Positions 1 to 55,568 of a stretch of 55,568 bases of DNA are shown piece after piece (position 1 is the stretch's first letter; the number at the start of each line of letters is the position of its first letter). The position numbers were made by a program, and so were the translations under genes. The stretch spans positions 1-55,568 of the IMG/VR virus record IMGVR_UViG_3300029319_000063; one strand, given 5' to 3'. This stretch comes from a virus (taxonomy: Duplodnaviria > Caudoviricetes). The notes beneath the pieces are model-generated. The model searched no databases. It saw only the letters and a list, made by a program, of their open reading frames with translations, and was not told the DNA's origin.

Positions 1-3000
1 CCACCAGATCCAAGAAATGCACTTGAAGCTGTCATGTGAAATTGTCCAGTATCCGTATCATATGTAACAAGTTTATTTATATCAGTTTTTGTTGTAAGTT
101 CAGCAAACAATGTACCACTTGAACTTATTGCTCCACTTGAAGTTATACTTCCAACAAAATTACTTCTACCTGTAATAGTATGTATATCTGCTGGATTATT
201 ATCACCGATAGTTGTATTACCTGTTGATGTTAAAGTTGTGAATGTTCCTGCAACTGCAGTATTTCCACCAATAACAGAGTTATCAATCGTACCACCATCA
301 ATATCAGGTGTATTAATATCTGGACTTGTTAAGGTTTTATTTGTTAAAGTTTGTGCTCCGTCTGTTGTTGAAAACACCGTACCCACATTTGGTAGAGTTA
401 AAGTATTACTAGCTGCATCAGAATGTGGTGCTGCTTTAATTGTTTGAAAATGTGCATTTGCATCGTCACAATACATTTTAATTTGTGATTGAGCACCTTG
501 ATTTTTTATATCTAAAGTTCCTGATACAATTTGAATATCACCTACTGAAAGTATTGATGTTGATGAACCACTTATATTTCCTTGTACTTCAAGGAAAGCA
601 TCTCCAACTCCATCAATTTGTAAATTACCAAATGAACCAGTCAAACTTGAACTTATGTCTCCAGTTGCTCTGATGTTTCCACCCACAGATAGTTTTGCTG
701 AAGAAACTCCACTTGTACCAATACCAATTGCTTCATCACCCGCGTCTGCATGAAACAATGGTGTTCCAGATAAAAAGTTATGAGTATCACCTAAAATATA
801 TGTATCTACATCATTATTAAGTGAATTAATCCAGGTTATAGAAGTTCCTGAATAATTACCCAAAACAATTTTGTTTTGAGCCGTAGCTGTAGCATTACTA
901 TTTTGTAATGTTAAGGTACCAGAACCAGAAACAGCAGGTGTTCTTACATGGCCACTTGCACTTATGTCACCATGAACAGTGAGTTTTTTAGCTGGTGTCG
1001 CAGTGCCAATTCCAACTTTATCACCAGATTGTGGATTAACTTGTAAAAGATTATCATCACTTGAACCTTTTACTTGAAATTTTTTGTCATCATTACCATC
1101 ATTAAATGTAATGTCTGTAGTTTCGGTTAATATAAGACCTGCTTGAAATTGCATCTGAGTAGCAGCATCAGCATCAGCTTTAATTGCATCAACACTTATT
1201 TCACCAACATTTGTAATGTTTCCTTCTTTGAAATCAACTGTTCCATTAGAACTTATTCTTAACCTTTCAACTGGAGTTTCATTCAAACTTACATGAAATT
1301 GTAAATTTCCATCTGCTGTATCAGTAGACGCGTATGTATCATCTCTACCACTTACTATTTTTGAAGTTAATACAGTTGGAACTCCACCTGCTATACTTCC
1401 AGCTGCAGCTCCGAAATTTAAAGTCGTGGTTTCATTCTCTGAATTGGCTGCAGAATTTCTTATTGTGAGTGAAACATCACCACCATCGTTATTTTTTTCT
1501 ATGGTAGTATTACCATGAAAATAACCTGCACTAGCAGTTAAGTCACCACTTGCACTTATATGATTATTGAATGCAGCACTTCCAGCGTCTGACATATCTA
1601 ATGTCAATGCAGTTATGGTAGAACCACCATCTTGTCCTTTAAATATTATATCGTTATTATTTGATTCTGCTTTAATAACAAAGTTTGATGAATCTCTTTT
1701 AAATCTACCAAATGATGTTCCTCCATCTTTTAAAAGTATATCAGCTCCATCCGCGTCAATTGTAAGGTCACCAAGAGCACTTAACTCTGATGTTATAATT
1801 TTTCCACTTGCACTTATGTTTCCACTTGCGGTTATGTGTGATTTTGTTGAAATGAATCCACTTGCACTTATGTTTCCTGCTACTGTTAGTTTTTGTGGAA
1901 TATTATCAAAAATTCCAACACCAACATTTCCATTACTACCACTAATAGTTAAAGCATCACCTGCAAACGGGTCACCTGTATAAAACGACATTCTTGTTCC
2001 AACACCATCATCAAGCATTCCAATGTTTAAATCACCATTAGCTTCTTTTGTAATGGTTTGTTCACCATTCATAAAAATATTAGTACTTGTTGCACTTTTT
2101 AAATCTAATTTATTTCCAAAAAGATTTCCACTTGCACTGATATATCCATCAGCAGTTATGTTTCCACTTGCGGTTATGTGTGATGATGTTTTTAAATCAC
2201 CTGTTATATCTAATTTTGAAGTTGGACTATTGTTGCCTATTCCAATACTATCTGCAGAAGCATCAGCAACAAAAAGAGTATCATCTCCTTGACCTTTTAT
2301 AGTTGTGTCAAAATTATTACCTGAACTATTAAGAGTTGTTGTTCTTGGAACATCTAAACTTAAAGCTGTTAATGTAGAATCATTGAATTGTAGATTTGTA
2401 TTGTCTTTTAAAACTCCATTTGTATCAACATATACTACTCTTCCACTTGTTAAACTTGTGTCTTGTAATTCATTACCGACAATAGTTCCACTTGAACTTA
2501 TGTTTCCACTTGCGGTTATGTGTGAGGTTGTTAAAGTATCTGCAGCTAGTGTACCACCAAAGATTCCAGTTCCTGATGATAACATATCACCATCTTCATC
2601 TATACTAAATCTTTCATTTTGAAGTGCACCTACTACTGTGAATAATTTTTCATTAGAAGAAGCGGTATGTTTTTTTATGTGCAAACCACTTGAAGTTACA
2701 TGACCACTCGAACTTATGTTTCCAACTACTTCCAATGCTTCACCAGGTTCATTAGTAACATCAAATCCTCCACCAATACCAACTTTACCAGATGATGATA
2801 CGAATAAAGCACCTGTTGATGAATGTCCATCTACTCTAAAAGCACCTGCACCTAAACCAGTTGCACCAAGTTGAATAATGTCATTGCTAAAAAACATCTG
2901 TCCATATTGTCCTACACCTCTACCCAAACCAGCACCTTCAGAATCAAATATAATATCATCACCCACATTTAAATCATCTGTTGTTGTTAATTGTTCTGCA

Positions 3001-6000
3001 ATTATTGTTCCACTTGCGGTTATGTGACCACCTAATCCAACAGTTAGATAATCCGTTCCATCTGAACCCTCTACGATTAATGTTTCATTTGTAGCATTCA
3101 CACCTGATACATGTAAAACTGCCCCTGCAGTATCACCAGTTGTAAACGCTCCAACACCCATAATAGGTGAGTCTATGTTTACTTTGACATCTGATTTTAT
3201 GACAGCTTGATTATCTGATTCAAATACTAAAAAATCATCTTTTCCCTCAATTCTTTGAGTATCATTACCAAATTCTATTCTTTGTGTAGCAGTATTATCA
3301 GCTGGATTTATTAGTCTGATTGGTCCACCAAATATATGAGTACCACCACCACTTGCTGAAATATTTCCACTTGCGGTTATGTGTGATGTTGTTTCAATTG
3401 GAACACTAAATTTAGTAGTATTATATTTAAATTCTGTGTTAATTATATTATTAACTCTTAATTCTATTTCATTTTCTGCTGGTGAATGTATAAAATCATC
3501 TTCAGTTCCACCATTAACAAGTATAAATTTATTTGATTTAATATCACCACTCGCACTTATGTTTCCACTTGCGGTTATGTGATTAAATGTAACATTATCA
3601 GATGAACCAAATTGAAGTGAACTGCTTATTACCCCATTAGGTAAAGTCGTTGTGGCAGTTACATTTGTCAATCCACTACCATCACCACTAAAATGTGAAG
3701 CTGATACGAATCCACTTGAACTTATGTTTCCACCTACCACCAATTTTTCTGTGGGAGTTGTGTTTCCTATACCAGTATTACCATCGTTTAATATTCTCAT
3801 TCTCTCAGTATCATTGGTATGAAAAGCTACTGCTCTATTCGCAACTGCATGAATGTTAAACACATCACCAGCGGTGGTTATTTTATATTCAATATTATCA
3901 GATTCATCTTTGAATTGTATTTGATGGTCATCATCATCGGTTGTATCTTTCAATACTAATATTGGTGCACCCTCTGACATTATAATTCCACCATTGGCAG
4001 ATGTAAATCCATCAGCAGTTATTGTTCCACTTGCACTTATGTTTCCACTTGCGGTTATGTTTCCTTCAAATGAAGTTTTACCAATAATTGTATGTGTATC
4101 TACATTACTTTGGTTACCAAATTTTACATTATCACTTGCGGTTAGGTTTCCAACTGCACTTATGTGACGTGTAAATATTTCCTCTGAAACTAAAAATCCG
4201 CTTGAACTTATGTTTCCACTTGCGGTTATTGTTCCATTAGTAAAAATTGATGGTGTGGCATTTTTTCTTCCAAGATTAATTCGACCAAGACCATCAGGAC
4301 TCACTCCATAACCGAATGTTAATTCGTTATCAGATTCTAATGTAAGTAGGTCTTTTCCTTGTATATAATACCTATTACCTTTAATTATTCCACTTGCACT
4401 TATGTCTCCACTTGCGGTTATGTGTGCTCCACTTCTTCCAATTTTTATATTGTTGATACCGCCATCATCAAACAATACACCTGTATCACCACCAGTAGAA
4501 TCTACTGCGACAAAGTTATCAACCGTTAATCTACTTGTTTCTATTATTCCACTTACACTTATGTTTCCACTTGCGGTTATGTGTGAATTTGTAAATATAT
4601 TACCATTAACATCAAGTGTTGCAGTATTGTTATAATTTAATGCTCTATTTATACCAACTCCATTAAAACCTGTTCCTTGAAAATTAATATCTGTGCTTGA
4701 TATTAAAATAGAATCAAAAGTTGGTGAGTAAGTTATATTATCATCATTTAAATCTGAAGGATTCAAAAATACAGAGTGAGCACTTGGACCAACAACTATA
4801 CCACCATTGAAAAAGCTTTTTCCATTTCCACTTGCACTTATAACGCCACTCGCAGTTATATCACCAAAAAATGTATGTGTGTCAGTAGCTTCATTTCCAA
4901 ATATACTATCACCACTTGATGTTATGTTTTCTATCAATATGGATGTGGATGATGAAACTATTGATGAGGTTATTTCATTTACATTCATTGAACCAGCCAC
5001 ATCTAAATTTTGTACATAAACAGTATTGGATGCAGATGTATGTCTACCACTCATACCCAATATAACAGAACCACCATGTAAAACACGATTTGATGAACCA
5101 CCAATTATAGCAGAATCTTCAGGAGCTCCTCCACCAGGTGGTGATGATTGAGATAATATTCTATTATATCTACCACCTACAATTACATTACTAAAACTAC
5201 TGTTTTGGATGTGATTAAATAAACCACCAATAATCACTTGGCCAAACATATCCGCACCTCTATTATTAATAAGGAAATTACCAACACCACCGACAAGAGC
5301 AGAATTTTTTATAGTTCCAGCTGAAGCAGAAATTTCACTACTAGCAGCTCCTATTATTTGAGAGGCTATGTCGTCAGTAGTATCATGGTGAATGATTCTA
5401 GAGTTAGTTCCACCAACTATGGTAGAAAGTTTAGATGCACTAATTCTATTTAGTGTACCACCAAATAATCCAGAATTATCAGAAGCTTCTAATTTACTAC
5501 TACTACCACCAATTATGATAGAATTATCAGAGGCTGTTATGGATGAGGAAACTGAACCTAAAAGTTGAGCATCTATCGAAGATGTTAATTCATTACTTTC
5601 ACTATCACCAATGAATTGTCCTTTTTCTGAAAGTGCAAATGTTTTATCTTTTTGATTGGGTTCTTTGAATGTGAACTCTAAAGTTCTTTCCTCTGGTACC
5701 TTACCACCCCCTTTTGCTTTAAAGCCTAATTCAAATCCGGTATCTTTATCACTACCAAACACGATGGTAGCATTGTCTACCACTACATTATCAGTTGTTT
5801 CTATAGTAAGTGGTGTTCCACCAACAGATGATATTGAACCTGTTACAACTATATCTTTTTCAGATTCATTTGTAAAATCTTGAGCGTATCTTCCTTGACC
5901 ATCAATAAATCTTAATTTAAAATCAACTTGTTTATTTCTACGAACATCTCTTGGTAAGGGAATTTTAGATAAATTTGATAATGGATTTAATCCAGCAGCG

Positions 6001-6692
6001 TATATTGATTCACTAACTTCATATGGACTTCCAGTAATTGGATATCTTGATATAACTTTAAAATCAGGAGTTTGTGATTTTACCTCTCGATAAGATACCT
6101 CTAAAAATTTAATTTGTCCACTAATTAATTTAAGGTGACTAGCACTAACATTTAGGTAACTTCTTTTATATCGAGTAGAACCTACATCTGTAGTTACTGT
6201 TTCTGTAAAATTAGTTCCTATTTGTGTATTGGATATATTATCAAATATAATAGGTGAAATATTTGGAGTGTCTTTTTCTATTTTAATTGGAATAGAATAT
6301 CTTACATTTGGTACACCTCTCCATCTACTTGGAACATTCTCTAACTCACCTATTATAGTTAGTGTTCCTACACCATCTGCAATTTCATCGTAAATTCTTA
6401 ATGGATCTTTTTTCAACCAAACATAACAAATAACAGAACCATTAATCACCTCATAATCAGACACATCAGAAAATATAATATTTCCGTCAGAATCTTTAAA
6501 TTCAAAGTTTAGGGGTGAACTATCTTTTAATCCATCACCATACCACGATATTGAAAAATAATGTTTTCCGTAACTTAAACTATAAGGAAGATTTGAAACT
6601 TTAAAATATTTTCCACCATCCTCAGAGTGTACTGGTATCCTATCTAAATCTTTAACATTAGGATATATATTTTTATATGTTCCTGTTGACAT
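1..6692 (-). CDS. Long modular tail fibre / receptor-binding protein, 3'-partial (>2230 aa, runs off the window start)
   Basis: ATG at 6692 (MSTGTYKNIYPNVKDLDRIPV...) with GGAG upstream. The same frame is still open at the window start (...DTDTGQFHMTASSAFLGSG). It is missing from the ORF track, consistent with no stop inside the window. Contains repeated HITASGNISASG and VGIGxxxPxxKLxVxG motifs and xxIGG-type repeats at ~5090-5620. Confidence 0.85.
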   Translation of the reverse strand, partial: MSTGTYKNIYPNVKDLDRIPVHSEDGGKYFKVSNLPYSLSYGKHYFSISWYGDGLKDSSPLNFEFKDSDGNIIFSDVSDYEVINGSVICYVWLKKDPLRIYDEIADGVGTLTIIGELENVPSRWRGVPNVRYSIPIKIEKDTPNISPIIFDNISNTQIGTNFTETVTTDVGSTRYKRSYLNVSASHLKLISGQIKFLEVSYREVKSQTPDFKVISRYPITGSPYEVSESIYAAGLNPLSNLSKIPLPRDVRRNKQVDFKLRFIDGQGRYAQDFTNESEKDIVVTGSISSVGGTPLTIETTDNVVVDNATIVFGSDKDTGFELGFKAKGGGKVPEERTLEFTFKEPNQKDKTFALSEKGQFIGDSESNELTSSIDAQLLGSVSSSITASDNSIIIGGSSSKLEASDNSGLFGGTLNRISASKLSTIVGGTNSRIIHHDTTDDIASQIIGAASSEISASAGTIKNSALVGGVGNFLINNRGADMFGQVIIGGLFNHIQNSSFSNVIVGGRYNRILSQSSPPGGGAPEDSAIIGGSSNRVLHGGSVILGMSGRHTSASNTVYVQNLDVAGSMNVNEITSSIVSSSTSILIENITSSGDSIFGNEATDTHTFFGDITASGVISASGNGKSFFNGGIVVGPSAHSVFLNPSDLNDDNITYSPTFDSILISSTDINFQGTGFNGVGINRALNYNNTATLDVNGNIFTNSHITASGNISVSGIIETSRLTVDNFVAVDSTGGDTGVLFDDGGINNIKIGRSGAHITASGDISASGIIKGNRYYIQGKDLLTLESDNELTFGYGVSPDGLGRINLGRKNATPSIFTNGTITASGNISSSGFLVSEEIFTRHISAVGNLTASDNVKFGNQSNVDTHTIIGKTSFEGNITASGNISASGTITADGFTSANGGIIMSEGAPILVLKDTTDDDDHQIQFKDESDNIEYKITTAGDVFNIHAVANRAVAFHTNDTERMRILNDGNTGIGNTTPTEKLVVGGNISSSGFVSASHFSGDGSGLTNVTATTTLPNGVISSSLQFGSSDNVTFNHITASGNISASGDIKSNKFILVNGGTEDDFIHSPAENEIELRVNNIINTEFKYNTTKFSVPIETTSHITASGNISASGGGTHIFGGPIRLINPADNTATQRIEFGNDTQRIEGKDDFLVFESDNQAVIKSDVKVNIDSPIMGVGAFTTGDTAGAVLHVSGVNATNETLIVEGSDGTDYLTVGLGGHITASGTIIAEQLTTTDDLNVGDDIIFDSEGAGLGRGVGQYGQMFFSNDIIQLGATGLGAGAFRVDGHSSTGALFVSSSGKVGIGGGFDVTNEPGEALEVVGNISSSGHVTSSGLHIKKHTASSNEKLFTVVGALQNERFSIDEDGDMLSSGTGIFGGTLAADTLTTSHITASGNISSSGTIVGNELQDTSLTSGRVVYVDTNGVLKDNTNLQFNDSTLTALSLDVPRTTTLNSSGNNFDTTIKGQGDDTLFVADASADSIGIGNNSPTSKLDITGDLKTSSHITASGNITADGYISASGNLFGNKLDLKSATSTNIFMNGEQTITKEANGDLNIGMLDDGVGTRMSFYTGDPFAGDALTISGSNGNVGVGIFDNIPQKLTVAGNISASGFISTKSHITASGNISASGKIITSELSALGDLTIDADGADILLKDGGTSFGRFKRDSSNFVIKAESNNNDIIFKGQDGGSTITALTLDMSDAGSAAFNNHISASGDLTASAGYFHGNTTIEKNNDGGDVSLTIRNSAANSENETTTLNFGAAAGSIAGGVPTVLTSKIVSGRDDTYASTDTADGNLQFHVSLNETPVERLRISSNGTVDFKEGNITNVGEISVDAIKADADAATQMQFQAGLILTETTDITFNDGNDDKKFQVKGSSDDNLLQVNPQSGDKVGIGTATPAKKLTVHGDISASGHVRTPAVSGSGTLTLQNSNATATAQNKIVLGNYSGTSITWINSLNNDVDTYILGDTHNFLSGTPLFHADAGDEAIGIGTSGVSSAKLSVGGNIRATGDISSSLTGSFGNLQIDGVGDAFLEVQGNISGSSTSILSVGDIQIVSGTLDIKNQGAQSQIKMYCDDANAHFQTIKAAPHSDAASNTLTLPNVGTVFSTTDGAQTLTNKTLTSPDINTPDIDGGTIDNSVIGGNTAVAGTFTTLTSTGNTTIGDNNPADIHTITGRSNFVGSITSSGAISSSGTLFAELTTKTDINKLVTYDTDTGQFHMTASSAFLGSG
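1803..4585 (-). repeat. Dispersed in-frame direct repeat (core CACATAACCGCAAGTGGA on the coding strand = HITASG) separating fibre modules
   Basis: Plus-strand tccacttgcggttatgtg occurs exactly at 1821, 2163, 2505, 3009, 3366, 3564, 4407 and 4566, and near-exactly at 4044 and 4215. Most copies are extended by a ccacttg(c/a)acttatgtt-like sequence. All copies are in the same codon phase. Confidence 0.92.
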
Positions 6693-6723
6693 AAAAACAA
6701 TTCTCCGATAAATATATAATTTG

Positions 6724-6737
6724 TCATATATAAATAT
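6724..6737 (-). promoter_or_regulatory. Candidate phage late promoter ATATTTATATATGA
   Basis: Same 14-mer found in intergenic DNA before four structural gene starts (also 23859, 42918, 53333). Confidence 0.7.
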
Positions 6738-6763
6738 TCAAAGAAATTATTTTTACTATTTAT

Positions 6764-9700
6764 TTAGTGATAAGTAACCTTACTAATACCATTTTGTACT
6801 TCAATTGGGATTAAACTATCCATATAATCTTTAATTGTATCCAAGTGAGTAATAATCATTGTAAAATCAAATTGAGTCCTCAAGTATTGAAATGCTCCCT
6901 GCATATTAGCAATATTATCACTATCCAAAGCACCGAATCCTTCATCTACGATAATGAAGTTTGGTCGAGGTAATGTTGATACATTGATTAAACCTATCCT
7001 AATAGCCAATGATGATACAAATCTTTCCATTCCACTTGATAATTCAAGATTCCATTTATCCTCACCATAACATATAAAGGCATCAATCATTTTATCTTTC
7101 ATCTCTAATTCAATATGGAAACCTGCATTCATATTTTCCAATACATTGTTGATTTCTCTTTCTATTGATGGAATAGCTTTTGAGATTAATTCATAAGGAA
7201 CACCATCTTTGGATAGAGCCATTAAGTATAAATCATAATCTAATATCTTTTGTTCTATATCAACAAGTTTCTGAATATCATCTTCTATCTGTTGTTTTTG
7301 GTTTTTAGCTACTGATAATGTGGAAAGAACTTGTTTGTATTTTTTATCAATATCAATAGATTCCATTTGTAGTTGGGATATTTTAGAAGTCAAATCAGAA
7401 ATTTGTTCATTTAATTTATTGTTATTTTCAATCTTTTCTTCTAACTCATAATATCTTTTTACACTCGAATCTAAATTAACCAACTCACTATCGATATGTT
7501 TTAATCTACTTTCTTGTGTCGAAATTTTACCACCAATCTTAACAGCATCATGTGATATTTGATTTAGTTCTTCAGAAAATATTTTAAATTCACGATTTCT
7601 TTCATCAGCATCTCCTAACTTTTCTAAAGAGTATGATTTTATTTTAAATTGTGTTTCCCATTTTTGCCATTCATCATCTAAATGGTACATTTGAGTTTTA
7701 ATCTCATCCATCTCATTAATCTGTTCTTTACCATTTTTAACACAATACTCACAATCTTCATCATATTCAAACTTTTCCAAATCGGTTCTATGTTTAGCTA
7801 AAGATTTTGTTTTAGTTTCAATCAACTTCATTTGATTTTGAACATCTCTTAAATCTTTTGTAGTTTCTTTCCAATTTTCATAATCTTCTTGTATTTTCTC
7901 TTCATCTATTTCAGAAAGTTTTTTATGATATTCCATATACATTGGTCTAAGAGTTTCTTTATATTCTTTGTCTTCTTTAAGCTGATTTTCTAATTGTGTT
8001 TTTTCAAGATTTAATTTTCCCCGTAATGAGTTCAATTCATCTATATCATAATTCTCATCAATTTTATATAGTTTTCTAACTAACTCTATTTTATTTTCTT
8101 CTAATTCAGATAAAGTTTTATCAATCAATTCATCTTCAGTTTTTAATTTTTCTTCATCTATTTCCAATTCAGTAATTCGTTGATTAATAACACCAATCTC
8201 TTTGTAAGAATCTTTCTTTTGGAATTGTCGTAACATTACTCGTTCTTCATTGGAATCAGATTTTGCTATCGTTTCGAGTTGTTCAAACACCTCGATATCC
8301 ATAAATGTGGAAAGAATTTTTTTTCGTTCCGCTTGTTTCTTGTCGAGAAAGTTCATACCATTCGTTTGTAGCGACAGTGAGGTAAGGATAAAGTCGTCAA
8401 ATGTACCTAACACTTTACGAATTTCTTCATTCGTACCTGTACCATATGACGAATTAAACCTAGCCGCTCCACTTAAATCCACTTCTTCACCTGCATCATC
8501 TATCATATAGAATCTAACCTTCACTGGACATTGATGAGATACCTTACCATTCTTGTGATTCACTCTTTTATACTTAGCATCTCTCTCTATCCAATAATCA
8601 TTACCATTGATTTCAAGATTTAATTTTGCTTTAAATGTAGTTTTCTTTTTATTCATTACATCCAACGCTCGATTAGTTCTACTACATACATCATAGATTG
8701 TATAAGCAATTGCATCCATTATTGATGATTTACCTGAATGGTTAGGAGCGACAATCCCGACAGTACCATCAAGTTTTTCAAAATCTATTTTATTACCTTT
8801 ACCATAACAAAACATATTATCAAATTCAAATGATTTTATTTTCCAATCTACATTCCTTGTAATATCACCATCGTATATTTCCGGTGAGTTGTTTGTCATT
8901 TTGTTTATCTCTTGAACTCTTTTGATTGTATCTTCATCGACACCTTCAACATTTCTTTTTAGAAAATCTTCTAATAATTCATTTTGATAATTAATATCTC
9001 TTACATCACCAATATCTAACTTATTTTCTCTATCGTCACCAATTGAAATATTGTCTTGTCTTTCGGTTACTATTTCTTTTAACTTTGGATATTGTTTTCT
9101 TAAACCGATTTGAATATCTTTAATTTGTTCCAATGTGGTGTTTGTAAATTTAATTTTAACTCTACCTTTTGGTGGCATAAATGTTAATTCAAATGGATTG
9201 TTTCCAGTTGTTGAGTTTTGTATTTCACCATCTACTACATTTAATATTTTATATCCATAATCATTTTCTACTTGATGATAAGTAGCTTTTCTTTTCTCTA
9301 CATCCCATAATAAGAATCCGTGACTTGGTTCTTCTGAATAATTCTGTTGAATCAATGAACCTGGATAAGCTACTCTTTCATCTTTATCTAAAAATTGCCT
9401 TTTATGGATATCACCTAACATTACCATATCATATCCTTGAAATGTTTCTACTGTGACTCTGTCATCTGTAACAGCAAATCCATTATCATAAAAGTGTTTA
9501 TCCACTCCACCGTGAAACAATGCAACTCTAACATCACCATCTAAATTATGTGGATTAGGTAAATTATTTGTAATTTGTTTACCCTCTTTATCAATATCAA
9601 ATATAGACATCACACCAAAATCAACATTATCCATTGTATAAACACCTGATTTCTTCCAATAATGTAAATTTGGTGTAATCTTCTGAACTAAATCAACAAT

Positions 9701-9991
9701 AGGTGAAAGAGTATCTTCTCTTGATTTATTATTCAAATTACAATCGTGATTACCTGGTATAATAATCGTAGGAGCTATTTTACATAACTCTAAAAAGAAG
9801 TTTGCAACCATTCTGACTTCTTCAGGTGATGTATCTAACTTTCCGTGAACCACATCACCACCAATATAGATTGCATCTGGTTTTAAATCTTTTAATTGTT
9901 TGTATAGTTTTTTAAATACTTGTCTATATTCTACAAACCTATGTAGTTTACGAATATGTATATCTGCTAAATGTGCAATTGTTTTAATCAC
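6764..9991 (-). CDS. Fused SbcD/Mre11 nuclease and SbcC/Rad50 ATPase (T4 gp47-gp46-like recombination nuclease)
   Basis: Phosphoesterase motifs ADIH, GGDVVH, GNHD, GDIH, YPGS. Then Walker A APNHSGKSS, coiled coil with zinc-hook CEYC, signature LSSGME, Walker B IIVDEGFGALD and H-loop ITH. Confidence 0.93.
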   Translation of the reverse strand: MIKTIAHLADIHIRKLHRFVEYRQVFKKLYKQLKDLKPDAIYIGGDVVHGKLDTSPEEVRMVANFFLELCKIAPTIIIPGNHDCNLNNKSREDTLSPIVDLVQKITPNLHYWKKSGVYTMDNVDFGVMSIFDIDKEGKQITNNLPNPHNLDGDVRVALFHGGVDKHFYDNGFAVTDDRVTVETFQGYDMVMLGDIHKRQFLDKDERVAYPGSLIQQNYSEEPSHGFLLWDVEKRKATYHQVENDYGYKILNVVDGEIQNSTTGNNPFELTFMPPKGRVKIKFTNTTLEQIKDIQIGLRKQYPKLKEIVTERQDNISIGDDRENKLDIGDVRDINYQNELLEDFLKRNVEGVDEDTIKRVQEINKMTNNSPEIYDGDITRNVDWKIKSFEFDNMFCYGKGNKIDFEKLDGTVGIVAPNHSGKSSIMDAIAYTIYDVCSRTNRALDVMNKKKTTFKAKLNLEINGNDYWIERDAKYKRVNHKNGKVSHQCPVKVRFYMIDDAGEEVDLSGAARFNSSYGTGTNEEIRKVLGTFDDFILTSLSLQTNGMNFLDKKQAERKKILSTFMDIEVFEQLETIAKSDSNEERVMLRQFQKKDSYKEIGVINQRITELEIDEEKLKTEDELIDKTLSELEENKIELVRKLYKIDENYDIDELNSLRGKLNLEKTQLENQLKEDKEYKETLRPMYMEYHKKLSEIDEEKIQEDYENWKETTKDLRDVQNQMKLIETKTKSLAKHRTDLEKFEYDEDCEYCVKNGKEQINEMDEIKTQMYHLDDEWQKWETQFKIKSYSLEKLGDADERNREFKIFSEELNQISHDAVKIGGKISTQESRLKHIDSELVNLDSSVKRYYELEEKIENNNKLNEQISDLTSKISQLQMESIDIDKKYKQVLSTLSVAKNQKQQIEDDIQKLVDIEQKILDYDLYLMALSKDGVPYELISKAIPSIEREINNVLENMNAGFHIELEMKDKMIDAFICYGEDKWNLELSSGMERFVSSLAIRIGLINVSTLPRPNFIIVDEGFGALDSDNIANMQGAFQYLRTQFDFTMIITHLDTIKDYMDSLIPIEVQNGISKVTYH

Positions 9992-10728
9992 TTAGTTTCT
10001 CCATCTATTTGTAACCATTGTAAAATTTCCATTGTTTGTTCAATACCCTCTGTTTGAAAATATTTACAATTATCTGTTTCTTCCATTAATTTTGCAAGTG
10101 GATAATCATTGCCACCTTTTTTGGTTCTGTCACCAATGAAAATATATTCATCTGGTTTTACTAATCTTTCTTGTTCTATAATATCAAGTATTTGAGATTT
10201 ATCTTTTCCCTTTGGATAAATGTCAATTGATATTTGTCCACCCAAAACAGCATCCAAATCTGGAAATTTTTCTTTAATAGCATTTGCTATTATTTTTCTT
10301 TCACTTTTTTCATTATCCCATTTAAAAAAATGTTCTCTTTGTTCTTGTGTACAATCTCTACCTACGATACTAAAGTTTACCATTGAACCTCTATCTTCAA
10401 TATGATTACCATAACGATGTGGGTAAACACTATTACTTAATATTGTTCCTAATAATTTATTTAGTTTTTTTGTAACTTTAAATTTATTATCATAAATTAA
10501 TTCATCATCTCTCCACATTTGATTTCCACAACAAGTAAATATAGCTTCTGCTCTATCAATATAAACTATAGGTAATTGTTCTTTTGTTTTATCCAAATCA
10601 CTACCTGTAACTAAGTAATATTTATTTTTATTACTCCACTTATCAAAAAATTTAGCAAACTTTTCTGTCATTCGTAATCGTGATGGTGTTAATGTTCCAT
10701 CTATATCAAATATGTATACTTTACTCAT
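9988..10728 (-). CDS. HAD-IIB phosphomannomutase, eukaryotic PMM/Sec53 type
   Basis: FDIDGTLT, VTGSD, IEDRGSMVNFSIVGR, GGQISIDI and FIGDRTKKGGNDY match PMM motifs. Confidence 0.88.
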   Translation of the reverse strand: MSKVYIFDIDGTLTPSRLRMTEKFAKFFDKWSNKNKYYLVTGSDLDKTKEQLPIVYIDRAEAIFTCCGNQMWRDDELIYDNKFKVTKKLNKLLGTILSNSVYPHRYGNHIEDRGSMVNFSIVGRDCTQEQREHFFKWDNEKSERKIIANAIKEKFPDLDAVLGGQISIDIYPKGKDKSQILDIIEQERLVKPDEYIFIGDRTKKGGNDYPLAKLMEETDNCKYFQTEGIEQTMEILQWLQIDGETK

Positions 10729-11230
10729 TTTTTTCTCCGTTGATTAACCACGATGATGATTGAATTTTTCCACCACCAATTCCCCATAACATTGTTACAT
10801 CTAATTCTCTACAAGTAGACATTTCAGGTGTATTACCTTTAGTTCTATCTCCACCATTTGCAAAAAATATTTCATAGTCATTTCTACCAGTTGGATTATT
10901 TCCTTCCCAATCATGATTAAACATTCCACCATTATATGTAGAACGTACCTGATGTATTAAAGAACATGCTGTATCATCTGAATCATCAAACTTTACAACT
11001 GAACTTATGTATTTAATACCTTCCAAGATTTCTTTTCTTTCGTAGAACTCCATAAATGGTTTTCCTTTTTTTCTTGTCAACCATTCATCTGAATTTAATC
11101 CTACAATTACTTGATGTCCTAACCAACTAGCTTCTCTGAACATTCTCATATGTCCTTTATGAACTGGGTCAAAACCACCACTTAATATTATTACTGATTT
11201 ACGCCAATCTTTATTCCAATTTCTTTGCAT
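10721..11230 (-). CDS. Cytidylyltransferase-like nucleotidyltransferase (HIGH family)
   Basis: SGGFDPVHKGH, VGLNSD, RKKGKPFM..ER, FANGGDR, KIQSSS. Confidence 0.88.
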   Translation of the reverse strand: MQRNWNKDWRKSVIILSGGFDPVHKGHMRMFREASWLGHQVIVGLNSDEWLTRKKGKPFMEFYERKEILEGIKYISSVVKFDDSDDTACSLIHQVRSTYNGGMFNHDWEGNNPTGRNDYEIFFANGGDRTKGNTPEMSTCRELDVTMLWGIGGGKIQSSSWLINGEKNE

Positions 11231-11805
11231 TACAATCTCCTCATGAAAATTAATTTTTTATCTTCTCCGGTAGGTTTTACGAATAATTTTTTTAATTGTT
11301 CTTTTGTGTTCCATTTCATAGATGATGATTTATGTTTTGGTAATCCAGCTGTTTCTCCTACCATATCCCAATTATCAGCTTTATAAACAGCACCATTATT
11401 ACCACCACCAACAAAAGTAATTAAATATTTTAAATCATCACCATATTTAGATTTCCAAGCTATTGGAGCTAATTTCCGTAATTCTTTTAATATTTGTGTT
11501 CCACCATTTTTAATTGATTTCCTCATACAAAATCTCCAATTGTTAGAAACACTATTAAATACATCTTTATATTGTGATTTAGATAAATTCATATACCTCA
11601 ACATATCTTTAGGTGGTGGATATACTGAAGAACCAATTCCTATCATACCAACAGCTTCAAGGGGAAATGTATCATCATTATATATTAACCAATCAATTCT
11701 TCTACCTACTGATTGATGTGATGGAACATAAGAATGGTGTTTTTCTATAATTCTTTTTACCATATTTTTTTGCACATCAGATTTAACTATTTCTAGTTTT
11801 ATCAA
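11230..11805 (-). CDS. Mom-like / DUF4338 (DruA-like) GNAT-fold protein, possible DNA base-modification enzyme
   Basis: HHSYV, NNWRF, W...YGD.L..LITFV and GAVYKADNW..VGETAG resemble the G-x-x-Y-K-A-x-N-W motif of this family. Confidence 0.6.
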   Translation of the reverse strand: MIKLEIVKSDVQKNMVKRIIEKHHSYVPSHQSVGRRIDWLIYNDDTFPLEAVGMIGIGSSVYPPPKDMLRYMNLSKSQYKDVFNSVSNNWRFCMRKSIKNGGTQILKELRKLAPIAWKSKYGDDLKYLITFVGGGNNGAVYKADNWDMVGETAGLPKHKSSSMKWNTKEQLKKLFVKPTGEDKKLIFMRRL

Positions 11806-12719
11806 GATAATCTACCTTTTATTATATCCGAAAATGTTGATTGTTTTGTTGTATTGACTATATCCCAAAACTTAGTAAAACCTATTTCAGATGGGTCTTT
11901 GTCTTTCATATTTAATAAATATGTTTTAATTCCATAATCCATTAAAAATTTTGATAACTTCACGGCATCTTGTTTGGCATCTTCATCCAAAGCCACATAA
12001 ATCTTTTTTACTTTTTTCTGTATTAATCTTTTCACTAATGTTTTACTTGGAAACTTACCTAATAAAGGTATAACATTTCTTCTTACAGCTATAGCGTCAA
12101 ATACACCTTCACATAAAACAATTGGTTCATTCCAATTTATAAACATTTCAAAACACACAGTATCTTTTGACATTGGTGGATTTTTGTATTTTAGTTTAGA
12201 GTTAGGAAACATATCTCGTGCGATAAAGTAATTTAGTTTACCATCAGCATCATAACTCGGTATAATGATACGATTAGCGTAACCATTAGAAGAACAAAAA
12301 CCTATTGAATAACGAATAATATCTATACCCGTTATACCTCTCCGTTTCAAATAAGCTATTGCATTCTTATGTAATGGGTCATTAGATTTTTGCCAAAGTG
12401 GTTGATAACATTGAGGAAGAGAAACATTGTATTCTGTTTTTTCATCCTTTTCTTGTTTGATACCTTTATAATCACCAAGTATTTTCAATACCTCTGATAT
12501 GATTTGTTTAGGTGCGTTTATTTTACGAAGTAATATACCAATCTTATGTCCACCAGTATTACAAACCCAACAATGCCATTTTTGTGTTTCTGTATTTACT
12601 TGTAGTTTCTTTTTATGATGATTACAAAAAGGACAATGAAATGCATGTTCACCATTTTTCATCTGATGACTTTTATATAACACTTTTTCTAATAATTTAA
12701 CTAATTCGTATTTATACAT
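11802..12719 (-). CDS. DNA primase (Zn finger plus TOPRIM)
   Basis: CPFC..H...WHCWVC zinc finger, YLKRRGI, RIIIP, KYKNP, TOPRIM motifs CEGVFDA, LDEDA, KDPSE. Confidence 0.92.
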   Translation of the reverse strand: MYKYELVKLLEKVLYKSHQMKNGEHAFHCPFCNHHKKKLQVNTETQKWHCWVCNTGGHKIGILLRKINAPKQIISEVLKILGDYKGIKQEKDEKTEYNVSLPQCYQPLWQKSNDPLHKNAIAYLKRRGITGIDIIRYSIGFCSSNGYANRIIIPSYDADGKLNYFIARDMFPNSKLKYKNPPMSKDTVCFEMFINWNEPIVLCEGVFDAIAVRRNVIPLLGKFPSKTLVKRLIQKKVKKIYVALDEDAKQDAVKLSKFLMDYGIKTYLLNMKDKDPSEIGFTKFWDIVNTTKQSTFSDIIKGRLS

Positions 12720-12726
12720 TTATACC

Positions 12727-12755
12727 AATATAAGATAAAAAAAATAATAAAACAA
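12727..12755 (-). promoter_or_regulatory. sigma70-type promoter TTGTTT-N17-TATATT with upstream A-tract
   Basis: Shares AAAAAAAAGCTTG...CTTATATT with the element at 13740-13769. The -10 box ends 7 nt before the primase ATG. Confidence 0.6.
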
Positions 12756-12780
12756 GCTTTTTTTTATTTATTTTAATTTT

Positions 12781-13695
12781 TTATCCGTGTAATTCTTTGT
12801 ATTTAATAAGGGCTAGTTCTTTGGCTTTAGCTTCTATCATAATATCTACACGATTACCATAAGTGTCGATATAGTCAAGTACATAATCTGAGTGTGCCTG
12901 TGGTCTAATCTTATCATCTTCTTGTTCTATACTACGAGATTCAGAATAGTGTACAACAGGTACAATGTCAGTAGGCCAAGTAGATATAGCGACTTCTAAC
13001 GCATCTTCTTCTGATAGTCCACCTGTACAGAAACGATGATGATGATAATCAAATACAATCGGTATACCAATAACTTTGTAAACACCTTCATACAAATCTA
13101 CAACGGAATACATTGAAGCCTTATCATCGTTTTCTACCGTCAATCTTGATTTAACTGAATTAGGTAATCGTTCAAAGTTCTTACAGAATCTTTTCATAGC
13201 AGAAACCTTATCACCATAAGCACCACCGATGTGTATATTAATCTTGTTGTATGGTGTACGAGATAATCCCATCATATCAAATACTGCACCATGTATTGAT
13301 AAATCTTTAACACAATTCTCAACGACATGTTCATGTGGTGATGTCAATACATTGAAAGGACCTGGATGAGATGTGATACGAATACCATTCTCATCAGCAA
13401 ACTTACCACATTCACCTAATGTAGCAACAATTTCCCAATGGTCTGGTAATTCATCTAATTTGTATTCAGAAGCCCATGGTATAAGGTCTGAGGATAAACG
13501 AAAAAAATTAATACCATTATCTTTATTCCATTTAAGTATAGTAAGTAAATCTTTACAATTTTGTAAAGCTAATTCAGACGCATAAGGTAAACCTTTTTCG
13601 GTAAATGTTCGTTTAATCATAGAACGATTAGTAGTAATTTTTGGTTTACATTTGGATAAATTCATGTTGATACATGCATAACCTAATTGATTCAT
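12781..13695 (-). CDS. uvsE: UV damage endonuclease (UvsE/UVDE)
   Basis: LGYACIN, FFRLSS, HPGPF, INIHIGG, LTVENDD, VFDYHHH, HYSES, AHSDY, MIEAKAKE. Start at 13695 preferred because AAAAGG lies upstream; the ORF-track start at 13734 remains possible. Confidence 0.95.
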   Translation of the reverse strand: MNQLGYACINMNLSKCKPKITTNRSMIKRTFTEKGLPYASELALQNCKDLLTILKWNKDNGINFFRLSSDLIPWASEYKLDELPDHWEIVATLGECGKFADENGIRITSHPGPFNVLTSPHEHVVENCVKDLSIHGAVFDMMGLSRTPYNKINIHIGGAYGDKVSAMKRFCKNFERLPNSVKSRLTVENDDKASMYSVVDLYEGVYKVIGIPIVFDYHHHRFCTGGLSEEDALEVAISTWPTDIVPVVHYSESRSIEQEDDKIRPQAHSDYVLDYIDTYGNRVDIMIEAKAKELALIKYKELHG

Positions 13696-13739
13696 ATTTG
13701 TAACCTTTTTATTATTTTTATGTGACATATACATAGTAT

Positions 13740-13769
13740 AATATAAGAAATATTATATATTTAAGTCAA
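13740..13769 (-). promoter_or_regulatory. sigma70-type promoter TTGACT-N18-TATATT with upstream A-tract
   Basis: Near-consensus -35/-10 in intergenic DNA at the boundary between structural and DNA-metabolism genes. Confidence 0.68.
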
Positions 13770-13777
13770 GCTTTTTT

Positions 13778-16700
13778 TTAATTACTATTAACTTGTTTTT
13801 CATATATATCTTCTACCCAAGTAACGGGAGAATAACTATCTACTGGTATTGTTAATTTTCTAGCCTCTGTTGTATTATTATAACCAATGGCATCTACAGG
13901 TATTTCTAACTTATCAATTAAATTTAAATTTTTAACTACAATGTTTTGAATTTTAGATATTAAATTATTATTAAATAAAGGTAAAAATGGATTATTATTT
14001 AAATACAAATTAATAAAAAGGTCGGGTATATCTGAAAAACAATTATTTCCTCCAATTGATAAATCGTCATATGTCATAGATATATCCAAAGCTTCTGAAT
14101 TATAACTATCATCATTTTGATTATAATTTAAATTATTAGTATCTATTTCAACTTCAATAATATAATTATTTGTAGTAACTTCAAAATTATTTTTATAATT
14201 ATTTAAATCATTTCTATCAAATCCATCTTCTTCACTCGTTGGATTTAAATCACATGCAGAATTAAGACAAGTTTGAGGATAAAACGCGAATGGTAGTGTA
14301 AATACCGAAAGCACAGAGGCATAAGTAGAAAACACACTATAACAATCTGGTACAATTAATTCAAAGCCTTCACAACTAGCTTCAGTAGCCCAAAAAGTAA
14401 AAGGAACATTTAACTCTATATCTTCAATATGTAACCTCAATTTCAATATTCCTGTATCAATATATTCATTTATATCAACATTTATGTTTAAATTATAATC
14501 CATTTCTGCAAAATTAGAGTCAAAAAATAAATCACAATTGAATGTCGAAGTAGAGCCTTCAATTGCTGATGTATTGATGTCAAACTCACTAAGCATTTCA
14601 TCTACAGAGTCTCTAATAACCTTATTAAATAAAGAGGTTATGGCTGCGTTTAAAATACTAAATGAACCATTCTGTATAGGAGTATTGGGAACAAGTAAAC
14701 CATTAAATGAATTACTTAAATACTCATACATATCTACATTTTGTTGATAGAAAGTTGTCATGTAGTAAAAATTTGAAGAATTAGGTGGAGTCCAAATCTG
14801 TCCTTCATCATAATTAAAATATTTTGTATATGAAAGACCTGGATAACTTTGTCTCCTCCAATTATTTGGATTGTTTATACCTTCTGTATTACCTGGAGAG
14901 AAAAAGCCTTTTAAATTCCATAAAGTACTATTAATTGATGTAATCCCAGCTCCACCACTTAACTCCCCTCTATTACTGATATCTAATCCATCACTAAATT
15001 CAGAGTTAGTAAATAATATATTATGATTAAAAGATCTATGAGTATCACTTAATCCGGGTGCACCTAAACCGATAACTTCCATTTTAAGTGCTCTAGACCA
15101 ATAATCCATATCTCTACCAAATGCTTTATCTTTAGAAAATTGCCAACCACCAATTGATTTACAACCAGAAACAACAATATTAGAATTTAGTTGTGAAAGT
15201 GTAAAATTATGTCTACCTCTGTGTCCTTCACAATTTTTAAACAATATATCATTTGAAAGGGTGGAAAGAAATAAATATCCATTACTGTTTTGTCCTCTAT
15301 TTTGTGGATTTTTTAATATACAATTTTTAATGGTTATATTTGCACTATCAACAATATTAATACCAACGGATTGTATATGTCTTTGCCAATGCCCTTGTTG
15401 ATAAGAAAAATCTAATGGTAAGTTTTCGTTTTCTGTAAGATATGTTATCATATCTGTAGCTGCTTCATAATATATATCATATAAACTATAATCATTTAAT
15501 TGATTTATTCCACCAGTAAAATAATTATCGAATACAGGTGCATTAACTATCCCAAGTTTTGCAAATTCTTCTATTATTGTTGTAACATCACCTTTTGGGC
15601 GATCTCCTCCGAAGAAACCTGGATTTGTCCAAGTTTGATATTGCCATGGATGATTAACACCATCATTAAACACTATTTCACCGTTTAAATCATATCCAAT
15701 TTCTCCACTTGTATCAACACCTACAAAATAATCACTTGGAGCAAATGAATGGACATTTTCAATCCAACTATTAACAACATTGTTAAAATATATGATATTT
15801 GTCGCGTTATTCTTCCAAGCTTCATCATAAGATCGATTAGCATTAGATATATTTAAATCCATTATTCCAACATTTTCTACAAGTCCTCCAGCTAATTTTC
15901 TAACTTTAGGTCGATGAATATGATTATCTTCAAAATAATTTGTACCTAAACTATCCTCATGATGATAACCACCTTCATAAGCTTCCTTTAACAATTTAAT
16001 AAAAGATGTTGGTAATGGACTTTTAAAATAAAGTTTGTTTCCTTCTATTCTGTCTATTTGCTTTTTATAATTATACGTTACTGGAGCTCCAGTATCTAAA
16101 GTAAATGTTTCATCATTTTCCCAATCATCACCTTCCATATTCATATAATTTATAAAATTTGGCCATAGGCTAAATTCTATAACTATCCAACCAGTATCAT
16201 TAAAATTGTTATCTCCATCAATGGTTATATAATTTTCAGTTATAGATGTTATGGGAGCTCCATGTATATATGATAACTCTTCTTCACCCCCAACTATTAT
16301 ACCAGATGTATTTTCATCTGAATTAAACCATAATTGTGTTAAAGGTTCTCCTACAGGACCTGTAACTTCGCCTTTTAAAATAATGTTAGATTTTAATTCA
16401 ATAGGTGTTTCAAATTCAAAAGAGTCTTGAGAAAAACAAACAACACCTCCATTAGAATTTTCAGATAATTCATTTATTAATCCATTTAAAATACCAGTAT
16501 CACATACACCATCAATATTACAAGGACCCGTAGAAAATTCTTGATATGTTCCCTCTATGTATTGTACATAAGAACCAGGAGTAATTGTTAAATCACATGA
16601 AAGATTTAAATTTTCTGAAGTTGAACCATTGTAATTTCTCCCAACCTTTGAATAATCAGGAATAAGTGGTTCGGTTGTTATGTTTTGAATTTGATTTATT

Positions 16701-17020
16701 ATATCCAACACATTAATCGTATTATCTTGATTAACATCAGCAGCCCATTGTTGACATGGTGTATACTCAACATCACCTAATGTATTCTGAACCATCACAA
16801 TTAAGTCTACAACATTTATAAAACCATCACCATTTATATCTCCCAACTCATACCCAAGTTCTTCAATACATTGTAAAGGACAAGAAGCATCAATAAATGG
16901 ATAAGTATCACATTGTTCGTCTGTAAAAACTTGCCTTGAATCTATTAATGATTTATATATTCTTCTTAACTCATTTGTAGACATTTTTTGTAATTTATAT
17001 TTTGGATATTTATTTTTCAT
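13778..17020 (-). CDS. Dockerin-containing right-handed beta-helix (pectate-lyase-like) protein, putative depolymerase/adhesin
   Basis: Paired dockerin loops GDINGDGFINVVD and ADVNQDNTINVLD (~16680-16843). GGVVCF..LKSNIILKGE and beta-helix rungs ENVGIMDLNI, NSWIENVH, NITIKNC, DILFKNC..GRHNF. Confidence 0.7.
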   Translation of the reverse strand: MKNKYPKYKLQKMSTNELRRIYKSLIDSRQVFTDEQCDTYPFIDASCPLQCIEELGYELGDINGDGFINVVDLIVMVQNTLGDVEYTPCQQWAADVNQDNTINVLDIINQIQNITTEPLIPDYSKVGRNYNGSTSENLNLSCDLTITPGSYVQYIEGTYQEFSTGPCNIDGVCDTGILNGLINELSENSNGGVVCFSQDSFEFETPIELKSNIILKGEVTGPVGEPLTQLWFNSDENTSGIIVGGEEELSYIHGAPITSITENYITIDGDNNFNDTGWIVIEFSLWPNFINYMNMEGDDWENDETFTLDTGAPVTYNYKKQIDRIEGNKLYFKSPLPTSFIKLLKEAYEGGYHHEDSLGTNYFEDNHIHRPKVRKLAGGLVENVGIMDLNISNANRSYDEAWKNNATNIIYFNNVVNSWIENVHSFAPSDYFVGVDTSGEIGYDLNGEIVFNDGVNHPWQYQTWTNPGFFGGDRPKGDVTTIIEEFAKLGIVNAPVFDNYFTGGINQLNDYSLYDIYYEAATDMITYLTENENLPLDFSYQQGHWQRHIQSVGINIVDSANITIKNCILKNPQNRGQNSNGYLFLSTLSNDILFKNCEGHRGRHNFTLSQLNSNIVVSGCKSIGGWQFSKDKAFGRDMDYWSRALKMEVIGLGAPGLSDTHRSFNHNILFTNSEFSDGLDISNRGELSGGAGITSINSTLWNLKGFFSPGNTEGINNPNNWRRQSYPGLSYTKYFNYDEGQIWTPPNSSNFYYMTTFYQQNVDMYEYLSNSFNGLLVPNTPIQNGSFSILNAAITSLFNKVIRDSVDEMLSEFDINTSAIEGSTSTFNCDLFFDSNFAEMDYNLNINVDINEYIDTGILKLRLHIEDIELNVPFTFWATEASCEGFELIVPDCYSVFSTYASVLSVFTLPFAFYPQTCLNSACDLNPTSEEDGFDRNDLNNYKNNFEVTTNNYIIEVEIDTNNLNYNQNDDSYNSEALDISMTYDDLSIGGNNCFSDIPDLFINLYLNNNPFLPLFNNNLISKIQNIVVKNLNLIDKLEIPVDAIGYNNTTEARKLTIPVDSYSPVTWVEDIYEKQVNSN

Positions 17021-20000
17021 GATTTTGTATTTTTAAAATTAATTGAATAAGTTTATTTCTTTCATCATCTTGTGAATTTAAAATTTTATTTATTAGTTTT
17101 CCTTTTACTCTTTTTTTACGAGTTCTTTTTTTATTTTGTTTTAATCTCATTTCAAGTTTTTTAAATAAGGTTGTTAACTCTTGTTTGGTATTTTTTATAC
17201 GATTGTATGAATCTGTATTCATATTAAATGAATCTTCCATATCTTCTTTTGATGCTGGTTGTCCTTCTTCTATAACTTCCATGAATAAGTTAGTGGTTTG
17301 TTCATCATTTAAAATCATATTTACAAGTTCAATAATATCTAATATATCAACATTTCCATCTTGATTTATATCACCATAAGAATACCACTGGTGTTGAAAA
17401 CCAGACATACCATCATCTTCGAAAGCAGCACATTGTTGTGATGTTGTTGGAAATGGTAATAAAGGATTATCAATAGACCATGTAACAAAATCATAATCAT
17501 TATCTTCACAAAACGATTCTAATTCTTCTGGACAATATAAATAACACAATCCAAGTTCATTTGGGAAAGCTTGATTGTTTAAAATATATTGAGTTAAACT
17601 TATTACATCTAACACATTAATTACACCATCTTGATTTATATCTCCAATAATTTCATTTTGAAATGGAAGACCAATACACTCTCTTTGCGGTATAAGAGCG
17701 TCATCGTTATAATCAGCTTCTGTTCCATAAAACCACATATTGGTGTTTGCACCATCACAATGCCCAAATGTAACATCTCGTAGTTGTGAACCTATATCGT
17801 AAATTTTTTCTCTTTTTCTTAAAAATGTTAAGTTTGGATTTGCTCTTGAACTTCCAGGTTTAATTTGACTATTTGTGTAAAACCTATATCCTCCTGTTCC
17901 ACCACCAACGGAATAATTCATAGAACGTATGACAGATCTACATCCAGGAAATTTATGTGGTTCTAAATTATCATCATAAGATTCACATAACATGCCGCCA
18001 CCAATCAAAGGTGAATCTTCTTTATATACAGCATTGTCAGGAAAACAACAAGTATTATTAGTAGCATTATTATAATGTATCCTTAATTCAGATGGTGTTA
18101 TAGTGTATTCACCTCTAGCGTTACCATTCATTGAATGCCATTTTCTATTAGATCTAAAAACTGGTAAAGTTTTATAAGAAGATGAGGTATCATCATCAGG
18201 GTCTGAAGATATTTGCATATCTATACTCCAAACTCTATCAGTAAAACATCCATCTGGTGCACCTTTTAAAAATGGGTGAAAATCCCATTTCCTAACATAA
18301 AATTTACCAGGAATCAATTCTCCTGTTTCTGAACCTACTACATTTTGATATCTATATCTAACACCATGAAATCCATCAACTAAATCATTCATTGATATCG
18401 ATTCTTGACTGACTGGATTTCCTATTTCTAAATAAGTTCCAGACCTATAACCAAGTGTTATGGCTGAATGAGCTTGATTCCAACTCCAAGAACCTGGACA
18501 CAATCTTCCTGCCTTTGTTAAAGCTGTACCAAAGTTACCATCAGGATAAAGATATATTAAAGTATAATATGGATTTTCTTCATCACATAATGGTTGTTCT
18601 AATGTTTCATCATATTCCCAAAATGAACCAGCATAATTTTCTATACCAAGTTCTTCTAAATTTGCACACTCCCATTCCGTAGCTTCTATTGTGTAAACAG
18701 TAGTAACAACATCTTCTATTTCTTCCGTATCATCTACCAATGAATCTCCTGAGGGAGGTGTGTCAAATGGATCAGCATAATCAGGCGTTGGTTCATCAGG
18801 TGGAAGAGTGGGATCTCTAAAAGTGGTTTCTATAACTTCATATGTACATATACCTCGTGGTGGAGCACAAAAACCATCATCACTCCAATAAAACATTTTC
18901 ATGTATATAGTATCACTCCAATCATAAGTGCACGAACCATCATCTATTGTTTTTTGGATACCATAATTGATTGCAAATGGATTAGTACAACCGATACATT
19001 CATTTGGAGCTGGTTGATCTATTGGATAACATACACCGCAATCATCTATATCATGAGTTCCTGCAGGACAATCACAATATGCGTCCTCTTCACCACAGGT
19101 TTGAAAAATCCAACCTGGTCCTGGATCTTCACAAAAGAAAGTACCCTGAAAAACTCCGTTTATAAAACAACAACCAATTCCATCTCCATCTGGATCTGGA
19201 AAGTATCCTAATAATTCAACAGAACCATCACACGAACATTCAGCTCCAGGATCTCCGAGATATGTACAACACCAATTTTCTACCCCATCTTCCGTAGTAC
19301 AAGTAAAAGTAGCGTCTGGATCATAATTACATGCCGATTCATCAGTGCAACCTGTACACGACCAACCATCTCCGCCACATACACCACATTGATCATAGTT
19401 TAGTGGGCAATCATCACAATCACCATCACCATTAAGTACATATAAATTTGGATCTGGATTGTTACAAGCTTGAACAACTAAATCAGGACATCCAAAACCA
19501 TCACCGTCCGTATCAAGATAATATAACAAACCATAATAACATGCTCCATTATCATCGGTTGCTTGACTATCATAATTACATGCGGTAGGGTCAGTACAAC
19601 CAAGAAAAACATAACTACATGAATCATCATGCCAAAATGCATTGGGATTATAATTTGCAGCTTGTGGATCCATGCATCCTGGTACATCATAATACCCACC
19701 ATTTCCTATATATTTACATTGACCATTACATCCGAAAGGATATTGTTCTTCAGGACACATGTTTGAATCACCTGGATTATAACAACCTCCACCACCTAAA
19801 CCTAAATCATTAGTGACACAAATCGTATCTTCAGGACAAATTCCATCATTTGGATTAGGACCTGGAATACACTCACCTGGAGGGTGATAATTTTCTATTG
19901 TACATGGTGGTCCATTTTCTCCAACACAACCATCATAATCATTGTCATATTGTCCACACCAATTTCCATCAAATTCAAAAAATTCAGGATGTGAAGGATG

Positions 20001-20582
20001 ACATGGATGGTTGGTTATAAAATCAGTACAAACACAATCAAAAGTTTCTTCTTGTACACTACCATCACAAGTTGAATAATCAGGTTCAAAATAACAACTA
20101 CATGCAGGATCTCTATCACCATCACCTCTTTGAAATTCTTCATCTCTATAATAATCATCAAAATTATTATTTAAATTTGGTGTAGTGTTTTTAGTATCTT
20201 TTCGACAAACACCTATACAAGGACTTTTAAAATCACTTCCACATTCATGTGTATTTTTTAATCTTTCATTTTTTCTATTATTATTATCGTATTCACACCT
20301 ATAACCGATATCACAAATCTTATAAACACCATCACAATCTACTTTTAAATCTTTAATATCTTCACATACACAATTTCCATTACCTTCATCATAACAAACT
20401 GGTTCAAATCCTTCATGACAATTATTTAGTACAGGAAAAAAATTATATTGTTCTACCCCAAAAAATTCTATATCTGAAACAGAGTTAAGATACCTATCTT
20501 CGACAGTCCACAATCTACAGAAACAATCTCCTGTATTATATTTTTTCTTTACTTTTTTATTTTTTTCCATTAATGTTCTCAT
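17010..20582 (-). CDS. Cys-rich repeat protein with C-terminal dockerin and basic tail, putative virion decoration/adhesin
   Basis: Four GC[TM][DN]xxAxNY repeats, Y..DxDGDGxG motifs, DxCGVC motifs, dockerin loops GDINQDGVINVLD and GDINQDGNVDILD (~17305-17645). Start may be 20570. Confidence 0.72.
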   Translation of the reverse strand: MRTLMEKNKKVKKKYNTGDCFCRLWTVEDRYLNSVSDIEFFGVEQYNFFPVLNNCHEGFEPVCYDEGNGNCVCEDIKDLKVDCDGVYKICDIGYRCEYDNNNRKNERLKNTHECGSDFKSPCIGVCRKDTKNTTPNLNNNFDDYYRDEEFQRGDGDRDPACSCYFEPDYSTCDGSVQEETFDCVCTDFITNHPCHPSHPEFFEFDGNWCGQYDNDYDGCVGENGPPCTIENYHPPGECIPGPNPNDGICPEDTICVTNDLGLGGGGCYNPGDSNMCPEEQYPFGCNGQCKYIGNGGYYDVPGCMDPQAANYNPNAFWHDDSCSYVFLGCTDPTACNYDSQATDDNGACYYGLLYYLDTDGDGFGCPDLVVQACNNPDPNLYVLNGDGDCDDCPLNYDQCGVCGGDGWSCTGCTDESACNYDPDATFTCTTEDGVENWCCTYLGDPGAECSCDGSVELLGYFPDPDGDGIGCCFINGVFQGTFFCEDPGPGWIFQTCGEEDAYCDCPAGTHDIDDCGVCYPIDQPAPNECIGCTNPFAINYGIQKTIDDGSCTYDWSDTIYMKMFYWSDDGFCAPPRGICTYEVIETTFRDPTLPPDEPTPDYADPFDTPPSGDSLVDDTEEIEDVVTTVYTIEATEWECANLEELGIENYAGSFWEYDETLEQPLCDEENPYYTLIYLYPDGNFGTALTKAGRLCPGSWSWNQAHSAITLGYRSGTYLEIGNPVSQESISMNDLVDGFHGVRYRYQNVVGSETGELIPGKFYVRKWDFHPFLKGAPDGCFTDRVWSIDMQISSDPDDDTSSSYKTLPVFRSNRKWHSMNGNARGEYTITPSELRIHYNNATNNTCCFPDNAVYKEDSPLIGGGMLCESYDDNLEPHKFPGCRSVIRSMNYSVGGGTGGYRFYTNSQIKPGSSRANPNLTFLRKREKIYDIGSQLRDVTFGHCDGANTNMWFYGTEADYNDDALIPQRECIGLPFQNEIIGDINQDGVINVLDVISLTQYILNNQAFPNELGLCYLYCPEELESFCEDNDYDFVTWSIDNPLLPFPTTSQQCAAFEDDGMSGFQHQWYSYGDINQDGNVDILDIIELVNMILNDEQTTNLFMEVIEEGQPASKEDMEDSFNMNTDSYNRIKNTKQELTTLFKKLEMRLKQNKKRTRKKRVKGKLINKILNSQDDERNKLIQLILKIQNHEK

Positions 20583-21075
20583 ATAAAGACATTACTAAAC
20601 CATCGTACATATCGATGTTCCTTTTATCCCATAATCCTGTTTTTGTTTCTTTACACCATTTTGATGTGTTGTACATTTCTTCAATTTTCATTTTGACTAA
20701 ATCTTTAGCCTTTATTCCTTTGACTCTAGCTTTCCCAAACACTTGTTTTCTAGCAGTCATTGGATTTATACTATGTACATTGAAATCAAAATTTTCTAAC
20801 ATAAAACACAATATCGCATTAAATTTTGCTAATTTAATTATTGTTTGTTGTGATGTTCTTCCACCCATAAATCCTGAAAGATTATCTTCAATATTAATAT
20901 CCATTACTTCATCAATATAATCGTGTTGATTTAATGTATCAAGTACTTTCTGAACCTTATCTTTGGGTGTTTTCTCTTTTTTGATGTCGATGAATCCCAT
21001 ATCGATAATTTTTTTATCTTCTGTGAATGCGTATCCAACACAAGTTGTAGATGCATCTAATCCTAATGAAACCAT
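20557..21075 (-). CDS. ruvC: RuvC-like Holliday junction resolvase
   Basis: LGLDASTTCVG, INIED, P.TARK, D.YDGL. SD AGGAG upstream. Confidence 0.82.
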   Translation of the reverse strand: MVSLGLDASTTCVGYAFTEDKKIIDMGFIDIKKEKTPKDKVQKVLDTLNQHDYIDEVMDINIEDNLSGFMGGRTSQQTIIKLAKFNAILCFMLENFDFNVHSINPMTARKQVFGKARVKGIKAKDLVKMKIEEMYNTSKWCKETKTGLWDKRNIDMYDGLVMSLYENINGKK

Positions 21076-21084
21076 ATTTTTCTC

Positions 21085-22026
21085 CTAAAAATCTATACTA
21101 ACATCAAAAACTAAATTAACATCATCTCTTTTCTCAATAGGTTGACTTAATCTTGCTGTTATTATTAAATCATTATTTTCATCATACAAACCTATAGAGT
21201 TAATATAAGGTCTCCAATCAGTGCTACCAGATATATTATCATTTAATAGTGAAGAATTTGAAAGTTTAAATGGTGGTTGAGGTCCATAATCTGTCGAAGT
21301 AACAGCACTTGTAATTGAAGGGTCACTTTTCTTTATAGTTGGATTATTTGTCATATTAAATTCGTTAGCATTTAATTTTAAAGTGTAAGTTCTTGTATAT
21401 ATATTTTTTACAGATTCAAAATTCATAGTAAAAGATTGAAGAGCTTCATTGTATTTAACACTACCAGACCAAGAACCTGTTGTTGTTAAAGCTACTATTC
21501 CTTCTCTATAAAATATGTTTCCAACATAATTTTCTGATGATGAAGCGTTATTTGCACTTTGTGATATTCTAGCGTTGGTTGAATATAAATTACCATAACC
21601 ATCATCTTTTATAATAATGTTTTTATTTTCTTGTGTGTTATCAGTTAATTTAAAAGTTGTTCTTCGTACACCATCACCCAAATATAGTTGTGGTATATGT
21701 GTAAAAACACCTACTTTTTCACCATGAAATTTATGTCTAAAAGTTGGATGTCTATAAATGTTTTCCTGTGAATTAACTGGAGAATTTAATCTATTAGAAC
21801 CAGTTTGATAAAAATTAGCTTTTAAAAAAAAGTAATTATTAGATTGAGTTATCTGAGTAGATGTTTGAGTAATTGGGTGGTTAAAATATCCTGAATGGGA
21901 TTGAAATTGATTTTTAACTTCAACCCCATCAGAAACTAATTTACTTGATGTTATAGTATGACTATGATAAACTTCTTCAGTTCTAAAACTTATATCAGAG
22001 GGATTAATTGATTTATAAATAGACAT
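21085..22026 (-). CDS. Virion structural protein (tail/baseplate), paralogue of 22043-23110
   Basis: DDGYGNLY, VGNIFY.EG, NEFNMTNNPT, PYINSIGLYDENNDLI..ARLSQPI. Confidence 0.65.
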   Translation of the reverse strand: MSIYKSINPSDISFRTEEVYHSHTITSSKLVSDGVEVKNQFQSHSGYFNHPITQTSTQITQSNNYFFLKANFYQTGSNRLNSPVNSQENIYRHPTFRHKFHGEKVGVFTHIPQLYLGDGVRRTTFKLTDNTQENKNIIIKDDGYGNLYSTNARISQSANNASSSENYVGNIFYREGIVALTTTGSWSGSVKYNEALQSFTMNFESVKNIYTRTYTLKLNANEFNMTNNPTIKKSDPSITSAVTSTDYGPQPPFKLSNSSLLNDNISGSTDWRPYINSIGLYDENNDLIITARLSQPIEKRDDVNLVFDVSIDF

Positions 22027-22042
22027 ATCATGACTTTACAAC

Positions 22043-23110
22043 TTAGTATGTCATATTCACTTTAATCACTGCTTCGTTTGAAAAGTTTTTCTCGACCGGT
22101 GAACTTAACTTAGCCACTGCTATTAAATCTTGTGAGTTATCATACAAACCAACCTCTGTAATAAATGTTGTTGGATTAGTTACATAACTCGGATTTGTAA
22201 ACACATTATTACTACCACTAGTAAAAGTTGGGTTGTTTGTATAATTAAACTCATCAGCTCTAGCTCTACAGAAATAAGCGTTAGTAGTTACTTCTTCTTC
22301 ACTTCTGAATTGATGTGTAATATTTGTTGCTCTACCATTAGCGTCACCTGCTGTAGACATACAATCCATAAGTTTTAATATGTTGTTAACACCTGGTGCT
22401 GCAGCGTTTGTAGATCTATTTAAAGTACCAAATCCATCTTTAAGTGCTGTTGAAGCACCTGAACCTGTACCTGGTAAACTTGAAGAAAGTTGATTACCAT
22501 CTAGTGCTAAAACACCAACATTGGGGAAGAAATGTCCAAATACTGTAGATACAGAATTGTTACCTTTGTTACCAGCCGAACCACTAATAATATTAAATCT
22601 TGGTCCTACAGGTGTGGAAACTTCTGTTTCGTATGCTGAATTATCTGTTAAATGAAGTGTGATACCAGCGTCACCTGCAGTATTTGAACCTGTCAATTGT
22701 AATGTCCAATTCTTTTTATTTAACCTATCCTTCATCTGTAATCTTTCAGCAGTTACAAAGAAAACATCATTAACTCTATTTGAAACAATCGCTGAACCAG
22801 AAAATACAAAGCCAATTTCTTCTTGTTGATCTGGATCTAGGAGATAATTTCCAAATTGTCTGTAAACGGCTTTGGTTTGACCAACTGTATCAGTTGAACC
22901 AGAACCATGAAAGTTTCCATAAGCTATACTTAAATGGTCTTTAGAGTTATATTGTAAATTTACATAATATTCACTTTGTCCTGTTGATAGAGAAGCAGAA
23001 GATAAACTTCCACCACCTAGTTGCCCTAATCCACCATCAAAAAAACCAAATGTGGTAATAAAGGTTTCTGTAGTTTCATCGTTATTTAAATCAAATTCTT
23101 TTAGAATCAT
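22043..23110 (-). CDS. Virion structural protein with tail-collar-like C-terminus
   Basis: EFNYTNNPTF and FITEVGLYDNSQDLIAVAKLSSPV. SD AGGAG upstream. Confidence 0.65.
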   Translation of the reverse strand: MILKEFDLNNDETTETFITTFGFFDGGLGQLGGGSLSSASLSTGQSEYYVNLQYNSKDHLSIAYGNFHGSGSTDTVGQTKAVYRQFGNYLLDPDQQEEIGFVFSGSAIVSNRVNDVFFVTAERLQMKDRLNKKNWTLQLTGSNTAGDAGITLHLTDNSAYETEVSTPVGPRFNIISGSAGNKGNNSVSTVFGHFFPNVGVLALDGNQLSSSLPGTGSGASTALKDGFGTLNRSTNAAAPGVNNILKLMDCMSTAGDANGRATNITHQFRSEEEVTTNAYFCRARADEFNYTNNPTFTSGSNNVFTNPSYVTNPTTFITEVGLYDNSQDLIAVAKLSSPVEKNFSNEAVIKVNMTY

Positions 23111-23141
23111 CGTATTGTTCTCCTAGTTTCCTATTTTAATT

Positions 23142-23789
23142 CTATAAGGTGCCTATTACTTTTATAGAACCAAAAGCTATTTGGTCTGTTTTATGACCTC
23201 TTACTGAGTAAGTGACTGTAATATCATTCTGAATAGCTCTGGCCTTTACTTTCAATCCTTTATCTTTATCAACATTATCAAATTGAAAAACTGTTGTATA
23301 TTGTGAATCAGGTAATAATAATCCACCAGCATGATGTTGTATATGTGCTGATCTATCTTTTGTTGGCTGTCGTTCAAAAATAAATGGTCCAGCGTTATAA
23401 ATTGTTATAGAATAATTTTCACCAGCTTGGTCAAATTTATTTGTTTTTGGTCTAATGAAAATAGCTGCTTGTTCTGTTGTATCAGTTATAGTAAAATCTT
23501 CTGTTACAATATTCGGAATAAAAACAGTGTTTCTTGGCATAGTTGTTAATGTATATCTCATAGAAACCAAATTGCTGGCATTAGCTTCAAGTTGTGGTAA
23601 TCGTGTAATAGCTTCACCATATGAATTTGAACCACTTGGATGGTCTGCATTATACAAGTTGTAATCTATACCAGTATCACCGAATGTATAAAATCTTATT
23701 CCTAATTGTCCGTTTTCAGCTAACTTTCTTCTTCCGATATCTGTTAATAGTGCGTCAACTGTAATTGTTGAACCATCTAAATATCCCAT
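23142..23789 (-). CDS. Conserved virion structural protein
   Basis: MGYLD...VDALLTDIGRRKLA...FGD..IDY.LY. Lies downstream of the candidate late promoter; SD AGGAG. Confidence 0.6.
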   Translation of the reverse strand: MGYLDGSTITVDALLTDIGRRKLAENGQLGIRFYTFGDTGIDYNLYNADHPSGSNSYGEAITRLPQLEANASNLVSMRYTLTTMPRNTVFIPNIVTEDFTITDTTEQAAIFIRPKTNKFDQAGENYSITIYNAGPFIFERQPTKDRSAHIQHHAGGLLLPDSQYTTVFQFDNVDKDKGLKVKARAIQNDITVTYSVRGHKTDQIAFGSIKVIGTL

Positions 23790-23858
23790 TATATTCTCCT
23801 AAATTTGCAATTTTTTTTTTGTTTACTGCTCGTAAAAATATTACTATTAATTCTTTAT

Positions 23859-23872
23859 TCATTAATAAATAT
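23859..23872 (-). promoter_or_regulatory. Candidate late promoter ATATTTATTAATGA
   Basis: 12/14 match to the ATATTTATATATGA motif, intergenic. Confidence 0.62.
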
Positions 23873-23915
23873 AAACATATTTAAAAAATGCAGTTATTTT
23901 TATTTTTTCATTTTT

Positions 23916-26900
23916 TTATTTTTTAGTAATTGTTAATGTTTTTGATGTATTTGAACCACCAACTTCTACTGAATAAGCTTGAGATTCTGGTAAAACATCA
24001 TATTGAGCATTTTTATTATTTGGTAATTTAAAATTCGGAATCCTTGATGATGAAAATTCATTACCACTACTATCTAACTCTATTTGTGTTATAGAAAATT
24101 TATTATCATATAAAAATCTCAATTGATTATCTCTTAAACTTGGAAAATTACTATAATGATTTGTAGGGTATTCTAAAACTCCATTATTATCTCTATAGTA
24201 ATTAGTTCTTCCTACAGGTCTTCCAGGTTCAGTTGAATCTGAATTATTATATAAAGTTTTGTAATTATATTCTTTATCAGCATTTGTCACATTTCTAATT
24301 TGATTTCTAAAGAAATATTTTTTATCAGAGTAATCTGTAATATTTTGGTATCCCAATTCAGCGTTAACAGATTGTGATACATGTTCAATATCACCAATCA
24401 ATTCAAATATAACTCTATCTTCGTATCTATAAATATTATTATATGTGTCACTTATTTTATGACTACTTCCACCAATAAACCATAATGGGTCATAAAAATG
24501 TAAATCGTTTACACCTCTACCCCACATATCTGTTATTTTTGATAAACCATTTTTATAAGCCATTCCACTTTTAAACACACCACCATTTATATTATAATTT
24601 GCTCTACCCAAAGATACATTATCTCCAAACTGATTAGTATCATAATTATTAGCAGACATACTAACAGTATTATCTATATAATCAATATTAAAGTTATAAT
24701 GATTTTCATTATAAGCACCACTTTCACTTAATTCAAGTAAATTGTCAATTTCAATTGTTAAATAATTTTCATTAAATATACCAGAACTAGAATATGATAA
24801 CTCTGTATAAGGAAGATTTTTTTCATAAAAGTTTTCATTATGTGTTCCTGAGTGTGATACATTATTTAAAGATATGGTATCAATATAACTAGGTTTATAT
24901 TTTGCAGATTGTGATAGTTGTGGTGTATTAATCATATCAATATTTACAATATGTGAGGGTGTATATAAAGCACTCTGACTTAATATATTATTATTTGACA
25001 AATCGTAAGTATAATAATTTTGGTTGTAAACCGCACTTTCACTTAATATTGTATTGTTTGAAAGTGTGGCATTGTATTGATTATTATTATATACAGATGA
25101 TATGGTAAACTGCATAGATTGGCTCATAACATCATTACTACCATAATTTTTATTTAAAAGTCCACTCCAGGTTAAAACATCAGTATCATCTATAATAGCT
25201 TTATGTATATCAATAATTTCAGAATCTTTAAGTGAAGAACTATCAAACATACTTATATATCCGTTACGATTAGGGTCTAAATATGATTGATTAAATGATA
25301 TATCGTCTATCACTTTAAATACATCAGCGTTATAAGTTTCTAAATACTTAGATGATGATAAACTAAATAGTAGTTCATTATAATCATCAAAAGAATGATG
25401 TGGATGTTTTAACAAACCATCGTATGAAGGTTGATTTTCTACAGTATGTTTTTTGTGTTCATATTTTACCCTATCTAAAATATCAGGTGTTATTCTTATA
25501 CCTGATTGGTAATCTACTCTTGCTGGAAATATCTGTGGTAATAAATTAGATATTAGTGGATTAAATATACCACTATCAACATGAGTTCTTATATATTTAT
25601 TTATATCAACGATTACACCCCTTAATAAATTTTTTCTAATTGAATCTAATTCTTGATAGTTTGGTTCAAATAAATCTGACCACTTCGAATAGTATTTTGA
25701 CATATCTTTACCAGATACACTATTTAATATATAATCATTAATTTTATCTGATGGTGATTTATACAATTCGATTCTTTTTGAATTTTGTTTTTCATTAAAT
25801 CCATAAGAGGTAATAGAACTTTCTTGTTTTGGATGTAAATCACGAATCATTTCTTGTTTACTTCCCACAGTTATCATTCTATTATTTTTTTGTAAAGCTG
25901 GTGCATTTTTTGTTCCAAACTTAGATATGTTTACAAATTTTCGTTGTGAAATTTGTCCTAAACTACTTGATACTATTATAGTTTTAGTAAAATTTGTTGG
26001 TGTACTTTTTAATCCGTATGGATTAGCATCGTTTATAGTTAATGTCGTAGACCCAGATACTATTTGTTCATTTAATCTAAATCTATAATATAAATTATTA
26101 TGTGAATCTAATATTTCATTTCCAACTACAGACATTGGATTTAATACATGTTCTCTAAATATAGATTGACTTAATGAACCACTCCATACTCTTACTTCTG
26201 CAAAAGAGCCTGTAAAATCTCTACCTAAAAGTAAATTACCAGTTGTACGAGTAGCGTTTGAAGAACTCCAATTAGCTAATTGAGTAACATTATTTACAGT
26301 TGAGGATGTTGTTTCAAAGAAAGAAAATCCATCACCATCAACTGATTTTTTTCCTACAGTTAAACTAAGTGATGCAGAATATTCACCAGTTGGTGATGTT
26401 AAATCTTTTTTCTGTAACATCACATTTATAAAATTTGAACCATCTTTTATTGGTAATTCTTTTGTTTGAACTACATGTGTTATTCCAGCTGCTGATGGTG
26501 TAGCTGATGTATTCATTCTTAATTGTATAGACCCATAATCATTTGTAGAACCTGGTAATAATCTCACATCCCAAAAACTTGAAGTTAAACTACTTCCCCC
26601 AAAATGACTTGATATCAACTCTTGTGTATTAGTAGTTGGTTTAGATAAAAACATAAATTCTATCGTATCATCTGGTCCAACACCACCAACATTTGCAGAA
26701 CTACCCCAATCTAAAGGTATTACATTACTACCCTCAAGATTAAAAAATCCAAATGGAACCGTTTGTCTTTGATATGAATGATTTCCAACAAATCCATCTA
26801 AATTATTAGGTGTATTACTATTACCAAAAAGCTTCATAGAATGTTCCATAGCTGATTGATAATTAACACCACCATACTCATTTACATTTAATACTTCAGA

Positions 26901-29516
26901 TGGATATCCTAAACAATTTAACAAAGCATTTAAACTATTTTTAGTACCTTTTGATTTGTATATGTAGATTAAATTATTTAAAGTTCTTCGCCATAAATTA
27001 TCTGTAATTGTTTTATTAGAAGCTGCAGAACCTGAAAACTGATTATAATAATTAGATAAACTTCCACTAAATGGATTTATTAATTCCCAACCCAAGTTAT
27101 CAGCTAAAATAGGTAGTAAATTTTCAGGTGTAGAAAAATTATCACTGTAACTTCTTTTATAAAAATTACTATAATTATCAATATAATTTCGTATTAAGTC
27201 AAATTGTTCTCCCCACATATTTACAAATGTGTGTAAATTTTCATAATCAGTATCTTCTATAAGTTTAGTTGGTAGATTATTTTTTAATGAGTGTATATTT
27301 TTTTCATCATAAGTTGTAGCTAACGAATACAAGTTATTATACCAATTTTGCCACTCCGTAGAACCTGTTGAATAAACTTCACCAAAAGGTAAAGCTTTAT
27401 CTGGATTTTTTAGAGTAATTTTTATATCTGTTATAAAAGATGATGTTATCGCAGTGGCACCTGAGGTATTTTTCAAGTTTAAATTAAAATACTCACCAAT
27501 TGGTAGAATAGAGCCTGTAAATGGATGACCACTACCAGTCAAAAATGTTCCAAATTCATTATAATTATCATCCAATAATATAGGATAACCTGTACCCGTA
27601 GAACCAGATATTGACGCTGAGAAAACTTTTTCTGTACTACTTAATACTTCCCAATAATCTGAATTTCCAAAATTATCATAAACCGCATCAATACTGCCTT
27701 GATTATCGGCATTCATAGCTGAACCAGATGGTCTCCAATATGATTGTGAAGCTTCAAATATGAATCTACGCCATTCACTTCCTGTAAGTTGTTGTTCTAA
27801 TATTCTATTCCGATACAAACAATCATCTGGTGATTTTATATCTCTAGAATTTGCTATTAAACCTCCATTTGTGTTGCTCCATTTAAATGGTTCAGATAAA
27901 CTATTACCAGCTACTTCATCACCTTTCATAAGAAAGGATAAATATACAGAACCACTATAATTATAAAAAGGTGGATCTTGTGTAAAATATTTATCTTCAA
28001 AAACTTTTGTTTTAAATCCCAAACTCGGATTTTGTAACTTATGTACTAATCTAAAACCATCATAATTATTAAGTTCAGATGCATCTGCCATGTTGACAGG
28101 TACTTGATGTGCTAAATTTGAACCTATGTTAGGTGCAGAATATGAGCCTGAATCATCACCATAATATAAAAATTTTTCATATGGTGTAAATGTTTGTTTA
28201 GTTATCAATATTTTACCGAATAAATCTTCTCTTCTTTTTCTTATATGACTTCCAGTTTGATGTAAAGATTCTGATAATTCATTTAAATAATTTTCTATTT
28301 TAACAACTTTATCTTTAAAATTAGAAACTTTTGATTTTGCTGAACCAAATAATACATGATTATTAAAATCAGAAAAATCTATTTTTAAATTTTTATAATC
28401 ATTGTTATTTTCTAATTGTATAAAATCTATATCGGTATTATTAATTGAAGCTGTAGCTAAAAGTTGGTTATAATTCTGATAATTGTCATCATGGTAATTA
28501 TCAGTTCCACTCCATGCGTCTAAATCAGGAGTTAAACTATTACCAATAACTGTTCGTTTTACATTACTAACATAATATATATTTTCTTGATGAGTTGGTA
28601 AAACTTCTTTTTGAATATTGACATCACTTAAAGTTGTTATATTAGTTGGTACAGGATCATTTAATCTTATCACTATTGTAGTTTCATCTAAAGATTCCGA
28701 ATCAAAAGTCCAATTAACTATTGGTAGGTGAACTGATTTTTCAAAAGTTACGAGATAATCAAATTCATAATAACCATATTGGACTGCAAGTGAATCATTT
28801 AAACTTCCCAATCCACCAACTAACCCATAATTTCTATCCGAAAAGTTTTTTACAAATATTTCATCATCAAAATTTATAATATCATTATTAGCATTTCTGG
28901 CTATTAACCTTATTTCTTTTCTTGAGGGTGATATCTCTTTTATATAAAATTTAGCTCCTTGATAACCCTCTATAGATTGATATGAAGCTTCTGTCCATTG
29001 ATAACCAGTCCAAACATTTGGTTGTTCTCCTTGACATAAAGCTCCATCATCTCCACAACATTCAATTTCAGTTATAAAATCGGTAACACCTTCATCACCA
29101 AAATAATCACATTCACCAAAAGATGAACACTCCTCTTCTGAAGCGATAGTTTCATTTTCATCACCTATTGGACTATTACAACCACCCTCAATTAAGTTAT
29201 AAAAATTACTAAAAATATCTCTTAAAAAATCAAATTGTACAGTGTAATTATCTTCAACTACATAATTTTCATCTAATATCTCATTAATTTTAACATATAT
29301 ATTGTTTGCGGCATCTCTATATATTTGAAATCCAGGATTTCCATTTGAATTAAAAGAATCGACATAACCAGTAGAATCTGTTGAATTGGAATTATAAAGA
29401 GTTAATTTTATAAAATCACCACTTGATTCAGAAAATACGTAAGATACTGTATCTCCAGTACCTGATGTAATTAAATCTAATTGTATATCGTTAAAATTTT
29501 CTATTATTGTTGCCAT
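23916..29516 (-). CDS. Large baseplate wedge/tail protein with LamG-like domain and C-terminal repeats
   Basis: IKEISPSRKEIRL; LIYIYKSKGT..SL.ALL.CLG (wedge/P2 gpI-like motif); LamG-like FTGSFAEVRVW; ~22-aa repeats at ~24690-25130. Confidence 0.68.
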   Translation of the reverse strand: MATIIENFNDIQLDLITSGTGDTVSYVFSESSGDFIKLTLYNSNSTDSTGYVDSFNSNGNPGFQIYRDAANNIYVKINEILDENYVVEDNYTVQFDFLRDIFSNFYNLIEGGCNSPIGDENETIASEEECSSFGECDYFGDEGVTDFITEIECCGDDGALCQGEQPNVWTGYQWTEASYQSIEGYQGAKFYIKEISPSRKEIRLIARNANNDIINFDDEIFVKNFSDRNYGLVGGLGSLNDSLAVQYGYYEFDYLVTFEKSVHLPIVNWTFDSESLDETTIVIRLNDPVPTNITTLSDVNIQKEVLPTHQENIYYVSNVKRTVIGNSLTPDLDAWSGTDNYHDDNYQNYNQLLATASINNTDIDFIQLENNNDYKNLKIDFSDFNNHVLFGSAKSKVSNFKDKVVKIENYLNELSESLHQTGSHIRKRREDLFGKILITKQTFTPYEKFLYYGDDSGSYSAPNIGSNLAHQVPVNMADASELNNYDGFRLVHKLQNPSLGFKTKVFEDKYFTQDPPFYNYSGSVYLSFLMKGDEVAGNSLSEPFKWSNTNGGLIANSRDIKSPDDCLYRNRILEQQLTGSEWRRFIFEASQSYWRPSGSAMNADNQGSIDAVYDNFGNSDYWEVLSSTEKVFSASISGSTGTGYPILLDDNYNEFGTFLTGSGHPFTGSILPIGEYFNLNLKNTSGATAITSSFITDIKITLKNPDKALPFGEVYSTGSTEWQNWYNNLYSLATTYDEKNIHSLKNNLPTKLIEDTDYENLHTFVNMWGEQFDLIRNYIDNYSNFYKRSYSDNFSTPENLLPILADNLGWELINPFSGSLSNYYNQFSGSAASNKTITDNLWRRTLNNLIYIYKSKGTKNSLNALLNCLGYPSEVLNVNEYGGVNYQSAMEHSMKLFGNSNTPNNLDGFVGNHSYQRQTVPFGFFNLEGSNVIPLDWGSSANVGGVGPDDTIEFMFLSKPTTNTQELISSHFGGSSLTSSFWDVRLLPGSTNDYGSIQLRMNTSATPSAAGITHVVQTKELPIKDGSNFINVMLQKKDLTSPTGEYSASLSLTVGKKSVDGDGFSFFETTSSTVNNVTQLANWSSSNATRTTGNLLLGRDFTGSFAEVRVWSGSLSQSIFREHVLNPMSVVGNEILDSHNNLYYRFRLNEQIVSGSTTLTINDANPYGLKSTPTNFTKTIIVSSSLGQISQRKFVNISKFGTKNAPALQKNNRMITVGSKQEMIRDLHPKQESSITSYGFNEKQNSKRIELYKSPSDKINDYILNSVSGKDMSKYYSKWSDLFEPNYQELDSIRKNLLRGVIVDINKYIRTHVDSGIFNPLISNLLPQIFPARVDYQSGIRITPDILDRVKYEHKKHTVENQPSYDGLLKHPHHSFDDYNELLFSLSSSKYLETYNADVFKVIDDISFNQSYLDPNRNGYISMFDSSSLKDSEIIDIHKAIIDDTDVLTWSGLLNKNYGSNDVMSQSMQFTISSVYNNNQYNATLSNNTILSESAVYNQNYYTYDLSNNNILSQSALYTPSHIVNIDMINTPQLSQSAKYKPSYIDTISLNNVSHSGTHNENFYEKNLPYTELSYSSSGIFNENYLTIEIDNLLELSESGAYNENHYNFNIDYIDNTVSMSANNYDTNQFGDNVSLGRANYNINGGVFKSGMAYKNGLSKITDMWGRGVNDLHFYDPLWFIGGSSHKISDTYNNIYRYEDRVIFELIGDIEHVSQSVNAELGYQNITDYSDKKYFFRNQIRNVTNADKEYNYKTLYNNSDSTEPGRPVGRTNYYRDNNGVLEYPTNHYSNFPSLRDNQLRFLYDNKFSITQIELDSSGNEFSSSRIPNFKLPNNKNAQYDVLPESQAYSVEVGGSNTSKTLTITKK

Positions 29517-29519
29517 AGA

Positions 29520-32500
29520 TTATAAAGCCTTATCATCATCATTTACAATTCTTGGTAGTTTCATTTCAGTTTCTCTCCTTATTGGAGTATCTTTAGATTG
29601 TTTACTTAATTTGTAATCACCAATTAAAATTCCTTTATTACCATTACCACTCGTATCAATTACAACCCTTCCATCTGATTCACCCATATTTAATTCAAGT
29701 AAACATTTTCTGGTTACATGTGGTGGATGTACAGCGTCATCTATAAATATTGAACCAACAGAACTTTCTTCAGGATATTTAGCTACAGAACCATTCCAAT
29801 ACCAAAATTCATTATATTTATAAAAATCATTATCTTTTTTAGGATTAACAAAATTTTCATACGAACTTTCTATACCTAAAAGTTTTGGTATATCAAAAGA
29901 ACCATCTTTAAAATATCTAACTTGTTCTATAGCTGTTGACCCCACATAATCACCAATTTCTCTGTTCTCTAAAGCTTTTTCTAAATTAACTCTATCTATA
30001 ACATCATCTTCAGAAAATTGTCCACCATTTAAAATTTTATCAAGTGATTTAATATATGTACTATCTGAACTTATTCCACTAATGACAGGAGTTGTATCAC
30101 TAAATGGTAAGAATTTAAAATCAGGTCCACTTGTTTCTGCAAAATCCTCGATGTAAACATCATCTAATGTTAAATTAATTTTTATAGTTACAGGTTTTAT
30201 ACTTATTGGCATTTCAATACCAGCATCATTTTCAATCACAGATAGTACGATAGCTTTTATAACTTTTACACCAGGTTCATTATATTGATGTGATAAAAAG
30301 TTTGGTTTCATTACTTCCGATGTATCAAAAACATCCATTGGGATATATGTATTATTCAATTGTTGTTCTAGTTCTATATCAGATTCACTAGTAGGAAATA
30401 CTAATGTATCAAAATCATCATCCTTTGATGAATCAAAATTCCAATTAACAACAAACATTTTAAGTTTTTGCATATAATCTATCGTGTTAGTATTATCGAT
30501 TGATGTATTAATAAACTCATAAACTTGGTCTGATATTACAGAAGCTTCAACCGGATTAATATCAAATCCATATTCTCCAGGATATACACAAGAACCATCA
30601 TCTATCTCTGCTGTTGGTGAATAATTTATAGCTTCTGTATCTGTACATCCACTATAATTATAAGTACAATAATCTGCTGTTGTTTCACCTTCGGGTATAT
30701 ATGCATTACTATTATATTGATCTCCAAATATGTCTGTACAACCAGGATACCATATAATATAATCTACATCATTATAGTTGTCTAATTTTTGTTGAACATA
30801 TGGCTGCCAAGTAAATTGTGTATCCAGCCATTCAGGTCTAAGGTCATAATTATAGAGTCTGTTGTAAGTGTGAGTAATACTTACTCTTGGAAAATAATTT
30901 CTACCATATTCATCTTTTTCATATCTCCAATTTATACCACCAGGATTATTATTGTTAAAATACTCATTATCCGTTCCCTCAAACATAAAGTTTTGATAGT
31001 GTACATCTTGTTCAGGTGTTATAGTAAATTGAATTTCATCACCATCATTTAATCTTAATTGGTTAGTAAGACCATCACCATTATTCAAATCTAAATATAA
31101 AGGTTGTGTACCATTACCTAAATCTATATATATTTCAAACACAGGATCTCCTGTTGGCCAACTTTCATATAAATAACCATAATCACCGAGAAAATCATCT
31201 ATATAATCTTCCCAATTCCAATAAGCTGTTAGTTCAAATGTTATATCATCAGAATATAAACACCCGCCACTTTCATAACCTAAACTACAATCAGTTTCAG
31301 ATTTAAATTCATATTCAAAATGTTGATTTATTTTTTGTACAAAATTAACATTTGGTGTAGAACCATAAAAACAACACTCTGGACAATCTAAAGTAGCTTC
31401 AGGATTATAATTAGTTGCATTTGTATCCATACAACCATATACCCATTGACTGCTATCAATATCATAGTTGGAACAATCAACTTCACATACACAAGGTATT
31501 TGATGATCACCATAACAAGGTTCTTGAACAGGTTCACTTGGAGAAGCTCCAGAAGTACAAGAACATGAGTGACTTAGTCTAACTCCTCCTTGACACCAAC
31601 TAGTACAATATCCTGGTCCGTTACTACAACATTCAGGTGTATCTCTTGATGAAGACCTAACTGGTTGGCCATAATCTGCATATTGATATGTGTTATATGT
31701 ATTGTCTAAATTATGATTTAAGGCAGACATGGGTAATGGAATATTTGCGGCATTTGCATCAGTTAAAAGTTCAGCTCTCTCTACATACTTCTCAAAAACT
31801 TTATCGTAATAACTAACATAACTTATATTGTTTAAACCATCATTTTCAGCTATAAACATATTTAAGTTAACTATATTAGGAGCAGAAGCATAAGGTCTTT
31901 CAGGTTCTAAAAAATCATAATATTTTTGAATATAAATACCTTCTTCATAATTATCTGTTTCTCCTATAAATACATGAGGTATTGGTCTCCATGTAGTATA
32001 CATGTCATCAGGTAAAATTTGTTTTCCATATAAATTACTCACACCATATTCATCAAAGTTGAAGAACGTAGGTGGATATTCAATGTTATAACCAGAATAA
32101 ATTGGATCTGCATCTATTGTATATGTTTCAAGTGGTAAATCTTGTAATCTCTTTCCACCTAAGTTAAAAAAGAAATTATAATTATCAGCTTCCTCCGTTA
32201 AATCGGATACATCTGGAGCATATATTCTAACTCTTGTAAAGGCTGTACTTTTATTTTCTGTAAACCATGTTCCCTCCATATAATAGGGTGCAAATCTACC
32301 ACTACCATCAGTACTACTAACACTATAATTCCCACATTCATATGTTGAGTTGTCAGACCTTATATAAGAAGATGATGAATCCAAACCTGTATCACAAAAT
32401 CTTTTTGTCATTACTGTATCTATTGTACCATCTACTCCACTTCTGATTATACTTCTAATCTCAGCTGATGATATTTCTGAAATACCAAACCATGCACCTT

Positions 32501-33581
32501 CAACATCATCCCCACCACTTAAAGATGATGTTCCCTTAATATCTAAGTATTGTATTATTATAAGTTTCATATCTGGATTTCTCAAAAATTCAACCCACTC
32601 TGAAGAATTACCATCAATTGTTATCATGTTTTCTATATTAGAATCATTTAATACAGCTATGTTTTCATCACTCCCATTGTTAAATTCTGTTGGACCTTGA
32701 TCACTAGCAGTATTTCTATATGCCCAAATATTATTGGGAGAATCATCACCATTACCATCCCATAAAACCCAACCATCTAATGCAGCATAAGATCCACCAA
32801 TCTTACCATAAGTGTGATTATTACCACCCCAAGGACCATGTCCAAGTTGATTGGTATAACCCCCATCTTGACCTGGACAAGTATATTCACCCTGAAAACA
32901 AGAATTTGATTCACCACTCCAAGGACCTCTCCTCGCAAAAGGACTTTTATTTACTACGAATGCTGCTGTTGAAAAGAAATCATACATACCATCATATGTG
33001 GTAGAATCAACAACTTCTACCCACATTTGTTTATCATATTCATCCAAATAATATGGTCCACTTCCACGCATTGGACTATCCCACATAATAGAATGAAGTT
33101 CTATTCTTATTTCATTTTCTCCTGATGTCCATTGTAATTGAGATTCAAGATTAGAATTTGAAAATGGTTCTATTGACATATCCATAGTAGAATATAAATC
33201 ATCCACATCAGTTTCTGTTATTATTCCTGTATCGGTAGTAAATGAATCATAATTATTTGAATGATAATATTGTCCATAACTATTTGGTGTTGGTAAATCT
33301 TTATATATTCTAAATCTTAATCTACCACCAAAAGTGCCTGTATCTACAACATTTAAATCACATGGTGGCGGACACGCATTGTTAATCTCATAATACATTT
33401 CACATGTGGTTGGTGGATTATTTTCACACACACCATCTATTTCATTCCATTGACAATTTGCATAACCCAAAGCTTCAGACGCAGCAGTATATGCATTACA
33501 GAGAGCTGAATCTGTTATGTATCCACATAATGGTGTTCCATCTCCTGTACAAGAAAAACTATCTGGTGCATATTGTGACAT
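29520..33581 (-). CDS. Large acidic structural protein with Cys-rich repeats and PKD-like scaffold, paralogue of 33581-42892
   Basis: GCMDTNATNYNPEA and GCTDTEAINYSPTAEIDDGSC repeats; scaffold motifs HQYNEPGVKVI, QVRYF, DTSGNGNKGILIGDY. Confidence 0.65.
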   Translation of the reverse strand: MSQYAPDSFSCTGDGTPLCGYITDSALCNAYTAASEALGYANCQWNEIDGVCENNPPTTCEMYYEINNACPPPCDLNVVDTGTFGGRLRFRIYKDLPTPNSYGQYYHSNNYDSFTTDTGIITETDVDDLYSTMDMSIEPFSNSNLESQLQWTSGENEIRIELHSIMWDSPMRGSGPYYLDEYDKQMWVEVVDSTTYDGMYDFFSTAAFVVNKSPFARRGPWSGESNSCFQGEYTCPGQDGGYTNQLGHGPWGGNNHTYGKIGGSYAALDGWVLWDGNGDDSPNNIWAYRNTASDQGPTEFNNGSDENIAVLNDSNIENMITIDGNSSEWVEFLRNPDMKLIIIQYLDIKGTSSLSGGDDVEGAWFGISEISSAEIRSIIRSGVDGTIDTVMTKRFCDTGLDSSSSYIRSDNSTYECGNYSVSSTDGSGRFAPYYMEGTWFTENKSTAFTRVRIYAPDVSDLTEEADNYNFFFNLGGKRLQDLPLETYTIDADPIYSGYNIEYPPTFFNFDEYGVSNLYGKQILPDDMYTTWRPIPHVFIGETDNYEEGIYIQKYYDFLEPERPYASAPNIVNLNMFIAENDGLNNISYVSYYDKVFEKYVERAELLTDANAANIPLPMSALNHNLDNTYNTYQYADYGQPVRSSSRDTPECCSNGPGYCTSWCQGGVRLSHSCSCTSGASPSEPVQEPCYGDHQIPCVCEVDCSNYDIDSSQWVYGCMDTNATNYNPEATLDCPECCFYGSTPNVNFVQKINQHFEYEFKSETDCSLGYESGGCLYSDDITFELTAYWNWEDYIDDFLGDYGYLYESWPTGDPVFEIYIDLGNGTQPLYLDLNNGDGLTNQLRLNDGDEIQFTITPEQDVHYQNFMFEGTDNEYFNNNNPGGINWRYEKDEYGRNYFPRVSITHTYNRLYNYDLRPEWLDTQFTWQPYVQQKLDNYNDVDYIIWYPGCTDIFGDQYNSNAYIPEGETTADYCTYNYSGCTDTEAINYSPTAEIDDGSCVYPGEYGFDINPVEASVISDQVYEFINTSIDNTNTIDYMQKLKMFVVNWNFDSSKDDDFDTLVFPTSESDIELEQQLNNTYIPMDVFDTSEVMKPNFLSHQYNEPGVKVIKAIVLSVIENDAGIEMPISIKPVTIKINLTLDDVYIEDFAETSGPDFKFLPFSDTTPVISGISSDSTYIKSLDKILNGGQFSEDDVIDRVNLEKALENREIGDYVGSTAIEQVRYFKDGSFDIPKLLGIESSYENFVNPKKDNDFYKYNEFWYWNGSVAKYPEESSVGSIFIDDAVHPPHVTRKCLLELNMGESDGRVVIDTSGNGNKGILIGDYKLSKQSKDTPIRRETEMKLPRIVNDDDKAL

Positions 33582-36500
33582 TAGTACGCTCTTCCTTTAT
33601 CTTTTCTAATTTGTGGTAAGTTTTCAAAATCACCTTTACTTGGTATCCTTGTATCTTCATCAAATAAAACTTTATAATCACCAAAAACATAATTATATAA
33701 TTCTACACCTGAATTGTTCGGTAATCTATTTTCATCTACATCTATTTCACTAAAGTTTATATCAACAATAGCTTGTGTATAAATATTAAGTAAGTTAGAA
33801 GAATAATCATCATTTAATGCCGGACTACTTTCATCATACTCATACCATAATCTATCAGGACTTCCAAATGGAATGTTATTTTCTATTAGTGCATCTATTC
33901 CAAACAAATCATCATCACCTGGTGAATCACCCTCTTCATTTACCTCACCTTGTATAAGTAAACATTCACAATCAAAAACTCCGTTAGATACAAAAATACA
34001 TTGTGCATCATAACCATAATTACAATTGTAATCATCAACTAATCCTGCAGAATTACATTCACAAGTTCCTGGATCTTCACCAATCGGATTTCCTTCAACA
34101 TCCCATTTTTGAGTTCCTACTTCAACTTCAATTTCTGATTTTTGAAGATTTTCTTCAGAAGAAAATTTTCCAAATAAATCAAATTTAGGTAAAACAGGAT
34201 AGTAAGGTTTGACATTTTCCACTTTAATAATTTCACCAAAACCCGAATCTGAATCGGGAGGATTTATAAATTCAATATCATCTAATTGACGATGTACATT
34301 TGTTGTTCTTGATAACCACTCTTGATTAGATTCAATATCAATTTTTTTACTATGTTTTAATACTGTTGGTAGTATTTTGTTATTTTCTAACTCATCTCGT
34401 TGTAAATCTACCGAAACATACATCTCAAATAAATAATATCTACCTTGTTCCAAAACATTCAAACTTTCACCATCACTACTCCAACTTCCATCATAATAAG
34501 TAGAATTTCTTTTTTTACCATTTTTAATCCAAGTAATTCTTTCTACATTATTATCCCCATCAAACATAGTGTTAAACTCTTCACTACCAATCATCATATT
34601 TCCTAAATTCCAATATACTATATTATCTGATAATGGTGTATCATGTGTAGAAGTTATTTGTAAAGGTGAATTATTGTTTGAGTATTTATTAAAAGAAATA
34701 TCATCATATAATAATTCACAATCGGATTCACCATCTAACCCAATACCACCTATACTTTCATCAGGTAAACATATTGAAAAAGTTTGATTTGAATTTAATA
34801 TGGTATCTATCGGTTTGATAGTTAATTCATTTTCACCACCACGGCGTAAAATATTATTTAGTTCTATAGAATAATCTATAAATCCATCTCTCCAAGTTAT
34901 ATCATAGTTTGATGGTATTATATTTTTCCAATACCTTTTAGATCCAGGATTATCTGGATGTTGTGATAAAGCAATAGAATCATCCAATAATATTTCACCC
35001 TGAGGTTTTAAAAAATTGTGATAAAAATCATATGTTTTTTCATATGTATTTTTAAATTCATCAGAATCAAAATTTGGAATAACAGATTCGTTACCATAAT
35101 GATTATTAACATAAGCTATAAATTCTGACATAGCTTTATACATTCTTAAATCTCTTGGTTCATCTAATTCAAATGTTCTATGATTTCTACTCATCTCAAA
35201 TTGAAATGCATCTACATTTCCAATAAATCCTGCAGGGTCATTAGAACCACCACCATCATCTCCACCGTCATCAACAAAACTATCAGAAACTGTAGCATCA
35301 AGAGTTACAAATCTTGTAACCGTATACTGAGCACCTGCTGTAAAATCTCTTCCTATAACTATAGGTTTTTTAACTCCAGGTTCAGCACAATAGTAATTTC
35401 CATCTAAATATAGTTCCCAAGCATCAGTACAATCATCATATATACCTAAATCACATTCATTTAAATATCCAGCTAAATTATATTGATTATCTTGCCTATC
35501 TGGACAAGAATGACTATCTTGTTCCAAATATTCTCCTGCAAAATATTCATAAGCTATATTTAATCCGTCAGCATATTCATATAATCCTGAATTTCTTCTA
35601 TCGTGATATCCTTCACCATCACCAATATCATTCTGATTTAAAATTTCTATCAACTTTAATAATAAAGAATCTCCATTAGGATTTTGTGGTGAAGTTAATC
35701 CTTTTCCTAAATCGGTTACCATTGATGGTGCATAAGTATCCATATCACTAAAAGTATCCCATTGAGAATCTAAACTACCATCCCAAAATCTATTTTTTAT
35801 AGGTGATGCTGGACCAGGAAAATCAAAATTAAAATCATGTTCACTTAGTGGATATAAATTAAATCCTTCAGTATTATTAGAATACCAACCAAAATCAGTA
35901 TATCCTTTTACATAACTACCATTTGGATCTCTATTTTTATTTGGGTAAGCCACTCCGATATCTACAGCAAATGGTCTATAGTCACCCGCTCCATGAAAAT
36001 CAATAACCAATTTTATTTCAGGATGTTCTAATAGATACTCTTTTAGTTTTTTCTTAAATGGATGAAGTTGTCCTTCCATACCAGAAAAGGCTGGTGTAGC
36101 TGTATTTCCTGTTCTACCAAAATAATCATAACCAATGTAGTGATAATAATTTGGGTCATCCTGCATGTGTGTAGCTATTAACACATGTGAATTTGTCATT
36201 TTTCCTACTTGATATGCCATGGCTCCTGTGTAATAATCTGGAGCATGATCCCAAGCTGGATATTGACCATCTGGATCATAAGATAATGCAGTAGGTCTCA
36301 ATGTTCTAGGACTATGTGGAGCTGTAATTAACACCGCTCCTGAACCCTCTATTAATTGAAAAGATTTATCTGGAGCTATATTAACAAAACCTAACATTTT
36401 ATCCATCGTATAATCACCACGATTAAAAAATCTAACCTGATTTATATCTGCGTTACCAAAATAATTATCTTTTGCAAGTTCCCCATAACCTTTATTATAC

Positions 36501-39500
36501 GAACCACTAACTATAGTAACAGGATTAGGTGCAGGACCTGGAAAAGGATGATCAACAGAACCTGTTTCTTGTAACACACCATACAAATTTACTGAACCCG
36601 ATAATACTGGTTGATTAAAAATATTTAAAGTTGCTGAACTTTCAACTGAATATTCATTCATTTTTGCATATGCATATTCTGTATCAAGTTTATCTTGAAT
36701 ATATTGAAAATCTAAATCTAATTTACCACCTGTTTCTAAATAACCCAACTCTCTTTGAATAGTTCTATAATATATACTTTTATCCGAAACTCCTCCAATA
36801 GTAATATTATTTTCATCAAAGGGTAAGAATACTTCATTATCTTCATTTGATGAAATGTTTATTCTATATTTAAATTTCATGAAGTTAGACACACCACAAT
36901 AGTTTTCATCATTTATTATAAATTGTCCACCAGCACTATCACAATATTCTTGATCTACTCCAAATATATTAGGTGTTGGATTGTCAAATACATTATACCA
37001 TGGAGGAACAGATGTTTCATCTGTTTCATCAACTTGTGATATATAACATCTAGTTCGACAAGCTTCATCTTTATAAACATTGAACATGTAACCTGACACT
37101 TCATATATTCCTGGTCTGGTATATGTATGTTTTATTATTTTTCCAAATTCAAGTTTTTCAGGATTATATTTAAAATCGAAATCTTGTTCTTCTCTCGTTG
37201 TTTCATCACCCCAATCAACTATACCAATATAATAATCATACTTATCAGAATCTAAATCTTTTCTTGATCTATTATTAAATAAAAATTGGGCGTCTATTGT
37301 AGTTCCTGGAGCTACACCTTCTCTTGGTGTAAATAGAAAATAAAATTCACTTGGAGCTGATGTATTTTTATAATACTCAGGAAATGTTTCTTTACTATAA
37401 TATTCGTGAGCTGTGGCTTTTTTTTCTCCAGATTTAACATCTTGATATTGAGCTCTTTTAGTTGTGGAGTTAACATCAGGTGTAAAATAACCAGCACTGA
37501 AATCATCAATACCTGACATACATGCAGTATGATCTGTACAATCTTGTGCGTCCACACCATCACCTCCTGGAGCTTCACAATTACAACCACTACCATTATT
37601 TATTCCACCCAAACAAGTTCCAGCAGTTCCCTCTCCCACATGCTCTATGTTTACACAATAACCATCTAAATGATTTTTGTAAAAAGGTATATCAAGGTTT
37701 TTTTGTAAAGAACTATATGTAGAACCTATAAGCTTCCATTCTGATATATCATCTTGAACAAAATGTTGATTTTCTTCATCGAAGAAAAAACAACCTAAAG
37801 GTAATCTATTAAATAAATTATTTTCTTTCCACCAATATTCTCTATTAAGATAATTAGTTGTACCATCAAGGTAAGGAATATTTATAGCTTGTTCTGGAAT
37901 ATAAATTTGATCTGTTGGAGTATCTCGTAATTCATTTTTTCTTAAAGTTTGTTTTATTTTAAAAATACCATCTATATTTATATCTTTTTGAAGCCTCACT
38001 TTTGTACCTAAACTACCAGTAACTGCCACATCAAAAAAATAAGTACCATCAGTATCTAATGTTTTTCCATACCCACAATTTATAAATGTTTCGAAAGTTT
38101 TCATACCCGCCATATTTTGTGTATCTGGATTTGTATTGGGGTTATCAATAAACCAAGTACATGGTTGTTCTCCAGATGCACCATCATCAATTACCTCACC
38201 TGTACTAACATCTTGTGTAACTCTTTGATTTACTGTAAAACCAGGTTCAGGACCTGTTTGTTCGTCTTTTATTTTTCTATCTATTCTATATTGATATGTA
38301 TAAACTACCTCATTAGAATTTTGAAACTTCCAACCACCAAAATTAGGGTTATAATCATCACCATTAAAATTTGTATTTTGACCGAAATTATCATTACCAA
38401 CAGGTTTTATAAGATAATAATCCAATCCTAATCCAGTAGAACTCTGAGGTACGATTGAAATATCACCATAAACACAATTTAAATTATAATTTTGTGTAGC
38501 TGTAGGGTCATAGTTAATAGCTGTAGGATCTGTACATCCCTCACAATCATTATCACCACCACATTGGCCACAAAAATCTAATATTGTAGAACAACTACTA
38601 TCATTTTGATTATCAACCTCACATGAACAATCACCATTACAATCAAGCCATAAACAAACTCCATTGTCAATAGTATAATCAGGACTATAATTACATGCAG
38701 TTGAATCCATACATCCAACACATTCATTTGGTGGAGATTCTCCATTTCCAGGATTATAACATACTTCGCATAAATCTAAAACTGAACTACCACCACAAAC
38801 ACCGGCACAATCTACTATAGTTAAGCCTTCACAAACGCCTTGACAATCCATAGCCCAATTAGGTGGACAAACACCATTAAAAATACTACTTTCGTTTCCA
38901 GTTTGATATAAAAGTAAAGCTTCAGTATAACCCAATTCATCAACCAAATCAAAACAACCTGTTACTAAAGTTGATGTATTTCCACCAAAACAATTTCCAC
39001 AATCATCTATATCTGCACCATAACCTGGTTCACCTTCACAAGTTCCTGCACAATCTATTGGTGTAGCTGTAAGTACACAATTACCACAATCATCTATAAA
39101 TGAAATTCCACCACAAACTCCAGCACAATCTACAATACATGGATTGTCACCACTCCCTATGTTTTGTCCGTTATCATCACATGTACTAGGACAGAAAAAA
39201 GTATCATCATCATCCAATTGATTTAAAACCCAACCATCAGGAACAAATTCAAAACAATATGTTCTAGAAACATCTGCATTTCCAAGACCATCACCATCTG
39301 AATCTTCATAATAAGTTAATACTTGACTTTCTTCACAACAATTTTCGTATCCATCTGCATCTTCTACATGATTACCAAAACACTCTCCAGCACAATCTAA
39401 ATCACTATCAGCCTCATGTCCTGAATTACCACCAGAACAAATACCACATGAATCAAAGAATGCAGTACCTCCAACATCACCATCATGATTTGGAGTTCCT

Positions 39501-42500
39501 ACAACACAATCTCCATTACAATCCATATCACTATTGGCTATGTGGTCTGTTGTTCCACCTGAACAAACTCCACAATCATCAATAAATGCATTTCCATTTT
39601 CGACTCCAGCACAATCTTCTGGATAAGTACAACAACCGTAATTTGAACCTAAAGCGGTACCAATACAATCAAAATAGTGTCTAGCTTCATAGTCAGAAGC
39701 TTGAGGGTCTCTACAACCTTTTGCTGTTAATCCTTCTAAAAGAATAGTATCACCCTGATGAAACATAATAACACCAGGTCCCCAAACATCATCAGTACCT
39801 TTACATTTGTTTGTAAAGTTACAACCATGATTTACAACTCTACCTAAATCAAAGTTATTGTTAGATGTATACCAATGTATCGTTTCAAAACATTCATTAC
39901 CTATACCATCACCATTAGTATCTGCTCTTTGAGTTCCTGGTGGTTGATTGAATGTGGATGCACCAGGACAAAAACCTGAATCAGGATCAACTCCATCACC
40001 ACAATCTTTTGATGTATTTAAAATTGAAAAATAATTAAAATTATCGGATTCTCCTCCGTATGGTAAATAATGACATAAATCACAATCATCTAATCCATAA
40101 TCATTTCCTGTATAATAATCACCTGTGGTAGCGTTGTTATCACAATAATCATTGTTGTCACCAGAATTTAATACATGACCACCAGGTAAATCTTCCTCAC
40201 AACCAGTCCAAGGTGCATCAGCGTTACCTATACCATCACCATCTATATCTGCATAATAAGTTACAGGTCCAGGTAAGTTACACCCACAACCTAAATCTGT
40301 ACCTTCACCGAAACAATTTCCACTACAATCCGTTTGAGGGCCTCCACCCTCTTGGATATTAGTACCACCACAAATTAAACATGAATCAATACCAATTCCA
40401 TAATTATCATCGTTAGGGCAATTACCAGCACAATCTTGATTGAGAGCTGTATATGCATAATATGGTATTCCACTTTCAGTAAATAATTGAGTTTGTGTTA
40501 CAGGATAATTAGAATGACTAACGTCACCATCATTTAAACTTGAATATAAAACAATGTGTCCAGTATCACCTCCTACACAACTTCCACATTCATCTATTTG
40601 TGCACAACCAGTTATATTATCATCATCACATGTATCAGGAGTACAATCGTTATTACAATCTTGGCCATATACACCACCATATCCATTAGTGTTATCAATA
40701 ATACCAGTAGTACCACCAATACAAACATTACACTCATTTAGATACGCTTCTCCGTTACATGTATCATTACAATCACATCCCAAAAGTCCATTTAAACATT
40801 CAAATGTACCTGTAGCACATCCAAAATTTACAGTGGCTGAAGAATCATATGCACAATTAGTGTCATCCATACAACCATAAACATCATTTCCTGGAATACC
40901 AGGTCCTATATATTCAACATAACCTTCAGGACATTCATTACATGTTGTTGGAACTTCTTGTAAATAATTTGAAACATTGGAATCATCACACAAACCTGTA
41001 TTGTTATAATCTTGACAACATATTAATGGATATGTACATGAACCATCATCTATATTTGCATCAGAATCATAATTACACGCTTCACTATCTGTACAACCAA
41101 ATATTGGTGCAATAGTTTCTGCACATGGTGTACCACGTATGTATAAACTTGATTGCCAACACTCTATTGTTGAATTATCATCAAGACATTCATCCGAAAA
41201 TATTAATTCTAATGTAGAACCTCCACCAGCTATTGAACCATAAGCATAAGGTTGAGATGCATCCCAAGACGATACATCATCCATTATTGGGTTTGTATTA
41301 AAAGTATCAATAAGAGTTCCATGTATATCTCTTATTGAAATAGATTCTCCATTATTTGATAAGTTTCCATTATACAAGTATCTATTTTCACATGAATAAG
41401 ATCCTCCACCACCATTATCAAATCCTTCTTGTCGCATAAATAATAAAAATTCACCAGGTTGAATTATAACCCTTGACATTCCACCAAGTTGAAATTGGTC
41501 GTCTATTTCAATTGGTCTAGCACCAGATGATAATATGTCAATAAAACCTGTTGTATCAATTGGATAATTAGATGAATTATACATCTCAATAAATTCATGT
41601 GTAGCTTCTAATCCAGTAATTGGGTCTATATGAAATTCTGTAAATAAAAATGTTCCACCCAAAAATGTTCTAAATGTAGAACTATTCCATGGAAGAGAAT
41701 TAGGTAATCCTGGAGAGCCACCTTCTATACCAGATCTATACCAATTAGAACCACAATTATTATCCAATTCATCATTGATTAAAACAATAGAAGAAACATT
41801 AGATAAAACATTAGATGGCCAACTATCCAAACAACTATTTATACCATCATCTAATGTATCTTCAGTTCCAGCAAAGTATCTTACTCTTTCAACTAAGTTA
41901 CCTCGATGATTATTGTTTGCTGAAGAACCTGCTAATGTATCTTGAACACTTGGGTTAGCATCTCTTAAAACAATATTTTCTGATGTGTTTGATAATTCTC
42001 TACTCGCACCTGTACCACTCTGCCATTCATAAAGATTTGCAACATCATCATTACTTCCATCGTAAGCTATTAGATGTTCAAATGTTCTATAATCATCTCC
42101 CTCTGGACATGCACTAGCATCACACGATTCATTTGTTGTCCAAATTTCAGTATCAGCTGAAATACAATAACATTTTCCATTATAAGCTTCGGCGTTGTTT
42201 GCAAAAACCATTCTACCATAAGGTTCTAATGATGAATTAATTGGTAATCCACCTCTCCAATTATCACCACATCTATTGTATTCTGTAGCGTTATTTGTAA
42301 ACATAGCAATGGACAAACCTTTTGTTGAAATAGTTTCGTTACTTACATTTTGTATTTCAAAAAACTCCCAAGTAGCTTCGTCATTATTTTGATCTTGTGC
42401 AGTAATTTGTTTAACACCATCTATAGTGTAATGTATTTCTGAAATTTTTATTTTATCTGTAAAATCAAAATATTCACAACTTCCATCATTGTTAGTTACA

Positions 42501-42892
42501 GTAGAATCATAATTTTCTGCGTATACATCTGGACAACCATCCACTTCTAAAATATCAAAAAATATTTGTGTTAGGTTTGTATCAACATGATTTGGAACAT
42601 CAGGAACTTCCCAAGTTACTGGTTCACCACCTTCTTCGGTAACACCATCTAATAATGTTCCTGCTGGAGTCTCAAGTTTAAAACTTAATGTAGTTCCACC
42701 AGGAAAGCCTACTACAGTAACACTACCACCAAAATCAATTTGAGGGGTATCTCCAATTGGTTCAAAATTTCCTGTTAGGATTCCTGTTAAACCTGTATCT
42801 TCACCATTGGAATAAGCTCTCCAAATATATTCTCCAGAAATATCAAGATTGTTATCTAATGTTGCTGTAGCTATTACGACGGTTACATTCAT
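33581..42892 (-). CDS. Giant (3103 aa) multidomain structural protein: two lamin-tail-like domains, Cys-rich repeats, PKD-like scaffold, Zn-hydrolase-like domain
   Basis: LTD-like ISEIHY..EFFEIQN..GSPG and FTEFH..EFIEMYN..GTP (~41115-42455); many DC.G.CGG and GCTD..A.NY repeats (~38470-41100); VDWGD..HTY.RPG.Y; ITAPH..VIDFHG..FQFE (~35110-36360). Confidence 0.72.
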   Translation of the reverse strand: MNVTVVIATATLDNNLDISGEYIWRAYSNGEDTGLTGILTGNFEPIGDTPQIDFGGSVTVVGFPGGTTLSFKLETPAGTLLDGVTEEGGEPVTWEVPDVPNHVDTNLTQIFFDILEVDGCPDVYAENYDSTVTNNDGSCEYFDFTDKIKISEIHYTIDGVKQITAQDQNNDEATWEFFEIQNVSNETISTKGLSIAMFTNNATEYNRCGDNWRGGLPINSSLEPYGRMVFANNAEAYNGKCYCISADTEIWTTNESCDASACPEGDDYRTFEHLIAYDGSNDDVANLYEWQSGTGASRELSNTSENIVLRDANPSVQDTLAGSSANNNHRGNLVERVRYFAGTEDTLDDGINSCLDSWPSNVLSNVSSIVLINDELDNNCGSNWYRSGIEGGSPGLPNSLPWNSSTFRTFLGGTFLFTEFHIDPITGLEATHEFIEMYNSSNYPIDTTGFIDILSSGARPIEIDDQFQLGGMSRVIIQPGEFLLFMRQEGFDNGGGGSYSCENRYLYNGNLSNNGESISIRDIHGTLIDTFNTNPIMDDVSSWDASQPYAYGSIAGGGSTLELIFSDECLDDNSTIECWQSSLYIRGTPCAETIAPIFGCTDSEACNYDSDANIDDGSCTYPLICCQDYNNTGLCDDSNVSNYLQEVPTTCNECPEGYVEYIGPGIPGNDVYGCMDDTNCAYDSSATVNFGCATGTFECLNGLLGCDCNDTCNGEAYLNECNVCIGGTTGIIDNTNGYGGVYGQDCNNDCTPDTCDDDNITGCAQIDECGSCVGGDTGHIVLYSSLNDGDVSHSNYPVTQTQLFTESGIPYYAYTALNQDCAGNCPNDDNYGIGIDSCLICGGTNIQEGGGPQTDCSGNCFGEGTDLGCGCNLPGPVTYYADIDGDGIGNADAPWTGCEEDLPGGHVLNSGDNNDYCDNNATTGDYYTGNDYGLDDCDLCHYLPYGGESDNFNYFSILNTSKDCGDGVDPDSGFCPGASTFNQPPGTQRADTNGDGIGNECFETIHWYTSNNNFDLGRVVNHGCNFTNKCKGTDDVWGPGVIMFHQGDTILLEGLTAKGCRDPQASDYEARHYFDCIGTALGSNYGCCTYPEDCAGVENGNAFIDDCGVCSGGTTDHIANSDMDCNGDCVVGTPNHDGDVGGTAFFDSCGICSGGNSGHEADSDLDCAGECFGNHVEDADGYENCCEESQVLTYYEDSDGDGLGNADVSRTYCFEFVPDGWVLNQLDDDDTFFCPSTCDDNGQNIGSGDNPCIVDCAGVCGGISFIDDCGNCVLTATPIDCAGTCEGEPGYGADIDDCGNCFGGNTSTLVTGCFDLVDELGYTEALLLYQTGNESSIFNGVCPPNWAMDCQGVCEGLTIVDCAGVCGGSSVLDLCEVCYNPGNGESPPNECVGCMDSTACNYSPDYTIDNGVCLWLDCNGDCSCEVDNQNDSSCSTILDFCGQCGGDNDCEGCTDPTAINYDPTATQNYNLNCVYGDISIVPQSSTGLGLDYYLIKPVGNDNFGQNTNFNGDDYNPNFGGWKFQNSNEVVYTYQYRIDRKIKDEQTGPEPGFTVNQRVTQDVSTGEVIDDGASGEQPCTWFIDNPNTNPDTQNMAGMKTFETFINCGYGKTLDTDGTYFFDVAVTGSLGTKVRLQKDINIDGIFKIKQTLRKNELRDTPTDQIYIPEQAINIPYLDGTTNYLNREYWWKENNLFNRLPLGCFFFDEENQHFVQDDISEWKLIGSTYSSLQKNLDIPFYKNHLDGYCVNIEHVGEGTAGTCLGGINNGSGCNCEAPGGDGVDAQDCTDHTACMSGIDDFSAGYFTPDVNSTTKRAQYQDVKSGEKKATAHEYYSKETFPEYYKNTSAPSEFYFLFTPREGVAPGTTIDAQFLFNNRSRKDLDSDKYDYYIGIVDWGDETTREEQDFDFKYNPEKLEFGKIIKHTYTRPGIYEVSGYMFNVYKDEACRTRCYISQVDETDETSVPPWYNVFDNPTPNIFGVDQEYCDSAGGQFIINDENYCGVSNFMKFKYRINISSNEDNEVFLPFDENNITIGGVSDKSIYYRTIQRELGYLETGGKLDLDFQYIQDKLDTEYAYAKMNEYSVESSATLNIFNQPVLSGSVNLYGVLQETGSVDHPFPGPAPNPVTIVSGSYNKGYGELAKDNYFGNADINQVRFFNRGDYTMDKMLGFVNIAPDKSFQLIEGSGAVLITAPHSPRTLRPTALSYDPDGQYPAWDHAPDYYTGAMAYQVGKMTNSHVLIATHMQDDPNYYHYIGYDYFGRTGNTATPAFSGMEGQLHPFKKKLKEYLLEHPEIKLVIDFHGAGDYRPFAVDIGVAYPNKNRDPNGSYVKGYTDFGWYSNNTEGFNLYPLSEHDFNFDFPGPASPIKNRFWDGSLDSQWDTFSDMDTYAPSMVTDLGKGLTSPQNPNGDSLLLKLIEILNQNDIGDGEGYHDRRNSGLYEYADGLNIAYEYFAGEYLEQDSHSCPDRQDNQYNLAGYLNECDLGIYDDCTDAWELYLDGNYYCAEPGVKKPIVIGRDFTAGAQYTVTRFVTLDATVSDSFVDDGGDDGGGSNDPAGFIGNVDAFQFEMSRNHRTFELDEPRDLRMYKAMSEFIAYVNNHYGNESVIPNFDSDEFKNTYEKTYDFYHNFLKPQGEILLDDSIALSQHPDNPGSKRYWKNIIPSNYDITWRDGFIDYSIELNNILRRGGENELTIKPIDTILNSNQTFSICLPDESIGGIGLDGESDCELLYDDISFNKYSNNNSPLQITSTHDTPLSDNIVYWNLGNMMIGSEEFNTMFDGDNNVERITWIKNGKKRNSTYYDGSWSSDGESLNVLEQGRYYLFEMYVSVDLQRDELENNKILPTVLKHSKKIDIESNQEWLSRTTNVHRQLDDIEFINPPDSDSGFGEIIKVENVKPYYPVLPKFDLFGKFSSEENLQKSEIEVEVGTQKWDVEGNPIGEDPGTCECNSAGLVDDYNCNYGYDAQCIFVSNGVFDCECLLIQGEVNEEGDSPGDDDLFGIDALIENNIPFGSPDRLWYEYDESSPALNDDYSSNLLNIYTQAIVDINFSEIDVDENRLPNNSGVELYNYVFGDYKVLFDEDTRIPSKGDFENLPQIRKDKGRAY

Positions 42893-42917
42893 TTAATTAA
42901 ATTCCCCAAGGTTTTTA

Positions 42918-42931
42918 TCATATATAAATAT
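42918..42931 (-). promoter_or_regulatory. Candidate late promoter ATATTTATATATGA
   Basis: Exact 14-mer, 25 nt upstream of the ATG at 42892. Confidence 0.7.
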
Positions 42932-42946
42932 TTCACTTTTATATTT

Positions 42947-44824
42947 TTAACTATTGTTTGTAAATTTGAAATAACCTGATACACTACATCCCTCTGGTCC
43001 AGCAGTGTTAGTTGCGGGTGTTGTTATAGAGTAATAAATACCTGCTTTCAAATCACTTCCTAACCAACCACCTATAAAAGATAAATAAGTTGGAGCATTT
43101 ATGTATTGATTATCAGGACTAAACATTGTAATTGTTTGAACCGTAGTTCCATCACACCAAGTTAAAGGTATTGTACCTTCTGGATCTTCAAACCAAGAAT
43201 TGTCTAAAATACTTACAGGATATTCTATGTCTGGTGGTAATAACATAGCGACACCACTCCATGTATTTGGTGATATGTAAATAGTTGGCCAATCAGGTTC
43301 TTCCACTAAATTATCATCTGCAGTTGATGGTAAACATCTTGTTGCTCCATCATCTACCACTGGATCTAAATAACTTGTACATGTTACACTACCATCATCT
43401 AAATTATAATCAGCTTGAATGTTATTATCTGTGAGAGTATAAGGTAATCCTAAATATGTAGTTAGTAATGTATAATCAGTAAGATTTTCATTTACTAAAT
43501 CAGTCAAATTTGTTATGGTTGATTCTAAACCTGGTATACTATCTACTTGTCCTTGTAATTCTAAAACTTGAGCTTCTAAATCCGATACCAAAGAATTAGC
43601 ATTATCTAAATTAGATTGTATTATAGTTATAAAGTCAGATAATTCACTTATTGCACTCTCATTTGAAGCAATAGTATCATTTAAATCTGCAATTTGAGTA
43701 TTTAAATCCGTAATTTCAGTCTGAAATGTTGTGAAATAACCACCAATTGTTAAAGAATATAATGAGTAATCAACATTTGATAAATCATCATCAGGAAAAT
43801 ATAAATTTATTTGAGCTATAATATCTGCAAAATATGATTCATAATCACTTATAGTATTTTGTAATGATGTATTTTGACTTTCTAAATCACCAATTAAAAA
43901 TTGTAATGTTTGTATTTCAGAAACATAGTAATTTATTGTTTCATTTAATTCTACATTAACATTATCAATATATATTTGTAAATTATCAGAAAGTTGAGGA
44001 TTTACTTCTATAGTATCTTCAAACTCAGTAGATAATATATTTGCTATTTGTCGTAATTCATTGAAATACCATTCAAGTTCTGTAGAGGTTTCTGGAGAAG
44101 ATGGTGGTATGTAAATATCAAATATATCTGGATAAGGACTATTTCCTAATATTATTTGAACCGAAGCAACAATATCAGATACATTGAGTATCCCATCATT
44201 GTTCATATCTCCTGGTAAAATATCTAAACTAATACCATCAAGATTATAACAACAACAATTATCATTGAGCCAATCACCATTGTAATTGTTTGTAGGTAGT
44301 GTTTCATCTAGCCAAGCTTGACATGTAGTTGGATTAGTAGGACATGACCAGTTTCCACTATAAGTACCATCATCAAAATTTAAAGCTAATCGGTCTGAAC
44401 ATGTAAGAGTAGGAAGAGGAATATCATCATTATCATCATCATCAGGTTCAGTTTGTCGTAAACATGTAAAATGTGCACATATGAAATTTTCAGGACAATG
44501 TCTATCTCGAACACATTCTCTACAGGTATTACCACTACAATATATTTCAGGTTCTCCACCCACCGATATTGCACCCATACAATCACGATTTGTTCCATCA
44601 GCATTGTTTTGATTATCAAAACATTCGAAAGTAGGCATAACGGGATCATCATCTATTGGATCAAGATCTGGAGTACTATCTATTGGGTCATCATCATCAA
44701 AATTTAATGGTGTATTATTTGAAGGAGGTTTTAAAAATATATCTGATGGTAATTTAAATTCATCCTTTAATAATTTTAAAACATCTTCTAATGCTTGTTT
44801 TTCTTTTTTATTATGTCCTGGCAT
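42947..44824 (-). CDS. Cys-rich, dockerin-loop, coiled-coil protein (putative fibre/whisker)
   Basis: CRECVRDRHCPENFIC, GDMNNDGILNVSDIV (~44141-44212), heptad coiled coil at ~43470-44060. Confidence 0.62.
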   Translation of the reverse strand: MPGHNKKEKQALEDVLKLLKDEFKLPSDIFLKPPSNNTPLNFDDDDPIDSTPDLDPIDDDPVMPTFECFDNQNNADGTNRDCMGAISVGGEPEIYCSGNTCRECVRDRHCPENFICAHFTCLRQTEPDDDDNDDIPLPTLTCSDRLALNFDDGTYSGNWSCPTNPTTCQAWLDETLPTNNYNGDWLNDNCCCYNLDGISLDILPGDMNNDGILNVSDIVASVQIILGNSPYPDIFDIYIPPSSPETSTELEWYFNELRQIANILSTEFEDTIEVNPQLSDNLQIYIDNVNVELNETINYYVSEIQTLQFLIGDLESQNTSLQNTISDYESYFADIIAQINLYFPDDDLSNVDYSLYSLTIGGYFTTFQTEITDLNTQIADLNDTIASNESAISELSDFITIIQSNLDNANSLVSDLEAQVLELQGQVDSIPGLESTITNLTDLVNENLTDYTLLTTYLGLPYTLTDNNIQADYNLDDGSVTCTSYLDPVVDDGATRCLPSTADDNLVEEPDWPTIYISPNTWSGVAMLLPPDIEYPVSILDNSWFEDPEGTIPLTWCDGTTVQTITMFSPDNQYINAPTYLSFIGGWLGSDLKAGIYYSITTPATNTAGPEGCSVSGYFKFTNNS

Positions 44825-44838
44825 TTAGTTCACTCACT

Positions 44839-46857
44839 TTAAACTTTAAAACCTTTAGCTCTAAGTAAATCACTTTTAGAAATAATTTCAACTTTACATT
44901 TAGCTCCTTCAAATGAATTGTGAGTATATCTACCTACATTTTTATAACAATGTGGATAATTAGGGTCATCTTCTAACACATCTGGACAAGGGTCTGCTTC
45001 AGTACCAACTAATAAATCAGAATTAGAATTAATGTCAGCCTCAGTAGCTTGTATTCCCTCTTCACCATCAGCACCAAAATCTACATGCCATTTCCAATAT
45101 TCATCAAAGTAAGCTTGACTTGTTAATGCATCAGGTCCACATTCATTACCTGTAGCACCACAAGATTGTAATTTTCTATTTTCTTGAATATTTGGATTCC
45201 AATTTGCAACTATGTAATACCATTCGTTAATATCACTTGGTACATGTAAATGATTTAAAACTTTTTGAGAGTAGTTATCACCAAAAGGTTTTATTGAAAA
45301 ATGATTAATCAGTTTAGAGTAACATCTACCAGTACAAGATGTTTCAGTTCCACTTACAGAATAATCGGCTGCTACTCCAGGGACAGGTAAATTCATGGTT
45401 GTGGCTCGATTAGTAAATCTCGATGATATATGTCCATTTCTACCTCTTGATTTTCCAACATGAGAATCCCAAAAAGAACCGTATTGATCTCTAACTATCA
45501 ATCTTATAAATCTTTCATCATCTGTTTTTTTAAAAAAGGGTTGTGCTGATGTGAAATGATTTATATCTGATGGGAATCCATTTGCTACTGTAACCTCATT
45601 ATTTACATATTGTTCCCAAGTTCCATATGAACCATCAGGTTTTACCAAATCATTTTTGTTTAAAGTAAATGTTTGTAGAGCAAAAGATGGTTTTATTTGT
45701 CCTGGTAAACATTCACCTGGATCACCACCATTACATATTGATTCATCATAATCACCATCCTCTGTATAACCTTGAAATGGATTACCTAAATTAAATAATG
45801 TTCCTGTACTTGTTTTATTTAGGAACTTAACCCACATAGCTATCGTAAACCCTTGTTCTAACCATACAGGATTATATTGGTCTGAACCAATAAATGGTAA
45901 GTTGTCTGATTCTTCTTGTCTTATTATTATCCCTTGATTTAAACCATTAATTCTTAAATAACCTTCTGATTGAGGTTCATATTCTGGTCTTTCATCTTCA
46001 GGTTGTATTTCAACAACTTTGTCTATATCAGTTAAATATTCATTTAAATCATCTCTTAAAGATTGTAATGTTTGCCCTTCATTAATAGTATTTTCCGCGT
46101 GTCTATCTAATCTAACAATATTACCTTGATTTGGCTCTGTCACTTGAATATCATTTACATTATGGTGTATATCTTGATTTGCAGATACATTCGTAGCCCA
46201 TGTATCAGGTATATCATCTGAATCCACATCTAAACTGAAGTTTGGTATTACACCTTTTAAAGCTTCGTATTCCGTAAAAAATTTATTTATTCTAGCTTGT
46301 CGTGTAATATTAACAGGTATTAACTCAAAAATATTAGTATCTAATATTTGTTTAGCCTTATCGATATCAATAACATAATTTTGATTTGAAAAAGATATAA
46401 AGTTAGCTAAAAAAGTAAACAACTCTTCGGTAAGATTTATAAAAAATGTAAATTCACCCAAAGCACAATTTTGCATTTCTATTTCAACGAAAGGAACTGA
46501 ATCTGGATTTAAACTTGCATCGTAATTTTCAAAATCAGGATCATCAGGACCATTATAAGTAACAAAATAAGAAAAATCACCCCAATCCAAATATTGATTT
46601 GTTTCGGTATCAAATTGACAATCCGCGGCCGAGTTTAAAACAGTGTCAAGTGATTCTGGTGTTAATTGTTGTTGGTAATCTTGTTGATATACAACTATAT
46701 TTTCTACGTCCTCTACATTATCAGTTTGTACAATATTACCATTCGAAAATATTCTTCTAAAATTATTTACATTGAAGTTTTCAAAGTCATCTGAGTTTTC
46801 CATCATTAAATTAATTATATAATCTAATAAACTCTCTATTAGTTGTATTTTCGTCAT
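44839..46857 (-). CDS. Structural protein with interrupted LamG/concanavalin-like domain
   Basis: GFTIAMWVKF..GTLFN.G and EWYYIVANW, with Cys-containing insertions between them. Confidence 0.55.
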   Translation of the reverse strand: MTKIQLIESLLDYIINLMMENSDDFENFNVNNFRRIFSNGNIVQTDNVEDVENIVVYQQDYQQQLTPESLDTVLNSAADCQFDTETNQYLDWGDFSYFVTYNGPDDPDFENYDASLNPDSVPFVEIEMQNCALGEFTFFINLTEELFTFLANFISFSNQNYVIDIDKAKQILDTNIFELIPVNITRQARINKFFTEYEALKGVIPNFSLDVDSDDIPDTWATNVSANQDIHHNVNDIQVTEPNQGNIVRLDRHAENTINEGQTLQSLRDDLNEYLTDIDKVVEIQPEDERPEYEPQSEGYLRINGLNQGIIIRQEESDNLPFIGSDQYNPVWLEQGFTIAMWVKFLNKTSTGTLFNLGNPFQGYTEDGDYDESICNGGDPGECLPGQIKPSFALQTFTLNKNDLVKPDGSYGTWEQYVNNEVTVANGFPSDINHFTSAQPFFKKTDDERFIRLIVRDQYGSFWDSHVGKSRGRNGHISSRFTNRATTMNLPVPGVAADYSVSGTETSCTGRCYSKLINHFSIKPFGDNYSQKVLNHLHVPSDINEWYYIVANWNPNIQENRKLQSCGATGNECGPDALTSQAYFDEYWKWHVDFGADGEEGIQATEADINSNSDLLVGTEADPCPDVLEDDPNYPHCYKNVGRYTHNSFEGAKCKVEIISKSDLLRAKGFKV

Positions 46858-46860
46858 AAC

Positions 46861-47967
46861 TTACCTCTTTATCTTAAATTCAAAATCATTATCGATTATT
46901 TCTTCTTGACCATCATCATATTTTAATTTGTATAAAATTTTATAAACTCTATCAGGTTCAAATGTATTTAACCATTGAATAAAATAATTTGATTTAGCGT
47001 CACAACTTAAAAATGTGTAATCACTAAATGGAACTATTGTTTCATCAGAAGCTACATCTTTTATAGAGTACGAACCTGATTTTTCTGGTATATAAGAACC
47101 TGTAGCTGTTTGATATGATGTCGAGAAAGTTTTCTTTACAAATTTTTCTCTAGCCTTTAATCTAAATTTAACTTTATCAGATTCTTTATAAAATTCTTTT
47201 AAACCAATCATATTAATATCATTATTAACTAAACCACTCGATGTAATTTGATTTAATGAACCTGTATTTGAACCACTACATGCTATATGGTCATCCCATT
47301 GTACCTCTAACTTTGGTTGAAAAATAGTATTTGTATTTCTCGAAAAGAATTTTAATTTTCCAAATGTTGATGTATCTGTTTCTTGTGTTGTTAAAAATTT
47401 TATTAACATTCCATAGTTTGGTTCTTGTCCTTGCAACCACATATTTACCATATCACTAATATCAACATTTATATCTGCGGATTGTCCAACATCAAATGTT
47501 TGTATAGAAGCACTAAAAAGATGTACTGATCCTCCAGGAGTTTCCCAAGGTGCGCTAGAACCATTTGTTAATTTATTTTTATTTACCCAACTACATCCAT
47601 CAGTATTTTTAGGGTCATCACCGAATTTACCTGTTCCCTCTGTCCAAGACTGTGATATTGGTTGAAAACTTAAAGTATAATTTTTAGTTAACTTATCAGT
47701 ATTACCTTCAGCTTCAAACATTTTTAAAAAATATTTTGGATTTACAATACTACCATCAGAAACAGATTGTGATATAAATGTAAAATCATCACCACTAAAT
47801 TGTACTAATGCTCTTGTTGGATAATCAAATTCAAAATTATGAAATTCTTTTTTAACTTCTAATATTTCATCTTGACCAAAATTTTGATCTGTTTCTGGTA
47901 TACCGGTAATCTTATTAGAACCTGATGATATCCAAGTATCTTGTGATGGGAAAATAAAATAATGCAT
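46861..47967 (-). CDS. DNRLRE-like domain virion protein
   Basis: DTWIS..NFG.DEILEV, RALVQF, W.EGTG, W.TPGG, DIS..V..W, NYG.LIK, FFSR..PKLEVQW. Confidence 0.65.
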   Translation of the reverse strand: MHYFIFPSQDTWISSGSNKITGIPETDQNFGQDEILEVKKEFHNFEFDYPTRALVQFSGDDFTFISQSVSDGSIVNPKYFLKMFEAEGNTDKLTKNYTLSFQPISQSWTEGTGKFGDDPKNTDGCSWVNKNKLTNGSSAPWETPGGSVHLFSASIQTFDVGQSADINVDISDMVNMWLQGQEPNYGMLIKFLTTQETDTSTFGKLKFFSRNTNTIFQPKLEVQWDDHIACSGSNTGSLNQITSSGLVNNDINMIGLKEFYKESDKVKFRLKAREKFVKKTFSTSYQTATGSYIPEKSGSYSIKDVASDETIVPFSDYTFLSCDAKSNYFIQWLNTFEPDRVYKILYKLKYDDGQEEIIDNDFEFKIKR

Positions 47968-50210
47968 TATCTAACTACTCCTCTTATGTTTTCTGTTGGG
48001 TTCTTTAATTCAAACACACTTGGTGATACTGATGGTAAAATAACACCATCAGATACAAAATAATCACTTTCATCTGTAGCTTCACTATTAATATAAAATT
48101 GTGAAAAATCATACTGCCAATTATATTTAGAAGAATTTTGTGCAGTACATTGTCCGATATCACCTGATGGACAACTATTATAATTATAATCCCACAACTT
48201 AACTGCACCATCTATATTATTCACAGCTCTGTTGTTAGATAAATTGTTAAAATCTTGTGTTAACTCAACATAACTAACACTCCTAACTCCTTCTAAATCC
48301 ATCAATTCATAATATAAATCATTCGTGTGAATTGTGTCTTTAAAAAACATTTTATTCACATTAAAATAATTTTGAATTGTATTTATACATCTCAATTTTA
48401 CTGCAGATTTATCGGCATTTCTATGAGAGAATACTTCAAAGGCTACACCAAAATTAACAACCATTCCATCTACAATGTTAATTTTATCCGTTAACATTCT
48501 AAAATTATCCAAATAATTTATCAAATTATTTTTTAGTGGATGCATAGTGTTACCATTATTTAATGCTGGAGCTAGATTTCCATTACCATCATATGTTAAC
48601 AGATATAATTCTAGTGTAGCTAACATATCTCCTGCATAATTATTATTAACATCTGAAGTTAGTTGTACATATTGCTCAAAAAATTCTTGTAATTTTACAA
48701 CACTTTCTTGCAAATCTACTGCTGGCTGATCTGGATTTAGTATTGCGTCTGTTATTTGGCTACTGAGAGTATAATAATCACTCATCAAAATTTGACCATC
48801 TTCATTTAAATCTAAATTTGAAAATAATTCATTTTCAACACCTAAACCTGTTCTTTTACAATATACTTTACCTATACTCCCAAATTTAGCTGGTAATGCT
48901 AAAGCTCTAGCTTCATAATCTTCTTTCGTAACACATCTGTTTTGTGCTGCAAAATAAGCTTTTGCACCTCTTCTAATATCTTCTATATTTTGGTTACCTT
49001 GCCCACCTTTAGCTGGTATGTTGTTAGTGGCTGTTAAATTTTTACCTGTATCATCCCCATTTAAAATCACAAAAGAGTTTATGGTTGTTAAATCATTAGT
49101 TGATACATTAGAATCTATACCCCCACCAACCTTATATGTTACTTCTAAAGTTGTATTGAACGGAGCCTCTCCAAGTGTCAATCTATCATTAGCTCTTAAT
49201 GGGTCTATAGATACATCTATTTTATTTAAGACACCATCAGGTAAAGTTATACCTGCAGTATCTAAAACATCAGTTTCATCTAAGGTTGTTTTTTGATTTC
49301 TTAACACACCATTACCAAAAACTAAAGATGTTTTTCCATCTGAATTTATTTCAGTAATAAATTTTTTAGATGTTTTTATATACTTTAATGAGTATGGAAC
49401 TGGATCTTTAGTAGATACAATACTATCATCTGAGAAAGAATAAGCATTATCTCTATCATTATCATCTAAATAATGTGTTTCTAATGGAACTCTATCTTGT
49501 GCTAAAAACTCAACCTCTCTCCATACATTTCCTGTAGATGTATCTCTAACAGATTCTATGGATATTACATTAGTTTCATCCAATGTTAATCTTAAAAATT
49601 TAGTTGGACTTCCAACAGTAAATCTTCGTGTTTTTGTTTCCGATGAAATGGCGTTTACTTGTCGTGTTATTAGATAACTTGTAACCACACCATTTGAATC
49701 AAAAGTTAAAGGTTCAGGTTGTAAATCTGTAGAACCACTTGTTGAAAAATCAACTATATCTGTTGTTTCAAACTTTATATTAGAATCTGAATCTGATGTT
49801 AATGTCATCCCTTTAGCTATAGTCAAACAATCATTAAAGTTTGGTTTTAAATTATTTAAATCTGAATTATCTACTCCTAATTCTTGTGTAACAGTTAATG
49901 TTGTTACAGCTGCAGATGTTGGTTTTACTTTATAACCCAACATATTAGCTATGTTCACCACATTTCTTCTTTCTTGAGCTAATGGTAACATCATCTCTTT
50001 ATATTGTTGATCTATATAAAACGATAATACATCACCAACATATGCCGACATTTCTATTAACATCATACCAGGAGATGTTTCATTAAAATCTTGATATGTG
50101 TCTGGGAAATATGATTTTGCATATTCTAACAATGAAGTTTTAAAATCTGCGAAATCTTTATTAATATATTCTACATTACTAACCGAGTATTCTTTATCTC
50201 TATACGGCAT
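47967..50210 (-). CDS. Baseplate wedge subunit, T4 gp6-like
   Basis: YINKDFADFK..L..Y, DFNE.SPG, AYVGDVLSFY.D, LGYK, FGNG, Y.VGGG..SNV, QNRCVTKEDY. Confidence 0.88.
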   Translation of the reverse strand: MPYRDKEYSVSNVEYINKDFADFKTSLLEYAKSYFPDTYQDFNETSPGMMLIEMSAYVGDVLSFYIDQQYKEMMLPLAQERRNVVNIANMLGYKVKPTSAAVTTLTVTQELGVDNSDLNNLKPNFNDCLTIAKGMTLTSDSDSNIKFETTDIVDFSTSGSTDLQPEPLTFDSNGVVTSYLITRQVNAISSETKTRRFTVGSPTKFLRLTLDETNVISIESVRDTSTGNVWREVEFLAQDRVPLETHYLDDNDRDNAYSFSDDSIVSTKDPVPYSLKYIKTSKKFITEINSDGKTSLVFGNGVLRNQKTTLDETDVLDTAGITLPDGVLNKIDVSIDPLRANDRLTLGEAPFNTTLEVTYKVGGGIDSNVSTNDLTTINSFVILNGDDTGKNLTATNNIPAKGGQGNQNIEDIRRGAKAYFAAQNRCVTKEDYEARALALPAKFGSIGKVYCKRTGLGVENELFSNLDLNEDGQILMSDYYTLSSQITDAILNPDQPAVDLQESVVKLQEFFEQYVQLTSDVNNNYAGDMLATLELYLLTYDGNGNLAPALNNGNTMHPLKNNLINYLDNFRMLTDKINIVDGMVVNFGVAFEVFSHRNADKSAVKLRCINTIQNYFNVNKMFFKDTIHTNDLYYELMDLEGVRSVSYVELTQDFNNLSNNRAVNNIDGAVKLWDYNYNSCPSGDIGQCTAQNSSKYNWQYDFSQFYINSEATDESDYFVSDGVILPSVSPSVFELKNPTENIRGVVR

Positions 50211-50226
50211 TATATTCTCCTAGTGT

Positions 50227-50664
50227 TTATACATCAACAATTACAGAATCCAATGTATTTGGATCTCTAGTCACATGAAAATCTACTTTTATACTTATAG
50301 TATTTTTTCCCAAAGAATCCATCTGACTAATATTAACATCAATATTATTGATAGTGACAAAAGGTAATAGATTTTGAAAGGTTGTAGTTAAATCAGCCTT
50401 TATTTCATCTACTGTACTATTGTCAAGTTGTTGAAATAAGTAAGTTCTTAACCCTAAACCAATTGTTGGTTGCATTAATCTTTCACCTCTTTCAGTTGAT
50501 AAGAGTAGTTTTATATTCTGTTTTACTGCATCCAATGTGGTTCGTGTTGATTGAAACCATCCATCTATACCATCGGATTTAGTAAAGGGTAATGATAAAC
50601 CAATAAATTGTTCTTCATCATTATCTTGTATATATGGTTTTCTACTTTTATCTAGTATAGCCAT
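50227..50664 (-). CDS. Baseplate protein, gp25/GPW-like
   Basis: VKQNIKLLLSTERGERLMQPTIG.GL..YLF. Confidence 0.9.
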   Translation of the reverse strand: MAILDKSRKPYIQDNDEEQFIGLSLPFTKSDGIDGWFQSTRTTLDAVKQNIKLLLSTERGERLMQPTIGLGLRTYLFQQLDNSTVDEIKADLTTTFQNLLPFVTINNIDVNISQMDSLGKNTISIKVDFHVTRDPNTLDSVIVDV

Positions 50665-51098
50665 TATTCAGTTCCTTTTTTAATATTTACTAATTTTACT
50701 TTAGTATTTTGCTCATTTGTTTCATTTCTACTAACAGGATTTCTACCAATATAAGCGTGTCCTTTTGAAACTAATAACCCACCTTGTCCACCTGTTTTAT
50801 TCAAATTAATTTTTGGTATACTGACACCACCTTTTGTACCTATTAAGGGTGCTGGAGCTCCAGAAGGTGTGATATAGTTTACACTAACATTAACATCAGC
50901 TGGTAAAAAAGTTTGGGTTTTAAGTTCTTCAACTTCCAATATAGCTTTCATTTCAGTTATAGTAAACTCTTGTGATTGTATAAACTTTATGATAGCGTCA
51001 GCTTGAAGTTTTGCTATTTTAGGACAATTACCTGCATCTTCAGCTTTAGGTCCTAATCCCTCTACACAAGCTTTTTCTAAATCCATTCTCAAACCCAT
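50664..51098 (-). CDS. Hypothetical protein in baseplate operon
   Basis: 144-aa ORF translationally coupled to both neighbours. Confidence 0.6.
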   Translation of the reverse strand: MGLRMDLEKACVEGLGPKAEDAGNCPKIAKLQADAIIKFIQSQEFTITEMKAILEVEELKTQTFLPADVNVSVNYITPSGAPAPLIGTKGGVSIPKINLNKTGGQGGLLVSKGHAYIGRNPVSRNETNEQNTKVKLVNIKKGTE

Positions 51099-51544
51099 TA
51101 CATTGGCCTTTTTTCTTTTGCTTTTTCATCCATAGCTTTTAATACTTTACTATAATCTTTTGTAAATATGTTTTTAACATTATCAGGAACACTGTTTGGA
51201 TTAGCTCCCATCGATGCTATCATTTCATCTGGATTTACACCTTGTTTACCATTCATCAAATTACCATATTGATTTTTTAGAACATTACTCATATCATTAC
51301 TTGTATATGTTCCACCACTCATTGTTTTCCATTCATCATCCATGGCAGTTTCATTTAATACATCATTTAATATAGAATTTTTTGTAAATTCTTTTTTCTC
51401 AACTATTTTATTTTTTGATTTTGGTTGAGAAACTTTTTGTTGTGTAGGTTGTTTTAATTCTGTTATTACTTCATGAATTGCCATCGCAACTTCTTCTCTA
51501 ACGATTTGTCTGATTATAGTTTTTATATTTTTTTTCTTTTTCAT
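51098..51544 (-). CDS. Hypothetical phage protein
   Basis: 148 aa, IRQIVREEV, SILNDVLNETA, KDYSKVLKAMD; SD GAGG. Confidence 0.65.
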   Translation of the reverse strand: MKKKKNIKTIIRQIVREEVAMAIHEVITELKQPTQQKVSQPKSKNKIVEKKEFTKNSILNDVLNETAMDDEWKTMSGGTYTSNDMSNVLKNQYGNLMNGKQGVNPDEMIASMGANPNSVPDNVKNIFTKDYSKVLKAMDEKAKEKRPM

Positions 51545-51553
51545 GTTTAACCT

Positions 51554-52900
51554 CTATTGTTGTTCTTCTTCATTACTTTCAATGAAATGATTATTACTTA
51601 AAAATTCTGGTTTTTTTAATTTTCTAATTAAACTTGCCCATTGACTAGCTAGTGGTTTGTTAGTTGAATCCACTAAAGGTAATGGAGCTCCTTGACATAA
51701 TCCATGTGCTGTTTGTAAAACTTCTAAAACTTCAGTTAAAAATAATTTTAATTGATTTCCCAATACTAAATTTTCAACTTCTGAACCTTCATCAAATTTT
51801 TGTTTTGCTTTTTTACCAATAAAAAAATTAGATGATTCAATTGTAGTTGAGTTTTCAGAAATTAATTCTATAGAATTTGCTGAACCAAATATAATATTAT
51901 CAAAAGATGATAAAAACATACTTTGTTTTTTTGAATTTATTGTTATCTTATCTGATGATAAAAACAATTGTGGATTATCATACTCATAATTATAAATATT
52001 ACTATCTATAAATCTCGTATTACCTTCTTTAGAATTACTAGCTAGAACAAATTTTTTCTCTACTACCTTAGATTCTCCTGAAGAATCATCCAACTCACCA
52101 TCAAATTGAAAATGATCCCATATAGAACCTTTGGTTGTCATTGATAATATAGTATTATCATTTAAAGATTCAAACTTGTTAAATTTAGATCTACCATTTG
52201 ATATCATAAATATAGGATTTTGATCTCTACTACCTAATCTAATACTATTCCCATGTCTACCCTCAATCATCATATCACCATGAATATCTCTATATGCCGG
52301 TTTATCATTTCTCGGATTATCTAATTTTTCTACATAAGGTTTTTGTAATCTTTTATAATCAGATTTTATAAAATTTGGTGATTCACCTTTATTTTCTGCA
52401 ATACTTTTTTTTGTAAATTTTCCAGATTGATCAAAAAAACCTTCAATTGGATTACCATCAGCATCATATTGTTGTGATTTAGACCCTACAATTTTACCAT
52501 TTATTGTTGGTATAGAATCGATTAATCCAAAAGGATCTGTATTATGATTTGGAGAATTTTGAGTATTTAGTGGTCCTAAATAAAAATTTTGTCCTGCAAA
52601 AGAACACAATAGTACAGGATCTCCTACAGCTGGAACATCAACCATACCCCTCATCAATGGAAAATATCTTTTATCAGAACCAAATGTTCTATAAGCGGTT
52701 TGATTATCCTTAATATGTGATTTAGCTATAATACTATTTTGGTGATTATCGTTTTGCCAAGCCTTTGATTGTTGACTTGTAGCTACATCAGTTACTTGTC
52801 CAGGTACAAATTGTAAATATACATCACCTCTTTGACTTGTTCCGAATCCAGCTTTTCCTGTTTTCCTCGATGTATTAGATTTTATAAATGTTGAACTCAT
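51554..52900 (-). CDS. Baseplate hub/spike-associated protein, gp5/gpV-like
   Basis: OB-fold-like P.VGDPV..FYLGP, GDMMIEGRHGNSIRLGS, C-terminal LVLGNQL; close to the gp25 and gp6 genes. Confidence 0.6.
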   Translation of the reverse strand: MSSTFIKSNTSRKTGKAGFGTSQRGDVYLQFVPGQVTDVATSQQSKAWQNDNHQNSIIAKSHIKDNQTAYRTFGSDKRYFPLMRGMVDVPAVGDPVLLCSFAGQNFYLGPLNTQNSPNHNTDPFGLIDSIPTINGKIVGSKSQQYDADGNPIEGFFDQSGKFTKKSIAENKGESPNFIKSDYKRLQKPYVEKLDNPRNDKPAYRDIHGDMMIEGRHGNSIRLGSRDQNPIFMISNGRSKFNKFESLNDNTILSMTTKGSIWDHFQFDGELDDSSGESKVVEKKFVLASNSKEGNTRFIDSNIYNYEYDNPQLFLSSDKITINSKKQSMFLSSFDNIIFGSANSIELISENSTTIESSNFFIGKKAKQKFDEGSEVENLVLGNQLKLFLTEVLEVLQTAHGLCQGAPLPLVDSTNKPLASQWASLIRKLKKPEFLSNNHFIESNEEEQQ

Positions 52901-52903
52901 TTA

Positions 52904-53302
52904 TTAATTCCCTATCGTAGATTTTGTTTTTTGTTTTAAAATAGTAATTTCATCACTCTTTTTTTGTATATCATTCACATCTTCTTGAAGTGCATTTATT
53001 AAATCTTCTTTTTCTGCATCTGTTAATAACATAGATTCTTCATCTCCTGATGATGATTTTGCTAATATCCTTTGATACACACTAGCTAATTTAACTAAAT
53101 GTTCATCATTTTTAATAGCAACATCAAATAATTCTTTTATTAATGGAGCTACCATGACAGCGTCATCAAGTGTTTGAATCATCCCATGTATTTCTTGAAT
53201 TAACAAATCTAATTGAAGTTTTTTATTCTTCTGATTATCATATATGTCTTTTGTTAAATCTTGAAAAGTTTTACCTTCAAATATTTCATCTTTAGATTTC
53301 AT
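52904..53302 (-). CDS. Hypothetical helical phage protein
   Basis: 132 aa, first gene after the candidate late promoter; SD GAGG. Confidence 0.65.
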   Translation of the reverse strand: MKSKDEIFEGKTFQDLTKDIYDNQKNKKLQLDLLIQEIHGMIQTLDDAVMVAPLIKELFDVAIKNDEHLVKLASVYQRILAKSSSGDEESMLLTDAEKEDLINALQEDVNDIQKKSDEITILKQKTKSTIGN

Positions 53303-53332
53303 AATTTTCCTCTTACTATTAAATAGTATTAT

Positions 53333-53346
53333 TCATATATAAATAT
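53333..53346 (-). promoter_or_regulatory. Candidate late promoter ATATTTATATATGA
   Basis: Exact 14-mer between the terminator and the start of the structural operon. Confidence 0.7.
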
Positions 53347-53372
53347 AAAATTTGTAAAAATATAAGCAGAAT

Positions 53373-53403
53373 AAAAAAACCTGTTTGAATAAACAGGCTT
53401 TTT
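53373..53403 (-). terminator. Intrinsic terminator, potentially bidirectional
   Basis: Minus strand CCTGTTT-attc-AAACAGG followed by T7; a T-run also follows the stem on the plus strand. Confidence 0.8.
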
Positions 53404-53429
53404 ATAACAATTAATCTAATTAATATTAT

Positions 53430-54161
53430 CTAAAAAAATACACTTTTAACACTACCACTAATATTAGATGATATCTGGCCATGTTTTGCATAGTAATTAT
53501 TGATTTTTCTGTAATGAGTTTTCATAGTATTTAAAACAGAAGTTATATGATTAGTATTAACATTCGTCATTTCTCTGATTAATATATACAAAGATTTTTT
53601 ATTAAAGTTTTCTATCTCATCTCTTTTTTTCAATAATTCAACTATTGAAAATGCAATATCTATATCTCTTTTTTTCTTAAACATTGTTGGTATAGTACCT
53701 TCAAAATAAGTTACAAGTTGATTCATGAAATCTACATAATCTTCTTCAACTGGTTGAGTAACAAAACTTTTATATTTCGATGACATAGTTTTATCAATTT
53801 TAACATGTGATTTTAACTTTTTGTAATTATTATTGTTATGTAAAATTAAATAATTTTTTGCAACAATTGAAAAATAACTAAAAGCTTTAGAACCTTTTGT
53901 ATGGTCATATTTGTGAATGTTCATTACCATGAAAGCCACTACCTCATGTTTAACATCTTCAAAACCATAATCAAAGTAAGTAAACTTAAAGGTGTTAATT
54001 ATATTTTCAGCTAACTTATCAAAAGCTTTATGTATCCTTTCTTGATATATCTTATTTCTCATAGATACATCTTTAGTTTGATCTAACGAATTGTATTCTA
54101 TAATAGCATTTTGTACATTTTCATCGAAATACATTCTTTTTTTACTTTTTGGTCTTGGCAT
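53430..54161 (-). CDS. Phage sigma-like factor, T4 gp55-like late transcription sigma
   Basis: YF...AI.EY, KLAENII..F..Y, HKYD..KGSKAFSYFSIVAKNYL resemble sigma region 2 of gp55-like proteins. Confidence 0.65.
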   Translation of the reverse strand: MPRPKSKKRMYFDENVQNAIIEYNSLDQTKDVSMRNKIYQERIHKAFDKLAENIINTFKFTYFDYGFEDVKHEVVAFMVMNIHKYDHTKGSKAFSYFSIVAKNYLILHNNNNYKKLKSHVKIDKTMSSKYKSFVTQPVEEDYVDFMNQLVTYFEGTIPTMFKKKRDIDIAFSIVELLKKRDEIENFNKKSLYILIREMTNVNTNHITSVLNTMKTHYRKINNYYAKHGQISSNISGSVKSVFF

Positions 54162-54423
54162 CTTCTATCTCCTCTGTTTCAAATAAATTATCTAAAATGT
54201 TCTGTATTTTTTTTATCTCTTCAAAGAAAAACCCTACCTCATCATCCGATTCAAAATGTCCTGAAGAATCAATTTGCTTCATTTTTTCTGTTGAAAAATC
54301 TATTAAACTTTGTATTCGTATTAAATATATTTCATATTGATTTAATCTTTTCATAGCATAATATAAAGTTATACTTGAAAATATTGATATCAATAAAAAT
54401 AATATAAACAATGTCCACCACAT
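54142..54423 (-). CDS. Small N-terminally membrane-anchored protein
   Basis: Hydrophobic MWWTLFILFLLISIFSSITLYY; FESDDEVGFFF; SD AGGAG. Confidence 0.65.
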   Translation of the reverse strand: MWWTLFILFLLISIFSSITLYYAMKRLNQYEIYLIRIQSLIDFSTEKMKQIDSSGHFESDDEVGFFFEEIKKIQNILDNLFETEEIEDAKTKK

Positions 54424-54431
54424 ATTATCTC

Positions 54432-55154
54432 CTAATTAAAAAGCTCATCAAACTTAGCTTTCATATTTTTAATTTCTTTATCAGTTGTTTTTCTTTGTTT
54501 AACAGCCTCATCTGAATGTTCTTCCTCACCTTGTAACCAAGTTTGTTTTTCACATATAGTTGATAACCAATCACCGAAGTGAACTATTGAACCAAGAACA
54601 TGTCTTGTATCTACGTAAGACCTAAAATAAGTTTCAGCTGCTGGGTCGAATAAACCATCAGCACATAAGATAGCTTTATAAACATGTGGGTTAACATCAA
54701 TATGATATTTAGCCAGTAACCATAAAGCTCTATCATGAACTGTCATATAATCCAAATCTTTATTGTGAGTATACCACTCATTTAATTTTTTTCTTCTCCA
54801 CTCATCAGATTGAAATTTATAATATGGTTGTGTTCCATCACCAAGTTTTCCTAAGTCATGAAACATAGCTGCCATCACAACATCACAATCTGGATGAATT
54901 ACTTTCACACCATTTGATTCATATTGTCTTTTAATCATAAGTGAATTTTTAATCACATGTAACACATGGTCAAGATAACCACCTTTAAAACAATTATGAT
55001 AATTTGGACGACCTGACGCAGGTGCTGTTTTATATTCATCTTCAAAGTCACTATGTAACTTTAAGATATTTTCTTTTTGTTCACCTTCGAAATGTTCGTC
55101 AATAATTGACATTAATTCTTTCCAGTTATTATCCATCTGTTCTTGATTTATCAT
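54432..55154 (-). CDS. HD-domain phosphohydrolase, YhaM-like
   Basis: APAS...H.CF.GGYLDH, FHDLGK, HFGD. Confidence 0.85.
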   Translation of the reverse strand: MINQEQMDNNWKELMSIIDEHFEGEQKENILKLHSDFEDEYKTAPASGRPNYHNCFKGGYLDHVLHVIKNSLMIKRQYESNGVKVIHPDCDVVMAAMFHDLGKLGDGTQPYYKFQSDEWRRKKLNEWYTHNKDLDYMTVHDRALWLLAKYHIDVNPHVYKAILCADGLFDPAAETYFRSYVDTRHVLGSIVHFGDWLSTICEKQTWLQGEEEHSDEAVKQRKTTDKEIKNMKAKFDELFN

Positions 55155-55568
55155 CTTCCAACTTCTCCTAAATAATTTTGTTTTGCTTCTTCATAAGTTA
55201 AACCAAATAACTTATCCCAAAAATGTAATTCTGATATTACTTTGTTATCAGATTTTAGTTTATTAAATCTTTTTTCTGCCTTTGGTTTCCACCATTCAGA
55301 TATTAAATTATTATAATATACGAAATCCTGCCGTAAAAGCAAAGAACTTTTTTTAATTTTTCCACATAAAAATTCTCGTGTATTGTCATAGAATGAACAA
55401 AAGTAAATTCCTCGTTGCATTCCACTAACATAATCAGCCGGTTTCATACCACATTCTCTGTATATCTTTGTATCCAAATTAGATCTAACTTTTCGTTTCT
55501 CACCAAAGTATTCTTCCCAAACTCTAACCATATCTTTTGGTAATTTAATCGGCATTTTACCAGTTGTC
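55151..55568 (-). CDS. 5'-partial phage protein, probably the C-terminal part of a DUF4338/Mom-like protein
   Basis: Frame stays open to the window end (TTGK before MPIKLP), so the ORF-track ATG is probably internal; RGIYF..FYDNT.EFL, WWKPKA..R. Confidence 0.45.
   Translation of the reverse strand, partial: TTGKMPIKLPKDMVRVWEEYFGEKRKVRSNLDTKIYRECGMKPADYVSGMQRGIYFCSFYDNTREFLCGKIKKSSLLLRQDFVYYNNLISEWWKPKAEKRFNKLKSDNKVISELHFWDKLFGLTYEEAKQNYLGEVGR

Follow-up and report, generated by a model that had tools for sequence, protein, structure and literature searches.

In T-even phages, the 'His boxes' of gp37 and the glycine-rich motifs (GRMs) of gp38 separate hypervariable segments (Trojet et al. 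2011, PMC3157838, citing Tetart 1996, 1998). As that account presents them, these proteins resemble the tail-fibre gene described here in placing short, highly conserved motifs between variable, specificity-bearing segments, and our junction, like the gp37 'His boxes', has a conserved His, with which it starts. The two differ in that one uniform 36-nt unit is used ten times in a shaft of more than 2230 aa, as against five distinct motifs in the 260-aa adhesin of that account; our fibre has no sequence relationship to the T-even motifs (Pfam and PHROGs searches of the gene gave no match), and its junction shows rare-codon identity across a large uncultured marine pool, known here from sequences rather than from crosses.

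Cassette-based antigenic variation in Borrelia (the 17-bp repeats of vlsE) and Neisseria (the conserved segments of pilE/pilS) likewise involves variable cassettes flanked by short conserved repeats that lie in frame and steer gene conversion or recombination with the frame kept, an arrangement that our fibre appears to share. Those systems have silent donor cassettes in one genome and frequent programmed conversion. For our fibre no silent archive was seen and homogenisation within the gene was not detectable; its modules appear to be donated by other phages or by paralogous fibre genes. Shufflons, invertible segments (Cin, Min, Gin) and diversity-generating retroelements also diversify phage receptor-binding proteins; unlike the repeats of the invertible systems, however, all 11 copies here are direct and none is inverted, and the 55.6-kb record (about 30% complete) yielded no resolvase/invertase, tyrosine recombinase or reverse transcriptase. 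The modular theory of phage evolution, attributed to Botstein in 1980, reportedly invokes conserved linker or boundary sequences. Mobile PeSL regulatory cassettes have been described in T4-type genomes (Arbiol et al. 2010, PMC2839356). Such linkers and PeSLs, so far as that description extends, are comparable to our junction as short shared module-border sequences acting as sites of homologous exchange between diverged phages, but they are mostly intergenic or at gene boundaries, whereas the candidate handle lies inside one reading frame and has to work as part of the protein as well.

The fibre gene and its junction repeat

The window (the whole 55,568-nt stretch of viral DNA analysed) carries a tail-fibre-like gene of at least 2230 aa, its 3' end lying past the window start (Table 1). 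Its N-terminal anchor domain (aa 1 to ~330) is followed by a GG-rich repeat region and by 11 junction-separated modules of 53-168 aa each. By tblastn, aa 1608-2007 weakly matched annotated Pelagibacter and Roseobacter phage tail-fibre genes, and 148 long homologues were found, with PF13884 in 32 of 120 among the matches listed. Among solved structures, sequence similarity was limited to one chain, a 'cell wall surface anchor family protein' (PDB 8ol4 chain A, E=1.5e-4), which matched aa 953-1031, a sub-motif ('...MRI.N.GN.GIG...P.EKL.V.GN') that precedes several junctions; this likeness concerns one sub-motif of one module only, and the chain is without the H-ITASGN-ISASG junction.

Ten in-frame copies of ATAACCGCAAGTGGA were present in the gene, each inside an island of about 36 nt encoding H-ITASGN-ISASG. 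The ten copies (≤1 mismatch) start at 1819, 2161, 2503, 3007, 3364, 3562, 4042, 4213, 4405 and 4564, and their spacings (342, 342, 504, 357, 198, 480, 171, 192 and 159 nt), every one a multiple of 3, are exactly those given by the first-pass annotation. All ten have in common the exact 15-mer ATA ACC GCA AGT GGA (gene sense), and over codons -1 to +10 they agree with the canonical form at 28-36 of its 36 nt. Scanning the window for TTTCCACTTGCGGTTATG (+ strand) with ≤2 mismatches gave 11 matches (seven exact, three with one mismatch, one with two), all on the + strand between 1801 and 4581, against 0 in 100 dinucleotide shuffles. The eight exact copies reported by the same annotation depend on framing (seven for the 18-mer scanned, eight for a 17-mer), and the degenerate versions that it placed at ~120, ~955, ~1545 and ~4830 are present with partly different codons (ACT, GCG, GGC, GGT).

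Table 1. Positions in the window of the fibre gene, its junctions and neighbouring features.
Feature	Position	Strand	Identity to canonical form	Remarks
Tail-fibre-like gene	3..6692	minus		only long frame over span; ATG at 6692
Second nucleotide-conserved island, peptide LTSPDINTPDIDGGTIDN	281..333	minus		not the hexapeptide junction
Degenerate hexapeptide unit H-ISASGD	1542..1559	minus		closes widespread ~90-aa module, aa 1620-1712
Junction 11, HITASGNISASG	1803..1838	minus	36/36	aa 1619-1630
Junction 10, HITASGNITADG	2145..2180	minus	32/36	followed by third hexapeptide unit
Junction 9, HITASGNISSSG	2487..2522	minus	35/36	
Junction 8, HITASGTIIAEQ	2991..3026	minus	28/36	unit 1 canonical, unit 2 lost
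Junction 7, HITASGNISASG	3348..3383	minus	30/36	ATT TCA in second unit
Junction 6, HITASGNISASG	3546..3581	minus	34/36	
Junction 5, NITASGNISASG	4026..4061	minus	35/36	followed by third unit ITADGF
Junction 4, TITASGNISSSG	4197..4232	minus	31/36	
Junction 3, HITASGDISASG	4389..4424	minus	35/36	
Junction 2, HITASGNISVSG	4548..4583	minus	35/36	
Degenerate junction 1, DITASGVISASG	4827..4862	minus	28/36	other codons ACT GCG GGC
Predicted fused SbcD(Mre11)-SbcC(Rad50)-like nuclease/ATPase, 1075 aa	6764..9991	minus		Metallophos domain and SbcC-like phrog_77

A trimer model of three copies of aa 1385-1645 scored 0.91 (best control, 0.13), a mark that 21 of 30 solved one-chain pairs but none of 23 single chains attained; these counts are only rough for three copies, and resemblance to solved fibres may account for the pass. 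Agreement among runs covered at least 98% of contacts, with partner pLDDT of at least 92, and the model places its three junctions in the inter-chain interface, within the continuous stretches 1391-1413, 1496-1531 and 1604-1629.

Codon identity and spread of the junction

In binomial tests of the junctions against the remainder of the same gene, ACC was used in 10/10 cases vs 19/211 (9% of Thr codons; P=3.5e-11), CAC in 8/8 vs 8/34 (P=9e-6), AAC in 7/8 vs 28/165 (P=3e-5) and GGA in 10/10 vs 92/245 (P=6e-5), with ATA (P=1.4e-3) and GCA (P=3e-4) also at 10/10. Since ACC is invariant in the junctions and makes up 9% of Thr codons elsewhere, codon bias cannot explain the junction identity; the window's other 27 ORFs used ACC in 62/1054, CAC in 45/258 and AAC in 225/1365 cases. 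Neighbouring-codon context does not explain the junction codons either: C-ending codons occurred in 30/170 cases before ATA vs 364/3052 before codons without initial A, and ACC in 4/44 following ATA. The proposal that selection on protein alone is insufficient thus held, the codon identity exceeding both bias and context.

A codon-neutral scan for the peptide in AT-rich loci (ORFs of at least 150 aa, outside loci L039-L045) gave 122 instances, in which the canonical codons CAC (82/122; fibre background 0.36), ATA (104/122; 0.55), ACC (66/122; 0.11), GCA (91/122; 0.46), GGA (93/122; 0.37) and AAC (81/122; 0.22) were all raised. All six variable codons were canonical in 37 copies vs 14.3 expected, and canonical codons co-occurred at 9 of 15 site pairs (P<0.01, odds ratios 1.8-7.5), a haplotype-like linkage in keeping with a single sequence, inherited or homogenised, and not with codons chosen independently. 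In a second conserved motif, VGIGT, the codons fixed for the same amino acids (Ile ATT 34, ATC 24, ATA 4; Thr ACA 48/59) are not those of the junction, which argues against a general optimal-codon effect. Synonymous-site identity of junction copies was 0.769 within one gene vs 0.767 between phages, a difference reached in 126/300 permutations; with no within-gene excess there is no sign of intragenic gene conversion, and that part of the first-pass annotation was not borne out, although a universal codon constraint would give an identical outcome.

The exact 18-mer, which the annotation had proposed to look for in related viral contigs, recurred at 45 IMG/VR loci (38 non-redundant ORF clusters, window included), always in frame and in fibre-like ORFs whose products are highly diverged from the window's (25-40% protein identity; 37-39% in the N-terminal anchor domain). 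Exact matches of at least 25 nt to the window gene were found in 37 of 74 other non-redundant fibre ORFs; 36 of these 37 overlap an ITASG junction, and 20 reach 36 nt or more. Almost every letter of the 36-base junction, those of the rare codons included, is kept in many marine phage fibres that otherwise differ greatly.

Modules and mosaicism among fibres

BLASTP among the window's modules gave two weak pairs. By shuffle z, modules m5, m8, m9, m10, m11 and m12 are mutually related (most pairs 3-8.7; 1.2-2.3 for m5/m12, m8/m9, m9/m10, m10/m11 and m11/m12), whereas m1, m2, m3, m6 and m7 have no relative among them (z <3), so that the original description of unrelated, non-aligning cassettes applies to the latter five, about half of the spacers being distant paralogues. 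The module at aa 1620-1712 lies at positions 25 to 1946 in homologues of 1231-3144 aa, and four homologues have two copies of it. Two loci (L012 and L022) have in common a 561-nt block of 92.5% identity with both ends exactly in junctions and unalignable flanks, two others (L023 and L044) only a C-terminal module starting at the junction, and one module is common to different genes (L019+7554 and L044+1190).

We analysed block ends in 75 non-redundant ORFs, whose 525 islands represent 5.2% of bases. Blocks of ≥150 nt and ≥85% identity ended at an island in 27 cases and crossed it in 29 (0.48 per encounter) vs 0.109 ends per 36 nt of module; for ≥90% identity the figures were 13 and 21 (0.38) vs 0.044. 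High-identity block ends were 4-9 times commoner per 36 nt at hexapeptide islands than within modules, an enrichment inflated by BLAST extension into conserved islands (≥70% identity was demanded in 30 nt inside the island) and drawn from ORF pairs that are not independent events. Exchanged fibre segments tend to start and stop at the junction. Module content and order differed between fibres and block ends were enriched at the repeat, as the first-pass annotation envisaged, but most ends lie elsewhere, two thirds of internal ends (54/81, 51+3; blocks ≥150 nt, 85% identity) being off islands. No high-identity exchanged block with the window's own gene was found among the compared fibres; its best nucleotide match (81% over 218 nt) begins 40 nt from a junction.

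Four marine runs, each from a different study, gave 668-1135 contigs that could be placed on the stretch, of which 360-571 fit two places. Loose contig ends at junction edges (1839, 4024, 4061-4065, 4390 and 4420-4425) had a low consensus agreement of 0.52-0.77, which indicates that many different flanks adjoin the same junction. At each exact junction copy in the window the k=31 contigs are interrupted, and short-read metagenome assembly can yield mosaic contigs that are chimeras formed at shared repeats. In run X5, a relative 3-7% diverged had, among the pieces listed, the same order as the window, which counts against exchange.

Origin of the junction codons

On balance we lean towards a single account in which an uncultured marine phage, AT-rich and myovirus-like, makes a very long tail fibre as a trimer of the gene product, and the structural connector of this fibre doubles as the preferred crossover site. 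The fibre would be a chain of modules, some mutually related and some not, linked in the inter-chain interface by two or three hexapeptide units (H-ITASGN-ISASG). Because this connector would be strongly constrained as protein, the junction DNA would be the longest near-identity (35-48 exact bases) between diverged fibre genes, so that when phages co-infect and their fibre genes undergo homologous recombination, or when paralogous fibre genes of a single genome do so, the exchange would preferentially resolve there; since the repeat keeps the frame and is self-contained as a structure, the resulting fibres would be intact, whether they had gained, lost or swapped modules. Repeated exchange via a shared marine gene pool would keep junction synonymous sites identical by descent, which would explain both why the rare codons are fixed and why they are linked as a haplotype, and GC-biased repair at a recombination hot spot might, speculatively, add to the C-ending codons. 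The recombination handle suggested at the outset is consistent with the mosaic relatives and the island-enriched block ends, but finds no counterpart in intragenic conversion or in exchange involving the window's gene, and the canonical state of the second hexapeptide is only weakly tied to that of the first (7/18 vs 6/25), which counts against it. Recombination, rather than another nucleotide-level constraint, probably maintains the junction codons; the connector may have been selected for its crossover role, and the window's own gene presumably underwent past exchange of this kind.

It is rather unlikely that the codons are instead kept by nucleotide- or mRNA-level selection unrelated to recombination (translational accuracy or pausing at trimer-registration residues, for example, or a DNA- or RNA-binding function), with crossovers incidental. 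The equal synonymous identity within genes and between phages is what a universal constraint predicts, CAC, ACC and AAC pair perfectly with G34 tRNAs, third-position C is favoured at codons -1 and +5 whatever the amino acid (in the ascertained set, His CAC 96/CAT 12 and Asn AAC 42/AAT 17 at -1; Asp GAC 13/GAT 14 at +5), and AAC is raised (14/36) in one window gene (22043-23110). Such selection fits poorly, however, with the other fixed codons of VGIGT in the same genes, with Ser being AGT and not AGC (136/138), with the lack of C-ending preference outside the motif, in fibre genes or the window's other genes, with the haplotype linkage and with the 18-mer being in frame in ORFs at all 45 loci. 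Moreover, no RNA structure was found at four junction contexts (z -0.36 to -1.61), an Rfam search gave no match, and no junction 8-mer was over-represented in the other 48.9 kb of the window, so that there is no Chi-like genome-wide signal.

We regard as improbable an ordinary repetitive fibre of diverged tandem-duplicate modules and no ongoing exchange, in which the junction is the slowest-evolving part, its codons come from a fairly recent common ancestor and the variable parts diverge fast under diversifying selection. The mutual relatedness of m5 and m8-m12, two consecutive modules of 114 aa each and the resemblance of the hexapeptide units to tandem 18-nt duplicates all speak for it; yet five modules are without detectable relatives in the gene, the junction nucleotides are the same despite an anchor-domain protein identity at which synonymous sites should be saturated, and sharp-edged blocks of 85-95% nucleotide identity in otherwise unalignable genes require lateral exchange. 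Very improbable, finally, is a mosaic created by metagenome assembly, with contigs jumping at the 36-nt repeat from one co-occurring phage genome to another that shares it: every comparison locus is a metagenome-assembled contig, the junction is an exact 35-48 nt repeat shared among such genomes and k=31 contigs do break there, but three contigs, each from a separate data set (L012, L031, L037), show the L012 architecture (modules m0-m2 100% identical throughout, m4-m7 96.5-100% in the pairs compared), and those of L017/L044, L019/L023/L015 and L010/L016 recur likewise. The L012/L022 block, 7.5% different and with two junction-bounded edges, is also unlike a single chimeric switch, and codon conservation itself would be left unaddressed.

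The recombination nuclease gene reported immediately upstream is present, as a predicted fusion (Table 1), but it is a generic SbcCD, of a type (SbcCD/Mre11-Rad50 fusions) common in large lytic phages, and provides context for the repeat rather than specific evidence for a handle. The second nucleotide-conserved island of the fibre gene has a 53-nt exact match in common with locus L041.

The junction, its codons and its protein

The first-pass annotation had reported ten in-frame copies of an 18-nt core in the fibre gene, and our recount bore this out: ten copies with at most one mismatch were found, at exactly the spacings reported and every one in frame. At up to two mismatches the 18-mer gave 11 matches, all on one strand (1801-4581), while 100 shuffles gave zero. 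The core belongs to an island of 36 nt, hereafter the junction, which spans codons -1 to +10 and encodes H-ITASGN-ISASG. The copies match the canonical 36-mer at 28-36 positions, ATA ACC GCA AGT GGA (gene sense) is exact in ten copies, and the island is built as a tandem pair of 18-nt hexapeptide units, to which two junctions add a third. Ten canonical junctions and one degenerate junction separate modules of 53-168 aa (labelled m1 to m12) in one reading frame.

Codon choice in the junctions departs from that of the gene around them. ACC is used in 10/10 cases in junctions vs 19/211 elsewhere in the fibre gene (P=3.5e-11), CAC in 8/8 vs 8/34, AAC in 7/8 vs 28/165 and GGA in 10/10 vs 92/245; the other 27 window ORFs use ACC, CAC and AAC at 5.9%, 17% and 16.5%, and a strong preference for C-ending codons was not found in any window gene. 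Codon-context bias was rejected as a cause, since the neighbouring codon shifts frequencies only slightly. Thus, by the shuffles and by the codon tests against the same gene and the other ORFs, the nucleotide identity of the junction lies far beyond chance or codon bias, as had been claimed for it. The use of AGT for Ser may partly come from protein constraint, since two steps separate AGY codons from TCN codons.

We read the 2230-aa protein as a tail fibre because of its weak tail-fibre matches, its PF13884-bearing homologues, its structural-gene neighbourhood and a homotrimer model. A tblastn search of 50,697 phage records gave weak matches in five only (four phages; 30-43% identity over 4-16% of the query), in the tail-fibre region of Pelagibacter and Roseobacter phages (one record says hypothetical, one baseplate wedge initiator). 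Among 7996 metagenomic candidates scored, 148 long homologues reached E 1e-5 or better, and of the 120 listed, 32 have PF13884, which we take to be the endosialidase-chaperone / Peptidase_S74 domain of fibres and spikes. Close relatives of the fibre were sought by peptide pattern, with its N-terminal 330 aa on viral contigs and with 600 aa on metagenome contigs, and none was confirmed among the records searched. When aa 1385-1645 were modelled as three copies, the score was 0.91, with 0.13 for the best control. Of solved one-chain pairs 21/30 reached that mark, and of single chains 0/23, a calibration that holds only roughly for three copies; the high score may also stem from resemblance to solved fibres. 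Between runs, at least 98% of contacts agreed, and pLDDT was at least 92. All three junctions of the modelled fragment lie in continuous interface stretches, and we infer from the model that the junction may connect more globular modules and keep the trimer in register. Such a role would account for its conservation as protein, and would let joints made inside it give foldable products.

Spread of the junction and exchange of modules

The exact 18-mer was found at 45 loci in IMG/VR, in frame within fibre-like ORFs in all of them, corresponding to 38 non-redundant ORF clusters with the window counted in. The fibres of these loci are 25-40% identical in protein to the window fibre; identity in the N-terminal anchor domain is 37-39% for the four loci that possess one, representing three ORF clusters (L015 and L023 hold the same ORF), and L028, a fifth locus, aligns with a portion of this domain at 32%. 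Nucleotide alignment of these fibres to the window gene gave almost nothing beyond 40-110 nt around junctions. In an enlarged set, exact matches of at least 25 nt with the window gene were present in 37 of the 74 other non-redundant fibre ORFs, overlapping a junction in 36 of the 37, and matches of at least 36 nt in 20 of the 74, the longest at a junction being 48 nt. Minimal homology for recombination is roughly 25-50 bp; between diverged genes, the motifs appear to hold enough nucleotide identity for a recombination substrate.

Since a scan with the exact 18-mer selects for the codons, it was repeated with a degenerate back-translation of HITASGN, giving at least 118 stretches. With frames shorter than 150 aa (mostly chance matches) and loci L039-L045 (probably not reached by the scan) dropped, this codon-neutral set held 122 instances in AT-rich loci. 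Among the matches listed, these 122 used CAC in 67% (fibre-ORF background 0.36), ATA in 85% (0.55), ACC in 54% (0.11), GCA in 75% (0.46), GGA in 76% (0.37) and AAC in 66% (0.22). The codon preference is therefore real and pool-wide, but weaker than in the window. All six variable codons were canonical in 37 copies vs 14.3 expected, copies with 0-2 canonical codons were also in excess, and the excess codon identity covers codons -1 to +10, fading on either side.

A 46-nt junction query against the 50,697 cultured-phage records gave one irrelevant match only (E=0.8). An exact 18-mer search of 185,579 prokaryote genomes gave 32 matches, about the chance number by our own estimate, 31 of them in unrelated contexts or short frames. 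The sole fibre-like one (L136, 2500-2517) lies in a 1021-aa ORF with 11 hexapeptide units, on a 14.9-kb contig in a Candidatus Pelagibacter MAG bin, and is possibly a weak hint of the host or a mis-binned phage contig. No description of the junction motif was found in the main texts of literature on the peptide motif, pelagiphage tail-fibre mosaicism or synonymous conservation; the part of PMC12379486 that counts tail fibres among viral structural variants does not have it among what is reported.

Module-by-module comparison of the non-redundant loci revealed sharp mosaicism. Two adjacent modules (87-89% protein identity) and nothing else are common to L012 and L022, only the last module (89%) to L023 and L044, and one module (71%) to two different genes, L019+7554 and L044+1190. 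The L012/L022 block, 561 nt at 92.5%, runs from the first base of one junction to inside the next-but-one junction, between flanks of random-level identity. In the first set of loci, 68/284 block ends fell at most 5 nt from an ITASG junction vs 7.6% of random positions, 38-44% lay at hexapeptide or VGIG islands vs 15% expected, and among blocks with solid flanks 26 stopped at a junction and 7 crossed one. The enlarged set (75 clusters, whose 525 islands make up 5.2% of bases) gave 27 stops at an island and 29 crossings (0.48) vs 0.109 block ends in every 36 nt of module where blocks reach 150 nt and 85% identity, and 13 stops and 21 crossings (0.38) vs 0.044 for blocks of at least 90%, counts to be read with BLAST extending into conserved islands and pairs not being independent events. 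Two thirds of block ends fall outside islands. Some of the mosaic contigs may be assembly chimeras; against this, several architectures recur in contigs of different data sets, and the shared blocks are diverged, not identical.

Within the window fibre, the most widely shared piece is the module of aa 1620-1712 (window 1545-1838, about 90 aa), with a canonical junction on one side and a degenerate one on the other, and present at 52-81% identity in 40 of 121 homologues among the best 45 alignments listed. It sits anywhere from position 25 to position 1946 of these homologues, occurs twice in four, and is the part of the fibre that matches cultured Pelagibacter and Roseobacter phage fibres. The modules had been called unrelated cassettes, which is half right: for m1-m3, m6 and m7 the gene holds no relatives, but m5 and m8-m12, about half, are distantly inter-related and have a VGIG...KL.V.G sub-motif in common, which also matches PDB 8ol4 (E=1.5e-4).

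We found no recently exchanged block involving the window gene, the best nucleotide match being 81% over 218 nt, with its start 40 nt from a junction. The proposal of the first-pass annotation, module shuffling through a nucleotide-conserved junction, is thus supported in part: related loci hold probable natural chimeras with crossover points in or beside the motifs, but none was found for the window's own gene. We further compared the window with k=31 contigs of four marine runs from four studies (X1-X3 and X5; one may be the source). These contigs break at every exact junction, so that the comparison covers the stretches between junctions. X1-X3 contigs matched unique window modules without differences, and X5 held a relative diverged by 3-7%, with its listed pieces in window order; per run, 360-571 of 668-1135 contigs fitted two places of the window. 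Loose contig ends at junction edges had low consensus, which means that in these samples one and the same junction is flanked by a variety of sequences. Joints that might represent deletions or duplications from one junction copy to another were listed too, but their shorter side measures 20-33 letters, mostly without a known span, and they may come from other organisms or repeats, so they were not taken as evidence.

What may hold the codons

VGIGT is a second conserved motif of the same fibre genes, often placed before junctions (e.g. window aa 972-976, 1303-1307 and 1893-1897). In the fibre ORFs of the IMG/VR loci L001-L045 and the window its codons are fixed as GTT GGT ATT/ATC GGA ACA, with ATC for Ile in 24/62 vs 7% in the background and ATA in just 4/62. 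A general optimal-codon effect behind the junction codons appears unlikely, because VGIGT fixes different codons for the same amino acids (ATT/ATC not ATA for Ile, ACA not ACC for Thr, GGT then GGA for Gly); position-specific codon fixation therefore belongs to several conserved motifs of these genes. RNA explanations were rejected (no significant fold at the junction, and neither an Rfam match nor a tRNA), as was a Chi-like hot spot, no junction 8-mer being enriched in the remaining 48.9 kb of the window. The synonymous likeness of junction copies, 0.769 within one gene vs 0.767 between phages (126 of 300 permutations), speaks against intragenic gene conversion, and is to be expected of a well-mixed pool and of a universal constraint alike. 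The linkage of the codons as a haplotype fits identity by descent, homogenisation or whole-sequence selection better than codon-by-codon choice.

At slightly better than even confidence, we favour the junction as a structural connector in whose DNA crossovers would preferentially fall when fibre genes of marine phages undergo homologous exchange, its synonymous-site identity arising from recurrent exchange. Under the main rival, a nucleotide- or translation-level constraint would hold the codons, recombination not being involved; the equal likeness within one gene and between phages suits it as a universal constraint, and we regard it as improbable. A further possibility, to which we would give only a minor share of belief, is that of a standardised, pool-wide, in-frame connector whose synonymous identity is kept by second-order selection: fibres with pool-compatible junctions would gain new receptor-binding modules faster, and the rare-codon haplotype would itself be the selected trait.

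With respect to known systems, the nearest parallel is the distal fibre locus of T-even phages, as presented in the part of Trojet et al. (2011; PMC3157838) on conserved motifs, and the window fibre works alike: like the gp37/gp38 type, it alternates short conserved motifs with variable segments in one frame. Unlike T4 gp37/gp38, it belongs to neither of those families (neither Pfam nor PHROGs gave the 2230-aa protein any family); unlike the T-even loci, it has one uniform 36-nt unit ten times along a shaft, and its type of junction keeps rare-codon identity across a large uncultured marine pool. The window fibre comes from an uncultured phage and is known from sequence alone. Because recombination between conserved motifs of tail-fibre genes is already established in T-even phages, what is added here is not a new mechanism but the scale, the uniformity and the signal at synonymous sites. 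A diversity-generating retroelement (DGR) target was rejected, the repeats being ten short in-frame units with no TR/VR pair and the ~30%-complete record giving no RVT_1 match; so was an invertase shufflon of the Cin/Min/Gin type, the copies being all direct and the same ~30%-complete record giving no Resolvase match. Nor did this ~30%-complete record give an integrase match.

The host range of marine phages is set largely by their fibres, which are almost never cultured or annotated. If the reading of second-order selection is true, the junction would be a natural plug-and-play interface for receptor-binding fibres, common to phages whose fibres are 25-40% identical in protein. A junction common to dozens of diverged fibre genes offers a testable handle on fibre diversification that predicts the places of crossovers, and its 18-36-mer a probe for pulling fibre genes and their module repertoires from metagenomes. 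It also provides a natural case for asking whether recombination compatibility, rather than translation, can hold synonymous sites.

The record around the fibre gene

The record, which the window covers in full, is a 55,568-base linear piece of a virus genome, about 30% complete by estimate. GC content is about 30%, the minus strand holds all 28 ORFs counted as genes, and no tRNA genes were found in the window. GC skew is negative in 27/27 profile windows (1-54,000). A baseplate wedge gene, whose best cultured relatives are in Flavobacterium phage 'immuto' (32.6% identity), and several giant ORFs without family, taken together, indicate a large myovirus-like phage as the source.

Features of the fibre gene and its surroundings, in window coordinates
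Feature	Position	Strand	Details
Fibre ORF	3-6692	minus	2230 aa; ATG at 6692; 3' end beyond the window, own C-terminus absent
Second nucleotide-conserved island, not a hexapeptide junction (LTSPDINTPDIDGGTIDN)	281-333	minus	aa ~2121-2137; 53-nt exact match and 93% over 88 nt with related locus L041, whose fibre is diverged from the window fibre outside this match
SbcD-SbcC-type fusion ORF	6764-9991	minus	1075 aa; Metallophos aa 4-197 (Mre11/SbcD-like phosphoesterase) and phrog_77 aa 288-1074 (SbcC/Rad50-like ATPase)
ORFs with one dockerin-type calcium-binding repeat each	13778-17020, 17010-20582		
Giant ORFs of 3103, 1866 and 1353 aa	33581-42892, 23916-29516, 29520-33581	minus	Almost without family assignment; sole assignment of the 3103-aa ORF is Lamin Tail Domain, aa 418-532
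Baseplate wedge gene	47967-50210		phrog_219, E=1e-25

The recombination nuclease gene upstream of the fibre had been noted alongside the proposed recombination at the junction. SbcD/Mre11 and SbcC/Rad50 are usually two genes; the fusion of this type found here is a general recombination and repair nuclease and carries no specific weight in that respect. On the plus strand, two antisense ORFs (3379-3582, 67 aa, and 4402-4635, 77 aa) have their ATG within a reverse-complemented junction (…GGTTATG and …CTTATG); there is no sign of a gene, and these start codons are probably a chance by-product of the motif.
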